From positions 46,032-110,031 of the forward strand of contig JALWZS010000038.1 of the NCBI GenBank assembly GCA_027002475.1: 64,000 bases of DNA. Reading direction: 5' to 3'. Positions 1 to 64,000 of this stretch are shown here, piece after piece. The position numbers were made by a program, and so were the translations under genes. This stretch comes from a bacterium. Lineage in GTDB: Bacteria; Patescibacteriota; 4484-211; GCA-002791395. Below the pieces are notes generated by a model. That model did no database searches. It worked only from the letters and a program-made list of their open reading frames with translations, and had not been told where the DNA came from. Position 1 is the first letter of the stretch, and every line of letters begins with the position of its first letter.

Positions 1-297
1 ACATTAACGGTTGAAGCGCATAAGGCCGGCTCTCATCAAAAAAAGGGGTGGGAAGAGTTTACCGATTACGTTATACAAAGGCTCTCAAGCGATAAAGAGC
101 ACCTTGTCTTTTTGCTTTGGGGGAGATATGCCAAAGAGAAAGGTAAAAATATTGACAGGACCAAGCATTTAGTTTTGGAAGCCGCTCACCCGTCGCCTTT
201 CTCGGCAGATAAAGGTTTTTTTGGTTGTAAGCATTTTAGTAAGACCAATGAGTACCTAGAAAAACATGGGAGTTTTCCGATAGTTTGGTTGGATTAG
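1..297 (+). CDS. ung: Uracil-DNA glycosylase, C-terminal part (5' end outside window)
   Basis: Frame-1 translation from nt 1 (TLTVEAHKAGSHQKKGWEEFTDYVIQ...HPSPFSADKGFFGCKHFSKTNEYL) matches the family-1 UDG C-terminus including the HPSP(L/F)SA motif. The ORF is open to the window edge. Confidence 0.8.
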   Translation, partial: TLTVEAHKAGSHQKKGWEEFTDYVIQRLSSDKEHLVFLLWGRYAKEKGKNIDRTKHLVLEAAHPSPFSADKGFFGCKHFSKTNEYLEKHGSFPIVWLD

Positions 298-337
298 GCT
301 TTTTGTTGTAAAAAAGGGTATAATGTCCCAGTAAAAA

Positions 338-1984
338 ATGAGTAAGGTTAAGTATATTTCCCTAGGAGGCTATGGCAATGTTACTCAAAACATGCATGCC
401 TTCGAGACAGAAAAAGACATAATAATAATTGATGCTGGAATTGGTTTCCCTGATAGTGAACAGCTAGGGGTTGATGTTGTTATCCCAGACACAACTTACC
501 TAAAGAAGCGAAAACATAAAATTAGGGCACTTGTTATAAGCCATGCACACGAAGACCATATTGGTGGTGTTCCTTATGTGATTGACGATTTAGGTAATCC
601 TCCAATTTATGCAACACGCTTAGCTCGTGCTTTTTTGCAAAACAAGTTGGCAGAACATAAAAAACTAAAAGGACAAAAAATAATTACAATCCAACCCGAT
701 ACGGCCTCTCTTAATTTTGGAGACTTTGAGATCGTTCCTTACCACGTTAATCACTCTATTCCCGAGGCTCAAGGTTTTTTTATTAGGACACCAGCGGGAA
801 ACATCGTTTATTCTCCTGATTATAAGTTTGACTGGACACCTATCGATGGGCAACTATTTGAAGTGGGAAAACTTGCAAGGCTTGCAACTGAAGGGGTTTT
901 GGCTCTTTTCTCTGATTGTCTTGGTGCGACAAGAGAAGGTTTTACAAAAAGCGAAAGGTCAATTCAAGATGTGTTTGAGAATATTATGGCTGATGCCACT
1001 GGACAGGTCTTTATTACAACGATGTCCTCAAATATTTCAAGGATGCAATTAGCGATTAACGCCTCAATGAAGTTTGGGCGCAAGGTCGTTCCTGTTGGGA
1101 GGAGCATTGTGCAAAACCTTGATATAGCTAGGAACCTTGGCTACATAAAAGCCCCAGACGCAACGTTTTTAGAATTACATGAGGCAAGGCGTTATAAACC
1201 AAGTAAACTAACCTACATAATTGCTGGTAGTTTTGGCCAAGAGGGATCAGCGCTGGACAGGCTCTCTCGCGGTGAAAACAGAAGCATAAAGCTAAAAAAG
1301 AATGCAGTTGTGATCTTTTCAGCAGATCCTATTCCGGGTGTACATGTACAAGTTGGTGCAATGATTGATCGTTTAATTAGTCAAGACGTAAAAGTCGTTT
1401 ACTCTGAGATTCAAGACAACTTGCATGTTAGTGGTCATGGAATTCAGGGCGATATGGCTTTGATGATCGGTTTAACTCAACCAAAGTATTTTGTGCCAAT
1501 TGGCGGTGAGGTTAGGCACCAGCACGCGTATCGAGAGCTGGTTTCTAATATGGGATTTGATCCTAACAACGTTTTTGAGCTAAAAAGTGGTGAGACCGTT
1601 GAGTTTGCTAAAAACAGCGCCAAGCTTGGTGACAAGGTCGAGGTTAAAGACGTGTTTGTTCATGGTAAATTGGTTGGGGATGTGGGGCAAACAATTCTTA
1701 GTGAGCGCTCGCAGCTCGCTGAAGAAGGGGTTGTTGTAATTGCTCTGCGTAAAGAAGGGGAACGGCTTAGCGATAAAGTCGTTGTTGAGAGCCGTGGTTT
1801 TGTTTATCGCTCATCTCACGATGAAATAACAAAAGAGGTTGTGTCTAAGGTGAAAAAGATTATTAAAGGACGCAAGATCTCTTCGTGGAAAGAGGTAAAA
1901 GAAGATGTCGAAAAACGAATTTCTGGGTTAATTTACACACGGATTAAGCGAAGACCAATGGTTGTTGTGGTGTTAGTTAACTAA
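338..1984 (+). CDS. rnj: Ribonuclease J (metallo-beta-lactamase/beta-CASP RNase)
   Basis: 548 aa with HAHEDHIGG zinc motif near the N-terminus. Length and architecture are typical of RNase J1/J2. Confidence 0.85.
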   Translation: MSKVKYISLGGYGNVTQNMHAFETEKDIIIIDAGIGFPDSEQLGVDVVIPDTTYLKKRKHKIRALVISHAHEDHIGGVPYVIDDLGNPPIYATRLARAFLQNKLAEHKKLKGQKIITIQPDTASLNFGDFEIVPYHVNHSIPEAQGFFIRTPAGNIVYSPDYKFDWTPIDGQLFEVGKLARLATEGVLALFSDCLGATREGFTKSERSIQDVFENIMADATGQVFITTMSSNISRMQLAINASMKFGRKVVPVGRSIVQNLDIARNLGYIKAPDATFLELHEARRYKPSKLTYIIAGSFGQEGSALDRLSRGENRSIKLKKNAVVIFSADPIPGVHVQVGAMIDRLISQDVKVVYSEIQDNLHVSGHGIQGDMALMIGLTQPKYFVPIGGEVRHQHAYRELVSNMGFDPNNVFELKSGETVEFAKNSAKLGDKVEVKDVFVHGKLVGDVGQTILSERSQLAEEGVVVIALRKEGERLSDKVVVESRGFVYRSSHDEITKEVVSKVKKIIKGRKISSWKEVKEDVEKRISGLIYTRIKRRPMVVVVLVN

Positions 1985-2062
1985 CGTTAAAGGGTATTGA
2001 GAGCTTTATATTAAGCTAACTCTTTTAAATACTTCGTTTCTTGTGATACAATTCGAGCCGAT

Positions 2063-2506
2063 ATGCCAACTATCAATCAATTAATTAGAAAAGGAAGAAA
2101 AAAGGCGGTTAAAAAAGCTAAGTCTGTCGCACTGAAAGGCACGTGGCACTCAGCTAAAAGAAAGATGACCCCAACGTCTAATCCTTTAAAGCGTGGTGTT
2201 GTGTTGCAAGTTAGGACAATGACGCCTAAAAAGCCAAACTCTGCACTTCGTAAGGTGGCTCGTGTTAGGCTTTCTAATCGCAAAGAAGTTACCGTTTATA
2301 TTCCTGGCGAAGGGCACAACTTGCAAGAACATAGTGTTGTTTTAATACGTGGTGGTCGTGTAAAAGACCTTCCAGGCGTTAAATATCATGTGGTACGTGG
2401 TGCACTAGATACTGCTGGTGTACAAGGACGAAAGACTTCGAGGTCAAAATATGGTGTCAAGGCCGAGGTTAAAGGACTCGGTAAGGGAAACGCTAGCGAG
2501 GAGTAA
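2063..2506 (+). CDS. rpsL: 30S ribosomal protein S12
   Basis: [14 protein letters not shown]... is the canonical S12 N-terminus. [17 protein letters not shown] is conserved. It carries a ~15-aa basic C-terminal extension. Confidence 0.95.
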
Positions 2507-2510
2507 TAAC

Positions 2511-2981
2511 ATGCCAAGGGGACGAAAAGTACAACGAAAACAAATTAGTCCAGATGAAGTTTATGGTGACGTTAAGGTCGCTAGATTCATTAATTACGTA
2601 ATGCTTGATGGCAAAAAAGATAAGGCCAAAAAGATTGTATATACAGCTTTTGAGAAGGCTGGGGAAAAGCTGGGCGAAGAACCGTTAGCGATATTCAATA
2701 AGGTTTTAGCAACAATCAAGCCTGAAGTAGAGGTTCGCTCAAGGCGTGTTGGCGGTGCAACATATCAAATCCCTGTTCCTGTTTCACAGCGACGTGGCGA
2801 GGCTTTAGCAATGCGGTGGATTATTGACGCGGCTCGCTCAAGGCAAGGTAGTCCTATGGCAGAAAAACTAGCCGAAGAGTTGGTTAACGCATATAACGGT
2901 GAGGGCGATGCGGCAAAGAAGAGGGAAAACGTTCACAAGATGGCAGAGGCAAACCGTGCCTTTGCACACTTTAAGTGGTAA
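2511..2981 (+). CDS. rpsG: 30S ribosomal protein S7
   Basis: True start taken at the internal MPRGRKVQRKQISPDEVYGD (canonical S7 N-terminus), 4 nt after the rpsL stop. The table ORF starting at 2418 overlaps rpsL and is an artefactual extension. Confidence 0.9.
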   Translation: MPRGRKVQRKQISPDEVYGDVKVARFINYVMLDGKKDKAKKIVYTAFEKAGEKLGEEPLAIFNKVLATIKPEVEVRSRRVGGATYQIPVPVSQRRGEALAMRWIIDAARSRQGSPMAEKLAEELVNAYNGEGDAAKKRENVHKMAEANRAFAHFKW

Positions 2982-3043
2982 GGTTATGCTTGGATTTTAC
3001 TTGTTATTGACACCCCTTAGCCCTCTGTTATAATTCCTACGTC

Positions 3044-5155
3044 ATGGCAGAAAGTCATAATACAAATACACCAATTAAAGATATCCGAAACATCGGAATT
3101 ATTGCTCACATCGATGCCGGTAAAACTACTACTACAGAGCGAGTTCTTTACTACACTGGTCGTACGTACAAGATTGGTGAGGTTCACGAAGGGGAAGCCG
3201 TTATGGACTGGATGGAGCAGGAGCAAGAACGTGGAATTACGATTCAGTCTGCTGCAACCACTACCTTTTGGCTAAAACATCGTATTAACATTATTGACAC
3301 TCCAGGTCACCTTGACTTTACTGCCGAGGTTGAAAGGGCTCTTCGTGTTCTTGACGGCGCGGTAATGGTTCTTGATGCGTCTGAAGGAGTTCAGGCTCAA
3401 ACCGAAAAGGTCTCAAGGCAAGCGGATAAGTACAACGTTTCAAGGATTTTGTTTATTAACAAGATGGATAAAGTTGGTGCCGATTTTGTTATGACTATGA
3501 ACGAGGTCCGAGACAGGCTAGATTTGCCTGCAGTTGCGTACAACTTCCCTATTGGTGCGGAAGGCGATTTTAAAGGAGTTGTAGATTTACTAAACTACGA
3601 AGCTGTTGTGTGGAGTGGTGAAGAGCTTGGTGCAAAGTTTGATAAGATTCCGTTTGACGAGTATGAAGAAGCAACCGGTGAACTTAGAGAACAGGTCAAA
3701 AAGTATCGCGAGGAGCTTATTGAAAAGATTTGTGAAACCGATGATGTGTTGCTCGAAAAATACTTAAATGGAGAAGAGCCAAGTGTAGACGAGTTAAAGA
3801 TTGCACTTCGCAAAGCTGTTATAGATTTAAGGATTGTTCCTTTATTGGCTGGAAGTTCCTTAAAAAACAAAGGTGTTCAACCCTTACTTGATGCAGTTGT
3901 TTGGTATTTGCCTTCTCCGGCTGAGGTTCCTGCCGCCAAGGGCGTAAACCCTGTTACAGGCGAAGAGGAAATAAGAAAGCCTGATCCGAACGGTCCATTT
4001 GCCGCATTGGCGTTTAAGGTACAAACAGACCCTTATGTTGGGCGGTTAACTTACTTTAGGGTTTATTCTGGGACTATTAAATCCGGTGACTCTGTTTATA
4101 ACGCAACTAAAGGAGTTAAAGACCGTGTCGGTCGTATTCTTTTGATGCATGCTAACGAACGAGAAGAGGTTGAGGAACTGTCTGCTGGAAATATTGGTGC
4201 GTCAGTTGGTTTAAAGGAAACTGTAACCTCGGAGACTATTTGTTCTGTAGAAAAGCCAATTGTCTTGGATACGATTACGTTCCCTGATCCTGTTATTGCA
4301 CTAGCGATTGAGCCAAAAACCAAGGCCGACCGAGAAAAGCTAGGTGAAGGATTGCGCAAGCTTCAGGAGGAAGATCCTACATTTAAACTAAAAACCGATG
4401 AAGAAACTGGACAGGCTTTAATTTCTGGAATGGGCGAGTTACATCTTGAGATTATGGTTGATAGGTTGAAGCGAGAGTTTAAGGTCGAGACTAATGTAGG
4501 GCGCCCACAAGTTGCGTACCGTGAAGCTATTACAAAGCCTGTTAAAGACGTTGTTGGGCAGTATATTCGTCAAAGTGGTGGTCGTGGTCAATATGGGCAT
4601 GTTGTTATCGATCTAGAGCCACTAGACAGAGGTATGGGGCGCGAGTTTGTTAATGCAATTAAAGGTGGCGTAATTCCAAGCGAATTTATCGCTCCTGTTG
4701 AGAAAGGTGTTTACGAAGCATTAGATAGTGGTGTTGTAGGTGGATATCCAGTTCAAGACATACGCATAACCCTACATGACGGTTCGTATCACGAAGTCGA
4801 CTCGTCTGAGATTGCATTTAAGATGGCTGGAACAATTGCTACAAAGGAAGGACTAAAAAAGGCAGATCCGGTGCTTTTGGAACCAATTATGGAGGTTCAA
4901 GTTGTAACCCCACAGGAGTTTATGGGAGATGTTATTGGAGATCTTTCAGGAAAGCGTGGGCAAATTAAAGAAACTAGCCAGAGGGGTAACTCTGTTGAAA
5001 TCTTAGCTTACGTTCCAATTGCTGAGATGTTTGGTTATGCAACTACACTAAGGTCGATGACGCAGGGCAGGGCAAGTTTCATGATGGTCCCGGCAAGATA
5101 TGAGATCGTTCCAAAAAACATTGCAGAAAAGGTTATCTCTGGGGCTAGCGAGTAG
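3044..5155 (+). CDS. fusA: Elongation factor G
   Basis: 703 aa with the GTPase motifs AHIDAGKTT and DTPGHLDF and full EF-G domain order. Confidence 0.95.
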
Positions 5156-5239
5156 GATTATTCTTAGCTACGATGTATATATATTCGTTGGGTAGATAAT
5201 GCTATAATTCGAGTACATTTTGAAGGGGGGTGAGCAGAT

Positions 5240-6424
5240 ATGGCAAAAGAACAATTTGAACGAACAAAACCACACTTAAACGTAGGAACTATTGGTCACG
5301 TTGACCATGGTAAAACCACATTGACGGCTGCTATTACAAAGGTGCTTTCAGAGATGGGCCAAGCTGAGTTCGTTGAGTTTGAGAACATCGACAACGCTCC
5401 TGAAGAAAGAGAACGTGGAATTACGATTAACATTACTCACGTTGAGTATGAAACTCCTAATCGTCACTACGCTCACATCGATGCACCTGGTCACAGGGAC
5501 TACATCAAAAACATGATTACTGGAGCTGCTCAGATGGATGGTGCCATTTTGGTGGTGTCAGCAGCTGACGGTCCAATGCCTCAAACTAGAGAGCACATCT
5601 TGTTAGCACGTCAGGTGAACGTTCCAAAACTTATTGTGTTCATGAACAAGATGGACATGGTTGATGACCCAGAACTAGCCGATCTTGTTGAGGTCGAAAT
5701 CAGGGAGCTTCTAGAAAAGTATGAATACCCTGAGGACACTCCAATCATCCGCGGTTCAGCGTTGAAGGCTCTTGAAGGCGATGCTGAAGCAGTTGAGTCA
5801 ATCAAGAAGCTTGTTGAGACAATGGACGAGTACTTTGAGGTTCCAGAACGTGATACAGACAAGCCTTTCTTAATGCCAATTGAGGACGTATTCTCAATTG
5901 AAGGTCGAGGAACTGTCGTTACAGGTCGAATCGAGCGCGGAAAGGTGAAGGTCGGTGAAGAGGTCGAGATTGTCGGAATGAAAGATGAGACAACAAAGAC
6001 TGTCGTGACTGGTGTGGAGATGTTCAGGAAGGAACTCCAAGAGGGTATCGCTGGCGACAACGTCGGGTTACTCTTGCGTGGTATCAAGAAGGACGACGTT
6101 GAGCGAGGTCAGGTAGTAGCTGCACCAGGCTCAATAACTCCTCACACAGAGTTCGAGGCTGAGGTTTATGTTCTATCTAAAGATGAAGGTGGAAGGCACA
6201 CACCATTCTTTAGTGGATACAGACCACAGTTTTACATCAGAACTACAGACGTTACAGGTGAGGTTACACTCGCTGACGGTGTAGAGATGGTAATGCCTGG
6301 CGATAACGTTACCTTTAAGGTAAAACTCATTCAGCCAGTAGCATTAGAGGAAGGTATGCGCTTTGCTATCCGCGAAGGCGGAAGTACTGTCGGAGCTGGA
6401 GTCGTAACTAAAGTCGTTAAGTAA
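5240..6424 (+). CDS. tuf: Elongation factor Tu
   Basis: 394 aa with GHVDHGKTT and DAPGHRDY, diagnostic EF-Tu sequence throughout. Confidence 0.97.
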
Positions 6425-6531
6425 GAAAGAGTAATAAACGCGCGCTATTTACTCTTTCAACGACGCAAAAGTTGCGACCACGACTTAAATAGTCGTGCTC
6501 AGAAGATGGTCTTCTGATTTACCGCTTTGGG

Positions 6532-6540
6532 TGGTATAAT
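6532..6540 (+). promoter_or_regulatory. Extended -10 promoter element (TGgTATAAT) upstream of rpsJ
   Basis: TGnTATAAT at 6532-6540, ~110 nt upstream of the rpsJ ATG and downstream of three consecutive hairpins following tuf. No good -35. Confidence 0.35.
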
Positions 6541-6649
6541 CGGGAGACCTCTTTTGAGGGGAGTATGTTTGAGAGTTGTAGGGTTGAAGAGTTGTAGGGA
6601 AAATACTCTGCAACACGCAACACTTAAACTCTTCAACGATTAACTAAAC

Positions 6650-6955
6650 ATGGCAGGCAGAATAAGAGTACGATTACAATCTTATGACTACAAGGTGCTA
6701 GATCAAGCATCTGAGGAGATATTGGACGCAGTGTTGCAGTCTGGCGCTGAAGTTATTGGTCCTGTTCCCCTGCCTACCGTTGTTGAGAAGTTCACTGTTA
6801 TTAGAGGTCCTCACATTGATAAAAGATCTCAAGAAACCTTTGAACAGCGTACTCATAAGCGTTTAATTGATATTCTAAATCCTAATCCAAGAACACTAGA
6901 TTCCCTTTCTAACCTAGATTTGCCTGCAGGGGTAAGCATCGAGATTAAGATGTAA
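6650..6955 (+). CDS. rpsJ: 30S ribosomal protein S10
   Basis: 101 aa, [19 protein letters not shown]... is canonical S10. Confidence 0.95.
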
Positions 6956-7001
6956 CGCTTGTCTTTGCAATCCTTTTATTTATCCTTATAATTACTTTAC
7001 T

Positions 7002-8819
7002 GTGACGAGTAAGGAAATCTTAGACAAATACATCAATTTCTATAAAGAGCGTGGGCACGTGCAAATCCCTAACGTTTCTTTGGTTCCTGGTGGTGACTCT
7101 ACATTGCTTTTTGTGAACTCAGGGATGTTTCCATTAGTTCCTTACTTAGCAGGAGAGCCACATCCTGCTGGAAAACGATTAGTTAACATTCAGCGCTCTA
7201 TTAGGTTTGAAGATATTGATGAGGTTGGAGATAACCGTCATACAACGTGCTTTCATATGATTGGGAACTGGAGTCTTGGAGACTACTTTAAAAAAGAGCA
7301 ACTGCCTTGGATTTGGCAGTTTTTTGTTGAAGAGTTGGGCATGGATATTAATAAGATGTATGGGACTGTGTTTAGTGGTAATGAATATGCACCAAAGGAT
7401 GAAGTTTCGATTAGTCTCTTAAAAGAGATTTTCCCGAAGTATGGCATAGATGATCCAAAAGAAGGTGAGCGAATCTTTGCGTATGAAGGGAATTGGTGGC
7501 AGCGCGGTGATGCTATTGGTGAGCTTGGCGGTCCTGATAGCGAGGTGTTTGTCTATATTGGAGACGAGGGCACAGGATTTGGTAAAGACCCTGAGGAGTA
7601 CGAAGATGAATTTCTGGAAATAGGCAACTCGGTTTTTATGCAGTTTGTTAAAACCGAAAATGGTTGGGAGGAGTTACCTCAAAAAAACGTTGACTTTGGT
7701 GGAGGATTTGAGCGGATTGCGCTAGTTGTTCAGGGTAAAAAGGATATCTTTGAAACAGATAACTTTTGGCCAATTATTGAAAAGATTGAGGAACTTTCTG
7801 GGAAGAGTTACTACGAGAGTGAAGAAATAAAAAGAGTTATGCGGATTTTGGCCGACCATATACGCTCGTCTACGTTTATCGCTATGGATGGCGTTGTTCC
7901 AAGTAATAAAGATCAAGGATATGCTCTTCGTCGATTCCTTCGTCGTATGGTAAGGTTTGCAAGAAAAATTGGAATTAACGAAAACGTTGCTGGCTCGCTT
8001 GTCCCGACTGTTGCCAGTATGTTTGAGTGGTTGTATCCAGATTTGCCAAGCAAACAAGCAAACATAATTAGCTTGTTTGTTGAGGAAGAGGAAAAATTTG
8101 GTAAAACTCTTGCTAAGGCGGCTAAAAAGGTTTCAAAAAGACTAGACAATTTTGGTGGAGACTCGGCAAATCTAGCTGAGATTGCCTTTGACCTTTTTCA
8201 ATCCATGGGGTATCCACCAGAGATGTTGTTAGAAGATGCAACCGATAGAGGGATTGAGGTTAATGACGAGGAATTCTACAAAGTATATAAGGATAAGTTT
8301 AAAAAACACCAGGAAGGTTCAAGGCAAGGTGCTGAGGCTAAATTTAAAGGGGGATTGGCGGATCATAGTGAACAGGTTGTCAAATACCATACAACGACAC
8401 ATTTACTCCATTGGGCACTAAGACAGGTACTAGGAGAAAATGTTGTTCAACACGGTAGCAATATCACAGGAGAGCGCTTAAGGTTTGATTTTAACCACGA
8501 TGCCAAACTAACACAGGAGGAGGTCGAAAAAGTAGAGAATTTAGTAAATGAAAAGATTAAGGAAGGGCTTAATGTCGATTTTGTAATAATGCCAAAAGAA
8601 GAGGCACTCAAAACTGGTGCAATTCATGCTTTTGGGGAAAAGTACGGAGACGACGTTAAGGTCTATTTTATCGGGGATTCGTTAGAAAATGCAGTAAGTA
8701 AGGAGTTTTGTGGTGGTCCACACGTTAAAAACACCTCTAAGCTAGATCCGATAAAAATATATAAGCAAGAGTCTGTAGGGAAAGGTGTTAGAAGGATATA
8801 TGCCAAGAAGGTGGAATAG
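7002..8819 (+). CDS. alaS: Alanine--tRNA ligase, short form ending after the editing domain
   Basis: GTG start. Class II AlaRS catalytic core (FYKERGH, SLVPGGDSTLLFVNSGM) plus editing-domain Zn motifs HTTTHLLHWAL and CGGPHV. Only 605 aa, so no C-Ala domain. Confidence 0.85.
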   Translation: MTSKEILDKYINFYKERGHVQIPNVSLVPGGDSTLLFVNSGMFPLVPYLAGEPHPAGKRLVNIQRSIRFEDIDEVGDNRHTTCFHMIGNWSLGDYFKKEQLPWIWQFFVEELGMDINKMYGTVFSGNEYAPKDEVSISLLKEIFPKYGIDDPKEGERIFAYEGNWWQRGDAIGELGGPDSEVFVYIGDEGTGFGKDPEEYEDEFLEIGNSVFMQFVKTENGWEELPQKNVDFGGGFERIALVVQGKKDIFETDNFWPIIEKIEELSGKSYYESEEIKRVMRILADHIRSSTFIAMDGVVPSNKDQGYALRRFLRRMVRFARKIGINENVAGSLVPTVASMFEWLYPDLPSKQANIISLFVEEEEKFGKTLAKAAKKVSKRLDNFGGDSANLAEIAFDLFQSMGYPPEMLLEDATDRGIEVNDEEFYKVYKDKFKKHQEGSRQGAEAKFKGGLADHSEQVVKYHTTTHLLHWALRQVLGENVVQHGSNITGERLRFDFNHDAKLTQEEVEKVENLVNEKIKEGLNVDFVIMPKEEALKTGAIHAFGEKYGDDVKVYFIGDSLENAVSKEFCGGPHVKNTSKLDPIKIYKQESVGKGVRRIYAKKVE

Positions 8820-8842
8820 CTTCCTCATTAAGGAAAGTACAA

Positions 8843-8935
8843 GTTTCAAACGACAATACACAAATGTAAAACACGCAAAACATCATTATGTCCTCTAGTT
8901 TGTTTGGTCCTTTTAGCTTTTGCGGTTTGGTATTT
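8843..8935. repeat. CA-rich/TG-rich imperfect long palindrome (family copy 1)
   Basis: gtttcaaacgacaatacacaaatgtaaaacacgcaaaaca ... gtttgtttggtccttttagcttttgcggtttggtatttg. A CA-rich arm is followed by a partly complementary TG-rich arm. Confidence 0.4.
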
Positions 8936-8988
8936 GCCAGACACATTGCCATTTTTGTTAAAAAAAGCTACATTTAGGGTGTTAAATA

Positions 8989-10113
8989 ATGAAAGTACCA
9001 AAGTTAAAACTCTTTAGAAAAAAGGAAGACCACTTTAACATTATTGATTTGGGTACAACTAATGTTAAGGTCGCTGTCGTACGTGAAGCCGATGACTTGC
9101 GGGAACGTGAGGTACGCGGTGAAGCTACTCGCTTGCAGCCTGTTGGAAATATGTACGGTGGTCAGATAATGAATTTAGACGGCGTAATAGAGATTGTAGG
9201 GCAAGCCCTAGATGAAGCAGTTCTTAAGGCGTCGGTTAGTCCGCGTCGTACAGTTCTAGGGCTTAGCGGCGGAATAATGGTGCCGAAGTCTTTTAAGGTT
9301 CGGGTTAAAAGACAGTCGCCTGATGAGCCTTTAGATGATAAGGAGTTTGACGTCTTGGCAAAGCAGATTGAAAACAAAACGATGGATAAGGCTTTAACTG
9401 ATCTTGAAGCTCTTGGCAACGATAAGTACGTGAGGGTGGAAACGATATTTACGGATTACTTTGTAGATGGCGCTCGAGTTAGTTCTCCGCTGGGTCTTCC
9501 CGGTTCTTCGCTAGAAATTACATTACTGCACTACTTTATGGAAGAGACAAAGCTAAGAGGTTTTAATAACTTGGTAGATCAGTTGGATTTGGAAGTTGTT
9601 TCTATGGTTGATACTGCAGTTAATGCAGCAATAAATTGGATGAGCAAATACGGAGACTTTTCATTACTTGACATTGGTGGAGATGCAACTCAGATAATCG
9701 TTGTTTCCAATGGAAAGGTCGCGTTAAGCGAGTGCCTTTTTGTTGGTGGAATCGATGTTACGCAGGCTATCTCTGAAAGAGTAAAGGTTTCATATGAAGA
9801 GGCAGAGTCGTTAAAGTTAAAGTATGCCCAGGCTCAAGTTCCACATGAAAAGCTACAAGATGTGAGGAGTGCAATTACCGATGTTGTAGATATCATAATC
9901 GACGGTGTGGTAGAAGCATTTCGAAATAGTGGAATTGAGGAAATGCCAAACACTATTTTAATAGGCGGTGAGTCGCGGCATTTGCATGAGTTTAAGACTG
10001 CATTGTCCAGTTTCCCGTGGACCAAGGAACAAAACTTTAGCGTCTTTCCTAAAATAGAATTAGTGCCTGGTAAAGATCCTAATTTTGAAGGGTTACTAAA
10101 AATTGAGTTATGA
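8989..10113 (+). CDS. Actin-like ATPase of the FtsA/PilM family
   Basis: 374 aa. N-terminal IIDLGTTNVKVAVV phosphate-1 motif. LDIGGDATQIIVV (DxGGGTT-like) and VGGIDVTQAISERVKVSYEEAESLKLKY resemble FtsA/PilM. Confidence 0.55.
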   Translation: MKVPKLKLFRKKEDHFNIIDLGTTNVKVAVVREADDLREREVRGEATRLQPVGNMYGGQIMNLDGVIEIVGQALDEAVLKASVSPRRTVLGLSGGIMVPKSFKVRVKRQSPDEPLDDKEFDVLAKQIENKTMDKALTDLEALGNDKYVRVETIFTDYFVDGARVSSPLGLPGSSLEITLLHYFMEETKLRGFNNLVDQLDLEVVSMVDTAVNAAINWMSKYGDFSLLDIGGDATQIIVVSNGKVALSECLFVGGIDVTQAISERVKVSYEEAESLKLKYAQAQVPHEKLQDVRSAITDVVDIIIDGVVEAFRNSGIEEMPNTILIGGESRHLHEFKTALSSFPWTKEQNFSVFPKIELVPGKDPNFEGLLKIEL

Positions 10114-11627
10114 AAATTGTATTAAACGAACAAAATAGAATTTATCAATTAGTTAAAGCAATTAGGGAATCGTCAGATTTAGAGCTTGAGATTGTAGTGC
10201 CAAAGGACTCCTTGTTTAGAAGGAATCCTTTAAACGTCATATTCTTAAAAAATCTAGCACAACGATTTGGAAAACATGTGCAGATAACGGAAGATTCGTC
10301 GTCGAGTTCTGGTTCATCTCAGCCTAAGGCTACTGCAGCTGCAACTAAACCGCAAGAAGAAGCAGTCGAGATGATTAATGAGGAAACAACGGGAGGGTCT
10401 GCAGTTGAAAAATCAAGCGGAGAGGCAGAGACACCTATAGCCTCGCCAAAACGTTTTTCCGTTTCTCCTGTAAAGGTGTTAGCTGTTGTGTTCTCAATGT
10501 TGCTACTTATTATCATTGGCGGTGGAGCATTTGTTTACTATTACTTGCCGCAAGCAACAGTAACTCTTTTTGTTTCAGAAAAACTTATTGAAAAGAGTAC
10601 AACGGTAACTGTTGATGAAACTGCACAAAAGGTTGATATAGAAAAAAGAATTGTTCCAGGGAAAGAGGTACGTGTGTCGCTTGCTGGTGCGGATACATTT
10701 AAAGCTACTGGGGAAAAGACAATTGGTGAAAAAGCCACTGGAGTTGTAGAGATACGAAACTTTACGACGGCTGATGTTTTACTTGGTGCAGGGACAGTTC
10801 TTTCTACCCAACTAGAGGACGGTACACCACTTTCTTTTATATTGACTGAAAGTGTAACTTTGCCTCAGGCAACAACAGATGAGGATGTCCGTGTGGCTGG
10901 CAAAAAGACTGCTAGTGTAGAAGCTACCGATATTGGTGCGCAATATAACGTTAGCAGTGGGCACAAGTTCTCTGTTGCAGACTTTGATATAAACGATCTG
11001 TCTGCCGTAAACGATTCCGACTTCACTGGTGGAAGTACTGAGCAGGTAAAGATTGTGTCGGAAGATGACTTGCAGAGTGCAAAGGCAAAGCTGCAGGCAA
11101 AGCTTAAGACAGACCTAATAAATAAGCTAAAGCAGACGATTGGTAAGGACGAATTGTTCGAAGAAAAGTCGGTGTCTTTCTCAACGCTATCCGTTGATTC
11201 TAATCACGAAATTGGAGACGAGGCTGATTCGTTTACCGTAAACATGGAGCTAGAAGCAGTAGCTCTAGTTGTATCAAAAGAGGACATTAGGAGCGTATTA
11301 AAAGGAGAGTTGCTAGCTAATATTCCAGAAGGGTTTACTCTTTCTAAAAAAGATGAGGTAGTTACTATTCAAAACACCGAGGTTAAGGACGATAAGGTGC
11401 AAGTTAAGGCAAAGATTTCGTCACTTGTGGTGCCTGTTCTTGATACAAGTGAATTAAAAGAGCGACTACTCGGTAAAAGCCCTGCCGTAGCTGAGAGTAT
11501 TTTAAAAAGTATTGATAATGTTGAAGGGTATGATGTGCAGTTTTGGCCTGCGCTGCCTGAAGCAATAAGGACTTTCCCTCATATACCAGATAAACTTACT
11601 ATAAAGGTTGAGGTAAAAGCGGACTAG
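10110..11627 (+). CDS. Hypothetical bitopic membrane protein (cytoplasmic N-domain, one TM, ~360-aa exported domain)
   Basis: 505 aa. Start overlaps the upstream stop (ATGA). Single hydrophobic helix VLAVVFSMLLLIIIGGGAFVYYYL at ~aa 120-145. Ser-rich linker. No recognised domain. Confidence 0.5.
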   Translation: MKIVLNEQNRIYQLVKAIRESSDLELEIVVPKDSLFRRNPLNVIFLKNLAQRFGKHVQITEDSSSSSGSSQPKATAAATKPQEEAVEMINEETTGGSAVEKSSGEAETPIASPKRFSVSPVKVLAVVFSMLLLIIIGGGAFVYYYLPQATVTLFVSEKLIEKSTTVTVDETAQKVDIEKRIVPGKEVRVSLAGADTFKATGEKTIGEKATGVVEIRNFTTADVLLGAGTVLSTQLEDGTPLSFILTESVTLPQATTDEDVRVAGKKTASVEATDIGAQYNVSSGHKFSVADFDINDLSAVNDSDFTGGSTEQVKIVSEDDLQSAKAKLQAKLKTDLINKLKQTIGKDELFEEKSVSFSTLSVDSNHEIGDEADSFTVNMELEAVALVVSKEDIRSVLKGELLANIPEGFTLSKKDEVVTIQNTEVKDDKVQVKAKISSLVVPVLDTSELKERLLGKSPAVAESILKSIDNVEGYDVQFWPALPEAIRTFPHIPDKLTIKVEVKAD

Positions 11628-11631
11628 CATC

Positions 11632-12015
11632 GTGAGAATTCTTGCAATTGACCTTGGGTATAAACACACCGGACTGGCTATGTTTGATGAAACTCTTGGA
11701 ATTTCGCCTCTTGCAAATGTTGAACACAAAGACTTATACGAACTGCTTTCTAAGCTAATGCGTTTTATTGAGGATTATGGTTTTGACAAGATTCTTGTAG
11801 GCGATATGGGGGGCGGGGAAAACGAAGAGTACCTTAATAAGTTTGTAGATATTTTGCAAAGCCGCTTAAATTTAAAGTGTGAGATCGTGAGTGAGCGGTA
11901 TTCATCGAAACAAGCAACTAAGGAAATACAAAATACCGGCAATGTGGAGGTAAAAAAAGATCATGCATCTGCAGCGGTACAAATCTTAAGAGACTACGTA
12001 GTCAGGGATTTGTAG
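11632..12015 (+). CDS. ruvX: Putative pre-16S rRNA nuclease / Holliday-junction resolvase-like YqgF (RuvX)
   Basis: 127 aa, GTG start. MRILAIDLGYKHTGLAMFDE matches the RuvX/YqgF N-terminus (RNase H-fold). The position downstream of alaS matches conserved alaS-ruvX synteny. Confidence 0.8.
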   Translation: MRILAIDLGYKHTGLAMFDETLGISPLANVEHKDLYELLSKLMRFIEDYGFDKILVGDMGGGENEEYLNKFVDILQSRLNLKCEIVSERYSSKQATKEIQNTGNVEVKKDHASAAVQILRDYVVRDL

Positions 12016-12058
12016 GGTTGCGTTTTGGTATATGCATGAGATATATTAATAAAAGACT

Positions 12059-15000
12059 ATGAAACTAAAACTGCCTAGTTTGGTTGTTCTTATTTTAATT
12101 GGCTCATTTGCCTTGGGTAGTGTATTTATTGCTCCGCCAACAAGCGCTGATATTTTTGGCGGTGGAAGTAATTCTGGTGGTAGTATTTTTGGGAATATCT
12201 CTGATGGTGTTAGTGGTATCTTTGATGGGATAAGAGAGGCGTTCCCTGGCGGTGCAGTTATTCCTGCTGACTTACCAACGCCAACCCCAACGCCTGTTGG
12301 ATATACTTCGCCTCCTCCACAACCCCCAGCGTCGCTTGGTGATGTTCGTGAATTGAAACTAAGATTAGAATGGGATACGCTAAGCCTTGGTGGTGAGGCT
12401 GTGTACCCACAAGAAAAAGATCCACTGGTTTGTATACATCTCGGTGACGATCTTGCTGTGAGTGAGGGGTTCTCTGAGTGCGCTGGCCGTGGGTATCCTG
12501 GTGCGGTTGCTTGCGATAGGTGCGGGTTCGCCGATATAAATGATTATGCATTTGACGCCCAAAACCGTTTGGTGCGCAAAGACGTCTTAGGTATGAAGGT
12601 GGAAGCTGGTGCGGATAGTCCGCCGCCACCATCATCGCCACCTGACGGGGGACCTACGGTGGTAGCACCTTATGTGTGGGAGGTTTGTGTGCCTAGGCAA
12701 GAATGTAAGGTGGCTGACTTGACGCATGCGATTGTTGGGTGGTGTGGTCAAAATCCAGTTATTCAGAATACAGCAGGATTTAGTGCGAAAATACCAATTA
12801 ACTCTACTGGACCTAATTCATTCACGTTGCCGAATGCAGTGTCGAATAAGTATATTCGTAGGGATGGTTATGCGTTTAGGTGTGTGATTGCAGACTGTGA
12901 AAGCGGTACGTGTTCTCATGATAATTATGTTGAATTTCAGACTATGATTTACCCATCTAACGCAATCTCGATGTACTTAACTGTAGAAAATCCGTCTCAG
13001 ATCCATACAATAAATAATATTTTAATAAAATCAAATACACTAACCTTTGCTAAAGAAGGAGAAACTCCTCTACCTCACAATCTAGATTACTTAGTAGCTC
13101 AAAATGACAACAATCATAATAATCCACCTGTGGCAAATGATTTTTATAAGAATGACTATAAGCCAAGCGCCACTGGAGCACCTACTGAGGGATGGGGTTA
13201 TAAGCATGGTAATAACCTTACAGACTCGACTACAATAAATGTGAGTGGGGTCGATTTTAAAGTTAAAAAGGACACCTCTGATCCAAGTAGAGATGTTTAT
13301 TATTTTGAGTATGGCCCTTTTGACTTAGCCCCTGGACAAACTAAAAAACTACCTTACCAACCAGCTAGTGCCGAGTTTTCTATGATACCTGGGACGGCTG
13401 CAACAGTACCAGGGAGTGGACCGTCATTGGTACCACTTGCCAAACCATGTGAATGTCAGTCAGTTAAACTGCATGACGTATTAGGTACACCTCCAAATGG
13501 CTGTAATCAAGTAATAACTAATCCAACAATTAATCAGTGTCGTTTGTATTATGGAATAGGCGCAAAGCGTAATGAGGGTGGGACCATCGTTAACTATGCA
13601 GATCACTCAGGAGGATACTCTTGTGACTTGCAAGGAATAACAGTTGATGGTTGTCCACCGCCATGGTGCTTTGACGGAGCGGTCAGTCAAGTTGGTCCAA
13701 TGGACGAATGCGAAAAGATTATACAAAGGTATCCAGAGTTAGACCAGCACCCTGGTGGTCCAAATGGAAAAATAGATAACCCACAAGACTTAAATCTTGA
13801 TGGTGATTTCGATGATCCGGGTGAAGACGAATGGTGGTTCTGGAATATGTCGTCGCAGGGACCTGAGTCATTAAGTTCCTTGGGCTCGCTGGCAAAGGCG
13901 ATATTGCCCAGAGAGTTAGTGTCATTCTTTGGTGGTAAGGCCAAAGATGTCCCCGCTGAACTAGCATCTGTCAACGATGTGTCGGCGTTTGGATGTCCAC
14001 AACCGTGTCAAAACCAGCCGCCACCAGGAGTACAAGGTAAAGGTGGTATTATCCCAAGAGACTTTAACTTCATATGTGATCCGGATGACAAATACGATAG
14101 TGGAGATATGGTTGAAGAAAAGCGTTGTAGTGGAGTCGATTTTGATCCAGCTAAGAACAACAAGACAATTATCCCTCCTATAAATACGAACCACCCAGAT
14201 TTGGCGTATGATCAAATGCTTTTTAAAACATACCGTGACGTGACTGCATTAAAGGGATGTGGTTATAACGCTTCGTCGAATAATTCAGTAATTGGTCCTA
14301 TTCAAGTCGTTGCAGAATATGGCGGACGTGGCGATGCGCGCACTGGTAGATCTGTTCTCTTGGCGTCTATACCAATCGGTGGACGTATTTTAGACGACCA
14401 AGCCAGACCATATGGTTGGCCTGTAACCGGGGAGATTGAGCAAGACTGGGGTTACACTGGGCAAGCGGCAAATCAGGGTCCGTACCGTTCGACTCCATCA
14501 AGCGAGTACGGTGAGTACCGTTATTGTTCTCCTACAGATGCTATGCTCTCGCCTGACGAATTGCTTGCTACGAAGGTCTCTTGTCCTGATATTCCTGATT
14601 CGGACATAGATCAGGCAAACAATAATGCAAAGCCTAAAGCTGATTTAGTTGCTGCAATTAGTAATCCTGGCTCGATTATTAGGAACTGGGTTGCGTGTAC
14701 CCCTAATCCAAATGATGACTGTTGGCAGGAAACTATTGATAATGTAGATAAGTGTTATAACGCGGTGGTTAAAGGCGCTATGGATACAGGGAACGACCCT
14801 GCAATGGCGTTAGCTATTTGGTTGGAGGAGTCTGGCGCAAGTAACTATATGCACTTTCCTGACGTTGCGGACTTTGGATGCACAGCGGCAACACATAATA
14901 ATTTCAATGTACAGCTAGAGTGTTTCAACGGCTTGCAGGATAGTTACTATGACTGGATTCACAATCCAGCTAATTCTGCCAGAGATTGTGTAAAAAATGC

Positions 15001-15211
15001 TCCTACTGGAGAATTAAGCATAGATAAATTCCTGCTCTTGTTCCAAGGTGGTTATCGTGCTTGCGATGAGAATAATCAAGCGGGGAATCAGCACTTTAGG
15101 GATAGAATAAAGGATGCTTATAAAATTACCCAGAAAGACGGAAGGTCGCTTGAAATACCTTGTACTCTAAAATCAACTAAATGGGATGATCCGACATGTC
15201 CACAGCCATGA
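12059..15211 (+). CDS. Large secreted Cys-rich, Pro-rich protein of unknown function
   Basis: 1050 aa. Signal peptide MKLKLPSLVVLILIGSFALGSVFIAPPTSA, then a Gly/Ser-rich segment, PTPTPTP and PPPPSSPP tracts, and many Cys. The C-terminal region (LAIWLEESGASNY...) is weakly lysozyme/SLT-like. Confidence 0.7.
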   Translation: MKLKLPSLVVLILIGSFALGSVFIAPPTSADIFGGGSNSGGSIFGNISDGVSGIFDGIREAFPGGAVIPADLPTPTPTPVGYTSPPPQPPASLGDVRELKLRLEWDTLSLGGEAVYPQEKDPLVCIHLGDDLAVSEGFSECAGRGYPGAVACDRCGFADINDYAFDAQNRLVRKDVLGMKVEAGADSPPPPSSPPDGGPTVVAPYVWEVCVPRQECKVADLTHAIVGWCGQNPVIQNTAGFSAKIPINSTGPNSFTLPNAVSNKYIRRDGYAFRCVIADCESGTCSHDNYVEFQTMIYPSNAISMYLTVENPSQIHTINNILIKSNTLTFAKEGETPLPHNLDYLVAQNDNNHNNPPVANDFYKNDYKPSATGAPTEGWGYKHGNNLTDSTTINVSGVDFKVKKDTSDPSRDVYYFEYGPFDLAPGQTKKLPYQPASAEFSMIPGTAATVPGSGPSLVPLAKPCECQSVKLHDVLGTPPNGCNQVITNPTINQCRLYYGIGAKRNEGGTIVNYADHSGGYSCDLQGITVDGCPPPWCFDGAVSQVGPMDECEKIIQRYPELDQHPGGPNGKIDNPQDLNLDGDFDDPGEDEWWFWNMSSQGPESLSSLGSLAKAILPRELVSFFGGKAKDVPAELASVNDVSAFGCPQPCQNQPPPGVQGKGGIIPRDFNFICDPDDKYDSGDMVEEKRCSGVDFDPAKNNKTIIPPINTNHPDLAYDQMLFKTYRDVTALKGCGYNASSNNSVIGPIQVVAEYGGRGDARTGRSVLLASIPIGGRILDDQARPYGWPVTGEIEQDWGYTGQAANQGPYRSTPSSEYGEYRYCSPTDAMLSPDELLATKVSCPDIPDSDIDQANNNAKPKADLVAAISNPGSIIRNWVACTPNPNDDCWQETIDNVDKCYNAVVKGAMDTGNDPAMALAIWLEESGASNYMHFPDVADFGCTAATHNNFNVQLECFNGLQDSYYDWIHNPANSARDCVKNAPTGELSIDKFLLLFQGGYRACDENNQAGNQHFRDRIKDAYKITQKDGRSLEIPCTLKSTKWDDPTCPQP

Positions 15212-17361
15212 TGAATAGAAAAAGAATACTAGCAATAATAGGAGGAATCGGAATAGCGTTATTTGTATTCTTCGGTACTCGATTTGTCGCGTATAAAACA
15301 GATAATAGTCTATTCCAAAACGAGGTGCGAGCGAGCGGGTCGGTTCAGTGGGGGATAAACATAGATCCAGCAAATCCAGACGGACATCCTTCTGCTGCAA
15401 GTCTTGGTAATGCAGGTTGGGTGAGGGTTGAGTTTAAGGACTGCAGTGATACAGATCCTGTCGGTGCGACTACTATCAGTCAATACACGAATGTTTTGTC
15501 TGAGTATCATAACGCAGGGATGAAGGTACTACTAATACTTGATTATCTAAGCTATCCAAATGCAGCAGATAATATAGATAAATTTGCGAAAAGGGTGGAG
15601 CATGTTGCAGAGAAACTTGGACATGATCTTAATTATATTGACGCGTATGAAATATGGAATGAAGAAGATCTTGCATCAATATACCCTCTTGATACTGCAA
15701 CTTATGCCAGTGTACTATCAGCACTATCTAGTGCAATAAGAGCTAAAGACCCAGGTAAACCCATTGTAATGGGAGGGTTGGCGTCGGGGCAGCCAAGTTA
15801 TGTAAGTTCTGTCAAGAACGCATTAGGAGGTAACCTTGATGCAGTTGATGCAATAGGAGTTCACCCTTACACAAAAGACGTTGACGGATATCCTGGGGGA
15901 GGGACAGGCGACATTATCGAGCTCATAGATCAATATAGGGCTGTGGCAGATAATAAGCCTATTTGGATTACTGAGATGGGGCTTGATACTACCGATGAGG
16001 CGCAGCAAGCGAATTATATTTTAAAATTAGATCAAGAGTTAAATAAACCAAGCAATGCGGGACATGTACCTGTTGTTACTTGGTTCGCCTGGAGTGATGG
16101 AATGGTATCTCCTTTTGGTATTGTAAAGGATTATTCGATAGCTAAGGCATCATATAATTCTTATTTTAATGTGCTTGGCGTATCGATACCAACGGTACGA
16201 GCACAATCGAGTGTCTCTGATATCTCTCCAGAAGGTGGAACTAGTTGTGGTGGGGCGCCAGAAAATCCGGGTCTAACTGCAAAAGAGGGATACATTCATC
16301 CAGGAATTGACATTAGACCGCAAAGGGGTGTTGCTAGCTCAAGCTATGTATACAGTACGCATGCGGGTTTTGTAACTTATGCTGGTCCTGCTCCTGTCAG
16401 TATTAAAGAACGCGGTTGGATGGTGCAAATTGAATCAGACTTAAATAGAGATAATGTGCCTGATGTAATCACTCGTTATACCCACATGATGCCAAATAGT
16501 TTAAGAATAAATGATGTTTGGTACAGGCGTTTTGCTTTTACTCCTGAGTATTTTGTTAGCTTGATTAATGGTATGGACGGAATAGAAAAGTTGCCGTTTG
16601 GGTATGGACCATATGTGGCTAGGAACCAGCTTTTGGGTATGGTTGGGGATAGTGGCAGTCCAGGGCATGTTCATATTCAGTACGAGATTTTGACGAATAG
16701 ATTTAGGTCGCTATATGGATTGGGGCTAGATACTGATGTGCCATATGCATGTTCAGACTCGCCATATGTTGAAGCTTGTTCGCCAGATGCTGGTAGACCA
16801 GGATTTTTCTTCCCACAGAATAGCAGAAAGCCTGCTAGGGTTCGTGGGCCTGTGTACTCAAATGCAGGGTTTGTAACTCCTCCACCAGCATTAACTCCAA
16901 TTGTGATTACTCCAACGCCAGCACCAGCGACTCCTACGCCTGATCCAAACCTACCAACACCGACTCCTGGTCCTACAGCAACTCCAGGTCCAACTCCTCC
17001 TGTAGGACCTGGTTGTGCTGACTTTGATTGCTTCACTATGTGTGCCAGCGTTGATGCTAGCAATACACTTTACGTTGAACTTTTCTGGAATTTCCACGAT
17101 CCCTCAACGAATCCTGGCGCATGTTATTGTGGTGACTTAAGCGATCATGAAATTAGGATCAATGGGGTTTCTTTTGGGCGACCGGCGGAGCTTAATGTGA
17201 TATCAGCTGCCCTGCCTCATAGGGTTTGGACTAACGGTGGGCACTCTGTGGGAGATCAGGTCTGCCGCTATAAAGGGAATTATGTTGCAGTGCCTGGATG
17301 GGACGATGCATGTAGACAACAGAACGATTGGGCTCAGTGTGTTAATGCGGTAGCTAGATAA
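15196..17361 (+). CDS. Membrane-anchored multidomain protein: clan GH-A glycoside hydrolase + M23 peptidase + PT linker + Cys-rich C-terminal module
   Basis: 721 aa. N-terminal TM helix. (beta/alpha)8 glycosidase signatures YEIWNEEDL (acid/base) and IWITEMGLD (nucleophile). M23 motifs HPGIDI (HxxxD) and GHVHIQYE (HxH). PT-rich linker TPTPAPATPTPDPNLPTPTPGPTATPGPTPP. C-terminal module with 10 Cys. Confidence 0.65.
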   Translation: MSTAMMNRKRILAIIGGIGIALFVFFGTRFVAYKTDNSLFQNEVRASGSVQWGINIDPANPDGHPSAASLGNAGWVRVEFKDCSDTDPVGATTISQYTNVLSEYHNAGMKVLLILDYLSYPNAADNIDKFAKRVEHVAEKLGHDLNYIDAYEIWNEEDLASIYPLDTATYASVLSALSSAIRAKDPGKPIVMGGLASGQPSYVSSVKNALGGNLDAVDAIGVHPYTKDVDGYPGGGTGDIIELIDQYRAVADNKPIWITEMGLDTTDEAQQANYILKLDQELNKPSNAGHVPVVTWFAWSDGMVSPFGIVKDYSIAKASYNSYFNVLGVSIPTVRAQSSVSDISPEGGTSCGGAPENPGLTAKEGYIHPGIDIRPQRGVASSSYVYSTHAGFVTYAGPAPVSIKERGWMVQIESDLNRDNVPDVITRYTHMMPNSLRINDVWYRRFAFTPEYFVSLINGMDGIEKLPFGYGPYVARNQLLGMVGDSGSPGHVHIQYEILTNRFRSLYGLGLDTDVPYACSDSPYVEACSPDAGRPGFFFPQNSRKPARVRGPVYSNAGFVTPPPALTPIVITPTPAPATPTPDPNLPTPTPGPTATPGPTPPVGPGCADFDCFTMCASVDASNTLYVELFWNFHDPSTNPGACYCGDLSDHEIRINGVSFGRPAELNVISAALPHRVWTNGGHSVGDQVCRYKGNYVAVPGWDDACRQQNDWAQCVNAVAR

Positions 17362-17366
17362 ATATT

Positions 17367-18356
17367 ATGTTGGATAAAATACGACAATTTACAATTTTAA
17401 CGAAAGCAATGAGTGCGTTCGTCAAGCTAGTTGCAATGGTTATAGTCGTTATCCTTTTGGTGTGGCAGTTGACTGGTCATAAGACAAATGTTGTTGAACA
17501 GAATGCCATAACTAGCTCAACATTTAGCATGGTTGATGCATTAAATACCGTACCTGTTGATGTTAACCTAGAAAAAGATGTCGACAAGTTTGAGGTTTAT
17601 AAAATGCCAATGTTTGCGTTGTCGTTACCTGATGCTAATTTATTTTCAGATGTAACCGCACAATTTGTTGCGCACGCGTTAGGGTTTACTCCAAAGGCTC
17701 AAGTTATGAACTCGGGAGATTTTGCGGGTTATAAGGAAGACGTCAAAACTTTAACTTTTGACAGAAAGTTAGGACAAGTCAACTACTCAACTATTTTAAG
17801 CATTGTTAATAAGGCTATTCCTAAGAGTGAGGCGTCACATAAGGATGTACAAAGTGCAGTTAAAAAGTTTTTTGAGAACTCGAAACTTCCTACTACGTTT
17901 TTTGACTTAGAGAATCTTGAGTATCAATCCATGGTGATGGATTCGGTTGGGGTTTTGTCCCCGGCGGTGTTGACTTCAGGGCGATTAACGAAGGTCGTGA
18001 TTCCTTATCAAGTTTCTGGGGTGCGCATACTACTACCAATTGAGAGTTATATGGTGGTAGATGGTAATGGCACTATTCGACTGATGACATTGTTTTTCCC
18101 GAACATTACTTTAACTGACAAAATGTACACGTTAATGAGTTGGTCTTCGGCAAAAAAGATTGCGCAGTCTGGTGGCGCCGCTGTTATTAGTTATGCTGCT
18201 AATTCTACCAAGGATTTTAGTATTGAGAAATCTTACGCAGCGTATTACATTAATCAAAGAGAATTTTACTCGATCGACAAAAGAAGGATTTTAAAACCAA
18301 TATATGTTTTTGAAGGAGATGGTGGTGTATTAGCAGTACCGGCAGAAAAATTATAA
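17367..18356 (+). CDS. Hypothetical membrane-anchored protein
   Basis: 329 aa, one N-terminal TM (FVKLVAMVIVVILLVWQL). No recognised domain. Starts 6 nt after the upstream stop. Confidence 0.5.
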   Translation: MLDKIRQFTILTKAMSAFVKLVAMVIVVILLVWQLTGHKTNVVEQNAITSSTFSMVDALNTVPVDVNLEKDVDKFEVYKMPMFALSLPDANLFSDVTAQFVAHALGFTPKAQVMNSGDFAGYKEDVKTLTFDRKLGQVNYSTILSIVNKAIPKSEASHKDVQSAVKKFFENSKLPTTFFDLENLEYQSMVMDSVGVLSPAVLTSGRLTKVVIPYQVSGVRILLPIESYMVVDGNGTIRLMTLFFPNITLTDKMYTLMSWSSAKKIAQSGGAAVISYAANSTKDFSIEKSYAAYYINQREFYSIDKRRILKPIYVFEGDGGVLAVPAEKL

Positions 18357-18358
18357 AG

Positions 18359-20659
18359 ATGATTATAAATAAACTTTATACGAAGTTAATTGCATTAACG
18401 GCAGTGGTTTCAGTTGTTGCCGTAGTGCTGTTTGTGCTTGTCGTTCAAGAGGAAAAGCCAACTGCAGTTACCAGTACCGAACCAGTAAGCGCGGCAACCT
18501 GTGATCATTGGTTGGAAAGCGAACCGTTTTATACTAATACCACTAGATCCCATCCTTTGCCATCATTTGCTGCAGGAAACTACTACTACGTTATGTTGAA
18601 GACTCCTGCATCCCACGCAAAATATGCAGAGATATTAAGCGATGGGAGTTTAGGTGAGTGGAAGGTTGCGACTAAGGGAGAGAGCGATAATTCAGGGAGG
18701 GGATATAATGCTGTTTCGTTTGATGGAACTGGTTATTTGTTGCGCTATGGACGTGTCTTGAAGCAGATCACTAGCGCAGATGGAGACATTGTTAACGAGG
18801 CAGATGTTGGGAATGGACCTAATAACGTTGGTGGACATGGTTACTATTGGTTGGGTTCCGTTCTTGCTGATTTTGGGGCAACTCGTTGGGTATATATCTT
18901 TGGTGGCTTTGACTTAGATCCTCATGTTTATGTATTTGACGGCACTTATCGTTCCAACAACTTGGCTAGCGCAAGTACTTGGTCTTGGACCCATATAGGC
19001 AAGAAGTTTCCAGGGGCTTACCCATACAAGGGGGCTTTTTATAAAGCTTCTGACGCATATGGGTTTATTTATGTGGCGGATCGCGACGGAACATTGTATA
19101 AGATACGTGTTGACTCTAATGGTAATTTAGGAACGTGGTCCTCTGCTGGTGTAAACTTTCCATCCGCCGATCGTGGGGATTATTTTGTTGCCAACAACAA
19201 GCTATGGGTGATTAGAGGGTCAAAGGTTTACTATGGAGATATTGATTCTTCCAGCGGGAACATATCCGCTTTTGATGATTCGCCACCTGATTTGCCAGGA
19301 CCTCAAATAGAGATGGATTGGGGGGACGGGCATAATGAAGGTAATTCGTGGGCAATAGTAAATGATGTGATTTATGTCACGGGTCCAGATAGGGTTTACT
19401 ATCTTCCATTAAGTGGCGGTTGTACGCGTGGTGGCGGTGGCGGTGGTTGGACGCCTGGTGTTGGTGGGGCTATAACTTGTAACGTTAAAGAATGGATTGC
19501 AAACGGCCCAAACGTTTTGACCGATCCAATAATATGTCCACGTCCTGAAGCGAGTAAGATAAATCCAGATTATTGTGCCGAAAACCCAACAGATGAAGTC
19601 TGCTTAAATCCTCCACCTCCATCAAGTCGGTGTGTGGACGGTGAAAAGTGTAAATTTAATTTCCAGCCCGATAAGATAGCTCAAATCCCGATGGATAAAG
19701 ATTATGGACAACATGATGGAACTGGGATAATGGCTGGCAAGCGTCAATATCGATATTATGACTACGACAATGATGTATTTATAGATGTCCCACCATATTG
19801 GTTCGGTAGCGGAGGAGGAAGTTTAATTGAAGCTAGTCTGACAAGTACTTCCCCAGCGCCTTATGATGGTTTGTCTGATCCAAGTATAACGGATGAAGCT
19901 CCGTGTGGTTGGCCAACTAATACATCTCATAGAAATGTTTATGCTGGATGTGGCTTCCCTTATACGGCTCACGATCGCGACACTTCAGGTGTAAATGGGA
20001 TTTGTCCAGAAGATATGAACCCACAAGCTCCAATTAGTTCTTGCGCTACAGAGGCATCTAACTATCATAACACTAATAATGGAACAGATATAACAGGTTA
20101 TGCAACTATTTATGCTACGCAAAAGGGGACCGCTTATAGGTGTGTGGATACATTGGATACTGACTACGGTGCCCATGGCTATGGAGTATTTACTGTAGTT
20201 CGAGGGGAGTATTTCACTACCTTAAGTGTACATTTTAGGCCAGTCCCTGCAGTTGATAGTGTTCCAGAATTAACCGATCCAAATGGGAGTCATTTATGTT
20301 GGGGGACAAAGCTTGTAAAAAAATGGGATGTTCAAAGGGGTGATGCCTTGGGAGAGGTTGGGCTTACTGGTTATACGAACGGTCCACACGTACATTATGT
20401 TATATTCCGAAACACCTTGCCCGATTCTAGTAATCCTTCTAAAAAGCTTCCTGATTGGAACCAACCAATCTGCGCCGCTTCGTTTATGGACTTGAACAAT
20501 GATTATTGTCAAGGGTTACCTCCTCAAACAATGAGTGCAAACCCATTTAGTAGCGTAGGCGCTTTTGTTAATAGTATCAATCCGTTTAGTTCTAATACAC
20601 AAGAGAGTACGCCTACACAAGAGAGTGCGCCAGATAGTAATTCTGATTATCGGGGCTAG
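18359..20659 (+). CDS. Membrane-anchored protein with Kelch-like beta-propeller repeats, poly-Gly/Cys-rich segment and C-terminal M23-like peptidase domain
   Basis: 766 aa. N-terminal TM. Repeated blade-like units (YVFDG, IYVADRDGTLYKI, LWVIRGSKVYYGDI). GGGGGGW tract. C-terminal GYTNGPHVHYVIF has the M23 HxH motif. Confidence 0.6.
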   Translation: MIINKLYTKLIALTAVVSVVAVVLFVLVVQEEKPTAVTSTEPVSAATCDHWLESEPFYTNTTRSHPLPSFAAGNYYYVMLKTPASHAKYAEILSDGSLGEWKVATKGESDNSGRGYNAVSFDGTGYLLRYGRVLKQITSADGDIVNEADVGNGPNNVGGHGYYWLGSVLADFGATRWVYIFGGFDLDPHVYVFDGTYRSNNLASASTWSWTHIGKKFPGAYPYKGAFYKASDAYGFIYVADRDGTLYKIRVDSNGNLGTWSSAGVNFPSADRGDYFVANNKLWVIRGSKVYYGDIDSSSGNISAFDDSPPDLPGPQIEMDWGDGHNEGNSWAIVNDVIYVTGPDRVYYLPLSGGCTRGGGGGGWTPGVGGAITCNVKEWIANGPNVLTDPIICPRPEASKINPDYCAENPTDEVCLNPPPPSSRCVDGEKCKFNFQPDKIAQIPMDKDYGQHDGTGIMAGKRQYRYYDYDNDVFIDVPPYWFGSGGGSLIEASLTSTSPAPYDGLSDPSITDEAPCGWPTNTSHRNVYAGCGFPYTAHDRDTSGVNGICPEDMNPQAPISSCATEASNYHNTNNGTDITGYATIYATQKGTAYRCVDTLDTDYGAHGYGVFTVVRGEYFTTLSVHFRPVPAVDSVPELTDPNGSHLCWGTKLVKKWDVQRGDALGEVGLTGYTNGPHVHYVIFRNTLPDSSNPSKKLPDWNQPICAASFMDLNNDYCQGLPPQTMSANPFSSVGAFVNSINPFSSNTQESTPTQESAPDSNSDYRG

Positions 20660-20662
20660 AAA

Positions 20663-21703
20663 ATGACTAAAAAAAAGAAGCAACTAATAATAGGTGGTGT
20701 TGTTGGGTTTATGTTAATTCTTGCATTGGCATATTCTTTGCCACGTTTAACTCACACAGTTACAAGTCCAGAGCCAACTGCAGCGCCACCAGCGGAAATA
20801 ACCCCAAAGGAGCTGCGTAGCGTAAAAGCTATTGAAGCGTCTGATGATTTAAGTGATATGGTCTTTAATGAAGCAAAGGGACTGTATTATATTTCAAGTT
20901 TCGACGAAGGCAAGATTTATGCTATTGGGCTTGAGAGTCAGACCGTAGATGGGGAGATTCCTGTTGTTGCACCAAATAGAATGTTACTAAACCCTGCAAT
21001 AAATAAAATGTATGTTACTTCAGCCGATACGGTAAAAGAGGTTGGTTTAAATAACTTTACGGTTGAGAGAAGTGTTAAAACAGGAGTTCATCCATTAGAG
21101 CTATTGGTTGCAGATAGTGGAAAACGCTTATTTGTTGTGAACGAATTCTCTGATAATGTGGCAGTTATTGATACAGATTCATTCTCGCTTATCGCAACCA
21201 TTCCCGTCGGTAAGAGGCCAGTTGATATTGCAAAGGATAGAAACGGTGAATTCGTTTACGTTGTCAATAAAGAGGATGCATCGGTCTCTAAGATATCGGT
21301 TAGTAATTTAAGTGTGGTATCAACAATTGAAAATGTTGGGCGACCGGTTGTAATTGAAGCATACCCCGGTAAAGACTTGATGCTAATCTTAGATCAATAC
21401 GGCGATAATGTAATTGTACTTGATACAAATACGGACAAAATCGTTAAAACAATTAAAACTGTAGATTATCCTGCTGCTATTGCATTCGATCTTGGTAACA
21501 ATCGCTTTTTTGTTTCAAGTTTTACAAAAAGCTCTATTGGCATAATTGACATTGAAAAAGAAGCAATGGTATCTGAACTGCAACTTGGAACTGCATTCCA
21601 ACCAATCTCTGGGCTTAACAATATGATTTACAACGCACAAAGCAAGTCACTTATTGTTACAAACACAAATACCGGCAAGGTCTTTTTCGTGCCGGTTGAC
21701 TAA
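20663..21703 (+). CDS. YVTN-family beta-propeller repeat protein, membrane-anchored
   Basis: 346 aa. N-terminal TM. Repeated ~40-aa units (KMYVTSADTVKEVGL, RLFVVNEFSDNVAVIDTDS, FVYVVNKEDASVSKIS, RFFVSSFTKSSIGIIDI) typical of YVTN/NHL-type propellers. Confidence 0.6.
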   Translation: MTKKKKQLIIGGVVGFMLILALAYSLPRLTHTVTSPEPTAAPPAEITPKELRSVKAIEASDDLSDMVFNEAKGLYYISSFDEGKIYAIGLESQTVDGEIPVVAPNRMLLNPAINKMYVTSADTVKEVGLNNFTVERSVKTGVHPLELLVADSGKRLFVVNEFSDNVAVIDTDSFSLIATIPVGKRPVDIAKDRNGEFVYVVNKEDASVSKISVSNLSVVSTIENVGRPVVIEAYPGKDLMLILDQYGDNVIVLDTNTDKIVKTIKTVDYPAAIAFDLGNNRFFVSSFTKSSIGIIDIEKEAMVSELQLGTAFQPISGLNNMIYNAQSKSLIVTNTNTGKVFFVPVD

Positions 21704-21754
21704 TGCCTGTTTAAGCCTTGACACTGCTATATTCTGTATCTATACTGAAGACGT

Positions 21755-22285
21755 ATGTTCTCTAAAATCTTACTGCGCCTTTTAAAAGAAGCTTTGTTCC
21801 CGGCAGTGCTAGTGCTGCTTACTAAGGTTGCAGCCATCATGATTTTTGTGCATGCATTTTCTTTAGCTTGGAGCTTGGAGGTTAAGACATTTATTCCTGA
21901 TTTTACATTCGAAAACCAAGACGTTTCTGTTTTTGTTAATTCGTACTCTAACCTGTTTGTATTTTTAGTTGTTGTGTTTGGGTTTGCTTGGGTATTAGCT
22001 AGAGCGTATTACTTTCACGATACACATATAAAGCCGTCTTTAATTCTAAGGCTTTTGTCATGGAATTTAACCGGACTTTTAACAAGTAGTCACGAAATTT
22101 ATCACAAAGGAGTTGTTTGGATTTCTTATCTATGGCTAATAACACTCCTTATTGGAGTGCATACATTGCTTGGCATTAATTATGTTTGGGTTTTTGTGTT
22201 TGCGTTGGCTTCAAGCGTACTTGCAACTTGGTACTTTATTGCTGACGTAGAAAGGGAACTAGTTCATCATGAAAGCACTATCTAA
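21755..22285 (+). CDS. Hypothetical polytopic membrane protein (~4 TM)
   Basis: 176 aa with four hydrophobic segments. The 3' end overlaps the next gene. Confidence 0.45.
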   Translation: MFSKILLRLLKEALFPAVLVLLTKVAAIMIFVHAFSLAWSLEVKTFIPDFTFENQDVSVFVNSYSNLFVFLVVVFGFAWVLARAYYFHDTHIKPSLILRLLSWNLTGLLTSSHEIYHKGVVWISYLWLITLLIGVHTLLGINYVWVFVFALASSVLATWYFIADVERELVHHESTI

Positions 22286-23036
22286 TCTCGCACTAACACT
22301 AATTTTATTTGGTCTATTTATGGTACCTGTGATTGCTATTCATAGGATGGTTTCTTTTGAGACTGTACCAAATAAAGGTGTTGTTGCTGGAGCTAGAACT
22401 ATCGACTCAAGTGATTTAAATATAATTCCAAATACGTCCGATTTTGATAAGTATGCAAGTTTTGCACCACATTCATTTGAGAATGGAGTTTATAAAGACA
22501 ACGTTACGGTAACATCTTTTCAACGACAGCAAGCAACGTACCGTGGACTTTATACACTTTACAATGTTTCAAAAGATCCAATAAAGCTAACAATTGTAGG
22601 CGATATTGCAGTACCTACCGATGCGACGTTTGATAGGATTGTTTTAGGGTTTGGCAATAACACTTTTGGTGAAAAGCTGTCTGCAGATCTTAAAAAGGGT
22701 ACGTCATTAATCCCAATGGATGTGCCTCTAGAAGGGGTTAATGTGGGGGATAAGATTTTAATTGGAGATGAATTAGTAAGTGTACTTCGAATTACCCCAA
22801 CTCATTTAGTAACAATGCCACTACAAAACACACATAAAGCAGGTGAAAAGATGTATCCTCAATCTGTAGTTCTAACACCAGGTGAAATTGTTTTCCCTGA
22901 ATCAGGGGTATATGTTCTAGAGGCAGGTGAAAAGGTTTTGGTCAACCTTGAAGTAAAAGGCTCTGCAAGGTTGTTGCAGCAAGATCAAAAAGTAACGGTT
23001 CCGCTCGAAATTAGAGCACAAAGATTAGACTCTTAA
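22269..23036 (+). CDS. Hypothetical secreted protein
   Basis: 255 aa, N-terminal signal/TM (LALTLILFGLFMVPVIAI). Last gene of the plus-strand operon. Confidence 0.45.
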   Translation: MKALSNLALTLILFGLFMVPVIAIHRMVSFETVPNKGVVAGARTIDSSDLNIIPNTSDFDKYASFAPHSFENGVYKDNVTVTSFQRQQATYRGLYTLYNVSKDPIKLTIVGDIAVPTDATFDRIVLGFGNNTFGEKLSADLKKGTSLIPMDVPLEGVNVGDKILIGDELVSVLRITPTHLVTMPLQNTHKAGEKMYPQSVVLTPGEIVFPESGVYVLEAGEKVLVNLEVKGSARLLQQDQKVTVPLEIRAQRLDS

Positions 23037-23055
23037 ACGGTTTTAGCCTCTTTGC

Positions 23056-24870
23056 TTACAAATCCGCAGCAGTCAATATATCAAAACGTGTTGTCCAAAT
23101 AGCGTCTGTTCCAGGAGATTTTAGGTTAAAGACAAACTTAAATCGATTGGCGTCGATATCAACAACAGAGCCATTGTTAAAATACACACGAACTGTTTTG
23201 GTTTGGGCTGTATTTGCCCCCGACTTTCCGTTTTCGTCAAGCACTTCAATGGCATTAAAGTTGGTGATTGGGGTTATTCCTGATTTGTTTAGTGCGTCAA
23301 CGATCTCACTTGATGTAAGCTCGCCAATTTGGTTGTTGTAACTTTCTGGGAGAAGTGCAGCATTGGCTAAATCTGTAACTTGCTCAATTGATAGCCATGG
23401 TTCATCTCCCCATGCCTTGTGATACCACGGAGAACCTGCGTAATCTTTACCCTCGTAGGGCTTCCCTTTGGCGTCAAAGTCGGCGATACTAACTGAGTAT
23501 GGTCGGTAACCGCCCCATACCTGTTGAGTGGTTAAAGTAAATCCGCCAGCCCCAATCGAGTACCATGCCTCAATTGGCTCGCCTTGATAAGTAATTACAA
23601 TTCCGCGTGTACTCTCTACAGCTTCTCTCCAGTACTCTCCGCACAAACCGTTGACCTTACTATCTCCAACATATACCTGACATTGTTGTGTCGTACAAAT
23701 AGGGTTTTGACCGTTATTGGTGTACTTTAGCGCATATGTGCGTGATATTATTGCTTGGACTTTAAGAATCTCAATGCCGCCTCGATCAGGCTTGCCCCAG
23801 CACGATGGCATTTCTCCTATTCCGAGTAGGTACTTGTCTTCAAATGGGAGTGTTCTTCCGTCTGTTAAGGTGATTGTTTTTGGTGCGTCCCATTTTTGTA
23901 GTTCTACGCCCTTAAAATACGCTTTTATTATCTCGTCTGCTGTTTGCCCAGCGACAGCACGCCCTAGTGCTCCATATTGGCTTAACCCGACCCGATGAGG
24001 ATATCCATATGTCCAAAATGAGAAATAGACCTTACCATCCTTAGGTGGGGATTTCTCTATCGCTGCCTCGTCTATTTCGATGTTTCCAACAGACGTTGAA
24101 GCTAGCGCTGCTGCTGCTTTTCTTGCTAAGATATCGCGTTGCTTTTGGGTTAGCTGATTTATCTTTTCGTCAATACCAATTAATGCTTGGTTTAAGTCTT
24201 GCATTCTAGCTTGTGCGGCAGCAAGATTGCTTTGTGTTTTAGAAATCTCTCCTTGAAGCGCATTTTGTTTAGCCACAAGTTCTTGCTTTTGTATAGTTAA
24301 CTCGTCTTTTATCTTTGCTAAGACTTCTCGAATATCCTGAATAGTTTGGAGTTGCTCGCCGAGGTTATCTGCATCCCGCTTTATCGAATACGTGACTGCT
24401 CTTTTGTAAATTAGGTTTTTTGTTAAATCTTTTAGCGTCTTTGCTGCAAAAATATGCGATAGCCATCCTGGAGCTTGCTGCATATACATCTGCCTTATGG
24501 CTTCGTGCATTAGTTCTAATCGTTCATTAATTAACTTTTCTGTTTCATCAATTTGCGCGTTTACCTTTTCAAGCTCGGCCTCCTTTTCCTTAATTGATTC
24601 TTGAGTAACTGCAACTTGCTGTTTGGTTGATTGATAGCTTTGTTGCATCGAAACTAAAGAATTTTCATACTGCGCCTTTAGTGCTTTTAGTTGGTCTAGC
24701 GCTTTTTGGTTAGCATCTTTTTGCTCTTTAGCTTTTTGTAGTTCTTCTTGAGTTTGGTCGAGTTGTTTGTCTAAATCGCTTAATGAATCCCCAAATGTGC
24801 GTGGTACAAATATAAAAGTTGCGATTAGTATAAGTACTCCGGTTAGTATAAGTGGAAACTTCCTGTTCAT
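23056..24870 (-). CDS. SpoIID/LytB-domain protein with long N-terminal coiled coil
   Basis: 604 aa. Signal/TM, then ~250 aa of heptad-rich coiled coil (LDKQLDQTQEELQKAKEQ...). The C-terminal domain carries the SpoIID/LytB signature YLLGIGEMPSCWG...LKVQAIISRTYA...CTTQQCQVYVG. Confidence 0.7.
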   Translation of the reverse strand: MNRKFPLILTGVLILIATFIFVPRTFGDSLSDLDKQLDQTQEELQKAKEQKDANQKALDQLKALKAQYENSLVSMQQSYQSTKQQVAVTQESIKEKEAELEKVNAQIDETEKLINERLELMHEAIRQMYMQQAPGWLSHIFAAKTLKDLTKNLIYKRAVTYSIKRDADNLGEQLQTIQDIREVLAKIKDELTIQKQELVAKQNALQGEISKTQSNLAAAQARMQDLNQALIGIDEKINQLTQKQRDILARKAAAALASTSVGNIEIDEAAIEKSPPKDGKVYFSFWTYGYPHRVGLSQYGALGRAVAGQTADEIIKAYFKGVELQKWDAPKTITLTDGRTLPFEDKYLLGIGEMPSCWGKPDRGGIEILKVQAIISRTYALKYTNNGQNPICTTQQCQVYVGDSKVNGLCGEYWREAVESTRGIVITYQGEPIEAWYSIGAGGFTLTTQQVWGGYRPYSVSIADFDAKGKPYEGKDYAGSPWYHKAWGDEPWLSIEQVTDLANAALLPESYNNQIGELTSSEIVDALNKSGITPITNFNAIEVLDENGKSGANTAQTKTVRVYFNNGSVVDIDANRFKFVFNLKSPGTDAIWTTRFDILTAADL

Positions 24871-24975
24871 TGTAATTTAATGATAGCAAATATCTTGCTT
24901 GGCGTATGTTGTGTAGAGCTTGAGGTCTTATTAATTTTGGCGCGAAAATAACTGTATAATCAAGAGAGCTAAACC

Positions 24976-25806
24976 ATGATAGATACTCACGCACATCTTT
25001 ATTTTGATTCCTTTAATGACGATAGAGAAGAGGTTATTAAAAGGATTGACGATGAATTAGATGCAGTTATCAACATAGGAATTGATACTACGTCAAATAA
25101 AAAGGTCATTGAGTTAGCGCAAAACAATGACAGGCTTTTTGCGGTAGTCGGTTTTAATCCAGAAGCAGTTGTTAAGCTTTTGGAGTCAGATAAAAACACT
25201 GATGACTTGCAAATAGAGTTGGGAGAACTGCTTTTACCGAGAAACAAAATCGTCGGGATTGGTGAGATTGGGCTAGATTATTACTGGAAAGAGTTTGCCG
25301 CAGAAAGCCAACGGGAACTACAAAAAAAAGGCTTTAGAGCGCAGGTAGAATTTGCAATAAAAAATGAGCTGCCGATTGTTATCCATTCTCGCGACGCCTT
25401 TTTCGATACGTTTAAAATATTAAGTGATTATAAAGACGAGTCTTATTTCAAGGGCGTTTGGCACTCATTTACCATAGATAAATCAGGTGGCGCTAATGGT
25501 GTTAGTCCAAAGGAGCAGTTGGAAAAGGTGCTAGGCTTAGGTCTTTACATCGGGGTTAACGGGATTGTCACATTTCCTTCGGCTAGGGGTTTACAAGAAC
25601 TAATAAAGGAGGCTCCATTAGGTCGAGTGCTTTTAGAAACAGACTCGCCATTTCTTGCTCCTCAGCCAAAGCGTGGGAAACGCAACGAGCCGGTATTTGT
25701 GCGCTTTGTGGCTAAAAAGATTGCGGAAATAAAAGGAGCATCAGTTAATGATGTTGCTATTCAAACAGATAGGAACGCAAAGGAGTTGTTTGGGTTGGAG
25801 AGTTGA
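24976..25806 (+). CDS. tatD: TatD-family metal-dependent DNase/hydrolase
   Basis: 276 aa. MIDTHAHLYFDSF and GEIGLDYY motifs are diagnostic. Confidence 0.85.
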   Translation: MIDTHAHLYFDSFNDDREEVIKRIDDELDAVINIGIDTTSNKKVIELAQNNDRLFAVVGFNPEAVVKLLESDKNTDDLQIELGELLLPRNKIVGIGEIGLDYYWKEFAAESQRELQKKGFRAQVEFAIKNELPIVIHSRDAFFDTFKILSDYKDESYFKGVWHSFTIDKSGGANGVSPKEQLEKVLGLGLYIGVNGIVTFPSARGLQELIKEAPLGRVLLETDSPFLAPQPKRGKRNEPVFVRFVAKKIAEIKGASVNDVAIQTDRNAKELFGLES

Positions 25807-25896
25807 AGGGTTGGAGGGTTGACGTATGAAGCGCCCAAAACGGTGAGAGATCGCCACGCATTTGCTCTGCAAATACTCGCGATGCAGTAGGCGTAA

Positions 25897-26259
25897 GTGG
25901 CGGGTTATAATGTTGTTATGTTTAAAGATAGACGGGTTCTTTTGTATACAATTGCCGCAATATTTATTAGCCAGTTGACCTTTTGGTTGGTGTTTTTATA
26001 TTACGATCAGTTGCCGCCTCAAATCCCGCTATGGAATTTGTCTAGCTGCGTTGAGTGTACCTTGGCTTCAACTGCGAACATATGGTATTTGCCTGGTCTT
26101 TCGATAGGTATTGTTGCATTGCATTTACTAATAACACTTTTTATTAACAAAACAAAGCCATTTATGGTTAATTTCGTTATGGGAACAACGCTTCCTATGA
26201 GCCTGTTTTTGCTTGGGGCAACGGTTAGACTGTTGGGGTTAGTGCTCGGTTGGTTTTAG
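25897..26259 (+). CDS. Hypothetical small membrane protein (occupies the position expected for rplO)
   Basis: 120 aa, GTG start (alternative ATG at 25918), three hydrophobic helices. Immediately upstream of secY. Confidence 0.4.
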   Translation: MAGYNVVMFKDRRVLLYTIAAIFISQLTFWLVFLYYDQLPPQIPLWNLSSCVECTLASTANIWYLPGLSIGIVALHLLITLFINKTKPFMVNFVMGTTLPMSLFLLGATVRLLGLVLGWF

Positions 26260-26303
26260 ATTAAAGCCTAAACTAAGGACTATTCTTTCAATGGTAGAAT
26301 AGT

Positions 26304-27605
26304 ATGGTTATGGTAGAAAAGATAGTTAATTTTTTGCGAAACGCATGGAGTACTCCTGACCTTAGGAAGAAGTTAATATTTACATTCATAATAATAACAA
26401 TTTACAGGCTTGTTGCGCATGTGCCTTTGCCTGGTGTTAACTTAAGTGCACTTCGGACACTGTTTGAGCAGTCTCAATTTTTAGGACTTCTTAACATGTT
26501 TTCAGGTGGTGCACTAGCTAACTTTTCAATAATCGCACTAGGACTTAACCCTTACATTAATGCCTCAATTATCTTTCAGCTTGCAGGGATGGTTATTCCA
26601 AAGCTTGAGGAGCTACAAAAAGAAGGAGAGCAAGGGCAGCGCAAAATTAATCAATGGACACGAATTCTTAGCGTACCATTGGCTGCAGTGCAGTCTTTAT
26701 CTGTTTACTTTATATTAAGGCAGTCTCATATCATTGACTCTTTAACACCGCTTAGTCTGTTGGCGATGATTGCAACTTTAACTGCAGGTTCGATTCTTGC
26801 TGTCTGGCTTGGTGAGCTTTTGACCGAGTATGGGATTGGTAATGGGATTTCAATTCTTATTAGCGTTGGTATCATCTCTGGTTTGCCAACTCAAATTACG
26901 CAGCTTCTTTCTACAAGAACATCGGAAGATACATTTAACTTAATTGTATTTTTGGTTTTGGCAATAGTTACTATCGTGGCAATTGTAATTGTTAACGAAG
27001 GGAGGCGGCAGATTCCCGTCCAGTATGCCAGAAGAGTTCATGGGGCAAAACAAGGGATTAGCCAAATGACATATTTGCCGCTTAGGGTAAATCAGGCGGG
27101 AGTTATTCCAATCATCTTTGCTGTGTCTCTTGTTTTAATTCCAGGAACTGTTGCAAACTTTTTACAAGGGATTGATAACGCACAAGTTGCAGATATAGCG
27201 CGCGCAATGGCTAATTTCTTTAATCAAACAAGCTTTACGTACATGGCGACGTATTTTGTTCTTGTTGTGGCATTTACGTTCTTTTACACTGCGGTCACAT
27301 TTAATCCAGACAGAATTGCCGAAAACTTACAGCAGCAAGGTGGTTTCATTCCTGGTGTTAGGCCTGGAAAAGCGACCTCGGAGTATTTAAATAGGCTTCT
27401 TACACGTATAACGGTACCTGGCGCGTTGTTCTTGGGAGTAATCGCCATCTTGCCGATTTTGGTTAGAATGGCATTTCCTACAATTGGTTCCATTGTGACT
27501 TTGGGCGGGACAAGTCTTTTAATTCTTGTTTCAGTTACAGTTGAAACATTAAGGACAATGGAATCGATGATGGTAATGCGCGGATACGATAAATTTATCT
27601 CTTAG
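26304..27605 (+). CDS. secY: Preprotein translocase subunit SecY
   Basis: 433 aa, 10 TM. Conserved SecY N-terminus (DLRKKLIFTFIIITIYRLVAHVPLPGV) and GNGISILI motif. Confidence 0.95.
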   Translation: MVMVEKIVNFLRNAWSTPDLRKKLIFTFIIITIYRLVAHVPLPGVNLSALRTLFEQSQFLGLLNMFSGGALANFSIIALGLNPYINASIIFQLAGMVIPKLEELQKEGEQGQRKINQWTRILSVPLAAVQSLSVYFILRQSHIIDSLTPLSLLAMIATLTAGSILAVWLGELLTEYGIGNGISILISVGIISGLPTQITQLLSTRTSEDTFNLIVFLVLAIVTIVAIVIVNEGRRQIPVQYARRVHGAKQGISQMTYLPLRVNQAGVIPIIFAVSLVLIPGTVANFLQGIDNAQVADIARAMANFFNQTSFTYMATYFVLVVAFTFFYTAVTFNPDRIAENLQQQGGFIPGVRPGKATSEYLNRLLTRITVPGALFLGVIAILPILVRMAFPTIGSIVTLGGTSLLILVSVTVETLRTMESMMVMRGYDKFIS

Positions 27606-27606
27606 C

Positions 27607-28182
27607 ATGATTCTTTTGGTAATGGGACCGCAAGGTTCTGGGAAATCGACTCAAGGCAAGCTCTTGGCAAAAAAATATGGGTTAACGTTCATTTCGACTG
27701 GAGAGATTTTTAGAAGTCTCTATAAAAGCGGCGACAAGATCGGTATTGAAGCGGAAAAATATTGGGGAAACGGTGAGCTAGTTCCAGATGAAATAGTTTT
27801 AAAAGTTTTAAAAGAGTACTTTAGGCTAAATCCAAGTAACAAAGGGTATGTTGTCGATGGTTTTCCGCGCAGAAAATCGCAGTTTCATCTTATGGAAGAG
27901 GCTTTCCCAGAGCCAGTTACAGTCTTAGTGTTTTTAACGCTTACCGGTGGGATTATTAAGCAACGACTAAAAAAGCGCTGGCACCTAGAACATAGACCCG
28001 ATGAGCAGCCAAAAGCCATAAAGAAGCGCTTAGAGATATATGCAAAAGAAACCGAACCTCTCATAAAAGAATTTAAAAAACATGGCGTTCCAGTCATTGA
28101 AATTGATGCGTCGCCTAGCATAGAGGAAATCTTTAGCAATATAGAGGGCGCTCTTAAAGAAAGGAATCTTATTGATGGATGA
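27607..28182 (+). CDS. adk: Adenylate kinase
   Basis: 191 aa. P-loop GPQGSGKSTQ. Lies in the conserved secY-adk-map order. Confidence 0.9.
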   Translation: MILLVMGPQGSGKSTQGKLLAKKYGLTFISTGEIFRSLYKSGDKIGIEAEKYWGNGELVPDEIVLKVLKEYFRLNPSNKGYVVDGFPRRKSQFHLMEEAFPEPVTVLVFLTLTGGIIKQRLKKRWHLEHRPDEQPKAIKKRLEIYAKETEPLIKEFKKHGVPVIEIDASPSIEEIFSNIEGALKERNLIDG

Positions 28183-28936
28183 GGTAACACTAAAAACTCC
28201 AGAAGAGATAGAAATAATGCATCAAAACGGCAAGATTTTAGCTCAAATCATGCGTGAGCTATTAGGAATGGTTGAGCCGGGCATAACAACTCTTGATATA
28301 GACAAGAAGGCTGATGAATTGGTTACTAAGCACGGCGTCAAGGCTGCATTTAAAGGTTTTGAGGGGTATCCGTATGGTCTTGTTGCGTGTGTGAATGAAG
28401 AGGTGGTTCATGGCATGCCAGCAAAGGATAAGGTGTTAAAAGATGGGGACGTTTTAACCCTTGATTATGGTGTGTATGCAAATGGTTTTTACTCAGATAT
28501 GGCGCGCACTATTGTTGTTGGTGCTTCAACTCCAAAACTGGATGCTTTCTTAGAAACGGGTAAAAAGGCGCTACTTAATGCAATTGATAAGGCAAAGGTG
28601 GGTGGGCATCTTGGTGACATTGGGCATGCAATTCAGTCAACGGTTGAGGGCAATGGTTACTCTGTAGTTAGGGCATTTGTTGGACATGGCGTCGGTCGCG
28701 AATTGCATGAAGAGCCACAGGTTTATGGTGTTGGTGTGCCCGGGCGCGGGATGGTGCTTAGGGAAGGTTTGGTGATTGCGATTGAAGTAATGTATATGAT
28801 GGGCTCATATGAGGTAGAAATGCTTGATGATGGTTGGACTGCGGTAACGGCTGATGGCTCTATCTCTGGAATGTTTGAAAATACGGTTGCAATTACACGA
28901 AAAGGTCCACTAATCCTGACTCCGTTACCGCTATAA
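28172..28936 (+). CDS. map: Methionine aminopeptidase type I
   Basis: 254 aa. MetAP fold signatures (GHGVGRELHEEP, metal-ligand D/H/E pattern). Confidence 0.9.
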   Translation: MMDEVTLKTPEEIEIMHQNGKILAQIMRELLGMVEPGITTLDIDKKADELVTKHGVKAAFKGFEGYPYGLVACVNEEVVHGMPAKDKVLKDGDVLTLDYGVYANGFYSDMARTIVVGASTPKLDAFLETGKKALLNAIDKAKVGGHLGDIGHAIQSTVEGNGYSVVRAFVGHGVGRELHEEPQVYGVGVPGRGMVLREGLVIAIEVMYMMGSYEVEMLDDGWTAVTADGSISGMFENTVAITRKGPLILTPLPL

Positions 28937-28988
28937 TTTTTGTTTTCTTCTTACCTTTTGGCTATAAGATATATAATGTTTGTAAGGC

Positions 28989-29861
28989 ATGGAAGCTAGT
29001 AAACACTTATTGGTACTACGCGCAATTATAGAGAACAAAAACAATAGTCTCTTGTTAGTCAAACGCTCAATGGATAGGAGTTATAACCCGGGAAAGTGGG
29101 AATTACCGGGTGGTAAAGTAGCTCCCGGCCAGAGTTTAGGGGATGCATTGGATCGGATAGTCCATGAAGAGTTAGGTGTTATAACACAAGGTGCGCTTAA
29201 TCGCCATTACGTAATTGATAAGCTTGTTACAGATGGTAAGTACAAGGGATTTACTTATGTTGAAGTGGCAACGCCGGCATATTATGCGGGTGGTGTGCCA
29301 AAAGTTGGGTCTGTGGATTTGGTTTCATATGACTGGGTGCCTATGGGCAAGGTGCTTGATTATGATTTATCGTTTGAATCTAAAAAGAATTTAGTAAAAT
29401 ATCTTGCAGATGTCAACGCTAGTTCGTCGAAGACGGCTAATGTTATCTTAGTTTCTAGGGCGCTTATTTCAAATGATAAAGGAGAGTTTTTGTTAATAAA
29501 GCGCGCCAGCACAGAGAGATATCCTGATAAGTGGGAGATACCTGGTGGAAAATTAGATTCGTTTGAATCGCTTGAAGCGAATCTAGTTCGTGAGGTGTTG
29601 GAAGAAACTGGTCTTTTAATTGAGAACATCTATCCAAACATCCACTCATACGTAAAGGTTGGTAATCAAGGTGAGCAAAAGGGGATAACATTTGTAAATA
29701 TTATGAGTGTAGCTAAGGCTAAAACACAAAAGATCAGATTGGGTCCAGATCACAGTGAATATAAATGGTTGCGACCAAATGAGATATTAAACTTACCGCT
29801 AGTTGATTATGTTAAGCTGCCGCTCACTGAGGTGTTATATAAACTTAATGCTAATTCATGA
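28989..29861 (+). CDS. Tandem NUDIX hydrolase (two Nudix boxes)
   Basis: 290 aa. Two GX5EX7REUXEEXGU boxes: GGKVAPGQSLGDALDRIVHEELGV and GGKLDSFESLEANLVREVLEETGL. Confidence 0.7.
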   Translation: MEASKHLLVLRAIIENKNNSLLLVKRSMDRSYNPGKWELPGGKVAPGQSLGDALDRIVHEELGVITQGALNRHYVIDKLVTDGKYKGFTYVEVATPAYYAGGVPKVGSVDLVSYDWVPMGKVLDYDLSFESKKNLVKYLADVNASSSKTANVILVSRALISNDKGEFLLIKRASTERYPDKWEIPGGKLDSFESLEANLVREVLEETGLLIENIYPNIHSYVKVGNQGEQKGITFVNIMSVAKAKTQKIRLGPDHSEYKWLRPNEILNLPLVDYVKLPLTEVLYKLNANS

Positions 29862-29907
29862 ACTTGAGTTTTTGCGCTTACTGATATAAAATTCCCACGT
29901 ACGAACT

Positions 29908-30147
29908 ATGGCAAATACAAAAGAAACTATAGTAAAAAGTGGTGAGGTGCTTGAGACCTTGCCAAATACTATGTTTCGGGTACAATTGGATGGCGAATCT
30001 GAGGGTGATGAAGGGCGAGTGATTACTGCAGTTATTGCAGGAAAACTTAGAAAGCATTACATTCGGATTTTGCCAGGCGATCGAGTTGATGTTGAGTTTT
30101 CACCATACGACTTAGATCGTGGGCGAATAGTATATAGATACAAATAA
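29908..30147 (+). CDS. infA: Translation initiation factor IF-1
   Basis: 79 aa S1-like fold ([14 protein letters not shown]...[27 protein letters not shown]) with a ~8-aa acidic insertion (GESEGDEG). Confidence 0.9.
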
Positions 30148-30148
30148 T

Positions 30149-30262
30149 ATGAAAGTCAGACCATCGGTAAAAAAAATGTGTGATAATTGCAAGATTGTAA
30201 GGCGCAAAGGCGTTGTTAGGGTTATATGTAGCAATCCTAAGCACAAGCAAAGACAAGGTTAA
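30149..30262 (+). CDS. rpmJ: 50S ribosomal protein L36
   Basis: Not in the ORF table (37 aa). Manual translation gives [37 protein letters not shown], canonical L36 with the C-x2-C...C-x4-H zinc ribbon. Sits between infA and rpsM. Confidence 0.8.
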
Positions 30263-30263
30263 T

Positions 30264-30653
30264 ATGGCAAGGATTTTAGGAGTTGATATACCAGATAATA
30301 AAAAGGTTCCTTACGCATTAAGGTACATCAAAGGTGTGGGACCAGCTATTGCCAACGAAGTAGTCGAGCGTTTAGGGTTAGACCCCAACATGCGAGCTAA
30401 AGACTTAACCGAAGAAGACTTAAGTAAGATCGCTAACCTTTTGGATAAAGAATATATTGTAGAGGGTGAACTGATTCGTAGGGTTAAAGATAATATTAAG
30501 CGTTTGATTGACATTAAAAGTTACCGTGGGAAAAGGCATCGACTTAGCCTTCCTGTGCGAGGACAGCGAACAAGGTATAATGCCAGAACTAGAAAAGGGC
30601 CACGTAAGGTGGTGTCTGGTGTTAGTGTAAGAAAAGCTGTAAGTAAGACCTAA
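30264..30653 (+). CDS. rpsM: 30S ribosomal protein S13
   Basis: Start set at MARILGVDIPDNKKV (canonical S13 N-terminus), 1 nt after the rpmJ stop. The table ORF from 30213 is an upstream extension. Confidence 0.9.
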   Translation: MARILGVDIPDNKKVPYALRYIKGVGPAIANEVVERLGLDPNMRAKDLTEEDLSKIANLLDKEYIVEGELIRRVKDNIKRLIDIKSYRGKRHRLSLPVRGQRTRYNARTRKGPRKVVSGVSVRKAVSKT

Positions 30654-30658
30654 AGAAT

Positions 30659-31051
30659 ATGGCTAAAACGAAACCAACAAAGAAAAAAAAGAAAAACCTT
30701 AAATTACCTAAAGAAGGTAAGGTTTATGTAACATCTACGTTTAATAACACAATCCTTACTGTTACTGATGTTGAGGGTAAGGTTATTACATGGGGAAGTG
30801 CTGGTACTGCAGGCTTTAAGGGAACCCGTAAGTCAACGCCTTTTGCAGCAACAACCAGTGCGCAAAAAGTGGCTGATGATATTAAAAGCAGAGGGATGGA
30901 AACTGTTGATATTTACATAAAGGGAATTGGAATGGGGCGAGATGCAGCAATTAGGGCAATTAGAGCTGCAGGACTAGATGTTCGCTCAATTTCAGATATT
31001 AGCCCAATGCCACACAATGGCTGCAGGCCACGCAAGAGACCAAGGAATTAA
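30659..31051 (+). CDS. rpsK: 30S ribosomal protein S11
   Basis: 130 aa. GVAHINSTFNNTI-type core (YVTSTFNNTILTVTD) and C-terminal PHNGCRPRKRPR. Confidence 0.9.
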   Translation: MAKTKPTKKKKKNLKLPKEGKVYVTSTFNNTILTVTDVEGKVITWGSAGTAGFKGTRKSTPFAATTSAQKVADDIKSRGMETVDIYIKGIGMGRDAAIRAIRAAGLDVRSISDISPMPHNGCRPRKRPRN

Positions 31052-31052
31052 T

Positions 31053-31625
31053 ATGGCACGATATACAGGACCAGATAAAAAATATAAGAAGCGTTTTGCA
31101 CTGCTAGCTGACTCGGGAAGTACTGCAAATGCTAGGACTAGGTTTCGCAGAAAATCCGTCTATGGTGTTAGGCTAGAGGAGAAACAAAAGCTTAAATTTA
31201 TTTATGGCGTACTAGAAAAGCAATTTAGGCGATATTATAACGAGGCAAGGCGTGAGGCAGCTAACACTGGTCTTATTTTAATGCGACTTCTTGAGATGCG
31301 GCTTGATAATGTTGTGTATAGACTTGGCTTTGCAAAGACAAGAAGGGCGGCGCGTCAGCTTGTGAATCACGGTCATGTTTTGGTAAATGATAAAAAGGTT
31401 GATATCCCGTCGTATAATGTCAAGGTCGATGACGTCATTACGCTAAAGCAGAAGTCTTTAGAAATTCCAGACGTTAAGAAAATGCTTAATAATGAAGAGG
31501 ATTATACGGTTCCTAGTTGGTTGGCTAGGAAAGGACCGGTTGGTATGGTAAAATCTGTCCCAGCCGAAGATGATATGAGGACTGATGTTGATGTTCAGTT
31601 AATCATAGAGTATTATTCGAGGTAG
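31053..31625 (+). CDS. rpsD: 30S ribosomal protein S4
   Basis: Start set at MARYTGPDKKYKKRF (canonical S4 N-terminus) directly after the rpsK stop. The table ORF from 30978 overlaps rpsK. Confidence 0.9.
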   Translation: MARYTGPDKKYKKRFALLADSGSTANARTRFRRKSVYGVRLEEKQKLKFIYGVLEKQFRRYYNEARREAANTGLILMRLLEMRLDNVVYRLGFAKTRRAARQLVNHGHVLVNDKKVDIPSYNVKVDDVITLKQKSLEIPDVKKMLNNEEDYTVPSWLARKGPVGMVKSVPAEDDMRTDVDVQLIIEYYSR

Positions 31626-31643
31626 TTATTAGCGGTAAATAAG

Positions 31644-32549
31644 ATGAAATACGAAATAAAATACAAAGTAGTTGAAGAACCATCTGCAAACCGACAGATC
31701 GTTGAGATACAGCCACTAGAGCGCGGCTTTGGTCACACTTTAGGGAATGTTTTAAGGCGTGTTATGCTAGGTCACTTATCGGGTGCTGCAATAACTAAGG
31801 TTAAAATTGATGGGATTCAGCATGAATTTTCTCCAATTGCAGGTGTTCACGAAGATGTAGTTGATTTAATCCAAAATCTAAAGAAGGTTGACTTTAAGAT
31901 GGATCAAATTAAAACCCACATTGTTACGCTAAATGCTAGCGGTGCAGGCGAAGTTAAGGCAGGAGATCTTAAATGTCCTACGGGTATAGAGGTTGTTAAT
32001 AAGGATTTACACATTGCAACTCTTTCTGATAAAAAAAGCAAGCTTTCCATGGAGCTAACCGTTGAGTACGGTAAGGGGTATAAATTGCCTGAATCGGTTG
32101 AGAAAAAACAAGTAGGTGTTATCCCAGTTGACGCAAACTTTTCTCCAATTGTGCTTGTTTCATACACAGTTGAAAGCGCTCGTGTCGGTCGAGAGGCAAA
32201 CCTCGATAAGTTGGTTATGGACATTACAACAGATGGTTCGATTGAACCAAAAACTGCTCTGCAACAGGCAAGTGCCATTCTTGTTGAGTACTTCCAACTT
32301 TTAGCGGGAGATACTGAAGTTTATAAGGAGGAGGTTAAGCAAGAAGCAACTCCTGCCGAAGCAAATACTGAAACCAAAGTGTATATAGAGGAATTAGGGC
32401 TTCCAACTCGAGTAATAAACACTCTTAAAAAGGCAGGATATGAGACTGCAGAGGATATCAAAGCGGCGGGTGAATCTGGTCTTGCCAATGTGAAAAACAT
32501 TGGACCAAAGACTGTAGCGTCGTTACTCAAAAAAGTTGAAGAGCTTTAA
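31644..32549 (+). CDS. rpoA: DNA-directed RNA polymerase alpha subunit (short, 301 aa)
   Basis: N-terminal domain signature (PLERGFGHTLGNVLRRVML). Reduced C-terminal domain with an HhH-like segment. Confidence 0.9.
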   Translation: MKYEIKYKVVEEPSANRQIVEIQPLERGFGHTLGNVLRRVMLGHLSGAAITKVKIDGIQHEFSPIAGVHEDVVDLIQNLKKVDFKMDQIKTHIVTLNASGAGEVKAGDLKCPTGIEVVNKDLHIATLSDKKSKLSMELTVEYGKGYKLPESVEKKQVGVIPVDANFSPIVLVSYTVESARVGREANLDKLVMDITTDGSIEPKTALQQASAILVEYFQLLAGDTEVYKEEVKQEATPAEANTETKVYIEELGLPTRVINTLKKAGYETAEDIKAAGESGLANVKNIGPKTVASLLKKVEEL

Positions 32550-32606
32550 TAAAAGTCCTCTTTATTCTATATTCTTCCTCGCGTCTTTACCTGCAGAAAG
32601 GTAAGT

Positions 32607-32984
32607 ATGAATAAAAGAAAAAATACAGTAAAACTAAGCAGAGATAAAGGGCACCGCGATGCGCTTCTTAGAAATATGGCGCAAGATCTTATTTTGCGAG
32701 AGAAAATTAAGACCACATTGGCTAAAGCAAAGGCGTTACGACCGTTTGTTGAGCCATTGATTACAAGAGCACGTGAAGATACTCCACATAACCGCCGATT
32801 GGTGGGTAGGGTTTTGTACACAAAAGAAGCACTCGACAAGTTGTTTAAAGAAGTTGCTCCACGATATCGAGAGCGTAAAGGTGGTTACACTCGTATAGTA
32901 AAATTAGGTGCACGTTCAGGAGATGCTGCCGAAGCGGCAGTAATTATGTTGGTTGAAGAAAAAAAGGAAGATAAAAAGAAATGA
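32607..32984 (+). CDS. rplQ: 50S ribosomal protein L17
   Basis: 125 aa. TLAKAKALRPFVEPLITRA and GGYTRIVKLGARSGDAAEAAVI are canonical. Has a Lys-rich tail. Confidence 0.9.
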   Translation: MNKRKNTVKLSRDKGHRDALLRNMAQDLILREKIKTTLAKAKALRPFVEPLITRAREDTPHNRRLVGRVLYTKEALDKLFKEVAPRYRERKGGYTRIVKLGARSGDAAEAAVIMLVEEKKEDKKK

Positions 32985-33412
32985 AAACGAAAAACGTAGT
33001 AAAGCCAAAAAAAATTGAAAGGAAATGGTATGTCGTTGATGCTAAGGGTAAGGTAGTTGGACGGTTGGCGTCTAAAATCGCTACCGTTTTACAAGGGAAA
33101 AATAATCCATACTATAGTCCACAGTGGGACATGGGAGATCACGTAGTTGTTATAAATTCTGACGAAGTTGTGTTTACAGGTAAAAAGGAAACCGATAAGG
33201 TGTACTATCGCCATACTGGATATCCTGGAGGTATTAAAGGCGAAACCCCACGTGATGTTAGACTTCGGGATTCCCGCTTGATTATTGAACGTGCAGTTAG
33301 GCGCATGCTCCCTAAAAATAAATTAGCTAAAGAGATGATAAAGAAATTGCATGTGTTTAAAGATGATAAGCACACGTATGAGGCTCAAAAGCCACAAACG
33401 CTAGATATATAA
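32981..33412 (+). CDS. rplM: 50S ribosomal protein L13
   Basis: 143 aa. KWYVVDAKGKVVGRLAS... is the canonical L13 N-terminus. Confidence 0.9.
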   Translation: MKTKNVVKPKKIERKWYVVDAKGKVVGRLASKIATVLQGKNNPYYSPQWDMGDHVVVINSDEVVFTGKKETDKVYYRHTGYPGGIKGETPRDVRLRDSRLIIERAVRRMLPKNKLAKEMIKKLHVFKDDKHTYEAQKPQTLDI

Positions 33413-33420
33413 AAACTAAC

Positions 33421-33834
33421 ATGGCAAAAGAAGAAACTAAAAAAGACAAAATAGTTTGGATATCAGGGCGAAGAAAGACCTCTGTTGCTCGAGTAAAAAT
33501 GAGCAAGGGCAAAGGGGCATTTACTATTGATGAGAAAAGCATAGAAGAGGTATTTCCTCAACTCCTTGATAGAGAAAAATTACTTAAGCCGTTTAAGGTA
33601 GCTGGGCGTGACGTAAAAGGTTATGACATTTCAATTAAGCTTTCTGGTGGTGGGAAAAAGAGTCAATTGATTGCTGCACAGTTAGGGCTTGCAAAGGCTT
33701 TGGTTGAAATGGAAGCTAACTTAAGACCACTTCTTAAAGATGCAGATCTTCTAACTCGAGATCCAAGAATGAAGGAGCGAAAGAAATACGGATTGAAGCG
33801 TGCACGTAAAGCTCCTCAATTTAGTAAGAGGTAA
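33421..33834 (+). CDS. rpsI: 30S ribosomal protein S9
   Basis: 137 aa. GRRKTSVARV motif and C-terminal KRARKAPQFSKR. Confidence 0.9.
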   Translation: MAKEETKKDKIVWISGRRKTSVARVKMSKGKGAFTIDEKSIEEVFPQLLDREKLLKPFKVAGRDVKGYDISIKLSGGGKKSQLIAAQLGLAKALVEMEANLRPLLKDADLLTRDPRMKERKKYGLKRARKAPQFSKR

Positions 33835-33898
33835 CCTTTTACTCTCAAGTTAAATCCTACTAAATGAAAAGGCATAGAATTGCCTGCTACGTCGCTAG

Positions 33899-33921
33899 AT
33901 TTAAGAGCTTACCTCTTAAAT
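33899..33921. terminator. Conserved AT-rich hairpin ATTTAAGAG-CTTAC-CTCTTAAAT between convergent rpsI and HD gene (copy 1 of 2)
   Basis: Perfect 9-bp inverted repeat with 5-nt loop, sitting between two convergent stop codons. A near-identical 23-mer is at 57675-57697. Confidence 0.4.
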
Positions 33922-33925
33922 CGAT

Positions 33926-34576
33926 CTATTCTTGATTGATATCTTTTGAAAGTAGCGCGATGTTATACCTAAGCTTTTTAAGTAAAGTGCATTCGGGATA
34001 CTTTTTTTCTATTAATTCTAGATGTTCCTTCCAACGTTTGAGTTTTTCGGTAGGAGAAAAGTGAAAAACACTCCAAGGTATGACCTTACCCTGCTCGAGC
34101 ATCCTAACTAGATCGTTTGTGTTCTCAATCATATCTGCGCATTTGATAAAAAGCGCCTTTTCTGGCGCTTCCTTTAGCCTATCAAAGGAGTCCTGCTTCC
34201 TAAGAGAGCGGTTCTTGATTGTTTTGTCATCAGATAGTGCCCATACAATGTCCGCGATTTCTGGGGTTAGCTCGTATCCGAGTGTTGATTTAGCTACATT
34301 ATTGTTATGCTCTTCGTCGTTTTCGTCTTCTAAAACATCGTGAACAATCGCAGCAGCAATTAACTCATTTGACGCGCCTGCTTGATAGAGAATGTGGGCT
34401 ACTCGTAGTGGATGGATTAAGTATGGAGCATTTTCGATTCTTCTTTTTTTGCCGTTGTGTTTTTTCTTGGCAATTTCTATAGCTTTTGTTATTAACGGGG
34501 AGTTTGGCAGATTACTTATGAGTTTATCGATTTCGTTAGCCATAAATATAGGCAGAATTTTCTCATAAAGAGACAT
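33926..34576 (-). CDS. Stand-alone HD-domain (p)ppGpp hydrolase-like protein (RelA/SpoT-HD / Mesh1-SAH family)
   Basis: 216 aa. APYLIHPLRVAHIL...AAAIVHDVLED matches the RSH hydrolase HD signature (HPLxVA...HDVxED). No synthetase domain. Confidence 0.65.
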   Translation of the reverse strand: MSLYEKILPIFMANEIDKLISNLPNSPLITKAIEIAKKKHNGKKRRIENAPYLIHPLRVAHILYQAGASNELIAAAIVHDVLEDENDEEHNNNVAKSTLGYELTPEIADIVWALSDDKTIKNRSLRKQDSFDRLKEAPEKALFIKCADMIENTNDLVRMLEQGKVIPWSVFHFSPTEKLKRWKEHLELIEKKYPECTLLKKLRYNIALLSKDINQE

Positions 34577-35431
34577 CTAGTGCAAAGTATTTTTCCGGTA
34601 CCACTCGAACAAGAATTGACCTGCATAAAGGGCATACCCGCCAAACTGTTGCTTGGTAAACTCACGGTATTCTTGATACTTTAAGTTTCCTGATAAGCCG
34701 TAAAGATCTACTAATATTCGTTTTCCCCATACATCCATTGGCGTTACGTTCTCAAACCCTGCAGCAAATGCCAGTACGCAGTCCGCAATTTTATCTCCGA
34801 CTCCATGAAGTTTTAGTAACTCTTCTCTTAACTTAGTTTCATTCATCTGTAAATATCTTTCACTTAGTCGTTTTTCCGTTAGTAATTTGGCAGTTTCTTT
34901 TAAGTATTTTGCTCGAAATCCTACACTTGTTTTTTGTAGGTCTTTGATGCTAAGAGATGCAATCTTTTTAGCGGTAGGGAATAAATTGACCTTGCCTATT
35001 CCTGGAATATTTATCTTTTCTCCAAATAGCTTAGAAAGTTTCCTAACCGATCTTCGAATAGATTTTATATTGTTATTTGCAGAAATAATAAAAGTTAGCA
35101 CCGTGTAGTTAAACGGTTGTTTTAAGACTCTTATGTTAGGGTGTGTTTTTATGGCTTTCGCAATTATTGGATCTTGTTTGATAGTTTCAATTATTTTCAT
35201 ATAGTCTTTTTTTATTTGAAAGTACTCTTTTATAAAGCTAAGGTCGTTTTGTTTAGGATATGTTTGCCAATAAAGAGTATCTTTTGTTGGTCTAATGACG
35301 ATAGCATTGGTGTCTGTTGTTCCAAGGTAAGTTTTATTATCAGACAATTTATCCCAGCTAAATGACTGTCCTCCAAGCAAGGTTAAGTCGTAATTGAAAT
35401 CGGTTAACGGAATTTTATTAAAGCTAGCCAT
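34577..35431 (-). CDS. HhH-GPD DNA glycosylase/AP lyase, Ogg-like (8-oxoguanine)
   Basis: 284 aa. HhH-GPD signature LKLHGVGDKIADCVLAFAAG...TPMDVW (Lys and Asp catalytic pair). Abuts the HD gene with no gap, so likely an operon. Confidence 0.7.
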   Translation of the reverse strand: MASFNKIPLTDFNYDLTLLGGQSFSWDKLSDNKTYLGTTDTNAIVIRPTKDTLYWQTYPKQNDLSFIKEYFQIKKDYMKIIETIKQDPIIAKAIKTHPNIRVLKQPFNYTVLTFIISANNNIKSIRRSVRKLSKLFGEKINIPGIGKVNLFPTAKKIASLSIKDLQKTSVGFRAKYLKETAKLLTEKRLSERYLQMNETKLREELLKLHGVGDKIADCVLAFAAGFENVTPMDVWGKRILVDLYGLSGNLKYQEYREFTKQQFGGYALYAGQFLFEWYRKNTLH

Positions 35432-35464
35432 AGTTTTTAATTATAGCGTTAAAAAGTAACTTGC

Positions 35465-35493
35465 TTGACAAGGGCGACGCTATGGGTTAGTAT
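35465..35493 (+). promoter_or_regulatory. Near-consensus sigma70 promoter (TTGACA-N17-TAGTAT)
   Basis: TTGACA at 35465-35470, 17-nt spacer, TAGTAT at 35488-35493. Drives the small ORF plus a structured ~250-nt leader upstream of the ABC transporter. Confidence 0.5.
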
Positions 35494-35522
35494 GCTTGCG
35501 CCCCATGATTACAAATAAAAAT

Positions 35523-35639
35523 ATGACAACAAAACAAATTAAACAATTAATAAGGGTTGAAGTGGCTGTAGCTACCTTAAGCCTTGCCTGCGCTGGCTAC
35601 TGTAGTCGGCACATACTTTCGGATCCGCCTCGTCATTAA
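35523..35639 (+). CDS. Hypothetical 38-aa small ORF (possible leader or precursor peptide) in the ABC-transporter 5' region
   Basis: ATG..TAA giving MTTKQIKQLIRVEVAVATLSLACAGYCSRHILSDPPRH. Begins ~25 nt after the predicted TSS. No clear SD. Followed by an 11-bp bulged hairpin (gtaccgacttgc-atta-gcaagcggtac at 35650-35676). Confidence 0.25.
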   Translation: MTTKQIKQLIRVEVAVATLSLACAGYCSRHILSDPPRH

Positions 35640-35741
35640 CCGGAAACTGTACCGACTTGCATTAGCAAGCGGTACGGCTAAACGGTCTTTTAAAACTAAA
35701 TATCTAGTCTTTTTTCCATATTTCACTCATAGGAGGCAGAA

Positions 35742-37490
35742 ATGTCTGCAATTCGTGCTTTACTCGAGGTTTTTGCTGTCTTTTGGGACATCGTCAAATC
35801 GGTCAGGAGGAGTTTCTACTTTTTCTTTGTACTGATTGTTGTCTATCAAGTGGTGAGTATCGTTGATACGTATGTACTAACATACTCAATCGAGTTTGTC
35901 GGCAAGCATAACGATTGGCAAAGTATTGCTGTTCTCGTTTTGGCGGTATATCTGTTTGACGAGTTTTTCAATCGTTATGACAACTACGTGGATTGGATAA
36001 TTATCATCAAGATTCTTAATCCTATCTACGTATACGTTAAGAAGATGACGCTAGATAGGTTTCTTAGCATGGACTTGTCTTGGCATCATCGCCAACGCTC
36101 TGGAGACCTTTTAACACGTGTTCAGCACGGAATCGACAAGCTGGACTCCATGGCGAACGACATTAGCTGGGAGTTAGCACCGACATTAGTTCAGTTCGTG
36201 CTCTCACTGGCTCCTCTCCTGTGGTTCAGCCCAATCTCGGCAGGGATTCTTGTTCTTTCGCTGCCGCTCTTTTTGCTGTTGTCCGTAAAAAAGCACAGGG
36301 CACAAAAGGAGCTACGCAAAGTTCGACACGACCACTACGCAGAAACTGGAGCGATTGCAATGGAGGCAGTAAACCACATCTCTACTGTTCAACTGTATTC
36401 GTTGCAAGAGCGCTTCATGGGCATGCTTAAAAACTCTCTTCAGATAATCACTGACGCGTTAACGAAAGAGGTTCATCTCGGGATCTATCGCTATGGTCGC
36501 TGGCAAAACCGCATTACGACGTGGGCTAAGCGCGCTGTAATGTTTCTTCTGATCTTACAGGTTCAACGTGGCGAAATAACCTTAGCTCAAGTGATCTTCC
36601 TCTGGGCAATTGTGGAAAAGCTTGTTCACTCGTTTTGGCGATTTGGTAGGTTGTATGACCATGCAGCCGATTCGTCGGAGGCGATATCAAGACTAGCTAA
36701 AATTCGTGATCTTAACTCCGGGATTAGTGTAGGTTCGCGCAATGCGCTTCCTGAGGACAAAACGCTTGAGCTTAACGGTGTTTCCTTTGCTTATAACGGT
36801 GGGGGCGACGCCTTAACTAACGTAACTTTTGGCTTCCAAGCAGGTAAGAGTTATGCCCTGATTGGTCCTTCTGGGGCAGGCAAATCAACGCTTGTTAAGC
36901 TTTTGATGCGCCTTATTGAGCCAACGCAGGGTGTTGTTACTCTCGGCGGAATCGATGTTAAAGAGTTTGGGCTTGAGAGCTTACGCTCTCTTTTCGCTGT
37001 TGTTGAGCAGGAGCCACCTGTAATCAATGACACGATTGCAGCAAACATTGCCTTGGGTAGTAGGAATGCTTCGTTTACTCAAATTGTAGCAGCGGCAAAA
37101 GCAGCCGACTTGCACGGTACGATTGAAGCGATGCCTGAGGGTTACGACACGAACGTTGGCGAGCGTGGTGTCCATCTATCTGGAGGACAAAAGCAACGTC
37201 TTGCAATCGCTCGTGCCTTTTTGCGAGATGCCCCGTTTCTGGTACTCGATGAACCTACCTCCGCATTGGACTCAGTTACGGAGAAGCGCATTCAGGAAAC
37301 TCTCAACGCCTTTCTAACTGACTCCGCAAAGACGGTCATAATCATTGCCCATCGCCTCTCTACAATTCGACATGTGGACGAGATAATCGTTTTGGACAAC
37401 GGGCGGGTTGTAGAGCAAGGCTCTCACAAAGAGTTACTTGCCCGTGGTGGTCTTTATGCCACTATGTGGTATGAGCAAGTAGGAGATTAG
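35742..37490 (+). CDS. ABC transporter, fused permease/ATP-binding protein (exporter type)
   Basis: 582 aa. N-terminal 6-TM domain with no C39 peptidase domain. Walker A GPSGAGKST, signature LSGGQKQRLAIARAF, Walker B LVLDEPTSALD. SD ggagg upstream. GC content visibly higher than the neighbours. Confidence 0.85.
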   Translation: MSAIRALLEVFAVFWDIVKSVRRSFYFFFVLIVVYQVVSIVDTYVLTYSIEFVGKHNDWQSIAVLVLAVYLFDEFFNRYDNYVDWIIIIKILNPIYVYVKKMTLDRFLSMDLSWHHRQRSGDLLTRVQHGIDKLDSMANDISWELAPTLVQFVLSLAPLLWFSPISAGILVLSLPLFLLLSVKKHRAQKELRKVRHDHYAETGAIAMEAVNHISTVQLYSLQERFMGMLKNSLQIITDALTKEVHLGIYRYGRWQNRITTWAKRAVMFLLILQVQRGEITLAQVIFLWAIVEKLVHSFWRFGRLYDHAADSSEAISRLAKIRDLNSGISVGSRNALPEDKTLELNGVSFAYNGGGDALTNVTFGFQAGKSYALIGPSGAGKSTLVKLLMRLIEPTQGVVTLGGIDVKEFGLESLRSLFAVVEQEPPVINDTIAANIALGSRNASFTQIVAAAKAADLHGTIEAMPEGYDTNVGERGVHLSGGQKQRLAIARAFLRDAPFLVLDEPTSALDSVTEKRIQETLNAFLTDSAKTVIIIAHRLSTIRHVDEIIVLDNGRVVEQGSHKELLARGGLYATMWYEQVGD

Positions 37491-37499
37491 AGTAGCCTA

Positions 37500-37534
37500 A
37501 GGGGTGTGTGCCTTAAGCGCACGCCCCTTTTTTC
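37500..37534 (+). terminator. Rho-independent terminator after the ABC transporter
   Basis: 12-bp stem aggggtgtgtgc/gcgcacgcccct (two G-U pairs), loop cttaa, followed by a T6 run. Confidence 0.65.
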
Positions 37535-37554
37535 ATTTGTATGAAGTAGAGTCC

Positions 37555-38256
37555 TTAGTTCAGATTATAAGTTTCTTCCCAGAAGATCTTCATGTTTGTT
37601 TGTACAAGGGCGTCTGTGTGGAAGATCGCATGAATGTTGTTTACTTTGATAGTACTGTGTATTTCCTGACTTAGGATACTCTCTAGCTCTTTGACTACAA
37701 TTGCAAAATCTACGTTTGGCGTTTGAATATCTCCAATAGTAAGATGTGCCTTAAAATTTTCAAATATTCGATAATATCCGTACCTGACCAGGAACTCTTG
37801 GTCTTTCTGGCTAAGTTCGTTGTTTTTGCACCTTATCAAATCCTTTTCGCGTATTTCGTTCGTATGAAACTTGTCTAATAAGTTGGTAAAAAGCATGTGC
37901 TTTTCTAATAGATTGGCACCTGTTACTGGTAGATAAACAAACCCATTGTCTTTAACTTCGATTCCGCCGATTTGCACCGTGAAAGCAGGCATATTGGAAA
38001 CAAGGCTTGTTAGTGCTTGCTGTACGTCTGTAAGGTGTGACTCTTTTAACGGTGTTATCGCATATGTTATATGAGGAGTCGGTGTGTTGTACGTACTGTT
38101 GTAGCGTTTAGCTAAAAATTCTTTGGCTTGTTTTATCCTGTCCTTATTAATCTTGGAAGCAATTGAAAAGACAGTATTTATGACATTAAGTTTCGTACCA
38201 TTAATAATTGCTTCTTCCATACGCAGGAGAATAACAAGTTCTAATTCGCAAGGCAA
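37555..38256 (-). CDS. 2H phosphoesterase family protein (LigT-like 2'-5' RNA ligase / cyclic phosphodiesterase)
   Basis: 233 aa with two H-x-T-x motifs (PHITYA and AHLTIG) at the spacing typical of the 2H superfamily. Confidence 0.5.
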   Translation of the reverse strand: MPCELELVILLRMEEAIINGTKLNVINTVFSIASKINKDRIKQAKEFLAKRYNSTYNTPTPHITYAITPLKESHLTDVQQALTSLVSNMPAFTVQIGGIEVKDNGFVYLPVTGANLLEKHMLFTNLLDKFHTNEIREKDLIRCKNNELSQKDQEFLVRYGYYRIFENFKAHLTIGDIQTPNVDFAIVVKELESILSQEIHSTIKVNNIHAIFHTDALVQTNMKIFWEETYNLN

Positions 38257-38318
38257 CTTTTTGCAATCGTATTTCTCACTGCCGGCTAGTTCTAACCGGC
38301 AGGACAGAAACAGACAAA

Positions 38319-39119
38319 CTACTCTAGGTATTTGTCGATGACTGCTTTAATGACAGCATACGGTTGTGCACCTACAACCATTTCTCCTTCAAACTCACCA
38401 GAATCTGTATTCTTACCGATGAAGAATGTAGGAGTGCCTGTAGCTCCATATTTTTGCGCGTCGGCAAGGTCGTTTTGGACCTCGTCTTTGTACTTCTCTG
38501 AGTCCAAACACTGCTTAAACTTATTTGCGTCAAGACCTAGGTCTTTTGCGATTGTGTACAACTCCGACTTTGGCATTCCATTTCCATTTGAGTTGGTTTT
38601 GTTAAATATCTCGTCATGATACTTAAAATATGTTTCGTCATCGCCTTGCTCGCGGGCACAGTTGGCAGCTATGGCTTCCTGTGTGGCTAGTGGATCATGA
38701 AACGAAAGAGGTAAGTCGCGATATACGTATCTTAATCTTCCTGTATCTATATAGTCGCTTTTGATTTGTGCAAAAGATTGCGTAAAGTACCGCTTACAGA
38801 AAGGACATTCGTAATCACTAAAATCCACCATTACTACTGGTGCATTTGTGTCACCAATGGCTGGGTCGTCGTCAACTGAGACAAGAACGTTTGTTGGCTG
38901 TTCTTGTTGTGGTGCTTGAGCATTGTTCCCTTGAGGTGCTTGATTGTTTGATGGTGTGGTTGTAGTGTTATTGGAATTAGCTCCATTAAGTCCGAAAAAT
39001 AATGCAACGGAGATAAGTACACCCGTTATAATTATTGCAATTGGTACGCCAAGAGCGTTATTCGGTGATGTTGCAGTGGTTTGTTGTGTGTTTGTTGTGT
39101 CTTCATTCATAGCCTTCAC
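38319..39119 (-). CDS. DsbA-like thiol:disulfide oxidoreductase, membrane-anchored with low-complexity linker
   Basis: 266 aa. N-terminal TM, Asn/Thr/Gln-rich linker (NNTTTTPSNNQAPQGNNAQAPQQEQ), thioredoxin fold with CPFC active site. Confidence 0.7.
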   Translation of the reverse strand: MKAMNEDTTNTQQTTATSPNNALGVPIAIIITGVLISVALFFGLNGANSNNTTTTPSNNQAPQGNNAQAPQQEQPTNVLVSVDDDPAIGDTNAPVVMVDFSDYECPFCKRYFTQSFAQIKSDYIDTGRLRYVYRDLPLSFHDPLATQEAIAANCAREQGDDETYFKYHDEIFNKTNSNGNGMPKSELYTIAKDLGLDANKFKQCLDSEKYKDEVQNDLADAQKYGATGTPTFFIGKNTDSGEFEGEMVVGAQPYAVIKAVIDKYLE

Positions 39120-39126
39120 CCCCTTT

Positions 39127-39903
39127 CTACTTGATAAAGTGAATAATTCGATCTTGTATGTTTATGGTTAAATCAAATGCACCAATTTTAGTGAGGAATA
39201 TGCTTAAGACGTTGATGTCCCGTGCCAAAAGAAATATTCCACCAATTGTTAAAAACAAAAGCCCAGATACAAACTGGGTGCTGTGCCATGCAAGTTTTTT
39301 GCTTCTAACATTAAAACTGATGGTTTTTCCAATTACGGTTTTTCGTATGAATGTGGAAGTGCGTAGGAACCAACTAATAAGTAGCAGTGGAATGAAAATG
39401 CCCATAATGTAAAACGATAAAAGAATGACCGCTATGTGAGTACTTTGAGTAGCTGCTGATAGGGTTAGGATTGCTCCGATTATCGGACCTGCACACGGGC
39501 TCGATCCAATGCCAGATATTATTCCCAGCAAAAAAGGTCCAGCGTGCTTTAGACCTTGTACGTTTTGGGCTTTGTTTAGTAGCCCAGATAGAATGGGAAT
39601 GTTTACGTGTTTTCCAATAAGGATGTAAACTCCTGCGGATATGAATACTAAACCTGTTAAGATTCCAACAAATGTGGGGTTTGGCCTAATCAATCGGGCG
39701 AGCGTTGCCGCTCCTAGTGCTAAGGGTATGTATATAATGGCAAGTCCCAGCGCAAACAAAAAAGTTGCCTGCAATAACTTTATTTTTCCATTGAAGGTGT
39801 AAGCAAAGTAGCTAGGGAGCACCATCGCCGTACAGGGCGAGAAAAAAGAGAGAGCGCCTCCTACAATGGAAATTATGGCAAGGAGAAGAACGGATGTAAA
39901 CAT
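39127..39903 (-). CDS. ccdA: Cytochrome c biogenesis/thiol-disulfide transporter CcdA (DsbD transmembrane domain)
   Basis: 258 aa, 6-8 TM. GGALSFFSPCTAMVLP motif with the conserved Cys pair. Confidence 0.75.
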   Translation of the reverse strand: MFTSVLLLAIISIVGGALSFFSPCTAMVLPSYFAYTFNGKIKLLQATFLFALGLAIIYIPLALGAATLARLIRPNPTFVGILTGLVFISAGVYILIGKHVNIPILSGLLNKAQNVQGLKHAGPFLLGIISGIGSSPCAGPIIGAILTLSAATQSTHIAVILLSFYIMGIFIPLLLISWFLRTSTFIRKTVIGKTISFNVRSKKLAWHSTQFVSGLLFLTIGGIFLLARDINVLSIFLTKIGAFDLTINIQDRIIHFIK

Positions 39904-39939
39904 AACTACTAAAGAGTTTAGTAGTTATGTTTGATTAGG

Positions 39940-40839
39940 TCAAGGGGCAGGCGTGTGGCATGCGGTATGTTTTGTACTGTTGAAAACATGAGTGTTGTTA
40001 GCAAACCCACCAATGCTGTTTGAAAAAACAACTAGTATAAGTGCAATAAGGACAAATGAAAGAAAAGCCTCCTTGCTAACCCTAGTTAGTTTGGCTACTT
40101 CTTCAGCATCGTTTGATACAAGCAATTCAACTCGTTCTTGTTGCATTGCACTAAATGCGACGAGGTGGGGTAAAGTATGTGTTGGGTTAGACAGTTTGGC
40201 GAGCGCGCAAAGAAGATGACGTTCGCCTACGTTTTTTATTGCAAAACTATCTGCCTCAAGCTCAATTGCAACAAGAAATGAATGCTCTATGCGAAAGAGG
40301 ACGTTTTTAATAAATGGAACCATTTTGAGTGGTAAGAGAAGTGCTTGCATAAGTAACGTTTTGAGTGATGCAAATGTTTTTGCATGATGTTGTTCGTGTG
40401 TTATGACACTAAGAAGTTCTTGTGTACTAAGTGAGTTTAGCAATGCGGACGATATGTAGATCGTAGGGCGAATAATCCCAGCACAATAAGAAAAAGGTTT
40501 TGTTGTGGGCACAACTTTTATTTTGTTTTTAATGGGTATGTTGAGGTTATTGTTTTCTGACATTTGGAGGAATGGCTTTGTTGGGATTTTTTGTGAGAGG
40601 GTTTTATATTTTAAGGCTTTGTATAACAAGTAAAAGGTGGCAGTCAGCAAGATGAAAACTAATGCTACTACTGTTAAGAACGTGGAGTATTCAGTTAGTA
40701 GTGTGTTTATTAGCGTTGTACATAATCGCAATGCTTCAGGGAATATATGTAATACTAGTTTGAGTAACTGCGCAACTAGTAAGCCTAGAAGCAGGTTGGT
40801 GCTAAATACTACAACTAACAAAAAAGTGCTTTTCGACAT
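39940..40839 (-). CDS. M56-family (BlaR1-like) membrane zinc metallopeptidase, sensor domain absent
   Basis: 299 aa, 4 TM. HEQHH (HExxH) zinc motif in the BlaR1/MecR1 arrangement. Directly downstream of the BlaI-like repressor. No extracellular penicillin-binding sensor domain. Confidence 0.65.
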   Translation of the reverse strand: MSKSTFLLVVVFSTNLLLGLLVAQLLKLVLHIFPEALRLCTTLINTLLTEYSTFLTVVALVFILLTATFYLLYKALKYKTLSQKIPTKPFLQMSENNNLNIPIKNKIKVVPTTKPFSYCAGIIRPTIYISSALLNSLSTQELLSVITHEQHHAKTFASLKTLLMQALLLPLKMVPFIKNVLFRIEHSFLVAIELEADSFAIKNVGERHLLCALAKLSNPTHTLPHLVAFSAMQQERVELLVSNDAEEVAKLTRVSKEAFLSFVLIALILVVFSNSIGGFANNTHVFNSTKHTACHTPAP

Positions 40840-40842
40840 GAT

Positions 40843-41211
40843 TTACAGTTTTGCGAGTTTAGAAATGAGTTTGTCCCTTAGATCCTTAGGAAGTCCTTCG
40901 ATCCCTGCAGCAAACTGATTTAGGGCTACTTCGCCAAACTGGTTAAAGAGCTCTTCTACCGTTAATGTAACTCGTTCTGTTGCAAATTGCTCTTTTGTAT
41001 GCTTAGGAGAATACACATACGCTTTGTTTCTTCTAGATCGAGTTAAGTGACCTTTCTTATAAAGGATATCTAGCATTGTCATCACTGTTGTGTATGCAAC
41101 CTTTTTCTTTTTCAGGAGGTTGTTTAGTACGTCTCGTACTGTGCTAGGACCTTGTTCCCATATTATTTCCATGATTTCTCGTTCGGCGTCGGTTAAATGG
41201 AGGGTTTGCAT
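40843..41211 (-). CDS. BlaI/MecI/CopY-family winged-helix transcriptional repressor
   Basis: 122 aa. LTDAEREIMEIIWEQGPSTVRDV...YTTVMTMLDILYKKGHLTR matches the penicillinase-repressor family. Confidence 0.75.
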   Translation of the reverse strand: MQTLHLTDAEREIMEIIWEQGPSTVRDVLNNLLKKKKVAYTTVMTMLDILYKKGHLTRSRRNKAYVYSPKHTKEQFATERVTLTVEELFNQFGEVALNQFAAGIEGLPKDLRDKLISKLAKL

Positions 41212-41299
41212 TTAACTACTATACCACATCGTAGCCTTTGGCTTAGATGCTTTATTATTAGTCTTGTGGGTTGGTCTAAGTTCTTGTACAATTTTAAAT

Positions 41300-42127
41300 A
41301 TGGAAGGTAGAGATAACGATAACCTTAAGGTAAACGCCGCACCAGAAGCCCAAAAAGATAACAGCAGGGAACAAGAAGAGAAAAAGCCATTTCCACTACT
41401 TTTAGTTATAGTAGCACTACTTGGTATCGCGGTTGTTGTAGGAGGTTTGTTTATATTAACCTCTAGCTCAAAAGATGAAACAGATTCTAACACTAGTGGT
41501 AAATCGCCGACTGTTGCAGTAAAGCCTTCTGATAGTGTGAAAGAAGAGGTTAAGCTACCTGAATACGAATCTGTTGGTAGTGCAAAGGCGTTAGACGAAA
41601 TTGTTAAGAGCGCACAGGAATGGGGCGGTGATGTTAAATTTGTAACTTGTTCAGGACTAGTTCTTCCCCACCGAGTGGGGGATGTTCAATACTACATCGG
41701 TGGCAATGACGGGACGTTCCCTTTATGGAGTTGTACTGTTTACTCTCCAAGTAAAAAGCAGGATACTGAAGTAGAGTGGTATAAAGGAACGGTTGAAGTT
41801 AAAGAACCTCATACAACTTGGGGTGCGCCAGGTGCCTCTGCTTATGAACAAGACCCAGATTCTAGGATATTTTATGATCCTGAGGTCTTTACTGATACGA
41901 CTACTTTAATCCCATTACTAAAGGAACAAGGAGTTGATTTCTCTAATGAATATATAACCTTTGCTTTTGGGTTCTACGGTGCGCAAAAAATATATAGCAG
42001 TAAACCAGTTTGGCAGGTAGACGTATATAGCCGAAACGAGAAGGACGACCCGACCGACAAGTATTCCCAGGGTAAAAAACTTAGAATGATTTTTATAGAT
42101 GGTCCATCTGGAGAGGTCTTAGACTAA
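41300..42127 (+). CDS. Hypothetical membrane-anchored exported protein
   Basis: Start chosen at MEGRDNDN (the table ORF starts 36 nt upstream). Charged N-terminus, one TM (LLLVIVALLGIAVVVGGLFIL), ~200-aa exported domain. No known domain. Confidence 0.45.
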   Translation: MEGRDNDNLKVNAAPEAQKDNSREQEEKKPFPLLLVIVALLGIAVVVGGLFILTSSSKDETDSNTSGKSPTVAVKPSDSVKEEVKLPEYESVGSAKALDEIVKSAQEWGGDVKFVTCSGLVLPHRVGDVQYYIGGNDGTFPLWSCTVYSPSKKQDTEVEWYKGTVEVKEPHTTWGAPGASAYEQDPDSRIFYDPEVFTDTTTLIPLLKEQGVDFSNEYITFAFGFYGAQKIYSSKPVWQVDVYSRNEKDDPTDKYSQGKKLRMIFIDGPSGEVLD

Positions 42128-42172
42128 AGCCCTCATCTGCCCCATTAAGTAGTGCGGTAAAATGTTTCTCTT

Positions 42173-42919
42173 ATGAGAAGTAACATCCTTAACAAAAACG
42201 CTTTAATTGGTATATTAACTTTTGTTGCTCTTGTTTTAGCTATAGCAAATATATCTAAAGAGTTAAAACAAACTTCAGTTACTGCGTATACTGTTGTTGC
42301 TAAGAGTCTTAATGAGTTGATATCTCCAAGTCCTACCCCTTTGCTGATTATGATAAAGAATACTAATTGGTGGGAATACCCAGACGAGATAGAAACGATT
42401 CCTCTTGGAGAGATTGGAGTAAAAACAATAGTTAATAAAAGGTACAAACTTCCTGCTAACTATGTTCCGTCAGATCTTATACAACTGCAATCAACGGTGT
42501 TTTTAAGAGTACGACCTGGAATTATGTTACAAAACGATGCAGCTAATGCGTTATACAAAATGGCGCGATCTGCTAAAGAGGATGGAATAGATTTGTTTGT
42601 GCGTTCAGGATATCGTTCTTATTCTACTCAGATCAACACGTATAACTATTGGGTTAAGTTTTTAAGCGGAGACACTGCTGCAGCGGACAAAGTTTCTGCA
42701 AGAGCAGGACATAGCGAGCATCAATTGGGCACTGCTGTTGATTTTAGTACAAACGAGGTCAGTGATGTTCTTTCACCTGGATTTGCAAACACAAAAGCAT
42801 ATAAATGGCTTTTAGAGAACGCTAATGATTTTGGGTTTAAGCTTTCCTACCCACGAGGAAAAGAATATGAGACTGGGTATTCATTTGAACCTTGGCACTG
42901 GCGATGGTGGAGTGAGTAG
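42173..42919 (+). CDS. D-alanyl-D-alanine carboxypeptidase, VanY/M15B family
   Basis: 248 aa. N-terminal TM. SGYRSYSTQ, HSEHQLGTAVDF and EPWHWRW are diagnostic M15B motifs. Confidence 0.75.
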   Translation: MRSNILNKNALIGILTFVALVLAIANISKELKQTSVTAYTVVAKSLNELISPSPTPLLIMIKNTNWWEYPDEIETIPLGEIGVKTIVNKRYKLPANYVPSDLIQLQSTVFLRVRPGIMLQNDAANALYKMARSAKEDGIDLFVRSGYRSYSTQINTYNYWVKFLSGDTAAADKVSARAGHSEHQLGTAVDFSTNEVSDVLSPGFANTKAYKWLLENANDFGFKLSYPRGKEYETGYSFEPWHWRWWSE

Positions 42920-42920
42920 T

Positions 42921-44351
42921 TTACTTTACTTGAACAACGGTCATCATTCCTGCTTCAGCATGTTCAAGTATGTGACAATGATTTACCCAATCTCCCTTAT
43001 CTAATGGGACCAACCCTAACTCAACCGACTCCTTTGGACCTAGTAGTACTGTGTCTCTGAAAAAGCCTTCATCATACGGAGCTCCGTTTTTAGTTAACAC
43101 CTTGAAAAACTGCCCATGCAAATGCATTGGGTGTAGCCTTGAAGACCTATTCACAAACTTTATTTTGTTAAACTGATTGTAAGTTAGCGTGACTGGATCG
43201 TAGTCTGGGAACGCCTTGCCGTTAATTGTCCACTCGATTCCGTATTTGCCTCCCCGTCTTGCGTCAAGCGTATATGTCTTGTCTGTAGCGACTTGTGTTG
43301 CCTCGCTCCAGTCAGGGACATTTGGATTTGTTGGGTAGCTAAAGTTTGGAGTTTCAACAGGATCCCCTTCTACTCTAATTTTGCCTAAGACATTTGCTTT
43401 CTTTGTAAAAATATCAGTTACTTCGTACTCGCCCTTGTCTTGTGGCAGTGTTATGTCGACGTCGAGGCGATTACCTGGTGCTAGGTAAAAACCGTTTGGG
43501 TCAAAGGTTTTCTTCACGTACATACCATCTACAGCAATGGCAGTAGCACTAAGTTTCGGAAAGTTTAAAAGATACACGCGCCCGTTAGACGTATTTACTA
43601 ATCTAAGTCGTATCCGTTCTCCTGGGCGAGCTGTTATTGTCTCCTGGGACTTTCCGTTAACTGTTATCAGGTTACCCCATCGGCCATCGTGCATTAAGTC
43701 ACGGATGGTGTTGAACTTCGAGTAAACTTGTGCATTTTCGTCTAAGAGCCAATCGTCTACCACCCAGACGATATCTTGGTTGTATTTGTCGCTATACTCG
43801 TCTTCAACTATAAGAGTACCGAATAAGCCTCGTTCAACTTGTTCGCTGGATCTTACGTGAGGATGAAACCAGAAAGTTCCTGCGTCCTTAGGTATGAAGT
43901 CGTATGTGAAGGAGCCTCCTGGTTGAACGGGGTCCTGTGTGACTCCCGGTACACCATCCATTGCATTAGGTACTCGTACTCCATGCCAGTGAACGGTTGT
44001 TTCTTGAGGAAGTTCGTTTCTGAATTTTATCTTTACTCTGTCGCCTAGTTTGATTTGTATGCTAGGACCTGGAACGGATCCATTGTAATTCCAAACTTTT
44101 GTTTTATAACCATCGACTATGTCTACTTCACCCTCACTAGCAGTGAGTTCCAGTTCTATGACATTACCACTTGGGGTGACATCTTTTGTGTATGCCTTGC
44201 TAAATTCTTCCCTTAGTTTTTCTTTTGTGGAGGGTGAAACGCTGGGATGCTCTGTAGTTTTTTGATAGGTGATAATTGCAAATAACGACAGCAGCGCTAT
44301 AACTCCGATTAGTATTATTAAAATATTTGATTTTATAAATAACTTATGCAT
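42921..44351 (-). CDS. Multicopper oxidase (laccase/CueO-like), membrane-anchored
   Basis: Start taken at MHKLFIKSNILIILIGVIALLSLF (the table ORF extends to 44489). Copper-binding motifs HWHG and HCHILEHAEAGMM. Three cupredoxin domains. Confidence 0.8.
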   Translation of the reverse strand: MHKLFIKSNILIILIGVIALLSLFAIITYQKTTEHPSVSPSTKEKLREEFSKAYTKDVTPSGNVIELELTASEGEVDIVDGYKTKVWNYNGSVPGPSIQIKLGDRVKIKFRNELPQETTVHWHGVRVPNAMDGVPGVTQDPVQPGGSFTYDFIPKDAGTFWFHPHVRSSEQVERGLFGTLIVEDEYSDKYNQDIVWVVDDWLLDENAQVYSKFNTIRDLMHDGRWGNLITVNGKSQETITARPGERIRLRLVNTSNGRVYLLNFPKLSATAIAVDGMYVKKTFDPNGFYLAPGNRLDVDITLPQDKGEYEVTDIFTKKANVLGKIRVEGDPVETPNFSYPTNPNVPDWSEATQVATDKTYTLDARRGGKYGIEWTINGKAFPDYDPVTLTYNQFNKIKFVNRSSRLHPMHLHGQFFKVLTKNGAPYDEGFFRDTVLLGPKESVELGLVPLDKGDWVNHCHILEHAEAGMMTVVQVK

Positions 44352-44534
44352 GTTTTTAAACGTACTTACTATACCATATAGTAGATGCGAAGTGTCACTA
44401 CATAGCGTAGGAATAAGCTTTAGGAATATGACTAGCTTAAAATATGTCTGGTTTTGACTGAAGAAATGCAATAACCGTTTTTGCCACAACGCTAGTTTGA
44501 GGTGTTTGTTCTGTTTGAAATTTGTTTTTTGAGC

Positions 44535-44611
44535 TTGGTCGGGGTGGTGGGACTTGAACCCACGACCTCACGGCCCCCAGCCGTACGCGCTAGCCGTCTG
44601 CGCCACACCCC
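44535..44611 (-). tRNA. tRNA-Pro (anticodon GGG)
   Basis: Manual fold of the reverse complement: acceptor CGGGGTG/CACCCCG, U8, D-stem GCGC/GCGC, anticodon stem TACGG/CCGTG with loop C-U-GGG-G-G, T-arm GTGGG-TTCAAGT-CCCAC, discriminator A, encoded CCA. Confidence 0.8.
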
Positions 44612-44654
44612 GATGCTTTAACGATTATACAACCTTTTAGGCTATAATTGACCA

Positions 44655-45164
44655 ATGCAAGAGGTGGATATAAATAAGATTAAGGTCTTAGCGGATTTGC
44701 ATAAGAAACACGGTAAGTCTTGGCATTTTCATATCTTAACCCCGCAGTGTTTGTTAAACACCGTCAAAAAATATGCTCTTATTCTTGAAAGCCTAACAGA
44801 TAACGAAACTCACGTTTGTTACTCAGATGAACCTTATATAGAGGTTGGGGCAGAGCTTGCAAAGCTCTTGCAGGATACGACTACTCCTAGCACTCCTGGC
44901 GAAAACGTAGATATCTCAATGGAATTATCAGATGCTATTAAACCAATTCTAAAAAGAGCAAATGAGCTGACTAACCAAAAAACTCCGTGGCACTATCATT
45001 TGCTTACGCCTGATTGTGCCCTTAATGAAGATAAGGGGAAGTGGGTAATTATCCTTGAAGACAATGGGAATGATGAGGTTCTTAAGGCTAAATACGATAA
45101 AGAACCTAAGTTTGACTTAGCTGCGCTGGAGTTACTCTTTTACCAACAAAAGAAGTCCTCTTAA
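44655..45164 (+). CDS. Hypothetical protein with internally duplicated ~60-aa domain (W-H-[FY]-H-[IL]-L-T-P-x-C ... IILE)
   Basis: 169 aa. Repeat 1 KSWHFHILTPQCLLN...YALILESLTDNE. Repeat 2 TPWHYHLLTPDCALN...KWVIILEDNGNDE. Conserved His/Cys suggest metal or nucleotide binding. Confidence 0.5.
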   Translation: MQEVDINKIKVLADLHKKHGKSWHFHILTPQCLLNTVKKYALILESLTDNETHVCYSDEPYIEVGAELAKLLQDTTTPSTPGENVDISMELSDAIKPILKRANELTNQKTPWHYHLLTPDCALNEDKGKWVIILEDNGNDEVLKAKYDKEPKFDLAALELLFYQQKKSS

Positions 45165-45213
45165 AGTCAAAATATACTCCCGATTTTTTAGTTAACGTGT
45201 TATCTTAAGTCAA

Positions 45214-45762
45214 GTGCCATACGATTTGCTTGATGTACTAAAACGTTATAAGGCCTTTGATGATAACGAAGCTTTAATGCTGGCTAAATTTATTAATTTT
45301 TTATCTTCAGGAGAAAACCACTTTGACAGAAGCCGGTTAGATGGACATGTTACTGGTTCAGCTTGGGTGCTAGATAAGTCTAAAGAATATGCTTTATTAA
45401 CACATCACTTGAAGTTAGATAAATGGTTGCAGTTGGGGGGACATTGCGATGGTAATAAAGACGTGCTTAACGTTGCTTTGACTGAGGTTAGGGAAGAGTC
45501 TGGGTTGAAGTCGGTTCGAGCCATAACAAATGCGGTGTTTGATATTGACGCGCATCGTATTCCCGTAAGGAACAATGTTCCTGCGCACTTTCACTATGAT
45601 GTGCGTTTTTTACTTGAGGCAGATAAAAATGAGACAATTAAGAAGCAAGATTTGGAGTCGAAAGAAGTCCGTTGGGTAAAGTTGCAAGATATTGAAAAGC
45701 TTGCCCCCTACGAAAGCGTAATGCGAATGGTGCGAAAATCGATGCATAATAATTGGGGCTAG
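45214..45762 (+). CDS. NUDIX hydrolase
   Basis: 182 aa. Nudix box GGHCDGNKDVLNVALTEVREESGL. Confidence 0.7.
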   Translation: MPYDLLDVLKRYKAFDDNEALMLAKFINFLSSGENHFDRSRLDGHVTGSAWVLDKSKEYALLTHHLKLDKWLQLGGHCDGNKDVLNVALTEVREESGLKSVRAITNAVFDIDAHRIPVRNNVPAHFHYDVRFLLEADKNETIKKQDLESKEVRWVKLQDIEKLAPYESVMRMVRKSMHNNWG

Positions 45763-45835
45763 ATCCGCAGTTCTAGCCAGTTAAGAATAGTTTACTCGGT
45801 ATGAATTTGTGCTATAAAGTCAATAACACTAGTGC

Positions 45836-45912
45836 GAGTCCGTAGCTCAGTTGGCTAGAGCGTTCGGGTCACATCCGAAAGGTCGCTGGTTCGAATCCAG
45901 CCGGACTCACCA
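45836..45912 (+). tRNA. tRNA-Val (anticodon CAC)
   Basis: Manual fold: acceptor GAGTCCG/CGGACTC, U8, D-arm GCTC-AGTTGGCTA-GAGC, anticodon arm TTCGG-G-U-CAC-A-T-CCGAA, T-arm GCTGG-TTCGAAT-CCAGC, discriminator A, encoded CCA. Confidence 0.85.
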
Positions 45913-45926
45913 ATTCGTACATAATT

Positions 45927-46901
45927 ATGATTATTAACGATAGAATTCACGGCGAGATTACAGTAAAAGAGCCCGTAATTGAAAGGCTTTTACAGACCAA
46001 ACCACTCGTTAGGCTTAAAGGTGTTAGTCAAGACGGAGCCCCACACTTCATTCAACCCAGAAGAAACGTTACTCGCTTTGAGCATAGTGTCGGTGTATGG
46101 TACTTATCAAATCGTTTTAATCGCCCGATTGAAGAACAAATTGCCTGTTTAATCCACGATATCCCACATACTGCCTTTTCACATGTAGCTGATTTCGTTT
46201 TTCCTAACGAAAAGCACGAATTCCACGACAGCTTTTTAACGGAAGTGGTCTTAAAGTCTGAAATACCTGCTATTTTAAAAGAACATGGAATTGATGTTGA
46301 TAATGTTTTGGATAAGGGACGATTCCCTTTGTTAGAAAACGAACTGCCAGATATCTCTTTTGACCGATGGGATTATTTTATGAGGGACGGTTATATGATC
46401 GGATTTTTGCCAAGAAAGACAATTAAACTTTTTATGGGAAGTATGTTTATAGAAAACGAACAGATTTTCTTTGTCGATGAACGAATTGCATCAATGTTTG
46501 CAATTTTATTCGTAAACTTCTCAAGGCTTATTTGGCTCGATCCTGTGTCTCATGCTAGTTTTTTCTTGCTAGCAGAAGCTGTAAAGGCGGCGATTCAAGA
46601 AGGGGTGATAGGTATGGAAGATCTGTTTTTAGTCGATGAAGACGTATTGAAAAAACTTAAGGCTTCAAATAATGAGCGTGTTAACTCATTCCTTAAGCGG
46701 TTAAAACCAGGGGAGGAATTTATTTATGTGCCAAAGGGTGAAGCAGAATTTTACGGACCCAACAAGCTAAGGTTTGTAGATCCTTTGGTTAAAAAGGATG
46801 GGGAACTTAAACGAGTTAGTGAGATTGTTCCAAGTTTGGGGTATTACTTTAAAGAATTAAAGGATAGGTACTCAATGATTGGCGTAAAGCAAGTGACATA
46901 G
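45927..46901 (+). CDS. HD-domain metal-dependent phosphohydrolase
   Basis: 324 aa. FEHSVGVW...LIHDIPHTAFSH (H...HD...H) signature. Confidence 0.65.
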   Translation: MIINDRIHGEITVKEPVIERLLQTKPLVRLKGVSQDGAPHFIQPRRNVTRFEHSVGVWYLSNRFNRPIEEQIACLIHDIPHTAFSHVADFVFPNEKHEFHDSFLTEVVLKSEIPAILKEHGIDVDNVLDKGRFPLLENELPDISFDRWDYFMRDGYMIGFLPRKTIKLFMGSMFIENEQIFFVDERIASMFAILFVNFSRLIWLDPVSHASFFLLAEAVKAAIQEGVIGMEDLFLVDEDVLKKLKASNNERVNSFLKRLKPGEEFIYVPKGEAEFYGPNKLRFVDPLVKKDGELKRVSEIVPSLGYYFKELKDRYSMIGVKQVT

Positions 46902-46988
46902 GTGATGACCGCTGCTTGAGTGGTTTATATTTACTGATTAGGAGGTATAAGTCTAGAGCTTGTTACTATTTATTCGTTTAATAGCCTG

Positions 46989-47825
46989 TTAGCCATTTAG
47001 TATCTCATTGTATATTTCACTAAGTTTGTGTCTTGTCTTTGTGTAAATCTTTTTTGGCGAAATAGACTCTTGGATTTGGTCAAGATTTAGCTTTTCGTTG
47101 TACCAGTCGTCAATTATATTTTTCCAATTTTTTGTGTAGTGGGCATAGGCTCGAAGCCTAACATACGCAAAATCTTTATAATGACCTTTTAACCTGCGAG
47201 ATGAGGCAAATACATAAATGTCTTTAGATGAGCGGACTTCGCCTAGTCTATTTACACGAATGGTTAAGTCTGCATCGTCTAAGTAAATAGGGTCAACTAT
47301 CTGCTCGTTAAATCCACCGACTTTTTCCCATGCACTTTTTCTAATGGCAAGGTTTTGAGTTGATAACGCTTGTGCCCCAAAGGCTATACGCGATAGCTTA
47401 AGTAAGCCTATCTTGTGAGCAATTTTGGTCGAAACATACGGAATAGTTCCATCGTCAAATATTGCATAACCTCCTATTGCAAGAAGATTTGGGTCGTTTT
47501 GCATCTCGTTAAATAGTTTCATTAACCAGTCTTTAGGGGGGCGGCAGTCTGCATCTGTGCTAACTATTATCTCGGCTTTAGCTACTTTAAATCCGGTGTT
47601 TCTTGCAATTGCTACTCCTTTTATTGGCTGCTCAATCAGTTTAATTCCAGGGAATTGTTTTACTATTTGGATGGTTGCGTCGGTAGAACCATTATCAACA
47701 ACAATAACTTCGTATGGATATGGAAAGTCTTGGTTTCGTACGCTTTGGAGTGTGTCATGGATAAACTCTTCTTCGTTTAGAGCTGGGATAACAACGCTAA
47801 GAACTGGAGTTTCTTCCATACTCAA
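46989..47825 (-). CDS. Family 2 glycosyltransferase
   Basis: 278 aa. LSVVIPALNEE, VVDNGSTD and TDADC (DxD) motifs. Confidence 0.75.
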   Translation of the reverse strand: MSMEETPVLSVVIPALNEEEFIHDTLQSVRNQDFPYPYEVIVVDNGSTDATIQIVKQFPGIKLIEQPIKGVAIARNTGFKVAKAEIIVSTDADCRPPKDWLMKLFNEMQNDPNLLAIGGYAIFDDGTIPYVSTKIAHKIGLLKLSRIAFGAQALSTQNLAIRKSAWEKVGGFNEQIVDPIYLDDADLTIRVNRLGEVRSSKDIYVFASSRRLKGHYKDFAYVRLRAYAHYTKNWKNIIDDWYNEKLNLDQIQESISPKKIYTKTRHKLSEIYNEILNG

Positions 47826-47879
47826 GCAATTGTAGCAAATTGATTGACTCGATCAGCAGTCCACAAGCGTGATGCGGGA

Positions 47880-49757
47880 CTATTTGCTTTGTATCGGGAT
47901 TACTACGAACGTTGGGACTTCGTCGATGCCATCTATAAATAAAGAGTCAGTTAATGGGATGGCTTCTTGAGACACTTCTCCACCTCCTTGATATCGGATT
48001 ATAGATGCCAAGTCTTGATTTAGTGCGGTTTTGGCTCGTAACGAAGCGATTTGTATGTCAACATGGTTACTATCTATGCCTGGTATCTTGTTGTTCCATA
48101 TGGCAAGAATTAAGTTGTCATGCTCTCGGAACGCCAAGCAGTGTGTTTCTTGGTTTCCAGTGTTTATATAACCAAGAGGTTCGGTCTCAGTTGTTAACAG
48201 GCGTTTATTTATGCGGGCTAACGTTTGGAATAATGGTGTGGGTTGGGTTTTATCTATGAGGTTATAGTCGTAATCGCCCTCGGCACTAAGTTGCCACCAG
48301 GCAGTAGGCAAGGCACTTGCTTTATGGATTAATATTGTTTGTAGGGCATACGCCTGCATTCTCATTTGAGCTATTGCCTCAAACTCCTCACCCGAAACTT
48401 CGATATTTAACTTGACAAGTTCACTTTTAAGTCTTCGACGAATGTCCGATATGCTATAGCCCATTTCTCCTGCGATTACGAACAAATCAGGGTTAGCATT
48501 GTTAACGACCGTAAACAAGTGACGTAGCTCGTCCATATAAGTTCCATGCTCTGACCACTTTGATGGTTGCCCATAATTGTCTGGTGTGGATATCTCTCTT
48601 ATTGTAAATCTGCCGGTACGATTTGGGTGTTTGTTGTCCAAATCTGCACGCCACGTCGGTCCTGGTTCAGTTGGTTTTGCATATCCTTTGTATGGATGCA
48701 CGGATACGAACTGGATAATGTCTGCAATTTTGTGGCCGTTTGCTGTTTGAGTCTGCAATATCTCCTTAATGTAATCTGTATCTACAAAAGCTACATCAAT
48801 CCCAATTGTGGGTGTAGGGTAGTCTTTGCCTGTATCACTAAGCTCGCGTTTGTGTCGACGTAAACTCTCGGCGACAGTTCCTACTAATCTTGCGTAATGC
48901 TCTGGTACACGTCCTTCACTTGTAAACTGTCCTGATCGTGTTTCGTCTAAAATTATTCCATGGTCCGCTGTGTTAAAGTTTGGTTCGTTCCATATAGATA
49001 GAACTGCATTAGGGTAGCGTTCATAAATTATTTTTGCATACTCGACAAACGCTTCAATTTCTGCGTCTTCTGTGGGGATATGATACTCAGTTGGGACTTC
49101 TTCGTTTGTGTACTCAACTGTACCGTCTTCGCGTTTTACTGCTTTTAATGTGGAGTTTGTTTTTTTATTACCGTTTGAGTCTTTGTATTCTACTAAGCCT
49201 GGTCCCAGCGAGATTTCAAGATATGCGTTGGCTTCATTTATAAGATGATATAGTTCGTCTATTAGTTCTAATAATTCATTTGTTTGTGCTTTGTCATTAA
49301 GTAAAATGTTGGAGATTGATAAAGGACCGTTTTCGAAGTGAATCCGTACGTATCTAGGATGTAGCTCTTTTGCGGTACGTAAACGCTCTATTTCTTCGTT
49401 TATCCTCATCTTGGCAAGTCGTTGCGCTACTTCAGCTAGAATCCTTGGGCGCTCAGTAGGCTTTTCTGTAAAGGTTTGTATCTCCTCTGGTGTGGCTAAT
49501 TGGTTTGATGATGCAAGTTGCATGAGCGTTTCTGGCGGGATTGATTTCATGCGCTCTAGATACTCTTGGGCTGAGTGGCTTCCTAATCGAATGTTTACGC
49601 CATGTAGAAATTTTTGAGTCCTGGCTGGTTGAGGGGCGGGCTCTAATGTGTCATGAGATACTACGAGCTCGAAGGGGTGGTTTATCGAGGCTTCGTTTTC
49701 TGTGCCACCAAGAGTTTTCACTATTCGATTATATCGAAACCGGTGTGCTATTATCAC
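47880..49757 (-). CDS. Clan GH-A (GH5-like) glycoside hydrolase family protein, apparently cytoplasmic
   Basis: 625 aa with no signal peptide. LSIWNEPNF (acid/base NEP) and VIAGEMGYS (nucleophile) motifs. Upstream of and co-directional with the GT2 gene. Confidence 0.55.
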   Translation of the reverse strand: MIIAHRFRYNRIVKTLGGTENEASINHPFELVVSHDTLEPAPQPARTQKFLHGVNIRLGSHSAQEYLERMKSIPPETLMQLASSNQLATPEEIQTFTEKPTERPRILAEVAQRLAKMRINEEIERLRTAKELHPRYVRIHFENGPLSISNILLNDKAQTNELLELIDELYHLINEANAYLEISLGPGLVEYKDSNGNKKTNSTLKAVKREDGTVEYTNEEVPTEYHIPTEDAEIEAFVEYAKIIYERYPNAVLSIWNEPNFNTADHGIILDETRSGQFTSEGRVPEHYARLVGTVAESLRRHKRELSDTGKDYPTPTIGIDVAFVDTDYIKEILQTQTANGHKIADIIQFVSVHPYKGYAKPTEPGPTWRADLDNKHPNRTGRFTIREISTPDNYGQPSKWSEHGTYMDELRHLFTVVNNANPDLFVIAGEMGYSISDIRRRLKSELVKLNIEVSGEEFEAIAQMRMQAYALQTILIHKASALPTAWWQLSAEGDYDYNLIDKTQPTPLFQTLARINKRLLTTETEPLGYINTGNQETHCLAFREHDNLILAIWNNKIPGIDSNHVDIQIASLRAKTALNQDLASIIRYQGGGEVSQEAIPLTDSLFIDGIDEVPTFVVIPIQSK

Positions 49758-49763
49758 ACTAGT

Positions 49764-50477
49764 ATGAAGTTGCGTCCTTATAAGAAAAATCTTGATTATT
49801 CTTACACCTTAGGTGTTCATCCTACTAGAGTTTTATTAGAGATCTCTGATATTGAAATTGTTCAAATTTTAATAAACTCTCAGTTTGAAAAATTAGATGA
49901 TGTAAAAAGCCTTGTCAAAATAGCTAAATCTCGCGGAGTGATGACGACTGTATCGGATAAAGCAATACATCGGCTAGCCCCAAAGGAAAATACAGCAGTT
50001 ATTGGCGTTTTTAAAAAGTTTGAAAGAGCTTTGGATGAGGAGCGTTCACACATAGCACTTGTTAACGTTCGAAACAGTGGAAACTTGGGAACAATAACTA
50101 GGACCATGTTGGCGTTTGGCGTAAAAGACGTGGCAATAATTAGGCCTGCAGTTGATATTTTTCACCCAAGTGTAATTGCAGCAAGTGTTGGTGCTTCTTT
50201 GAAAGTAAACTTTGAATACTTTGAATTTTTTGTGGAGTACCAACGTAAATATGAAAATCACTCGATCTACACCTTTTTTAAAGAGGCGAATACACCTCTT
50301 CAAAACGTGAAATTTAATGAACCATTTACGCTGGTCTTTGGTAATGAAAACCAAGGGCTTCCAGAAAACATTAGAAATATTGGGACGGGAGTTAGTATTC
50401 CACAAACAGATGAAGTCGAGTCTTTAAACCTTGCAATGTCGGTCGGCGTGGCGTTGTGGGAGGCGGGGAGGAAGTAG
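49764..50477 (+). CDS. SpoU/TrmH-family RNA 2'-O-methyltransferase (RlmB-like)
   Basis: Start set at MKLRPYKK (the table ORF from 49653 would overlap the convergent gene). SPOUT motifs NVRNSGNLGTITRT, LVFGNENQGLP and SLNLAMSVGVALWE. Confidence 0.75.
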   Translation: MKLRPYKKNLDYSYTLGVHPTRVLLEISDIEIVQILINSQFEKLDDVKSLVKIAKSRGVMTTVSDKAIHRLAPKENTAVIGVFKKFERALDEERSHIALVNVRNSGNLGTITRTMLAFGVKDVAIIRPAVDIFHPSVIAASVGASLKVNFEYFEFFVEYQRKYENHSIYTFFKEANTPLQNVKFNEPFTLVFGNENQGLPENIRNIGTGVSIPQTDEVESLNLAMSVGVALWEAGRK

Positions 50478-50581
50478 GCGTCGTTCCTATAAGTGGGACA
50501 CGCTGTTATCCTCGAGTAAGGACTGCGCTATTGTTTTCTTAAACCCTAGATACATGAAAAGTGGTGTGTATAATCTAGTTT

Positions 50582-51085
50582 GTGAAGATTTTAATCTTAT
50601 CTGACATACACGACAATATTTGGAATTTGCAAAAGGTAATCGATGAGCAAAAAGGCAGAATTGATGCCTTAATTACTCTTGGCGATTACTGCGCACCGTT
50701 TATTGGTAGATACCTTAAAGAATTCGATGTCCCTTCATACGCTTGTCTTGGTAATAATGATGAGGATCAGATTGGTTTAGCTAAACTTTCTGGCGAAAAC
50801 TTCGCATGGACTTTTTTGGCTCGAGAATATGGTGAGGTTGAACTAGATGGCAAGAAAATCGCGTTTTGTCATTACCCAAGATTAGCGGAGTTGTTGGCAG
50901 AAACTAATGAGTACGATTTTGTACTTCATGGGCATACTCATAGGGCTAGAGAGGAAAAGCGTGGCGAAACTTTGCTTGTTAACCCTGGTGCAGTATGTGG
51001 GATTGTTAGTGGCAAGCCAGGTCCAGCAAGCTATGCAGTACTTGATACTAGCGACAACAATGTCCAAATAATAAAAATTTCTTAA
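50582..51085 (+). CDS. YfcE/MJ0936-family metallophosphoesterase
   Basis: 167 aa, GTG start. LILSDIHDN, GDYCAP, GNNDED and HGHTH metal-binding motifs. Confidence 0.75.
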   Translation: MKILILSDIHDNIWNLQKVIDEQKGRIDALITLGDYCAPFIGRYLKEFDVPSYACLGNNDEDQIGLAKLSGENFAWTFLAREYGEVELDGKKIAFCHYPRLAELLAETNEYDFVLHGHTHRAREEKRGETLLVNPGAVCGIVSGKPGPASYAVLDTSDNNVQIIKIS

Positions 51086-51165
51086 ATTTTCTTTATGTTT
51101 TGTGTGTCTTGCGTGTGTTGACCTACATGTTAAACTAAACTCGTTAATTTACACATTTATTAGAT

Positions 51166-51897
51166 ATGCATATTTCGATTGCCGCAGAAAAAGTATTTGA
51201 AATTGCAGGTTTTCCAATAACAAACTCTATGATTGCAACAATCGTGGTTTCGGTCGCTCTAATCCTTTTTGCATTGTTTTACAAAAGTCGGCTAAAAATC
51301 GTTCCATCTAAGTTTCAAGTTGTTGTTGAGATGATCGTTGGGACAATTTACGACCTTGCCAAAAGCATCTCTCCAAAACATGCAGATGAGTTTTTCCCAT
51401 TGGTTGCAACGATTTTTATATTTGTGTTGTTTTCTAACTGGTTTGGACTTATTCCAGGACTTCCGTACGTTGGCTTTACCGAAACCGTACATGGTAAAGA
51501 GGTGTTCGTTCCGCTTTTTAGAGCAGCGACTGCAGATTTAAATACCACTTTGGCGCTCGCTACTACGTCGATGATTGCTGTGTGGTATTACAGCATTAAG
51601 CACCTAGGACTATTTGCACACTTGGGTAAGTTTATCAACTTCAAGTCTCCGATTGGCGCTTTTGTTGGTATTTTAGAGCTAGTGAGTGAGTTTTCAAAGA
51701 TAATTAGCTTTGCGTTTCGATTGTTTGGAAACATCTTTGCTGGTGAGGTGCTACTTGCAGTTATGATGTTTTTGATTCCAGCAATAATCCCACTACCGTT
51801 TTTGGGAATGGAGTTTTTCGTTGGGTTTATTCAAGCGCTGGTGTTTTCGGTTTTAACAATGGTATTTATTAGTGGAAGCTTAGAGGCGCACGGATAG
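51166..51897 (+). CDS. atpB: F0F1 ATP synthase subunit a
   Basis: 243 aa, 5 TM. FRLFGNIFAGEVLL with the essential Arg. Confidence 0.9.
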   Translation: MHISIAAEKVFEIAGFPITNSMIATIVVSVALILFALFYKSRLKIVPSKFQVVVEMIVGTIYDLAKSISPKHADEFFPLVATIFIFVLFSNWFGLIPGLPYVGFTETVHGKEVFVPLFRAATADLNTTLALATTSMIAVWYYSIKHLGLFAHLGKFINFKSPIGAFVGILELVSEFSKIISFAFRLFGNIFAGEVLLAVMMFLIPAIIPLPFLGMEFFVGFIQALVFSVLTMVFISGSLEAHG

Positions 51898-51999
51898 AGT
51901 AAAGCGCTTTCTAAGGCTTTGACTTGTAGGTTAAAATAGGGTTGCTTGTTAAGCAACATTGGGTAGAAATGAGCAGAATAGCTCATCGAGGGGGTGTAA

Positions 52000-52260
<261 letters not shown>

Positions 52261-52267
52261 AAGAAAA

Positions 52268-52762
52268 ATGGAAGCTTTGGGAATAGACCTAAAACTAATC
52301 GCCTTTCAAATGGTGAACTTCTTGATATTGATGTTCATCTTGAAGAAGTTTTTGTATAAGCCGATTCTAGACATGCTAGAAAAGCGGCGGAAGATTGCTC
52401 AGGATACGGTTTCGCTAAAAGAGGAGTTAGAGCAGAAAATCGAAAATGCAGGGAAAGAAAAAGAAGCGGTTTTAATGGAAGCTAAAAAGGAGGCGGACTC
52501 GGTCATTGAAAGTGCAAAGGAAAAAGCAGAAAGGTTAGCTGAGCAGATCGAGAAAGAGGCAAGTGAAAAAGCAATGGCCATCGTACAAAAGGGCGAGGAG
52601 ACTTTGAGGGCTAAGGAGCGAGAGCTACGAGCATCTCTTAAAAATGAGGTTGCTAAGATTGCAATCGAGACGTCAGAGCAGGTTCTTGCCAGGACTTTAG
52701 ATGAAGATGTCAAACGAACCATTGCTGAAGAGTCGATAAGGAGGTTTGCACAAGATGGCTAA
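52268..52762 (+). CDS. atpF: F0F1 ATP synthase subunit b
   Basis: 164 aa. N-terminal TM plus a long charged helix (EEL/KEK-rich). Position in the operon. Confidence 0.8.
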   Translation: MEALGIDLKLIAFQMVNFLILMFILKKFLYKPILDMLEKRRKIAQDTVSLKEELEQKIENAGKEKEAVLMEAKKEADSVIESAKEKAERLAEQIEKEASEKAMAIVQKGEETLRAKERELRASLKNEVAKIAIETSEQVLARTLDEDVKRTIAEESIRRFAQDG

Positions 52763-53087
52763 TAATGCGCAAGCTCTTGTTGATAGGTTAGTTGAATACG
52801 CTGTAAAAAACTCGGACACGCAAGTTTTAAGATACATGCGAGATAAGGCTGAAGGGGTTTTGCAGCAAAGCACGGTGCTTGTTCGACACTCAGGCGAACT
52901 AGACAAGGCGCAGCAAGCGAGTCTTTTTGAGAGTGTGAAAAAGAAATTCCCACAGGCGCAGGATATAAAACTAGAGCGAGATGATAGTTTGATTGGTGGC
53001 GTTGAGATTGTATTTAAGGATTACAGATACGATGGATCGATTAGGGGAAGGTTGGAGGAGTTAAAGACCAAATTAGTAGGAGCATAA
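52746..53087 (+). CDS. atpH: F0F1 ATP synthase subunit delta (OSCP), truncated to the C-terminal domain
   Basis: 113 aa. C-terminal OSCP signature [27 protein letters not shown]. Overlaps atpF by 17 nt. The N-terminal alpha-binding domain is absent. Confidence 0.65.
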
Positions 53088-53089
53088 AA

Positions 53090-54568
53090 ATGGACGAATT
53101 ATTAACAGATATTGAACAACAAATAGAAAGCTTTACAAGTGATCATAAGTTGCAAAACATTGGTCGTGTGAAAGCAGTTAAAGATGGTGTGATACTACTT
53201 GATGGGCTAAGCGAAGTGCAGATGTCTGAGCGAATATTCTGTAAGGATAAAGGGCTCTCCGCAATGGTTCTTAACCTTGCCGAGCATGAGGTCGGTGCGG
53301 TTGCGTTGGGTGATTACACCAAGATCTCTGAAGGAGATGTATTCGAGGTAACGGGCGAGATCATGTCTGTTAAAGCATCAGAGTCTCTTTTGGGTAGGGT
53401 GGTTAATGCTTTAGCACAGCCTATTGATGGTAAGGGGCAGATATCTAGTGAAGGTAAGCTAATGCCTGTAGAAAAGATTGCACCAGGTGTTATTGAAAGG
53501 CAATCTGTTAACACTCCACTGCAAACTGGGATTTTGGCAATAGACTCAATGGTGCCAATTGGTCGAGGGCAACGAGAATTAATTATTGGAGACAGGGGGA
53601 CAGGTAAGACTGCAATTGCAATTGATACGATTATCAACCAAAAAGACGAAGAAAATCCTGTTATTTGTATCTATAACGCAATTGGACAAAAAGAATCAAG
53701 AGTTGCGCAACTTGTTGAAAAGTTAGAACAACATGGTGCAATGGATTACACAATCGTTGTTAGCTCTCCTGCAGCTGACTCTGTTGCAATGCAGTATTTG
53801 TCTCCTTACTCGGCAACGGCAATTGCTGAGTACTTTTTAGAGCAAGGAAAGGACGTGCTTATCGTTTATGACGACTTAACGAAGCATGCATGGGCATATA
53901 GGCAAATTTCATTAATTCTTGAGCGCCCACCAGGACGAGAGGCTTACCCAGGCGATATTTTCTATTTGCACTCAAGGCTTTTGGAGCGCTCATGTCGCTT
54001 AAACGATGAAAATGGTGGTGGGTCTATAACATCGCTTCCTATTGTTGAAACGCAATTTAGCGACGTAAGTGCTTATATTCCAACAAACATCATCTCAATC
54101 ACAGATGGCCAGATTTACTTGGAAACCGACTTTTTCAACGCTGGAATTAGACCTGCTGTGGATCCTGGAAACTCGGTTTCTCGTGTTGGTGGAGCTGCAC
54201 AAATTAAGAAAATGAAAAAGGTCGCAGGGCAGTTACGCCTTGACTTGGCGCAGTTTAAGGAGCTTGAAGCTTTTGCACAGTTTGGTAGCGGAGATCTTGA
54301 TGAGCGAACAAAAGAGCGAATTGAGCGAGGTAAGAGGATCCGTGAGCTACTAAAACAGCCGCAATACCAACCACTTCCAGTAAATACTCAAATACTATTG
54401 CTCTACGCTGTAAACAACGGCTATTTGGACGAAATGCAAATAAGCCAAATAAGTGATTTTAAAGAAAAGTTCACGCTATATATGCAAACGGTTGATAACG
54501 TGGACGAACCGGATGAAATATTAAAGGACTTTTTCAAGACGTATGAGGTGAAGAAGTTAGAGAGTTGA
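53090..54568 (+). CDS. atpA: F0F1 ATP synthase subunit alpha
   Basis: 492 aa. P-loop GDRGTGKT. Conserved throughout. Confidence 0.95.
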
Positions 54569-54612
54569 AGGGTTTAAGGGTTGCGCTACTCGAAACACTT
54601 AAACTTTAAGCT

Positions 54613-54746
54613 AGAAACTTTACAAACAAATAACAAATTACAAATTCTAAGTAACAAACTTGAGGATAACTAGGCAATTCGTTTTAAGTAAAGCCCGATT
54701 ATTGTTTGTGGTGTTTGTAATTTGCGATTTGTGATTTGAAACAAAC
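54613..54746. repeat. CA-rich/TG-rich imperfect long palindrome (family copy 2), atpA-atpG spacer
   Basis: Contains the exact 18-mer AGAAACTTTACAAACAAA (54613-54630), also at 57131-57148, and TTTGTAATTTG (54714-54724), also at 57217-57227. The CA-rich arm is complementary to the TG-rich arm (caaattacaaa / tttgtaatttg). Confidence 0.55.
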
Positions 54747-55643
54747 ATGTCTCAATTAAGAGAAATAAAAAGACGAATAACATCGGTAAATAACATAAGC
54801 AAGGTCACGCATGCTATGCAGTTAGTTGCTGCATCTCGCATGAAAAAAGCACAGGATAATGCGATAAAAGGTAAGGATTACTCCGAAAAAATTAAGGAGA
54901 TAATGCTAAACCTTTCCATAAACAAAAACGTTTTAGGTAGCCCGTTTATTGAGCCGGAATATGCTCGAGAGGTAGATGGAGTTTTACTGCTTGTGTTTTC
55001 ACCTGAGCGGGGATTAGCTGGGGGATTACCCTCGAATTTACTTCGTTTCACATTAAAGTTAATAGATAGCATAAAAAAACGAGGTGAAGGAGTTGAGGTT
55101 ATTACAATTGGGAAAAAGTTAAGAGATAGTTTGATACGAAGGGGAGTTAATGTTGTTGCGGACTTTTCTGGTATGCCTGAAAAACCAACCACGGCAGATC
55201 TTCGCCCAATTCATAAAATGATTACTCAAGGCTATCTTGACAAAAAATATGGTGAGGTTGTTATGGTGTTTTCAAAATTTATTAACGCCATGACTCAAGA
55301 GCCTGTTGCAAAACTTATTCTTCCTCTTGATTTAGAGATTTTAGAAAAATATGAGCAGCGCGATGAAAATGCAAGTGTGGCAGATGGGGAGTTTGTGTTT
55401 GAGCCGACACAGCAGGTCATTTTAGACCACTTGATACCAGGGTATTTAGAGTCACAACTTTACCAGGCACGTCTTGAAAGTGTGGCTAGTGAGTACAGTG
55501 CGCGAATGGTTGCAATGAAAAATGCGACAAACAATGCCAAAGATGTTCGTTCATATTTGACACTTGAGTATAATAAGTCGAGGCAGGCTCAGATAACTAG
55601 AGAGTTGTCTGAGATTAGTGCAGGAAGGTTGGCTAGGAGTTGA
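54747..55643 (+). CDS. atpG: F0F1 ATP synthase subunit gamma
   Basis: 298 aa. Conserved N-terminal helix (LREIKRRITSVNNISKVTHAMQLVAASRMKKAQ) and C-terminal helix. Confidence 0.9.
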   Translation: MSQLREIKRRITSVNNISKVTHAMQLVAASRMKKAQDNAIKGKDYSEKIKEIMLNLSINKNVLGSPFIEPEYAREVDGVLLLVFSPERGLAGGLPSNLLRFTLKLIDSIKKRGEGVEVITIGKKLRDSLIRRGVNVVADFSGMPEKPTTADLRPIHKMITQGYLDKKYGEVVMVFSKFINAMTQEPVAKLILPLDLEILEKYEQRDENASVADGEFVFEPTQQVILDHLIPGYLESQLYQARLESVASEYSARMVAMKNATNNAKDVRSYLTLEYNKSRQAQITRELSEISAGRLARS

Positions 55644-55726
55644 GGGGCGTCGTCGCGAGCGAATCACTTAGTGATAAGCGCGGCGATCTCAGATTGCTTC
55701 TCTCGCCTGTAGCGGGATCGCAATGA

Positions 55727-57109
<1,383 letters not shown>

Positions 57110-57110
57110 G

Positions 57111-57230
57111 CAAATCCCAAATTACAAATTAGAAACTTTACAAACAAAACCCAAATGATAACTATCAAACATACTAAACATCAAGGCTTTTTGTTTGGTA
57201 CGTTTGGGATTTAGATTTTGTAATTTGAAA
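57111..57230. repeat. CA-rich/TG-rich imperfect long palindrome (family copy 3), atpD-atpC spacer
   Basis: Shares exact 18-mer and 11-mer blocks with the 54613-54746 copy. caaattacaaatt...ttttgtaatttg arms. Confidence 0.55.
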
Positions 57231-57233
57231 CGT

Positions 57234-57659
57234 ATGTTTTTGACAGTTACCACAGTTGAACGAGAGATATTAAATCGAGACGATATCACAAAGGTAACCA
57301 TTCCTACAGCGGATGGCGAAATAACCGTGCTTCCTGGTCATGTTGCGTTGATGTCAGCGCTTGGCATGGGTGAGGTTATTGCATACCCAAAAGAAGGTGA
57401 GTCGATTTCGCTTTTTGTTGATGGTGGAGTTTTACAGGTTAGTAATGATAGGGTCGAGCTTCTTGCAAATATGGCAGAACATGCTGACGAAATTGACGAA
57501 GCAAAAATTGAAGAGGCAAAACGACGCGCGGAAAAACTTCTTGAAGAAAAACCTGTTGATATTGACTTAGCGGCAGTAACAGCATCACTTAAGCGAGATG
57601 CTGCAAGGTTAAGACTTAAGCGCAAACAACGCGGCCGCACCGGCCAAGCAATGAATTAA
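57234..57659 (+). CDS. atpC: F0F1 ATP synthase subunit epsilon
   Basis: Start at MFLTVTTVEREIL (the table ORF starts 39 nt upstream). Beta-sandwich plus helical C-terminus with a basic tail. Confidence 0.85.
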   Translation: MFLTVTTVEREILNRDDITKVTIPTADGEITVLPGHVALMSALGMGEVIAYPKEGESISLFVDGGVLQVSNDRVELLANMAEHADEIDEAKIEEAKRRAEKLLEEKPVDIDLAAVTASLKRDAARLRLKRKQRGRTGQAMN

Positions 57660-57674
57660 TAGCTATAAAGCCTA

Positions 57675-57697
57675 ATTTAAGAGCTTACCGCTTAAAT
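57675..57697. terminator. Conserved AT-rich hairpin ATTTAAGAGCTTACCGCTTAAAT between convergent atpC and downstream gene (copy 2 of 2)
   Basis: 22 of 23 nt identical to 33899-33921. Stem atttaag/cttaaat. Abuts the stop of the minus-strand gene. Confidence 0.4.
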
Positions 57698-58683
57698 CAA
57701 TGTTTGTCAGAAAAAACGTCTGGATCGACTTGGTACTCAACGACCTGTACTGGTTTATCAGCAAATTCTGTGTCAACCAGTTGTTTGACTGATTCTATAG
57801 TGTCGTTAAAACTTTCACTACTTGGAGCTCCGAGTACTATAACAACGAGCGGTTCGTTGTCCTTGAAGTGTTTTCCGAACCCATGGTCGCCTAAGGCAAT
57901 ACTAAGTGCAACGCTAAGCTCCGCTTGGGCGTACTCTGGTGATAAATACTTTTCTGAGATTAAAAATGCAGGTGGAAGATTATCTATGCGCTGTGGCTGT
58001 AATCGACCTGTGGCATCAACAACAATCATTCTTGCTGTGTGCATATCTTCTGGGCGAGTCATCTCCTTTGCACTAATGTGTCTATAATCAAGTCCTGCCT
58101 CTGTAGCTAATCCTTGGGCAAAGTCAGCAGCATATAAATCGGACGGACTTAGATATTGAGTTCCCTTACCTTCTTCTTTGGTTAGTTTGTTAAAAAGATC
58201 AGTGTAGTGTTGCTGGGCTTCTTCGGGGAGTTCTTTAAAAGCTAGATTTCCAGCGCCACAACCTGCATGCGAGGTGACCACCTCAATTCCCATGTCTTTT
58301 ACTGTTTGAGTCGCGGTTTCTAGTGATGTATCGTAATTGTCTCCCATAACGATCCCGGAACCTGCAAGGGCAATAAGGTCTTCAACTGAATGGCTGCAAG
58401 CACATCCTTCGTCAATGCATACAATATGAGTTCGACCTTCTTTTGCGAAATGTTCACTTGTTAGTGTTCGTTGTAGGAATTCTTGAATTGACTGGGCTAT
58501 AGTTTCTTGCGTGCGGTTTTCTTCAGGACCATATAGCGCGTTCATGCTTTCTGATGTTTCCTGCCAGCGCTGCTCTAGTTTTTTACCTGTAAGTTCTTTG
58601 TGTGTAGGTTCGCCAGGCATAGGAAGATTATACAACACGAAAGCAGTGGTTAGTGGAGATTTTTTACTGCGATAAAAGTTCAA
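57697..58683 (-). CDS. Hypothetical protein (no recognised domain)
   Basis: 328 aa, soluble, several Cys (CIDEGCACSH, HAGCGAG). The start may be at an internal Met (MPGEPT). GC content is higher than in the neighbours. Confidence 0.5.
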   Translation of the reverse strand: MNFYRSKKSPLTTAFVLYNLPMPGEPTHKELTGKKLEQRWQETSESMNALYGPEENRTQETIAQSIQEFLQRTLTSEHFAKEGRTHIVCIDEGCACSHSVEDLIALAGSGIVMGDNYDTSLETATQTVKDMGIEVVTSHAGCGAGNLAFKELPEEAQQHYTDLFNKLTKEEGKGTQYLSPSDLYAADFAQGLATEAGLDYRHISAKEMTRPEDMHTARMIVVDATGRLQPQRIDNLPPAFLISEKYLSPEYAQAELSVALSIALGDHGFGKHFKDNEPLVVIVLGAPSSESFNDTIESVKQLVDTEFADKPVQVVEYQVDPDVFSDKH

Positions 58684-58708
58684 ATCTTTCAGGCTGTAAC
58701 AGTGGTCA

Positions 58709-58749
58709 TAAAAAAGAGCGCACCGCAGGTATGATCACTGTGCGCTCTT
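58709..58749 (-). terminator. Rho-independent terminator (minus strand) after the small TM-protein genes
   Basis: On the minus strand: aagagcgcac-N16-gtgcgctctt 10-bp stem followed by U5 (plus-strand A-run 58710-58714), 9 nt downstream of the 58758 stop. Confidence 0.55.
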
Positions 58750-58757
58750 AACGAATA

Positions 58758-58934
58758 CTAGCTTTTTGTTTTCAGGCAAATAATTGCCAGAATGATTATT
58801 GTCACCGCTAGTATCAGGAGGATTACGCCGACTGCGCGGGTTGAGACACAGTCGACGCCTGGAACAAGTATTGCCCCGACAACTGCAGTAAATGCAGCCA
58901 GAAGGAGCAGCGCATATGCGATTATGTCTTTCAT
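58758..58934 (-). CDS. Small membrane protein (58 aa, 2 TM)
   Basis: Start at MKDIIAYALLLLAAFTAVVGAILV with SD ctaAGGAGaagaatATG. The table ORF is extended upstream to 59021. Confidence 0.4.
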   Translation of the reverse strand: MKDIIAYALLLLAAFTAVVGAILVPGVDCVSTRAVGVILLILAVTIIILAIICLKTKS

Positions 58935-59017
58935 ATTCTTCTCCTTAGTTGCGGTTGTGTATACACTAATATGGCTTGGGTGATAATAGCAAAGCCGGGT
59001 GCAAGCCCCGGCTTTTT

Positions 59018-59266
59018 TCACTGGTGTGCGAATATGACTGCCTCAACAACTGCAGTTAGAAGTGACACCAGTCCGAGCGCCATCGCAATATCTTCGCTTA
59101 TTGCTGACGCGATAAGCGATAGGATGAACGTGATCCATCCTATGACGATTGCGATGACCATCGCCTTGTAACTGTTGGTTTGAGGTGATGGTTTGGCGGC
59201 TCCAACGATCACGCTAAAAAAGAAGTGCATGATCGGAGGGATGAACAATAGACCTGCTTCATCCAT
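59018..59266 (-). CDS. Small membrane protein (82 aa, 2-3 TM)
   Basis: Start at MDEAGLLFIPPIMHFFFSVIVGAA with SD caAAGGAGagaacttccATG. The table ORF is extended upstream to 59347. Confidence 0.4.
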   Translation of the reverse strand: MDEAGLLFIPPIMHFFFSVIVGAAKPSPQTNSYKAMVIAIVIGWITFILSLIASAISEDIAMALGLVSLLTAVVEAVIFAHQ

Positions 59267-59407
59267 GGAAGTTCTCTCCTTTGTGAGAAAGTTTTTCGGG
59301 CGTAATGCCCAATAGGTTAAATTGTGAGGTACACAGTGATTATACAAGAAAGCGCCTAATGGTAAAAGTTATGGGATATGCATATTCGTGTGGGATTGAC
59401 TGGTTTC

Positions 59408-59416
59408 TGATATAAT
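59408..59416 (+). promoter_or_regulatory. Extended -10 promoter TGaTATAAT for the 29-aa peptide gene
   Basis: TGnTATAAT at 59408-59416, ~60 nt upstream of the ATG at 59476. Confidence 0.35.
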
Positions 59417-59475
59417 CTCGACATCAACTAATTGTTAGCATTTGCTATCAATAGCACTCTTATCAGGAGGAAAGA

Positions 59476-59565
59476 ATGGATGAGATACAGATTCTCGTAG
59501 GCGGAGGAGCGTTTTTCATCATCATGCTGGTAGCCCTCTGGTTGCTAATCGGTCCAAGGGACTAA
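59476..59565 (+). CDS. 29-aa hydrophobic micropeptide (single TM helix)
   Basis: Near-perfect SD (tatcAGGAGGaaagaATG). MDEIQILVGGGAFFIIMLVALWLLIGPRD. Immediately followed by a strong intrinsic terminator. Confidence 0.35.
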   Translation: MDEIQILVGGGAFFIIMLVALWLLIGPRD

Positions 59566-59574
59566 TCCTCTGTT

Positions 59575-59610
59575 GGGGTAAAGTCTTTATGGCTTTACCC
59601 CTTTTTTATT
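59575..59610 (+). terminator. Rho-independent terminator
   Basis: ggggtaaag-tctttatgg-ctttacccc 9-bp GC-rich stem followed by TTTTTTATT. Confidence 0.7.
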
Positions 59611-59683
59611 CGTGCTCGATCTTGTTTGCTATTTACTTATTTCCCATTTCCTATTACTCTAAAATAAAAAGGGGGTGATTTGT

Positions 59684-59845
59684 ATGCCAGATTTTTTTAG
59701 CGACGAACAAGATAAATACCAAGAAGACCCAATGGTTACCATGGTAAAAGAACTAAAAGACATTAAAGAGTATATGAAAAGACTAACCGAAGACGTAAAG
59801 CGAATAATGGAGGATGTGAATAGGATGGAGAGGAAGCTTAAATAA
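59684..59845 (+). CDS. 53-aa highly charged, predicted helical small protein
   Basis: SD aaaaGGGGGTGatttgtATG. MPDFFSDEQDKYQEDPMVTMVKELKDIKEYMKRLTEDVKRIMEDVNRMERKLK, heptad-like and coiled-coil prone. Confidence 0.35.
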   Translation: MPDFFSDEQDKYQEDPMVTMVKELKDIKEYMKRLTEDVKRIMEDVNRMERKLK

Positions 59846-60019
59846 AGAAAGTCTAGAGTGGTAGGGTTTAAGCGTTTTAGTGTTGGAGCGTGAGTTTTTT
59901 GTATCCCATTGACCCTTTAACTCTAAGTTTGTGAAACAAACAACCCTCCAGCCCTACTATATATTGACATATATAGTCTACCTATGCTATACATTTTTCA
60001 TAGGTTATAATCAGTACGC

Positions 60020-61120
60020 ATGACATCCGATAACCAACGCCAACAAGCTGTTGCAGCAGCAATGGAACAAATTGAAAAACAGTTTGGCAAAGGCGCAATT
60101 ATGCGACTTGGCGAAAAAAGTCACATTGAAGGAGTTCAAGTTGTCCCAACAGGTTCAATTGCACTGGATCTTGCTTTAGGTATTGGTGGTGTTCCAAAAG
60201 GGCGAATTATTGAGATCTTTGGTCCTGAGTCGAGCGGAAAAACCACATTGGCTCTTCATATTCTTGGTAACGCTCAAAAACAAGGTGGAGTCGCCGCATT
60301 TGTTGACGCAGAACATGCTTTAGATCCGATTTATGCAGGTAAATTAGGCGTTGATTTAGAAAGCCTTCTTGTTGCTCAGCCTGATACGGGAGAGCAGGCA
60401 CTAGAAATTGTAGAGACACTGGTTCGTTCTGGTGGGGTTGACGTTATCGTTGTTGACTCCGTTGCAGCATTAGTGCCGCGCGCAGAGATTGAAGGTGACA
60501 TGGGCGATTCGCATATGGGTCTTCAGGCTAGACTTATGAGTCAAGCTCTTCGAAAACTAACAGGAGCAATTAATAAGTCAAACGCTACGGTTATCTTTAT
60601 TAACCAACTTCGAATGAAAATTGGTGTGATGTTCGGTAATCCTGAAACCACAACTGGTGGACGTGCATTAAAGTTTTACTCATCTGTGCGCTTAGATATC
60701 CGAAGAATTGGCTCGATAAAACAAGGTGACCAGGATTTGGGTAACCGAGTGCGTGTAAAGGTGGTTAAAAACAAGATGGCGCCGCCGTTTAAAGTTGCAG
60801 AGTTTGACATTATTTATGGTGAAGGAATTAGTAAAGAAGGGAGTCTGATTGATGTTGGGGTTGAGCTTGGAATTATAAATAAGTCTGGTTCGTGGTTTAG
60901 TTATGGGGAGCAGAAGTTAGGACAAGGTAGGGAATCCGTTCGTGAGTTACTTAAAGAAAATCAAGAGCTTGCAAAAAGGATAGAAAAAGAGATTCTAACT
61001 GAGATGAAAAATCAAGGCGCACCACTTGTTTTGGGTGTTGAGGAGGAAGATGTAAATGTAGAAAAAGAAGCTAATCCGGAGCCTGAGACGAGTGAAGAGA
61101 AGTCTAAAGGTAAAAAGTAG
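60020..61120 (+). CDS. recA: Recombinase RecA
   Basis: 366 aa. Walker [11 protein letters not shown]1/L2 loops. Acidic C-terminal tail. Confidence 0.97.
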
Positions 61121-61135
61121 CCCACTTTTACTTCG

Positions 61136-61288
61136 TAACAAATTTCAATTTACAAATTCCAAACTGGTCAAATAAACATCAAATAACAAGCTTGAATAAT
61201 CAAACGTTCAAAGTATTAGCAGTTTGTAACGTTTGTGATTTGCGTGGCTTGGAATTTGTTTGTGGTTTCGTTTTTGTGATTTGGATCT
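61136..61288. repeat. CA-rich/TG-rich imperfect long palindrome (family copy 4), downstream of recA
   Basis: acaaatttcaatttacaaattccaaac...gtttgtgatttgcgtggcttggaatttgtttgtggtttcgtttttgtgatttgg. Same arm composition and the shared TTTGTGATTTG block as the 54613-54746 copy. Confidence 0.5.
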
Positions 61289-61567
61289 TGTACTCTGTTA
61301 TTGGTGCTTGGTAAGTGCTATCATCGTTCGTCACTGCGAACGAGTAATAGCGAGTGTGGCAGTCTAACGCGTTTAGCGTCATCGCGAAAAAGTCGCATAG
61401 CGATCTGGTGTAGCGATCTAACAACGGTAGATTGCCACGCCACTTTGTGGCTCGCAACGACTAGAGTTTTAAGTGAAACTTCCTGTTTGCAATTTGATGT
61501 TTGGGGTTTGTAACTTATTTAACTTATAATGTTTGCAGTATTTGTTGTGTTTGCAACTTGACCTATT

Positions 61568-62209
61568 ATGCCTAAAGTAACGAACTTAACCCCTCAAAAA
61601 AAAGATCCACGTAGATACAATTTGTTTATTGATGATAAGTTTTTTTGTGGGATTGATGAGTCTTTGATTTTAACTTTTAAGCTTAAAAAAGGTATTGAAC
61701 TAGATAAAGAAACTCTAGAAAAAATTTTTTCACAATCAAAATTAAACAAGATTTACAACCGCGCGCTTGATTATTTAGCCAGGCGTCCAAGATCTGAAAA
61801 GGAGATGAGGGACTACATAAAAGAGAAAATCACAAAGTACAAAATACAAATTTCAAACGATGAAGATCTAAATTCTACTATCGAGAGTTTGGTTGATAGG
61901 CTGAAGTCGTTTAACTACATCAATGATTTAGAATTTGCGAAGTGGTGGGTAGAGCAACGGATTGAGCGTAGTAAACCTTCAGGTCTTATAAAAATTAAAT
62001 CGGAGCTATTTAAAAAAGGTGTCGATAAAAGTATTGTTGAAAAGGCTTGGGAAGAGTTAGCGCCTAGTGAAAAGGACTTAGCTAAAGCACATTTCGAAAA
62101 AGTTGCCAGTAAGTATGACTTAACAAACCAAAAAGATAAAAAAAGGTTGGTTAACTACATGTTACGGCAAGGGTTTAAATGGAGCATAATAAAAGATATG
62201 TTAAAATAA
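61568..62209 (+). CDS. recX: Regulatory protein RecX
   Basis: 213 aa three-helix-repeat protein (ALDYLARRPRSEKEMRDYI...). Position downstream of recA. Confidence 0.8.
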   Translation: MPKVTNLTPQKKDPRRYNLFIDDKFFCGIDESLILTFKLKKGIELDKETLEKIFSQSKLNKIYNRALDYLARRPRSEKEMRDYIKEKITKYKIQISNDEDLNSTIESLVDRLKSFNYINDLEFAKWWVEQRIERSKPSGLIKIKSELFKKGVDKSIVEKAWEELAPSEKDLAKAHFEKVASKYDLTNQKDKKRLVNYMLRQGFKWSIIKDMLK

Positions 62210-62228
62210 GCCTTGCTACAAACGAGAA

Positions 62229-63626
62229 ATGAGTGATCAGAATACGTTAGACAAGTTATTAGAAAAATTTACGGCAGATTCAAGTATCGCCAAAGAGTTA
62301 AAAGATGCAGCGCGCGAGTTGGTTCTTGAAGCAAAAACCCAAGCGCTTGATGTTAGACAACAAGCAGAATCAAAACTTGAAGAGGTCGAGGCGCAGGAGG
62401 AAACTATAAAAAAACTAAGGGGGCGTCTTGAGGCTAGAATAAAGGAACTAGACGAACTTTATGAAAAGGAGGCTAGTGAGCTAGAGAAACTTCATACACT
62501 ATCCAAAAAGGAGGCTGAGGAAAAGCTACTTAGCGTTATTGATAAAGAATTGGCGCAGGAGTATGCGAGAAGAATTAGAGAAAACGAAGACAAGATAAAG
62601 ACAGAGTCAGATAAGCGTGCAAGACAGATTCTTGTTACTGCAATGCAAAGGATTGGAACTGAAAACGTCTCGGAATATACACTTTACACAGTAGAACTTC
62701 CTGACGAAGATATAAAAGGTCGAATTATTGGTAAAGGCGGGCAGAACATAAAGGCATTCGAAGAGGCCACAGGCGTTAGTGTTGAGATTGGCGAACCAGG
62801 CGAGCCAATTGTTACCGTATCTAGTTTTGATCCTGTCAAGCGTGAAGTGGCACGGCTTGCAATGGAGAAATTAGTCGCAGATGGTCGCATTCAGCCAACT
62901 CGAATTGAGGAAATGGTAAAGTCTGCTCAAAAAGAGGTCGATCAAGTTGTTCGTGAGGCGGGTGAGGATTTGCTTTATAGAGCCGGCGTAACTGGGTTCC
63001 CACAAGAGATTGTTGAACTTCTTGGACGACTTAAATTTAGGAGCTCTTATGGACAAAACATGATCGAGCATACCTTAGAGGTGACAAAGCTTGGGTCCGC
63101 TATTGCCGCTGAGGTTGGAGCTGATGTTGAAATCGTTAAAAAGGCATGTTTGTTGCATGACATAGGGAAAGCCATTACCGCAGAAACAGACAAGGGGCAT
63201 GCCGAGGTCGGGGCTGAGCTTGCTAGACGATATGGCATTCCTGAAGAGGTGGTCGTTGCGTTCGAGGATCATCATACAGAAAACTTTAAAACTCTTGAGG
63301 CGGTTATAATGTATATTGCCGATGCTATCTCTGGTGCAAGACCAGGCGCGCGAAAAGAAGACTACGAAGGTTATGTCAAGCGAATTAAAGAACTTGAAGA
63401 AATTGCAGATTCGTTTGCTGGGGTTGAAAAAAGCTATGCACTAGCAGCTGGGAAAGAGGTTAGAGTTGTTGTTAACCCAGCAGAAATTACCGATGCGGAG
63501 ATGTTTAAACTAGCCCATGATATTGCTGCTGCTATTCATGACAAAATAACAGATTTTCCTGCACCAATTCGAGTAAACGTTGTACGTGAAACTAGGGCCA
63601 GCGCTCTGGCAAAGCCTGGCAATTAA
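62229..63626 (+). CDS. rny: Ribonuclease Y (KH + HD domains), no N-terminal membrane anchor
   Basis: 465 aa. Coiled-coil N-region. KH motif IIGKGGQNIKAFEEATGV. HD motif LLHDIGKA. It begins directly with a charged helix, with no TM. Confidence 0.9.
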   Translation: MSDQNTLDKLLEKFTADSSIAKELKDAARELVLEAKTQALDVRQQAESKLEEVEAQEETIKKLRGRLEARIKELDELYEKEASELEKLHTLSKKEAEEKLLSVIDKELAQEYARRIRENEDKIKTESDKRARQILVTAMQRIGTENVSEYTLYTVELPDEDIKGRIIGKGGQNIKAFEEATGVSVEIGEPGEPIVTVSSFDPVKREVARLAMEKLVADGRIQPTRIEEMVKSAQKEVDQVVREAGEDLLYRAGVTGFPQEIVELLGRLKFRSSYGQNMIEHTLEVTKLGSAIAAEVGADVEIVKKACLLHDIGKAITAETDKGHAEVGAELARRYGIPEEVVVAFEDHHTENFKTLEAVIMYIADAISGARPGARKEDYEGYVKRIKELEEIADSFAGVEKSYALAAGKEVRVVVNPAEITDAEMFKLAHDIAAAIHDKITDFPAPIRVNVVRETRASALAKPGN

Positions 63627-63643
63627 TATTTGGGCTTGCGATT

Positions 63644-64000
63644 ATGGCTACAAAAGACAAAGAACTAACTTTCCTTTTCATCGGGGATATTGTCGCAAGA
63701 CCAGGTCGACAAGTTGTAAAAGAATTACTTCCTAAGTTAAAAGAGGACTTAAGTATTGATGTAGTTATTGCAAACGTGGAAAACTTGGCTGGAGGAAAGG
63801 GGATTACGAACTCCACTATTTACGAGATGATGAGTGCTGGTGTAGATTTATTTACTGGCGGAAATCATATCTTCTTCCAAGAAGAGTCGCAGGAGCTTTT
63901 AAACGATGAATCGCTTAACATTATCCGTCCTGCTAATTACAGCGAGGATACTCCCGGACGTGGGTTTTTATTTTACGAACATAATGGGGTCAAAATTTTA
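63644..64000 (+). CDS. ymdB: YmdB-like metallophosphoesterase (2',3'-cyclic-nucleotide phosphodiesterase), 3' end outside window
   Basis: LTFLFIGDIVARPGRQVV...VIANVENLAGGKGIT...GGNHIF matches the YmdB/TIGR00282 N-terminus. Conserved rny-ymdB adjacency. Confidence 0.8.
   Translation, partial: MATKDKELTFLFIGDIVARPGRQVVKELLPKLKEDLSIDVVIANVENLAGGKGITNSTIYEMMSAGVDLFTGGNHIFFQEESQELLNDESLNIIRPANYSEDTPGRGFLFYEHNGVKIL

What the first reader, a model, noticed from the sequence alone, without database searches (positions are those of the whole stretch)
15196..17361. Single polypeptide combining a glycoside hydrolase (clan GH-A) and an M23 endopeptidase, plus PT linker and Cys-rich terminal module
The glycosidase catalytic pair (NEE acid/base at YEIWNEEDL, nucleophile at WITEMG) and the M23 zinc ligands (HxxxD at HPGIDI, HxH at GHVHIQ) are both intact in one 721-aa membrane-anchored protein. 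An enzyme able to cut both the glycan and the peptide of a cell wall is unusual. Typical autolysins pair an amidase or a glucosaminidase with binding modules. The 10-Cys C-terminal module has no obvious relatives and may be a targeting domain.
Basis: seen in the sequence. Interest (0 to 1): 0.6.

Follow-up and report, generated by a model that had tools for sequence, protein, structure and literature searches.

The report
PslG-like glycanase fused to M23 peptidase
A candidate-phylum (WWE3) bacterium encodes an exported protein that joins a polysaccharide-cutting enzyme of the PslG type to a cell-wall peptide-cutting M23 enzyme and a rare cysteine-rich tail; it is a new combination of known parts, not a new kind of system.

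Summary
The ORF, its motifs, the PT linker and the Cys-rich tail are all real. The N-domain is a confident clan GH-A (β/α)8 barrel with acid/base E156 and nucleophile E260. Its closest solved relative is PslG (GH39), an exopolysaccharide hydrolase, and no recognised peptidoglycan glycosidase family matched. The second domain is a divergent, lineage-restricted M23 peptidase with a 35-residue insertion. The query keeps all five canonical residues (H368, D372, H430, H491, H493), but only 4 of 32 clade members keep H491. The tail (8 Cys, not 10) is unrelated to the 1050-aa neighbour. It recurs at the C-terminus of subtilases and other hydrolases in related genomes, as a portable targeting module would.

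The gene is the M23-bearing member of an 11-gene block conserved in WWE3 genomes: FtsA-like, 505-aa, RuvX, 1050-aa, this gene, 329-aa, 766-aa, β-propeller, two small proteins, SpoIID. Glycanase and tail are accessories that come and go. The same GH clade is fused elsewhere to Amidase_2, SH3, canonical M23, SLT_3 and C39-like modules. That ties it to cell walls without identifying its substrate.

Verdict: a new variant of modular cell-wall hydrolases.

The parts
15196..17361 (+). Whole ORF, 721 aa. An alternative start at 15208 overlaps the upstream stop codon (ATGA) and gives 717 aa.
15223..15285 (+). N-terminal hydrophobic segment, residues ~10-30, preceded by NRKR. Signal anchor or signal peptide. 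Orthologs P0002 and P0004 have what look like cleavable signal peptides.
15334..16200 (+). Clan GH-A (β/α)8 glycoside hydrolase domain, residues 47-335, PslG/GH39-like. R77, N155, E156, H223, Y225, E260 and W296 are conserved in 66-67 of 67 homologs.
15661..15663 (+). E156, predicted acid/base (WNE motif). Aligns with PslG E165.
15973..15975 (+). E260, predicted nucleophile (ITE motif). Aligns with PslG E276.
16273..16875 (+). Divergent M23 (LytM-type) metallopeptidase domain, residues 360-560, including a C-terminal extension with conserved C519 and C528.
16297..16311 (+). HxxxD motif (H368 to D372), predicted zinc ligands.
16483..16485 (+). H430 (RYTHMM), the mid-domain catalytic His. Invariant in 32 of 32 clade members.
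16495..16599 (+). Clade-specific insertion, residues ~434-468, splitting the M23 core. It is the reason Pfam matches only half of the profile.
16666..16674 (+). HxH motif (H491-V-H493). H493 is conserved in 24 of 32 clade members and H491 in only 4 of 32.
16876..17010 (+). Pro/Thr-rich linker, residues 561-605.
17011..17358 (+). Cys-rich C-terminal module, residues 606-721, with 8 Cys. Motifs: C..DCF[TS][MF]C, C..CGD[LI]SD, VCR.KGNY, DDAC, QNDW..C.
12059..15211 (+). Upstream operon partner, a 1050-aa secreted Cys-rich protein with 34 Cys. It overlaps the start of the query gene. P0012 fuses a protein of this type with the GH domain.
17367..23036 (+). Downstream operon partners: a 329-aa anchored protein, a 766-aa protein with a divergent M23-like C-terminus, a 346-aa YVTN β-propeller, and 176-aa and 255-aa proteins. 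The set is syntenic in four WWE3 genomes.
23056..24870 (-). SpoIID-domain protein that closes the conserved block.
8989..12015 (+). Upstream members of the conserved block: FtsA/PilM-like (374 aa), an unknown 505-aa protein, and RuvX.

Best explanation
The gene encodes an exported cell-envelope hydrolase with two catalytic domains, from a WWE3-lineage (Patescibacteria/CPR) bacterium.

Shown: residues 47-335 form a clan GH-A (β/α)8 barrel closest to PslG/GH39, with E156 as acid/base and E260 as nucleophile. Residues 360-560 form a divergent M23 domain that carries H368/D372/H493 at the zinc-ligand positions and H430/H491 at the catalytic positions. A Pro/Thr linker leads to an 8-Cys C-terminal module.

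Inferred mechanism: the N-terminal hydrophobic segment exports or anchors the protein. The GH domain acts as a retaining β-glycanase on a wall-associated or matrix polysaccharide, not on peptidoglycan glycan strands. That clears access to the sacculus, where the M23 domain cleaves peptide cross-links. The disulfide-bonded tail on its extended stalk docks the enzyme to an envelope ligand.

Inferred role: the gene is the M23-bearing member of an 11-gene block conserved in WWE3 genomes, which includes an FtsA-like protein and SpoIID. I therefore take the primary role to be remodelling of the producer's own envelope during growth and daughter-cell separation. In this sub-lineage the glycanase and the tail are accessories added to a conserved M23 core.

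Enzyme-level reading (two competent hydrolase domains acting on the envelope): about 0.75. Own-envelope role: about 0.45.
For: GH domain: Pfam GH5 above its cut-off. A profile matches PslG at E 2.7e-31 over the full barrel, then 5jvk and chains named beta-xylosidase (GH39 by my own knowledge). The AF2 model has pLDDT 94.9. Foldseek ranks PslG 2-4 with TM 0.70 among clan GH-A barrels. E156 and E260 align with PslG E165 and E276, whose Gln variant is inactive. The catalytic set is conserved in 66-67 of 67 homologs.

M23 domain: 14 of 15 clade members hit PF01551. hhalign against canonical M23 gives E 5.8e-5 over 98 columns once the insertion is removed. The query carries all five canonical residues.

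Wall association of the GH clade: among 66 homologs, 15 carry SH3_3, 11 Amidase_2, 7 M23, 3 C39-like, 2 SLT_3 and 1 GW. GH+M23 occurs in two well-separated GH clades.

Operon: synteny holds in L001, L010 and L012, and mostly in L011. M23 is the constant domain, while GH and the tail are variable. M23 is the best conserved region against the ortholog P0002 (68%, against 49% for GH).

Own envelope: the block lies among housekeeping genes. VanY and SpoIID show that peptidoglycan is present, and DsbA/DsbD-like genes fit disulfide-rich surface modules. There is no phage signal.
Against: No substrate is known for any member of this GH clade, and nothing excludes peptidoglycan or a host polymer. The M23 fold could not be modelled (pLDDT 41). 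The query's Pfam M23 score is below the cut-off. Most clade members lack the first His of HxH, and the distant tier also loses H493. The clade may therefore use a non-canonical mechanism or include inactive members. The register of HxH is ambiguous in hhalign. Cultivated CPR bacteria are episymbionts (abstract of PMC11623550), and secreted peptidoglycan hydrolases have been proposed as host-directed in the predatory CPR bacterium Vampirococcus. The variable accessory domains and the cleavable signal peptides in orthologs fit host-directed enzymes equally well. Proximity to the FtsA-like and SpoIID genes is circumstantial.
Confidence: 0.5

Rival explanations
1. Host-directed enzyme. The protein is displayed or released by an episymbiotic WWE3 cell to breach a host's capsule or matrix with the glycanase and its sacculus with the M23 domain. 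The Cys-rich tail would recognise the host surface. The purpose would be attachment, feeding or killing.
For: Cultivated CPR bacteria are obligate episymbionts (abstract of PMC11623550), and secreted peptidoglycan hydrolases are proposed to degrade the host wall in the predatory CPR bacterium Vampirococcus. PslG-type enzymes disrupt foreign biofilm matrix when added from outside. In the same operon, glycanase, M23, S8 subtilase and the tail are shuffled between genomes, as expected for a diversifying interface. Orthologs have cleavable signal peptides. The M23 clade is also fused to a β-helix and to a GH39-like domain.
Against: The block keeps the same position among housekeeping genes in all the WWE3 genomes examined, next to FtsA-like and SpoIID genes. 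The query has an uncleaved-looking membrane anchor. The related GH clades occur in proteins whose only named sources are Anaerolineae/Anaerolineales MAGs, fused to Amidase_2 or SH3 in ordinary chromosomal contexts. That points to a general wall function.
Confidence: 0.3
2. The GH domain is a previously unrecognised clan GH-A peptidoglycan glycosidase, so the protein cuts both the glycan strand and the peptide stem of the same sacculus.
For: The GH clade is repeatedly fused to peptidoglycan amidase, endopeptidase and lysozyme-like domains and to SH3 or GW wall-binding domains. Peptidoglycan glycan bonds are β-1,4, a linkage type that clan GH-A enzymes hydrolyse (own knowledge).
Against: No clan GH-A family appears in the peptidoglycan glycosidase catalogue of PMC6403190. 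All the sequence and structure neighbours act on non-peptidoglycan glycans such as Psl, xylosides, mannans and glucans. Fusion to a lytic domain is equally expected for an enzyme that removes a wall-bound secondary polymer.
Confidence: 0.12
3. One domain is not an enzyme. The M23 domain would be a LytM-type regulator or binding module (as in EnvC/NlpD), or the GH barrel would serve only as a carbohydrate-binding scaffold.
For: Position 491 is His in only 4 of 32 clade members, and H493 is lost in 8 of 32. The query's Pfam M23 score is below the cut-off. The M23 fold could not be modelled.
Against: The query itself keeps H368, D372, H430, H491 and H493. H368, D372 and H430 are conserved in 29-32 of 32 members. 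The GH catalytic residues are conserved in 66-67 of 67 homologs, which argues for selection on catalysis.
Confidence: 0.1
4. Nutritional glycanase. The 'Cellulase' domain would digest environmental plant or algal polysaccharide for fermentation, and the link to M23 would be incidental.
For: The best Pfam hit is GH5 'Cellulase'.
Against: About half of the clade's members carry peptidoglycan-cleaving or wall-binding modules, and none carries a cellulose- or xylan-type CBM apart from isolated cases. The profile similarity is to PslG and not to cellulases. The operon partners are envelope proteins, with no sugar transporters or catabolic genes.
Confidence: 0.06

Closest known systems
PslG of Pseudomonas aeruginosa (GH39; PDB 4zn2, 5bx9)
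   Same: Clan GH-A (β/α)8 barrel. Acid/base and nucleophile Glu align (E156/E260 with E165/E276). It is the best sequence-profile match (E 2.7e-31) and a top structural match. PslG also has an N-terminal transmembrane segment.
   Different: About 18% identity. The query lacks the C-terminal β-sandwich domain (own knowledge of the PslG structure; the query goes from the barrel into M23 within ~25 residues). It is not in a polysaccharide-synthesis operon. It is fused to a peptidase. Its substrate is unknown.
M23 endopeptidases LytM and lysostaphin (Staphylococcus)
   Different: The query has a 35-residue insertion between the mid-domain His and HxH, and a ~55-residue Cys-containing C-terminal extension. 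Its Pfam score is below the cut-off. The first His of HxH is not conserved in its clade.
phi29 gp13 tail protein and Bacillus subtilis SPβ CwlP (lysozyme- or muramidase-type domain plus M23)
   Same: One polypeptide joins a glycosidase to an M23 peptidase. Both proteins are mentioned as M23-bearing in PMC3314691. Their lysozyme/SLT halves are from my own knowledge.
   Different: Their glycosidase halves are lysozyme-like folds specific for peptidoglycan. Here the glycosidase is a clan GH-A barrel of the PslG type. Those proteins are phage or prophage proteins, whereas this is a chromosomal operon gene with no phage signal.
Catalogued modular cell-wall hydrolases such as Atl (amidase plus GH73) and M23 with GHF-73/24/25 (review PMC6403190)
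   Same: Modular logic: two catalytic modules plus linker and binding modules.
   Different: GH5 and GH39-type domains are not part of that catalogue. The C-terminal module is not LysM, SH3, SLH or CWB, and it has only about three credible relatives among 1.84 billion representative proteins.
GH + SH3 + canonical M23 proteins P0054, P0055, P0059 and P0070 (uncharacterised)
   Same: Same GH clade at 35-37% identity and the same pairing with M23.
   Different: Their M23 domain is canonical (54.5 bits over the full profile). They have SH3 domains in place of the PT linker and Cys tail. Their GH domains fall in a separate branch of the tree, so the fusion is probably independent.

Membership tests
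Clan GH-A glycoside hydrolases | (β/α)8 barrel fold | tested here: met
   AF2 model of residues 41-340 has pLDDT 94.9 and pTM 0.93, with alternating strand/helix elements. 549 Foldseek PDB hits at E <= 1e-3; the 50 listed are glycosidase barrels of GH1, GH5, GH10, GH39, GH128 and similar families.
Clan GH-A glycoside hydrolases | Acid/base Glu in an Asn-Glu motif after β4, and nucleophile Glu after β7 | tested here: met
   N155-E156 and E260. Both Glu are conserved in 67 of 67 homologs and N155 in 66 of 67. They align with PslG E165 and E276.
Clan GH-A glycoside hydrolases | Other conserved clan residues: Arg on β2, His/Tyr on β6, Trp on β8 | tested here: met
   R77, H223, Y225 and W296 are conserved in 66-67 of 67 homologs. 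The assignment to specific strands comes from the model's secondary structure and is inferred.
GH39 (PslG-like) | Significant sequence similarity to GH39 members | tested here: inconclusive
   A profile of 67 homologs matches PslG at E 2.7e-31, 5jvk at 1e-21, and chains named beta-xylosidase at 1e-5 to 4e-3. However, the query scores 15.4 bits on Pfam GH39 against a cut-off of 26, while it passes Pfam GH5 at 29.1 against 23.5. No CAZy/dbCAN assignment was available.
GH39 (PslG-like) | C-terminal β-sandwich domain packed against the barrel | tested here: not met
   The barrel ends at about residue 335 and the M23 domain begins at about residue 360. There is no room for such a domain. That PslG has one is from my own knowledge.
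GH39 (PslG-like) | Encoded within an exopolysaccharide biosynthesis cluster (the PslG-type role) | tested here: not met
   The neighbours are envelope proteins and housekeeping genes, with no glycosyltransferase or polymerase in the block. A separate distant GH-A paralog at 47880-49757 does sit next to a GT2.
GH39 (PslG-like) | Hydrolysis of a defined glycan | not testable with these tools
   Needs enzyme assays.
Peptidase M23 (LytM-type) | HxxxD zinc-binding motif | tested here: met
   H368-PGI-D372. H is present in 31 of 32 clade members and D in 29 of 32.
Peptidase M23 (LytM-type) | HxH motif (catalytic His plus third zinc ligand) and the mid-domain His | tested here: met
   The query has H491-V-H493 and H430. 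Caveats: only 4 of 32 clade members keep H491 and 24 of 32 keep H493. hhalign offers an alternative register that places H493 on the first His.
Peptidase M23 (LytM-type) | Match to the family profile above the curated threshold | tested here: inconclusive
   The query scores 22.6-24.8 bits against a cut-off of 28.7, and only on profile positions 2-56. 14 of 15 clade members match at E <= 0.01, best 5.3e-8. Profile-profile comparison gives E 5.8e-5 over 98 columns after the insertion is removed. No PDB M23 entry was reached by hmmsearch.
Peptidase M23 (LytM-type) | M23 β-sheet fold with a zinc site; zinc-dependent endopeptidase activity | tested here: inconclusive
   The AF2 model of residues 341-721 failed (pLDDT 41), and a fold search on it gave nothing significant. 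Activity is not testable here.
Known glycosidase + M23 peptidoglycan hydrolases (phi29 gp13, CwlP, and GHF-73/24/25 + M23) | The glycosidase half belongs to a peptidoglycan-specific family (lysozyme-like, SLT or GH73) | tested here: not met
   The glycosidase half is a clan GH-A barrel. The catalogue is in PMC6403190.

The most novel reading that the evidence does not exclude
The PslG-like clade defined here is a new family of cell-wall glycan hydrolases. It would be the first clan GH-A enzymes that cleave peptidoglycan strands or a conserved wall-linked glycopolymer shared by Chloroflexota and Patescibacteria. The conserved 11-gene WWE3 block, with its shuffled glycanase, M23, subtilase and Cys-tail modules, would be the lineage's dedicated division or host-interface envelope machine.
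Probability: 0.12. Interest if true: 0.75.

Novelty: new variant of a known kind. Interest (0 to 1): 0.45.

Why it matters
Almost nothing is known about how ultra-small CPR bacteria build, divide and remodel their envelope, or how they open a host's. This protein and its conserved operon give a concrete set of enzymes to test. More generally, an uncharacterised PslG-like glycanase clade is repeatedly joined to amidase, endopeptidase, lysozyme-like and SH3 modules. That points to a wall-associated polysaccharide substrate that current catalogues of cell-wall hydrolases do not cover. A natural fusion of a matrix or capsule glycanase with a peptidoglycan endopeptidase is also the design that engineered antibacterial enzymes aim for.

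Tried and rejected
1. Shared tail with the 1050-aa neighbour: BLASTP E > 1, and an HMM of the module finds only one copy in the window. Rejected.

2. Phage endolysin origin. This was suggested by GH+Amidase_2 homologs that lack signal peptides. The contexts of P0034, P0055 and P0045 are ordinary chromosomal, there are no PHROG hits, and there is one weak viral locus. Rejected.

3. PslG-style role inside an exopolysaccharide synthesis operon: no such genes lie in the block. Rejected for this gene.

4. SLT/lysozyme-like C-terminus in the 1050-aa neighbour (AIWLEESGASNY): no Pfam, PDB or phmmer support. Not supported.

5. Structure of the M23 and tail half: the AF2 model has pLDDT 41. Foldseek on it gave only non-significant β-sandwich hits such as CARDB, Fn3 and CBM56, at E >= 0.08. 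Uninformative.

6. PDB profile search with the M23-half alignment: no M23 entry was reached.

7. A single-sequence search with the M23 domain added only fragments. The alignment search was needed.

8. Literature searches for a described GH5/GH39-M23 fusion or for WWE3 wall hydrolases found nothing specific.


Full report
**Observation.** The ORF at 15196..17361 (+) is real and encodes 721 aa.
- A second ATG at 15208 overlaps the stop codon of the upstream gene (ATGA) and is the start used in the identical database entry P0001 (717 aa). The difference is trivial.
- There is one hydrophobic segment at residues ~10-30 after an NRKR stretch. The linker at residues 560-606 has 19 Pro and 11 Thr in 47 residues.
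- The module after the linker has 8 cysteines, not 10. The other two, C519 and C528, belong to the C-terminal extension of the M23 domain.

**Glycosidase domain (residues 47-335).**
- Pfam's GH5 'Cellulase' model passes its cut-off (29.1 against 23.5 bits). The GH128-type and GH39 models give weaker hits.
- The single sequence already finds PslG among solved structures. WNE and TE(M/W)G are aligned.
- A profile of 67 homologs matches PslG over the whole barrel at E 2.7e-31. Next come 5jvk (1e-21) and chains named beta-xylosidase; I know these as GH39 enzymes.
- PslG is a GH39 enzyme with an N-terminal transmembrane segment, and its E165Q/E276Q variant is inactive (PMC4928890). The chain numbering (139 and 250, each +26) maps these residues onto query E156 and E260.
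- The AF2 model is of high confidence (pLDDT 94.9, pTM 0.93). Foldseek returns clan GH-A barrels with PslG at ranks 2-4 (TM 0.70). No family stands out structurally.
- R77, N155, E156, H223, Y225, E260 and W296 are conserved in 66-67 of 67 homologs.
- The N-domain is therefore a competent-looking retaining β-glycosidase of clan GH-A, nearest to PslG/GH39. It lacks room for PslG's extra β-sandwich domain.

**M23 domain (residues 360-560).**
- Pfam matches only profile positions 2-56, below the cut-off (22.6-24.8 against 28.7 bits).
- The cause is a clade-specific insertion at residues ~434-468, between the mid-domain His and the HxH region.
- hhalign against canonical M23 domains matches the second half alone at P 1.7e-4. 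With the insertion deleted it matches the whole core over 98 columns at E 5.8e-5.
- 14 of 15 clade members hit PF01551 individually, best E 5.3e-8.
- In an enlarged set of 32 clade members, H368 is kept in 31 of 32, D372 in 29 of 32 and H430 in 32 of 32. H493 is kept in 24 of 32 and is lost in the distant tier. H491 is kept in only 4 of 32: the query, P0002, P0008 and P0099.
- hhalign also offers an alternative register for HxH.
- The AF2 model of this half failed (pLDDT 41), so structure cannot settle the register.
- The query is thus among the most canonical members of an unusual, lineage-restricted M23 clade.

**Tail (residues 606-721).**
- It has no similarity to the 1050-aa neighbour.
- An exhaustive phmmer scan of 1.84 billion representatives found three credible relatives. 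P0002 and locus L009 add two more.
- The cysteine framework is conserved.
- The module is always C-terminal and sits on different enzymes:
  - GH+M23 proteins (query, P0002; L009, cut by the contig edge, shows M23 plus tail)
  - an S8 subtilase (P0088)
  - a 1273-aa protein (P0087)
  - an S8+GH protein in L011
- That distribution fits a portable docking module.
- DsbA-like and DsbD-like genes in the window fit an extracytoplasmic, disulfide-bonded domain.

**Context.**
- The named relatives are candidate division WWE3 MAGs, plus one MAG labelled Saccharibacteria.
- The gene overlaps or abuts its neighbours.
- The conserved block is: FtsA-like, 505-aa protein, RuvX, 1050-aa protein, this gene, 329-aa protein, 766-aa protein, β-propeller, 176-aa protein, 255-aa protein, SpoIID (minus strand). 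The order is kept in L001, L010 and L012, although L010 ends before SpoIID. L011 keeps most of it but is rearranged.
- At this position the M23-clade domain is constant. The GH domain is present in the window, L001 and L010 and absent in L011 and L012.
- In L011 a GH domain and the tail sit instead on the S8-bearing protein of the same block.
- P0012 fuses a protein like the 1050-aa neighbour with the GH domain.
- M23 is the best conserved region between the query and P0002 (68% identity, against 49% for GH).
- The block lies among translation and ribosomal genes.
- VanY and SpoIID show that the organism has peptidoglycan.

**What the GH clade is associated with.**
- Among 66 homologs, 15 carry SH3_3, 11 Amidase_2, 7 M23, 4 SH3_4, 3 C39-like, 2 SLT_3 and 1 GW.
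- A neighbour-joining tree of the GH domains, without support values, puts the WWE3-type GH+M23 proteins far from the GH+SH3+canonical-M23 proteins. The pairing has therefore probably arisen twice.
- The WWE3 M23 clade is also fused to a β-helix (P0008) and to a different GH39-like domain (P0099).
- Sampled contexts are chromosomal and not phage.
- These results tie the clade to cell envelopes but do not name its substrate.

**Mechanism and role.**
- I take the protein to be an exported envelope hydrolase with two catalytic domains.
- The PslG-like barrel would remove or thin a wall-associated or matrix β-glycan.
- The M23 domain would cleave peptidoglycan cross-links.
- The tail on its Pro/Thr stalk would dock the enzyme.
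- Shown: the domains, their catalytic residues, the operon and the fusion patterns.
- Inferred: both substrates, the order of action and the role of the tail.
- The conserved housekeeping position next to FtsA-like and SpoIID genes leads me to favour remodelling of the producer's own envelope.
- A host-directed role is a serious rival. The CPR lifestyle, the shuffled accessory domains and the cleavable signal peptides in orthologs all favour it.
It has no positive support: the review PMC6403190 catalogues only GHF-3/73/22/24/25 and SLT-type domains as peptidoglycan glycosidases.

**Comparison and novelty.**
- Glycosidase-plus-M23 polypeptides are already known. M23 co-occurs with GHF-73/24/25. 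The phi29 gp13 tail protein and CwlP are mentioned as M23-bearing proteins.
- The new points are the class of glycosidase, the insertion-bearing M23 clade and the rare tail.
- Literature searches found no description of such a fusion.
- I rate it a new variant of a known kind, of moderate interest. The interest lies mainly in the uncharacterised wall-associated GH clade and the conserved WWE3 envelope operon.

Noticed in passing
window 47880-49757 (-) and 46989-47825 (-): A 625-aa ORF with no Pfam or PDB hit is a distant clan GH-A paralog of the GH domain (hhalign probability 91%, E 1e-6; SIWNEPNF, VSVHPY, IREIS). It lies directly next to a GT2 glycosyltransferase. This resembles the PslG arrangement of a hydrolase beside a polysaccharide synthase, and it suggests that the organism makes its own surface glycan.
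   Followed up: partly
window 18359-20659 (+): The 766-aa operon neighbour ends in a divergent M23-like region (GLTGYTNGPHVHYVIF; Pfam positions 62-91 of 96, E 1.3e-4). Its orthologs in L001 and L011 carry an N-terminal S8 subtilase, and the L010 ortholog is of similar length (1209 aa).
   Followed up: partly
window 8989-24870: An 11-gene block is conserved in order in WWE3 genomes L001, L010 and L012, and mostly in L011: FtsA/PilM-like, 505 aa, RuvX, 1050 aa, GH+M23, 329 aa, 766 aa, YVTN β-propeller, 176 aa, 255 aa, SpoIID. Most members have no recognisable family.
   Followed up: partly
window 12059-15211 (+); protein P0012: The 1050-aa secreted neighbour (34 Cys, no Pfam or PDB match) is found fused around the GH domain in P0012. 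P0012 residues 1-362 and 750-897 match the neighbour, and its GH domain is at 436-718. This is a Rosetta-stone link between the two adjacent genes.
   Followed up: partly
L011 11833-15639 (+): In a WWE3 relative, one 1268-aa protein combines an S8 subtilase, a GH domain of the same clade and the Cys-rich tail. The M23-clade domain sits in a separate 1166-aa protein two genes upstream. Modules are shuffled within the operon.
   Followed up: yes
window 38319-39903 (-): A DsbA-like thioredoxin and a DsbD/CcdA-type membrane protein lie side by side. This indicates extracytoplasmic disulfide-bond machinery in a small CPR genome and fits its many Cys-rich surface proteins.
   Followed up: no
proteins P0104-P0114 (distant tier of the M23 clade): These relatives at 35-46% identity keep HxxxD and the mid-domain His. 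They replace the HxH region with sequences such as GVTQLHYE, GEHQLDYE and GVRKVRYD. This could reflect a shifted zinc ligand or inactive members.
   Followed up: partly
proteins P0025, P0034 and others; loci L003-L006: Many GH+Amidase_2 and GH+SH3 homologs start directly at the GH domain (MARRIHCGINIDP...) with no signal peptide, yet they lie in ordinary chromosomal contexts. The only named relatives of these clades are Anaerolineae/Anaerolineales MAGs. How they would reach the wall is unexplained.
   Followed up: partly
window 15442-15444 and 16246-16248 (C83 and C351): Two further cysteines are conserved among the close GH+M23 orthologs: one in the GH domain (KDCSDTDP) and one just before the M23 domain (GGTSCGG). 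They could form an interdomain disulfide. This is speculative.
   Followed up: no
window 42173-44489: A VanY-type D-Ala-D-Ala carboxypeptidase (42173-42919, +) and a three-domain multicopper oxidase (42921-44489, -) lie next to each other in this small genome.
   Followed up: no

What the first reader, a model, noticed from the sequence alone, without database searches (positions are those of the whole stretch)
35440..37540. GC-richer islet with a consensus sigma70 promoter, a 38-aa Cys-containing small ORF with structured leader, and an ABC exporter
This segment is visibly more GC-rich (~50% by eye) than its flanks (the 2H-phosphoesterase and Ogg genes are ~37-40%). It begins with a near-perfect TTGACA-N17-TAGTAT promoter. 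The predicted transcript starts with a 38-codon ORF (MTTKQIKQLIRVEVAVATLSLACAGYCSRHILSDPPRH), then an 11-bp bulged hairpin, then ~60 nt, then a strong SD and a half-size ABC exporter (TMD-NBD). The unit ends in a strong terminator. Possible readings are an exported peptide with its dedicated pump, a leader-peptide attenuation system sensing the exporter's substrate, or a horizontally acquired efflux cassette.
Basis: partly seen in the sequence, partly recalled or inferred. Interest (0 to 1): 0.6.

Follow-up and report, generated by a model that had tools for sequence, protein, structure and literature searches.

The report
Leader-ORF-controlled ABC exporter cassette
A self-contained gene cassette in a WWE3 (candidate phyla radiation) bacterium carries its own promoter, a short upstream reading frame that ends at the foot of a very stable RNA hairpin, an ABC exporter and a terminator; this layout recurs in every related locus examined and most resembles the ribosome-sensing leaders that switch on drug pumps such as BmrCD.

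Summary
GC is overstated. The ABC gene is 47.1% GC against a gene mean of 41.0% (z 2.2). GC3 is 48.5% against 35.6% (z 3.1), rank 1 of 49, and the rise starts only after about 36000.

The ABC protein belongs to a small CPR-only clade (WWE3, Woesebacteria; at most 43% identity to the window protein). All 11 loci examined (8 lineages) share one layout. It comprises a TTGAC[AG]-N17-TAnnnT promoter, an SD-less ATG uORF of 18-46 codons, a stable hairpin close to the uORF stop, and a strong SD before the ABC gene. Peptide sequences are not conserved and the window peptide has no homologue. The exported-peptide reading is therefore rejected.

In several lineages the RNA has the parts of a classical ribosome-dependent attenuator. 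These are an antiterminator or anti-hairpin pairing, SD sequestration, U-tract terminators, and compensatory changes in the hairpin. In the window only the uORF-plus-hairpin geometry is significant; its alternative pairing and SD sequestration are not above chance.

Best reading: a leader-ORF attenuator of the BmrB-BmrCD type on a probably acquired cassette. It is a new member of a known kind, of moderate interest.

The parts
35465..35493 (+). Sigma-70-type promoter: TTGACA, 17-nt spacer, TAGTAT. The predicted transcription start is near 35500.
   Evidence: scores it 10 of 12. An equivalent TTGAC[AG]-N17-TAnnnT promoter lies 150-325 nt upstream of the ABC start in all 11 homologous loci. No other promoter-like site lies on the + strand between it and the ABC start.
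35500..35550 (+). Unstructured, A-rich 5' end of the transcript. It contains both candidate uORF start codons (35505 and 35523) and no SD.
   Evidence: Folding gives an MFE of 0 kcal/mol. Neither ATG has an SD, but only 32 of 58 long ORFs in the window have even a 4-mer SD.
35505..35639 (+). Upstream ORF (leader ORF) of 44 codons, or 38 codons from ATG 35523. It encodes MITNKNMTTKQIKQLIRVEVAVATLSLACAGYCSRHILSDPPRH and ends in TAA at 35637-35639.
   Evidence: Searches show the ORF. A + strand ATG ORF of 18-46 codons sits in the same position in 11 of 11 loci. Testing ORF length against shuffles and combining over 8 lineages gives Fisher p = 1.5e-3. Individual p values are only 0.03-0.36, and 0.066 for the window.
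35551..35613 (+). Two hairpins inside the second half of the uORF: H1 at 35551-35586 and H2 at 35589-35613.
   Evidence: Searches give -25.3 kcal/mol, but z is only -1.73 (14 of 200 shuffles fold as well). The H2 3' arm (AGUCGGCAC) can pair with the H3 5' arm (-11.7 kcal/mol), which is not above chance (z -0.58).
35639..35686 (+). Very stable two-tier hairpin H3 that begins on the last base of the uORF stop codon. It is followed by CUUUUAAAA (35687-35695), a weak U-tract.
   Evidence: One search gives -24.3 kcal/mol, z -5.65 and 0 of 200 shuffles. The terminator scan did not call it, because only 4 of the 8 following bases are T. An equivalent hairpin starts -22 to about +26 nt from the uORF stop in the 10 related loci.
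35731..35736 (+). Strong Shine-Dalgarno sequence AGGAGG, 5 nt upstream of the ABC start codon.
   Evidence: One search shows the sequence. Only 10 of 58 ORFs in the window have an SD this strong. The leader contains no significant anti-SD: the best duplex is -11.7 kcal/mol against a shuffled mean of -13.3.
35742..37490 (+). Half-size ABC exporter (transmembrane domain plus nucleotide-binding domain) of 582 aa, type IV / ABCB-like. It is the GC3-rich part of the islet.
   Evidence: PF00664 scores 2.5e-21 and PF00005 scores 1.8e-30. No NCBIfam subfamily reaches its cutoff. The nearest solved structures are ABCB1, ABCB19 and Atm1 types. GC is 0.471 and GC3 is 0.485.
37499..37539 (+). Intrinsic terminator that closes the unit: a 13-bp stem with 8 G-C pairs, then TTTTTTCATTTG.
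   Evidence: It is the top-ranked terminator-like site in 30000-42000.

Best explanation
The segment is a self-contained, probably horizontally acquired expression cassette for a homodimeric ABC exporter. The exporter's synthesis is probably gated by a translated leader ORF.

Proposed mechanism. A strong promoter fires at about 35500. Ribosomes load on the unstructured, SD-less (near-leaderless) 5' end and translate a 38-44 codon uORF. The uORF stop codon is embedded in the foot of a -24 kcal/mol hairpin that is followed by a short U-run. The position and speed of the ribosome on the uORF decide whether this hairpin forms behind RNA polymerase. When it forms, it causes termination or a block before the ABC gene. 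When the ribosome is stalled or sits at the 3' end of the uORF, the hairpin is prevented or melted and read-through into the ABC gene follows. Ribosome-targeting compounds are the most likely cause of stalling. This is the logic of BmrB-BmrCD, erm and cat leaders.

Shown: the anatomy, its conservation across the ABC clade, the explicit attenuator parts in sister lineages, and the compositional anomaly.

Inferred: that the uORF is translated, that the hairpin terminates or blocks expression, what the inducing signal is, what the exporter's substrate is, and that the cassette was acquired horizontally.
For: (1) All features are present at the stated coordinates.

(2) The ABC protein belongs to a small CPR clade of about 25 clusters. 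In all 11 loci from 8 lineages the same order recurs: promoter, ATG uORF of 18-46 codons, hairpin near the uORF stop, strong SD, ABC gene. In 10 of 11 loci the uORF opens at the first ATG after the predicted start. Minus-strand ATG ORFs of at least 18 codons occur in only 4 of 11 loci. The ORF-length test combined over lineages gives p = 1.5e-3.

(3) Peptide sequence is not conserved. In the Woesebacteria trio non-synonymous changes outnumber synonymous ones, yet the frame stays open across 18-30 nucleotide substitutions per pair and an in-frame 3-nt indel. This fits a requirement for translation rather than for a particular peptide.

(4) Sister lineages carry full attenuator parts:
- Anti-hairpin (2:3) pairing between a uORF segment and the 5' arm of the hairpin has z -3.1 to -4.5 in L084, L087, L088, L089 and L170. 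It is seen as alternative folds when a ribosome footprint is imposed.
- U-tract terminators are present in L089 and L175.
- An anti-SD at or just after the uORF stop pairs with the ABC SD in L084, L087, L088 and L170 (z -2.2 to -4.6). L173 and L176 show the same pairing in the MFE folds and on reading the sequence.
- In the hairpin, 6 of 11 pairs carry compensatory changes and 91% of cells are paired.

(5) In the window the 5' 51 nt are structure-free. SD-less starts are common in this genome. No second promoter lies between the hairpin and the ABC gene, so ABC expression needs read-through.

(6) BmrB has nearly the same geometry: a 53-codon leader ORF ending 119 nt upstream of bmrC, with induction by 50S-targeting drugs through ribosome-mediated transcription attenuation (PMC4191407). 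In the window the uORF ends 102 nt upstream of the ABC start.

(7) Evidence for acquisition:
- GC3 has z = 3.1 and ranks 1 of 49.
- The cassette has its own promoter and terminator.
- Its neighbours differ in every lineage, and a serine recombinase lies next to one homologue.
- The host is WWE3 by EF-Tu, and relatives with 90-98% EF-Tu identity are in the database. Even so, no ABC homologue exceeds 43% identity.
Against: For the window itself the mechanistic parts are weak.

- The uORF length alone is not significant (p = 0.066).
- The putative antiterminator pairing is at chance (z -0.58).
- No anti-SD is detectable.
- In equilibrium folds the hairpin stays formed for almost every imposed ribosome position.
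- The U-tract has only 4 U and fails the terminator scan.
- The uORF has no SD, and translation is unproven.
- A covariance model of the Woesebacteria-type leader does not hit the window leader. The link to the well-supported attenuators is therefore one of architecture, not detectable homology.
- The expression platform differs between lineages, so one mechanism may not apply to all.
- The transmembrane domain of the clade has about 42 invariant residues. This argues for a specific substrate rather than a promiscuous drug pump, and so weakens the guess that antibiotics are the inducer.
- ABC genes are GC-richer than their flanks in all 10 homologous loci as well. The GC excess could therefore be a property of the gene family rather than a sign of recent transfer.
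Confidence: 0.5

Rival explanations
1. The leader is a purely RNA-level element, and the small ORF is incidental or untranslated. H3 and the in-ORF hairpins would then act as an mRNA stabiliser, a processing site, a constitutive partial terminator, or the expression platform of an undescribed riboswitch.
For: - ORFs of this length arise by chance in 3-36% of shuffled leaders.
- The uORF has no SD.
- Conservation in the Woesebacteria-type leaders is at the nucleotide and structure level, while substitutions in the uORF are spread evenly over codon positions.
- H3 is the only individually significant feature of the window leader.
Against: - A + strand ATG ORF is present in 11 of 11 loci, usually from the first ATG after the start, and always ends near the hairpin.
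- The frame is kept open through many substitutions and an in-frame indel.
- The 5' third of the window leader is completely unstructured and A-rich. That suits ribosome loading and does not suit an aptamer.
- No Rfam family matches the leader in the window or in 9 related loci.
- There is no conserved aptamer-like core across lineages.
Confidence: 0.25
2. The small ORF encodes a functional small protein. It would be either a secreted peptide or bacteriocin-like substrate of the ABC exporter, or a small membrane partner of it in the manner of AcrZ or CydX.
For: The ORF is co-transcribed immediately upstream of an exporter. The window peptide has a moderately hydrophobic core with two Cys (VAVATLSLACAGYC). 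ORF presence is conserved.
Against: - The exporter has no C39 peptidase domain. The peptide-exporter models TIGR01193 and TIGR03796/7 score 232-258 bits against cutoffs of 524-853.
- The peptide has no double-glycine leader.
- It has zero hits in 1.84 billion representative proteins and no Pfam or NCBIfam family above cutoff.
- Peptides of sister loci are unrelated in sequence, charge and hydrophobicity; the L083 peptide, for example, is highly basic and polar.
- In the closest trio non-synonymous changes outnumber synonymous ones.
- No modification or immunity genes lie nearby. The neighbours are Ogg, an HD hydrolase, a 2H phosphoesterase and DsbA/DsbD-like genes.
Confidence: 0.07
3. Nothing regulatory is present. 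On this reading it is an ordinary constitutively expressed ABC exporter gene with a long 5' UTR, and the shared layout in relatives is inherited baggage.
For: The window's SD appears accessible and no significant alternative structures were found. H3 lacks a proper U-tract.
Against: - Long leaders of 150-300 nt are maintained in 8 lineages of genome-reduced bacteria.
- The hairpins are strong (z -5.65 in the window).
- Compensatory changes occur in the hairpin.
- Anti-hairpin and anti-SD pairings are significant in sister lineages.
Confidence: 0.15

Closest known systems
bmrB-bmrCD of Bacillus subtilis: ribosome-mediated transcriptional attenuation of a multidrug ABC exporter (Reilman et al. 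2014, PMC4191407)
   Same: Both have a promoter, a short leader ORF (53 codons in BmrB, 38-44 here) ending about 100-120 nt upstream of the ABC start (119 nt versus 102 nt), a stable hairpin at the 3' end of the leader ORF, and a type IV ABC exporter downstream. Sister loci L089 and L175 have a genuine U-tract terminator, and L089 also has an antiterminator that overlaps the uORF.
   Different: - There is no sequence similarity between the leaders.
- The exporter here is a single half-transporter (presumed homodimer) of a CPR-specific clade, not a BmrC/BmrD heterodimer, and BmrCD is not among its 60 closest solved structures.
- In BmrB the terminator lies inside the coding region, whereas here the hairpin starts at the stop codon.
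- The window's U-tract is weak and its antiterminator is not significant.
- The uORF is SD-less and near-leaderless.
- Induction has not been tested.
Translation-attenuation leaders of ermC, ermB, cat and cmlA: a stalled ribosome on a leader peptide frees a sequestered SD (from established knowledge, and as summarised in PMC4191407 and PMC5418344)
   Same: In L084, L087, L088, L170, L173 and L176 the ABC SD is paired with an anti-SD located in or just after the last uORF codons. A ribosome held at the end of the uORF would therefore expose the SD.
   Different: The window shows no significant SD sequestration. No conserved arrest motif is shared among the leader peptides. The downstream gene is a membrane exporter, not a ribosome methylase or an acetyltransferase.
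Generic type IV (ABCB/MsbA-like) bacterial half-transporters
   Same: The protein has the PF00664 plus PF00005 architecture with a canonical Walker A (GPSGAGKST), signature (LSGGQKQR), Walker B with catalytic Glu (LVLDEPT) and H-loop (AHRL). Its best NCBIfam similarities are to MsbA-related, HepA, glucan and HlyB families.
   Different: It reaches no subfamily cutoff. It belongs to a small CPR-restricted clade with unusually many invariant residues in the transmembrane domain, including DNxxDW, SWH and HSFWRFxRL. The substrate is unknown.

Membership tests
Leader-peptide (ribosome-mediated) attenuators | A short ORF in the 5' leader, between the promoter and the regulated gene | tested here: met
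   The uORF lies at 35505/35523-35639. An equivalent uORF is present in 11 of 11 homologous loci. The combined ORF-length test gives p = 1.5e-3.
Leader-peptide (ribosome-mediated) attenuators | A terminator or SD-sequestering hairpin downstream of, or overlapping, the 3' end of the leader ORF | tested here: inconclusive
   Hairpin H3 is highly significant (z -5.65) and abuts the stop codon. Its U-tract has only 4 U and is not called by the terminator scan. The SD is not sequestered. The feature is clearly met in sister loci: terminators in L089 and L175, and SD sequestration in L084, L087, L088, L170, L173 and L176.
Leader-peptide (ribosome-mediated) attenuators | A mutually exclusive alternative (antiterminator or anti-hairpin) pairing that involves the translated segment | tested here: inconclusive
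   In the window the best pairing is -11.7 kcal/mol with z -0.58, which is at chance. A single imposed ribosome position (codon 18) dissolves H3 in the MFE fold. The pairing is significant in L084, L087, L088, L089 and L170 (z -3.1 to -4.5).
Leader-peptide (ribosome-mediated) attenuators | The leader ORF is translated, and downstream expression responds to ribosome stalling | not testable with these tools
   This needs reporter fusions, toeprinting, Term-seq or ribosome profiling.
Peptide/bacteriocin ABC exporters with a cognate precursor (PCAT / SunT type) | An N-terminal C39 peptidase domain on the transporter, or membership of a bacteriocin-exporter subfamily | tested here: not met
   Only PF00664 and PF00005 match. 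TIGR01193 scores 234.8 bits against a cutoff of 523.85, and TIGR03796 scores 257.5 against 853.3.
Peptide/bacteriocin ABC exporters with a cognate precursor (PCAT / SunT type) | A conserved precursor peptide with a double-glycine or other recognisable leader | tested here: not met
   The peptide has no family hits and 0 homologues in 1.84 billion representatives. Peptides in sister loci are unrelated.
Riboswitch / known cis-regulatory RNA family | A match to a described family, or a conserved ligand-binding core | tested here: not met
   No Rfam match lies in the leader at E <= 10 in the window or at E <= 1 in 9 related loci. A covariance model of the Woesebacteria-type leader does not transfer to the other lineages.
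Type IV ABC exporter (ABCB-like half-transporter) | A 6-helix ABC_membrane domain fused to an ABC ATPase domain with intact Walker A, Walker B, signature and H-loop motifs | tested here: met
   Searches show the domains and the invariant motifs. Solved relatives are ABCB1, ABCB19 and Atm1.
Horizontally acquired islet | Composition or codon usage deviating from the host genome | tested here: met
   GC has z 2.2 and GC3 has z 3.1, rank 1 of 49 genes. Caveat: the ABC homologues are GC-richer than their flanks in all 10 other loci as well.
Horizontally acquired islet | Absence from the syntenic site in close relatives, or mobility genes or flanking repeats | tested here: inconclusive
   No ABC homologue exceeds 43% identity, although WWE3 relatives with 90-98% EF-Tu identity are in the database. 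The genomic context differs in every lineage. The window has no mobility gene, and its only flanking repeat is a chance-level 9-mer.

The most novel reading that the evidence does not exclude
The cassette is one representative of a CPR-specific, horizontally mobile 'sensor-plus-pump' module. In it the translating ribosome on an SD-less or leaderless uORF would be the sensor for a specific ribosome-directed compound or metabolite. Different lineages would have wired the same uORF-hairpin core to different outputs: an intrinsic terminator in some, and SD sequestration by an anti-SD in the last uORF codons in others. That would make it the first described regulated resistance or export circuit in candidate phyla radiation bacteria. 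Possible links are to the repeatedly neighbouring nucleotide phosphoesterases, and in Woesebacteria to the position inside the S10 ribosomal operon.
Probability: 0.2. Interest if true: 0.6.

Novelty: new member of a known kind. Interest (0 to 1): 0.4.

Why it matters
Candidate phyla radiation bacteria have tiny genomes, few recognisable regulators and almost no experimentally characterised gene regulation. A promoter-uORF-hairpin leader conserved in front of one exporter clade across WWE3, Woesebacteria and related lineages gives a concrete and testable cis-regulatory circuit in these organisms.

The sister loci offer natural variants of one design, with transcription termination in some and SD occlusion in others. 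If the inducer is a ribosome-targeting compound, these episymbiont-like bacteria would be sensing and pumping out antibiotics. If the cassette really moves between lineages, it would also be a mobile resistance-type unit within the CPR. If not, the finding is still a well-documented example of an ordinary bacterial regulatory strategy.

Tried and rejected
- Rfam was searched at permissive thresholds on the window leader and on 9 related loci. Nothing matched in any leader.
- The metagenome scan with the family alignment was dominated by the Walker A pattern. It returned only unrelated ABC exporters of at most 35% identity over long matches and yielded no usable orthologous loci.
- The genome scan with the single protein likewise returned only distant ABC genes.
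- An equilibrium 'ribosome-footprint scan' of all leaders was tried. The hairpin stays formed for nearly all positions and the SD accessibility changes were small and noisy, so it gives no clean switch prediction.
- Automated hairpin and anti-SD detection mis-assigned several loci (L173, L175, L176). For these I relied on the MFE folds and direct reading of the sequence.
- SD sequestration in the window was tested through 5'-end:SD pairing (p about 0.06) and through the best anti-SD anywhere in the leader. Both are at chance.
- A covariance model built from the Woesebacteria-type leaders recovers only its training set. It misses the window, L083, L177, L175 and L176, so leader homology to the window cannot be claimed.
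- A coding signature (dN/dS-like) in the closest uORF trio showed no purifying selection on the peptide.
- Flanking direct repeats as insertion scars gave only a 9-nt match with a chance probability of about 0.09.
- The peptide searches returned nothing: no NCBIfam hit, only a sub-cutoff Pfam match, and no hit among 1.84 billion representatives.
Full report
**Observation**

The window averages 41.3% GC.
- The promoter is TTGACA-N17-TAGTAT at 35465-35493, scoring 10 of 12.
- The ATG ORF at 35523-35639 has 38 codons. An in-frame ATG at 35505 gives 44 codons.
- A hairpin lies at 35639-35686.
- The SD AGGAGG lies at 35731-35736.
- The ABC gene lies at 35742-37490 and encodes 582 aa with PF00664 and PF00005 domains.
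- The strongest terminator-like site of the neighbourhood lies at 37499-37529.

The GC claim is real but overstated.
- The ABC gene is 47.1% GC, against a mean of 41.0 +/- 2.8% for 49 long ORFs (z 2.2).
- GC3 is 48.5% against 35.6 +/- 4.2% (z 3.1). The gene ranks first on both measures.
- The leader and the first 260 nt of the gene are at background; the rise is in 36001-37500.
- Promoter-like matches are not enriched locally: 20 were found against 26.6 expected. The promoter alone therefore means little.
- The hairpin is individually significant at -24.3 kcal/mol, z -5.65, with 0 of 200 shuffles folding as well.
- The whole leader folds better than shuffles (z -2.85).

**Host and ABC family**

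EF-Tu encoded at 5240-6424 is 85-89% identical to EF-Tu proteins named as candidate division WWE3. Unnamed relatives at 90-98% identity also exist. The host is therefore a WWE3 (CPR) bacterium.

The ABC protein is a generic type IV half-transporter. Its motifs are canonical, no NCBIfam subfamily reaches its cutoff, and the closest solved structures are ABCB1, ABCB19 and Atm1 types. Its nearest homologues are only 36-43% identical. They form a small clade of about 25 clusters, and the named members come from WWE3 and Woesebacteria.

**Comparative anatomy**

I recovered DNA for ten further loci of this clade, which together with the window represent eight lineages: L083/L177, L084/L087/L088, L089, L170, L173, L175 and L176. 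Every locus has the same order of parts:
- a TTGAC[AG]-N17-TAnnnT promoter 150-325 nt upstream of the ABC start;
- an ATG ORF of 18-46 codons on the ABC strand, opening at the first ATG after the predicted start in 10 of 11 loci;
- a stable hairpin starting between -22 and about +26 nt of the uORF stop;
- a strong SD and the ABC gene.

The uORF start has no SD. In the window, L083, L177 and L176 it lies within about 0-5 nt of the predicted start, so these mRNAs would be near-leaderless.

ORFs of this length are not rare in shuffled leaders (individual p 0.03-0.36; 0.066 for the window). Combined over the eight lineages, p = 1.5e-3. Minus-strand ATG ORFs of comparable size occur in only 4 of 11 loci.

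The peptides share no sequence. The window peptide has no homologue among 1.84 billion representative proteins and no family hit. In the three closely related Woesebacteria loci, substitutions are spread evenly over codon positions and non-synonymous changes outnumber synonymous ones. The frame nevertheless stays open through 18-30 nucleotide substitutions per pair and a 3-nt indel. This pattern fits selection for being translated, or for RNA structure, and not for a peptide product.

**Attenuator parts in sister lineages**

The leaders of L084, L087, L088, L170, L089 and L173 can be aligned. Their post-uORF hairpin has compensatory changes at 6 of 11 pairs with 91% of cells paired, far above the shuffled and slid controls.

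A uORF segment (GCCACGGC or CCGUGGCG) pairs with the 5' arm of that hairpin much better than chance. The z scores run from -3.1 to -4.5, and the L089 pairing is -22.4 kcal/mol. The alternative fold appears when a ribosome footprint is imposed.

L089 and L175 have canonical U-tract terminators. In L084, L087, L088 and L170 an anti-SD in the last uORF codons or just after the stop pairs with the ABC SD (z -2.2 to -4.6). L173 and L176 show the same pairing in the MFE folds and on reading the sequence. These loci are textbook ribosome-dependent attenuators, with either a transcriptional or a translational output.

**The window itself**

The first 51 nt of the predicted transcript are completely unstructured and A-rich. 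SD-less starts are common in this genome: only 32 of 58 ORFs have even a 4-mer SD. Translation of the uORF is therefore plausible.

The stop codon is embedded in the foot of H3, so a terminating ribosome must open the base of the hairpin. No promoter-like site lies between H3 and the ABC gene, so ABC expression needs read-through past H3.

The remaining attenuator parts are not demonstrable here.
- The best anti-hairpin pairing (H2 3' arm with H3 5' arm) is at chance (z -0.58).
- There is no significant anti-SD.
- The U-run after H3 has only four U.
- The covariance model of the Woesebacteria-type leader does not match the window leader.

The window thus shares the architecture with the well-supported attenuators, but no detectable homology.

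**Mechanism proposed**

At confidence 0.5, the ribosome's progress on the leader ORF controls whether H3 forms and blocks or terminates expression before the ABC gene. This is the logic shown experimentally for bmrB-bmrCD. There a 53-codon leader ORF ends 119 nt upstream of bmrC and responds to 50S-targeting antibiotics (PMC4191407).
- Shown: the anatomy and its conservation.
- Inferred: translation of the uORF, terminator function, the inducer and the substrate.

The roughly 42 invariant residues in the transmembrane domain of the clade hint at a specific substrate. The idea that antibiotics are the inducer is therefore a guess by analogy.

**Acquisition**

Several results favour an acquired cassette.
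- GC3 is an outlier.
- The unit has its own promoter and terminator.
- The genomic context differs in every lineage. In Woesebacteria the cassette sits between rpsJ and rplC, in other lineages it lies next to Lon or GreA, and in one it lies next to a serine recombinase.
- No ABC homologue exceeds 43% identity, although close WWE3 relatives are present in the database.

Two caveats apply. ABC homologues are GC-richer than their flanks in all ten other loci too, so the GC excess could be a property of the gene family. The syntenic site in relatives could not be retrieved.

**Rivals**
- A pure RNA leader with an incidental ORF (0.25) is hard to square with ORF presence in 11 of 11 loci and with the unstructured 5' third of the leader.
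- A functional or exported small protein (0.07) fails every test applied.
- An unregulated long 5' UTR (0.15) does not explain the conserved, covarying structures.

**Verdict**

This is a new member of a known kind of regulation in a poorly studied group of bacteria, and it is of moderate interest.

Noticed in passing
L084 3558-5734; L085-L088 (the same arrangement): In Woesebacteria the uORF-ABC cassette lies on the opposite strand between rpsJ (S10) and rplC (L3). It interrupts the otherwise contiguous S10 ribosomal-protein operon. In L089 the cassette is next to an RRM protein and a BipA-like GTPase.
   Followed up: partly
window 33926-34576 and 37555-38256; L083 1574-2227; L084 5823-6716; L170 4488-5921; L173 5209-5709: Genes next to members of this ABC clade are repeatedly nucleotide phosphoesterases. 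Metallophosphoesterases occur in three lineages, two of them co-directional and immediately downstream of the ABC gene. NUDIX hydrolases occur in two lineages. The window has a 2H phosphoesterase and an HD_4 hydrolase. This may hint at the substrate or pathway, but enrichment was not tested.
   Followed up: no
window 35742-36750 (transmembrane domain of the ABC protein): The transmembrane domain of the clade has about 42 invariant residues at only 31-40% overall identity. They include the motifs DNxxDW, SWH..SG and E(K/R)LxHSFWRFxRL. This is unusual for promiscuous multidrug pumps and suggests a specific substrate.
   Followed up: partly
window 35622-35639: The window uORF ends ...S-D-P-P-R-H-stop. 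DPP is a class of motif known to stall ribosomes without EF-P. A ribosome paused there would have its leading edge at the foot of hairpin H3. The motif is not conserved in the uORFs of other lineages.
   Followed up: no
window 35468-35485 and 37604-37621: An imperfect direct repeat (ACAAGGGCG exact; 78% over 18 nt) brackets the cassette, with one copy in the promoter spacer and the other inside the 2H-phosphoesterase gene. The chance probability of such a 9-mer is about 0.09, so it is probably fortuitous.
   Followed up: partly
L084 3876-3945; L088 2377-2446: In the Woesebacteria-type leaders the in-uORF hairpin (GUGGYUAUUUUURCCAC) is close to the reverse complement of the post-uORF hairpin (GUGGUAAAAACCAC), with complementary loops. 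The covariance model therefore also hits the reverse strand. The two hairpins can merge into one long duplex, which makes a neat built-in switch.
   Followed up: partly
window 38319-40839 (minus strand): Downstream of the cassette lie a DsbA/thioredoxin-like protein with a long low-complexity N-terminal region, a DsbD-type membrane protein and a BlaR1/M56-M48-like membrane peptidase. Together they look like an envelope redox and signalling cluster in a WWE3 genome.
   Followed up: no
window, all long ORFs: Only 32 of 58 long ORFs have even a 4-mer SD-like sequence upstream, and only 10 have a strong one. SD-independent initiation therefore appears common in this WWE3 genome, and the ABC gene is among the minority with a strong SD.
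   Followed up: partly
window 12059-15211: This 1050-aa ORF has no Pfam match at E <= 1e-5. It is followed by a 721-aa protein with a weak GH5 cellulase match. Both are among the GC-richer genes of the window.
   Followed up: no

What the first reader, a model, noticed from the sequence alone, without database searches (positions are those of the whole stretch)
44535..46901. tRNA-Pro / tRNA-Val-flanked islet encoding a tandem-domain WHxH-LTPxC protein, a NUDIX hydrolase and an HD phosphohydrolase
Between tRNA-Pro (minus) and tRNA-Val (plus) lie a 169-aa protein built from two copies of a ~60-aa module and a NUDIX enzyme, and an HD-domain phosphohydrolase sits just beyond tRNA-Val. The two module copies share W-H-[FY]-H-[IL]-L-T-P-x-C-x-LN...(I/V)ILE. 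I do not recognise this domain. Paired His and Cys residues suggest metal or nucleotide binding. NUDIX and HD enzymes recur in nucleotide-signalling and anti-phage contexts, and tRNA genes are common integration sites. No integrase is present, so this may be a degraded or very compact islet.
Basis: partly seen in the sequence, partly recalled or inferred. Interest (0 to 1): 0.5.

Follow-up and report, generated by a model that had tools for sequence, protein, structure and literature searches.

The report
Unannotated His/Cys protein in variable tRNA region
The 169-residue protein belongs to a real, conserved and so far unannotated family found only in uncultivated bacteria and archaea, probably a small metal-binding protein, but its NUDIX and HD neighbours are chance neighbours in a gene-turnover hot spot around two tRNA genes, not parts of a defence or signalling island.

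Summary
This includes tRNA-Pro(-), a 169-aa tandem-module ORF ("X"), a NUDIX gene, tRNA-Val(+) and an HD gene.

X defines a small family of 213 clusters at 50% identity. It has no Pfam, NCBIfam, PADLOC, PDB or viral match. It was found only in metagenome-assembled genomes: CPR bacteria, DPANN archaea, and some Acidobacteriota, Chloroflexi and others. Each module is predicted to fold as alpha-beta-beta-beta-alpha. Each module carries a near-invariant W-H-x-H...C...N...E set (97-100% conserved).

The NUDIX/HD partnership is not supported. NUDIX follows X only in the sister genome. HD is replaced by an unrelated gene even there. Neighbours in about 80 loci are heterogeneous.

No integrase or att repeat was found, and composition is normal. 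The locus is nevertheless a gene-turnover hot spot. The tRNA-Pro-X-NUDIX block is 95% identical to the sister genome, against about 80% for the core, which indicates recent recombination.

Two unexpected associations emerged:
- tRNA genes lie directly upstream of X in six lineages.
- A single-module form sits between pheS and pheT in 11 archaeal loci.

Copper-related neighbours occur in four lineages.

Best guess: X is a cytoplasmic metalloprotein, possibly linked to translation. Its function remains open.

The parts
44536..44612 (-). tRNA-Pro (anticodon GGG). It is divergent from X with a 42-nt spacer, and its 3' end faces the multicopper oxidase gene.
   Evidence: ARAGORN; Rfam RF00005 at 60.4 bits; sequence.
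44655..45164 (+). Gene X, 169 aa. It is the founding example here of an unannotated family built from two alpha-beta-beta-beta-alpha modules (residues 1-74 and 88-169) joined by a disordered linker (residues 75-84).
   Evidence: ORF; 37 homologues; 213 clusters at 50% identity; AF2 model with pLDDT 87.6 and pTM 0.78; no Pfam or NCBIfam match.
44721..44759 (+). Module-1 signature W23-H24-F25-H26-I-L-T-P30-x-C32-x-L-N35. It occupies strand beta1 and the beta1-beta2 loop. E45 on beta2 completes the conserved set.
   Evidence: Alignments A1 and A5. Conservation: H24 1.00, H26 1.00, C32 0.99, E45 0.99.
44988..45026 (+). Module-2 signature W112-H113-Y-H115-L-L-T-P119-x-C121-x-L-N124, with E135 on the next strand. 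Most relatives have WHHHMLFPxCxFN here.
   Evidence: Conservation: H113 0.97, H115 0.97, C121 1.00, E135 0.98.
45214..45762 (+). NUDIX hydrolase, 182 aa, 49 nt downstream of X on the same strand. Its Nudix box is divergent: GHCDGNKDVLNVALTEVREESGL. This pairing with X is specific to this lineage.
   Evidence: Pfam PF00293; PDB 3fcm at E=4e-20; adjacent to X only in the window and L001.
44495..45738 (.). Block comprising tRNA-Pro, X and most of NUDIX. It is 95% identical to sister genome L001, while flanking core genes are 78-88% identical. This indicates recent recombination or exchange.
   Evidence: blastn. Third-codon-position identity is 0.89-0.90 here against 0.53-0.78 for 15 flanking genes.
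45836..45912 (+). tRNA-Val (anticodon CAC). Its 3' end faces the HD gene.
45927..46901 (+). HD-domain protein, 324 aa, resembling SAMHD1/dNTPase at its N-terminus. It starts 15 nt after tRNA-Val. It is a variable cassette, replaced in L001 by an unrelated 237-aa gene.
   Evidence: Pfam HD; PDB 2hek at E=1.9e-14 and SAMHD1 at about 1e-11; replacement in L001.
42921..44489 (-). Multicopper oxidase on the 3' side of tRNA-Pro. It is a variable cassette, absent from L001.
   Evidence: Pfam Cu-oxidase_3, Cu-oxidase_2 and Cu-oxidase; absent from L001.

Best explanation
The finding combines two separate things.

**(1) Gene X.** X encodes a member of a real, previously unannotated family. The basic unit is a module of about 75 residues, predicted to fold as alpha-beta-beta-beta-alpha. 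The module exists on its own in DPANN archaea, where it presumably forms a homodimer. In this window it appears as a fused pseudo-dimer.

Each module presents His-x-His on strand beta1, a Cys and an Asn in the following loop, and a Glu on beta2. I infer that these residues form one metal site per module, or one composite site between modules. The metal would be a transition metal, with Cu or Zn most likely. X would then be a small acidic cytoplasmic metalloprotein, either a metal-handling or buffering protein or a metal-dependent enzyme or sensor.

Expression of X is often coupled to translation genes: tRNA genes lie directly upstream, or the gene sits between pheS and pheT.

**(2) The 'islet'.** It is not an integrated element or a functional X-NUDIX-HD module. 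It is a flexible hot spot around two tRNA genes in a compact genome. Single genes are gained, lost or replaced there between close relatives (MCO, HD and others). The tRNA-Pro-X-NUDIX block was recently exchanged by homologous recombination.

**What is shown and what is inferred.**
- Shown: the family exists and is conserved, the predicted fold, the lack of conserved NUDIX or HD partners, the absence of island hallmarks, the recombination signature, the tRNA adjacency and the pheS-X-pheT arrangement.
- Inferred: metal binding, which metal, and any role in translation.
For: **Family**
- 37 homologues at 39-49% identity.
- 213 clusters with E<=1e-3 among 1.84 billion representatives. Almost all are stand-alone proteins of 155-185 aa.
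- 67 genomic loci, all from metagenome-assembled genomes.
- The single-module form is homologous at 99.7% hhalign probability.

**Site**
- H24, H26 and C121 are 100% conserved. C32 and E45 are 99%. H113, H115 and E135 are 97-98%.
- His content is about twice the typical level (median 8 per protein). Median pI is 5.8.

**Fold**
- AF2 model with pLDDT 87.6 and two alpha-beta-beta-beta-alpha modules.

**Metal-related context in four lineages**
- CsoR, then a CopB-like P1B ATPase (CPH motif, His-rich N-terminus), then X 43 nt downstream in L011.
- CutA1 then X with an ATGA overlap in L089/L064.
- CopA and DsbA upstream of X in L022.
- MCO plus BlaI-M56-CcdA-DsbA beside X in the window.

**Translation coupling**
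- A tRNA gene lies within 150 bp upstream of X in 7 of 69 loci, against 7 of 724 other genes (Fisher p=6e-5).
- pheS-X-pheT with abutting or overlapping stop and start codons in 11 loci.

**Hot spot**
- Presence/absence differences from the sister genome.
- Third-codon-position identity of 0.89-0.90 against 0.53-0.78.
- This matches the behaviour of 'additive flexible genomic islands' at tRNA genes, where cassettes stay more similar than the core (PMC4898812).
Against: - Metal binding rests on residue identity and weak context only. Copper-related neighbours occur in only about 4 of 75 lineages, and most neighbours are unrelated small enzymes such as GNAT, SDR and methyltransferases.
- No model coordinates were available, so I could not verify that His, Cys and Glu converge in space.
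- A Cys/His/Asn set could equally be a metal-free catalytic centre.
- In the window itself the MCO is absent from the sister genome that keeps X.
- The low synonymous divergence could in principle reflect selection on the RNA rather than recombination. However, ribosomal-protein genes do not show it.
Confidence: 0.4

Rival explanations
1. X is a translation-associated factor. It would bind RNA, tRNA or an aminoacyl-tRNA synthetase, using an alpha-beta-beta-beta-alpha module of the same topology as SRP9/14, eL38 and dsRNA-binding domains. It would be co-expressed with tRNAs in bacteria and with PheRS subunits in Aenigmatarchaeota-like archaea. The His/Cys site could be structural, or could act catalytically on an aminoacyl or adenylate substrate.
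For: - Foldseek's best matches are tandem dsRBD proteins and the SRP9/14 fusion, with E between 0.007 and 0.04.
- tRNA genes lie immediately upstream in six independent lineages, with a different tRNA each time.
- No att repeats explain these adjacencies.
- The single-module form sits between pheS and pheT in 11 loci with coupled stop and start codons.
Against: - The fold scores are low and the topology is very common. Sequence identity to the matches is 7-13%.
- The family is acidic (median pI 5.8), unlike SRP9/14, eL38 or dsRBDs.
- The conserved residues are His, Cys and Glu, not Lys or Arg.
- Tandem-module members are never next to pheS or pheT.
- The pheS-X-pheT arrangement may be a single ancestral event in one archaeal lineage.
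Confidence: 0.2
2. X is a metal-free Cys/His enzyme, for example a thiol-dependent hydrolase, deamidase or transferase acting on a small molecule. Cys would be the nucleophile, the His pair would act as the base, and Asn or Glu would orient them. There would be two active sites per pseudo-dimer.
For: - Cys, two His, Asn and Glu are invariant in each module.
- Neighbours are frequently small detoxification or accessory enzymes: glyoxalase, cupin, isochorismatase, SDR, GNAT, PNPOx.
- X is a stand-alone gene, as is typical for single-component enzymes.
Against: - No fold or sequence similarity to any known Cys/His enzyme family was found.
- A 75-residue module is small for an enzyme.
- No substrate-related gene is conserved nearby.
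Confidence: 0.12
3. One reading: X, NUDIX and HD form a compact, possibly degraded, tRNA-integrated islet. It would act in nucleotide signalling or anti-phage defence.
For: - X and NUDIX are co-oriented, 49 nt apart, with no terminator-like site between them. They are inherited together at 95% identity.
- One relative (P0044) carries a weak HD-like N-terminal extension, with E=0.0022, below the Pfam cut-off.
- The region varies between close relatives.
Against: - The NUDIX neighbour is found only in the window and its sister genome. HD is replaced even there.
- No PADLOC hit for any of the three proteins.
- No viral relatives.
- No integrase, no att repeats, and normal composition.
- Both tRNA 3' ends face outward from the X-NUDIX pair.
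Confidence: 0.04

Closest known systems
SRP9/SRP14 Alu-binding proteins and ribosomal protein eL38 (alpha-beta-beta-beta-alpha fold)
   Different: - Foldseek's TM-score for the two-module arrangement is only 0.35.
- X is acidic rather than basic.
- The WHxH...C...E signature has no counterpart in these proteins.
Tandem dsRNA-binding-domain proteins (Loquacious-PB, R2D2)
   Same: They also have two alpha-beta-beta-beta-alpha modules joined by a flexible linker. They are the top Foldseek PDB matches, with E between 0.007 and 0.02.
   Different: - The matches are not significant (no match with E<=0.001) and TM is 0.23.
- No Pfam dsrm match was found in 144 family members.
- X has no conserved basic RNA-binding motifs.
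Vicinal-oxygen-chelate (glyoxalase/bleomycin-resistance) paired modules
   Different: - The VOC module is beta-alpha-beta-beta-beta, and its His ligand lies on a strand that X lacks.
- No Pfam Glyoxalase match was found.
- The ligand set in X includes Cys.
Additive flexible genomic islands at tRNA hot spots (described for Alteromonas, PMC4898812)
   Same: Close relatives differ by single cassettes at the same site next to tRNA genes. A shared cassette (tRNA-Pro-X-NUDIX) is far more similar than the core genome.
   Different: No partial tRNA direct repeats, integrase or integron were found here. The host is a small-genome uncultivated bacterium. The cassettes are single genes.

Membership tests
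tRNA-targeted integrative genomic island | Integrase or recombinase gene at one end | tested here: not met
   No integrase or transposase domain was found in any sizeable ORF between 35.7 and 50.5 kb.
tRNA-targeted integrative genomic island | Direct repeat of the tRNA 3' end (att site) at the far border | tested here: not met
   The 22-nt 3' ends of both tRNAs are unique in the 64-kb window at up to 3 mismatches. No repeat in the region involves them. The same holds in five other tRNA-adjacent loci.
tRNA-targeted integrative genomic island | Cargo lies on the 3' side of the tRNA and is absent from close relatives | tested here: not met
   X and NUDIX lie on the 5' side of both tRNAs and are present in sister genome L001. 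Only MCO and HD lie on the 3' sides and are absent or replaced in L001.
tRNA-targeted integrative genomic island | Atypical base composition | tested here: not met
   GC is 0.38-0.40 and GC3 is 0.35-0.39 for X, NUDIX and HD. The window GC is 0.41 and neighbouring genes are similar.
Additive flexible genomic island / tRNA hot spot | Different cassette content at the same site in close relatives, with tRNA gene(s) at the site | tested here: met
   MCO, HD and the 6.7-kb block 35427-42152 are present only in the window. Genes of 286, 237, 409 and 420 aa are present only in L001.
Additive flexible genomic island / tRNA hot spot | Shared cassettes more similar than the core genome | tested here: met
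   Block 44495-45738 is 95% identical at nucleotide level, with third-codon-position identity 0.89-0.90. The 15 flanking genes show 0.53-0.78.
Known anti-phage defence systems (PADLOC models) | Match of components to defence-system HMMs | tested here: not met
   X, NUDIX and HD gave no PADLOC hits at E<=0.1.
Known anti-phage defence systems (PADLOC models) | Components co-occur across genomes | tested here: not met
   Neighbours at positions +-1 and +-2 in 69 loci are heterogeneous. The window-type NUDIX is found only in the window and L001.
NUDIX hydrolase superfamily (ORF 45214-45762) | Pfam NUDIX domain above the gathering score, and a Nudix box GX5EX7REUXEEXGU | tested here: met
   PF00293 scores 33.1 bits against a cut-off of 21.1. 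The box GHCDGNKDVLNVALTEVREESGL keeps the E-U-x-E-E-x-G-U core, but has K in place of the first E and T in place of R (read from the sequence). The substrate is unknown.
HD phosphohydrolase, SAMHD1/dNTPase-like (ORF 45927-46901) | HD domain above the gathering score and similarity to dNTP triphosphohydrolases | tested here: met
   PF01966 scores 25.6 bits against a cut-off of 22. PDB matches are 2hek (E=1.9e-14) and SAMHD1 (E about 1e-11), over the N-terminal 90-160 residues only. Enzymatic activity cannot be tested with these tools.
SRP9/14 / eL38 fold class (for X) | alpha-beta-beta-beta-alpha topology | tested here: met
   AF2 secondary structure is H-E-E-E-H, twice.
SRP9/14 / eL38 fold class (for X) | Significant structural or sequence similarity, and a basic RNA-binding character | tested here: not met
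   [not shown]
dsRNA-binding domain, VOC/glyoxalase, HIT, 2H phosphoesterase (for X) | Match to the family profile | tested here: not met
   None of 144 family members matches any of these Pfam families at E<=1. No PDB sequence match was found with a profile.

The most novel reading that the evidence does not exclude
X is a previously unrecognised metal-dependent accessory factor of the translation apparatus. In Aenigmatarchaeota-like DPANN archaea the single-module form would be a third component of the PheRS operon, acting for example as a subunit, a fidelity or editing factor, or an aminoacyl-adenylate or Ap4A-related factor. In CPR and other bacteria the fused form would be co-transcribed with tRNA genes.
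Probability: 0.12. Interest if true: 0.7.

Novelty: new variant of a known kind. Interest (0 to 1): 0.35.

Why it matters
The family is restricted to uncultivated lineages, mainly CPR and DPANN, whose biology is inferred almost entirely from annotation.

A small protein with 97-100% conserved His/Cys/Glu residues is a concrete and cheap target for biochemistry. Two further features add to its value: it occurs both as a single module and as a fused pseudo-dimer, and it is repeatedly placed beside tRNA or PheRS genes. Testing it could reveal a new metal-handling or translation-linked function in minimal genomes.

The locus also gives a clear example of single-gene turnover and cassette exchange around tRNA genes in a candidate-phylum genome, without recognisable integrases.

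The specific idea of a NUDIX/HD signalling or defence islet can be dropped.

Tried and rejected
- **Family and profile searches for X.** Pfam, NCBIfam, PADLOC and PHROGs gave nothing. The only hit was a 26-residue PHROG match at E=0.005. Scanning 144 members individually at E<=1 gave only scattered noise, the most frequent being HepT-like_2 in 7 members with best E=0.036.
- **PDB searches.** A single-sequence search and a profile search both gave nothing.
- **Viral origin.** No relative was found in IMG/VR.
- **Conserved partner gene.** All-against-all clustering of 681 neighbouring proteins, plus Pfam scans of the +-1 and +-2 neighbours, found no partner. The exception is pheS/pheT in one archaeal lineage. 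A recurring 101-aa membrane protein follows X in 4 loci, but these appear to be close relatives.
- **Methyltransferase neighbours.** They are not one family.
- **att repeats.** None in the window and none in five other tRNA-adjacent loci.
- **Motif-level ideas from memory.** I considered the HIT triad, the 2H HxT motif, the JAMM HxH...S..D motif, the peroxiredoxin TPxC motif and cupredoxin-type sites. I rejected each because of fold, spacing or the lack of any profile match.
- **SRP9/14 replacement in archaea.** I judged this unlikely because X is acidic and has no conserved basic residues.
- **Literature.** Searches for the motif and for pheS/pheT in DPANN found nothing.
Full report

Yes. ARAGORN and Rfam place tRNA-Pro(GGG) at 44536-44612 (-) and tRNA-Val(CAC) at 45836-45912 (+). 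Between them lie ORF X (44655-45164, 169 aa) and a 182-aa ORF (45214-45762). A 324-aa ORF (45927-46901) starts 15 nt after tRNA-Val.

Pfam confirms NUDIX for the 182-aa ORF and HD for the 324-aa ORF, both above their gathering scores. It finds nothing for X, and NCBIfam also finds nothing.

The two halves of X align at E=3e-10. The WHxH..TPxC signature occurs only twice in the six-frame translation of the window, both times in X.

**2. What X is**

*A real family.*
- X has 37 homologues at 39-49% identity, plus a 96% sister.
- An exhaustive profile search of 1.84 billion representatives finds only 213 clusters. Nearly all are stand-alone proteins of 155-185 aa.
- A scan of one genome per species found 67 loci, all in metagenome-assembled genomes. 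They come from:
  - CPR bacteria (Microgenomates, Gottesman-, Roizman-, Woese-, Dojka- and Saccharibacteria);
  - DPANN archaea (Woese-, Micr-, Aenigmat-, Nano- and Iainarchaeota);
  - some Acidobacteriota, Anaerolineae, Bdellovibrionota, Actinobacteria and Obscuribacterales.
- Several MAGs are labelled 'Gammaproteobacteria'. That label looks doubtful, because the gene next to X in one of them (L009) is nearly identical to the corresponding gene in a Microgenomates contig (L007).
- No cultured organism and none of 2.9 million viral contigs carries the family.

*Predicted structure.* AlphaFold2 gives pLDDT 87.6 and pTM 0.78. It predicts two alpha-beta-beta-beta-alpha modules joined by a disordered linker.

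*Single-module form.* Proteins of 75-85 aa exist in Aenigmatarchaeota-like archaea. They are homologous to X at 99.7% hhalign probability. The tandem protein is therefore a fused pseudo-dimer.

*Conservation.* Across 144 representatives from clusters at 50% identity:
- H24, H26 and C121 are 100% conserved.
- C32 and E45 are 99% conserved.
- W23, W112, H113, H115, P119 and E135 are 97-98% conserved.
- N35 and N124 are 89% conserved.

*Similarity to known families.*
- No Pfam family recurs among 144 members, even at E<=1.
- The PDB gives nothing by single sequence or by profile.
- Foldseek finds nothing with E<=0.001. Its top matches are tandem dsRBD proteins and the SRP9/14 fusion. BFVD gives nothing significant.

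The topology is therefore common, but the family is not a recognisable member of any described family.

**3. Is X tied to NUDIX or HD?**

No. I clustered 681 neighbouring proteins from 69 loci and scanned the +-1 and +-2 neighbours against Pfam. The neighbours are heterogeneous: GNAT, methyltransferases, SDR, glyoxalase, cupin, hydrolases and ABC transporters.

- The window-type NUDIX follows X only in the window and in sister genome L001.
- NUDIX-box genes of any kind lie within 2.5 kb in 5 of 68 loci, about the chance level.
- The HD gene is replaced by an unrelated 237-aa gene in L001.
- One relative (P0044) has an HD-like N-terminal extension, but it falls below the Pfam cut-off and is a single case.
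- None of the three proteins hits a defence model.

**4. Is it an island?**

Not in the classical sense. There is no integrase or transposase between 35.7 and 50.5 kb. There is no copy of either tRNA 3' end anywhere in the window. There is no compositional anomaly. Both tRNA 3' ends face away from the X-NUDIX pair.

The comparison with L001 is still informative. L001 shares gene order with the window at about 80% nucleotide identity.
- The window alone has a 6.7-kb block (35427-42152), the MCO and the HD gene.
- L001 alone has four other genes. None of them has a homologue in the 64-kb window.
- The segment 44495-45738 (tRNA-Pro, X and most of NUDIX) is 95% identical between the two.
- Third-codon-position identity is 0.89-0.90 for X and NUDIX. 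It is 0.53-0.78 for 15 flanking genes, which include nine translation and transcription genes.

The simplest reading is recent homologous exchange of this block within a gene-turnover hot spot. This behaviour has been described for tRNA-associated 'additive flexible genomic islands' (PMC4898812), although here there are no tRNA-repeat scars.

**5. Clues to function**

(a) *Residue chemistry.* Each module presents His-x-His on a beta strand, with Cys, Asn and Glu nearby. Both modules keep this set, and so does the single-module form. This is the signature of a metal site or a catalytic site.

(b) *Protein character.* The family is acidic (median pI 5.8) and His-rich. This argues against a generic RNA-binding role.

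(c) *Metal-related context.* It recurs, but weakly:
- CsoR and a CopB-like ATPase immediately upstream of X in L011.
- CutA1 overlapping the start of X in L089/L064.
- CopA and DsbA upstream of X in L022.
- MCO plus BlaI-M56-CcdA-DsbA beside X in the window.

This amounts to about 4 of 75 lineages, which is suggestive but not decisive.

(d) *Translation context.*
- A tRNA gene lies within 150 bp upstream of X in 7 of 69 loci, representing six independent lineages. The tRNAs are Gln, Arg, Lys, Leu, Thr-Gly and Pro.
- Only 7 of 724 other genes in the same loci have such a tRNA neighbour (Fisher p=6e-5).
- No att-like repeats explain these adjacencies.
- The single-module form sits between pheS and pheT in 11 loci. 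Stop and start codons abut or overlap there.

**6. Verdict**

The NUDIX/HD signalling or defence islet is not supported.

I commit to this reading: X is a small cytoplasmic pseudo-dimeric metalloprotein, most plausibly binding Cu or Zn, and often co-expressed with translation genes. It sits in a flexible, recombining hot spot around tRNA genes.
- The mechanistic part has a confidence of about 0.4.
- The negative conclusions about NUDIX, HD and an integrated island have a confidence of about 0.85.
- A translation-factor role (0.2) and a metal-free Cys/His enzyme (0.12) remain open.

Interest is moderate. X is a clean, testable and unannotated family with two unexpected genomic associations, but no function has been demonstrated.

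Noticed in passing
window 35427-42152: A 6.7-kb block that is absent from sister genome L001. It encodes an ABC exporter, a 2H/LigT-like phosphoesterase, DsbA, a DsbD_TM/CcdA protein, an M56 BlaR1-like protease, a BlaI-family repressor and a 287-aa protein with no Pfam match. A similar M56-DsbA-DsbD set lies upstream of CsoR-CopB-X in L011.
   Followed up: partly
window 42921-44489 (-): A multicopper oxidase lies directly on the 3' side of tRNA-Pro. It is absent from the sister genome, where VanY is followed by tRNA-Pro after only 420 bp. It behaves as a single-gene cassette.
   Followed up: partly
window 44613-44657: The spacer between tRNA-Pro and the start of X is only 42 nt. A perfect TATAAT (44643-44648) ends 6 nt before the ATG. 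This suggests a leaderless or near-leaderless mRNA. It also implies that the tRNA-Pro promoter overlaps the X coding region.
   Followed up: no
L066, L069-L072 (around 8001) and L077-L082: Single-module homologues of X (75-85 aa) are encoded between pheS and pheT in Aenigmatarchaeota-like archaea. Stop and start codons abut or overlap. A GlyRS-like class II synthetase gene often lies just upstream.
   Followed up: partly
L015 7587-8507 and L050 7612-8498: Two loci from different lineages share the same three-part arrangement: a small GIY-YIG nuclease ORF, then a tRNA (Gln or Lys), then X.
   Followed up: no
L055 8001-9257: X is truncated at residue 146, next to two IS5-like transposase ORF fragments on the opposite strand. 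X here is preceded by tRNA-Thr and tRNA-Gly.
   Followed up: no
P0173, P0179; L086 285-953; L088 1-312: A subfamily of about 155 aa has the module order swapped: the WHHH-type module comes first and the WHFH-type second, and the linker is different. This suggests an independent fusion or a circular permutation.
   Followed up: no
L074 2966-4033 (P0044): A single 355-aa protein fuses a weak HD-like domain (Pfam E=0.0022, below the cut-off) to the N-terminus of a full tandem X. It is followed by a class I methyltransferase gene.
   Followed up: partly
L009 8564-8869 vs L007 2908-3213: The 101-aa membrane protein that follows X is nearly identical between a MAG labelled 'uncultured Gammaproteobacteria' and a Microgenomates contig. 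The Gammaproteobacteria and Pseudomonadales labels on several TPA MAGs that carry X are therefore probably wrong.
   Followed up: no
window 47880-49757 (-) and 41264-42127 (+): A 625-aa ORF and a 287-aa ORF have no Pfam match. The 625-aa gene occupies the position where L001 has an unrelated 409-aa HD_3 gene, which is another replacement at the same site.
   Followed up: no
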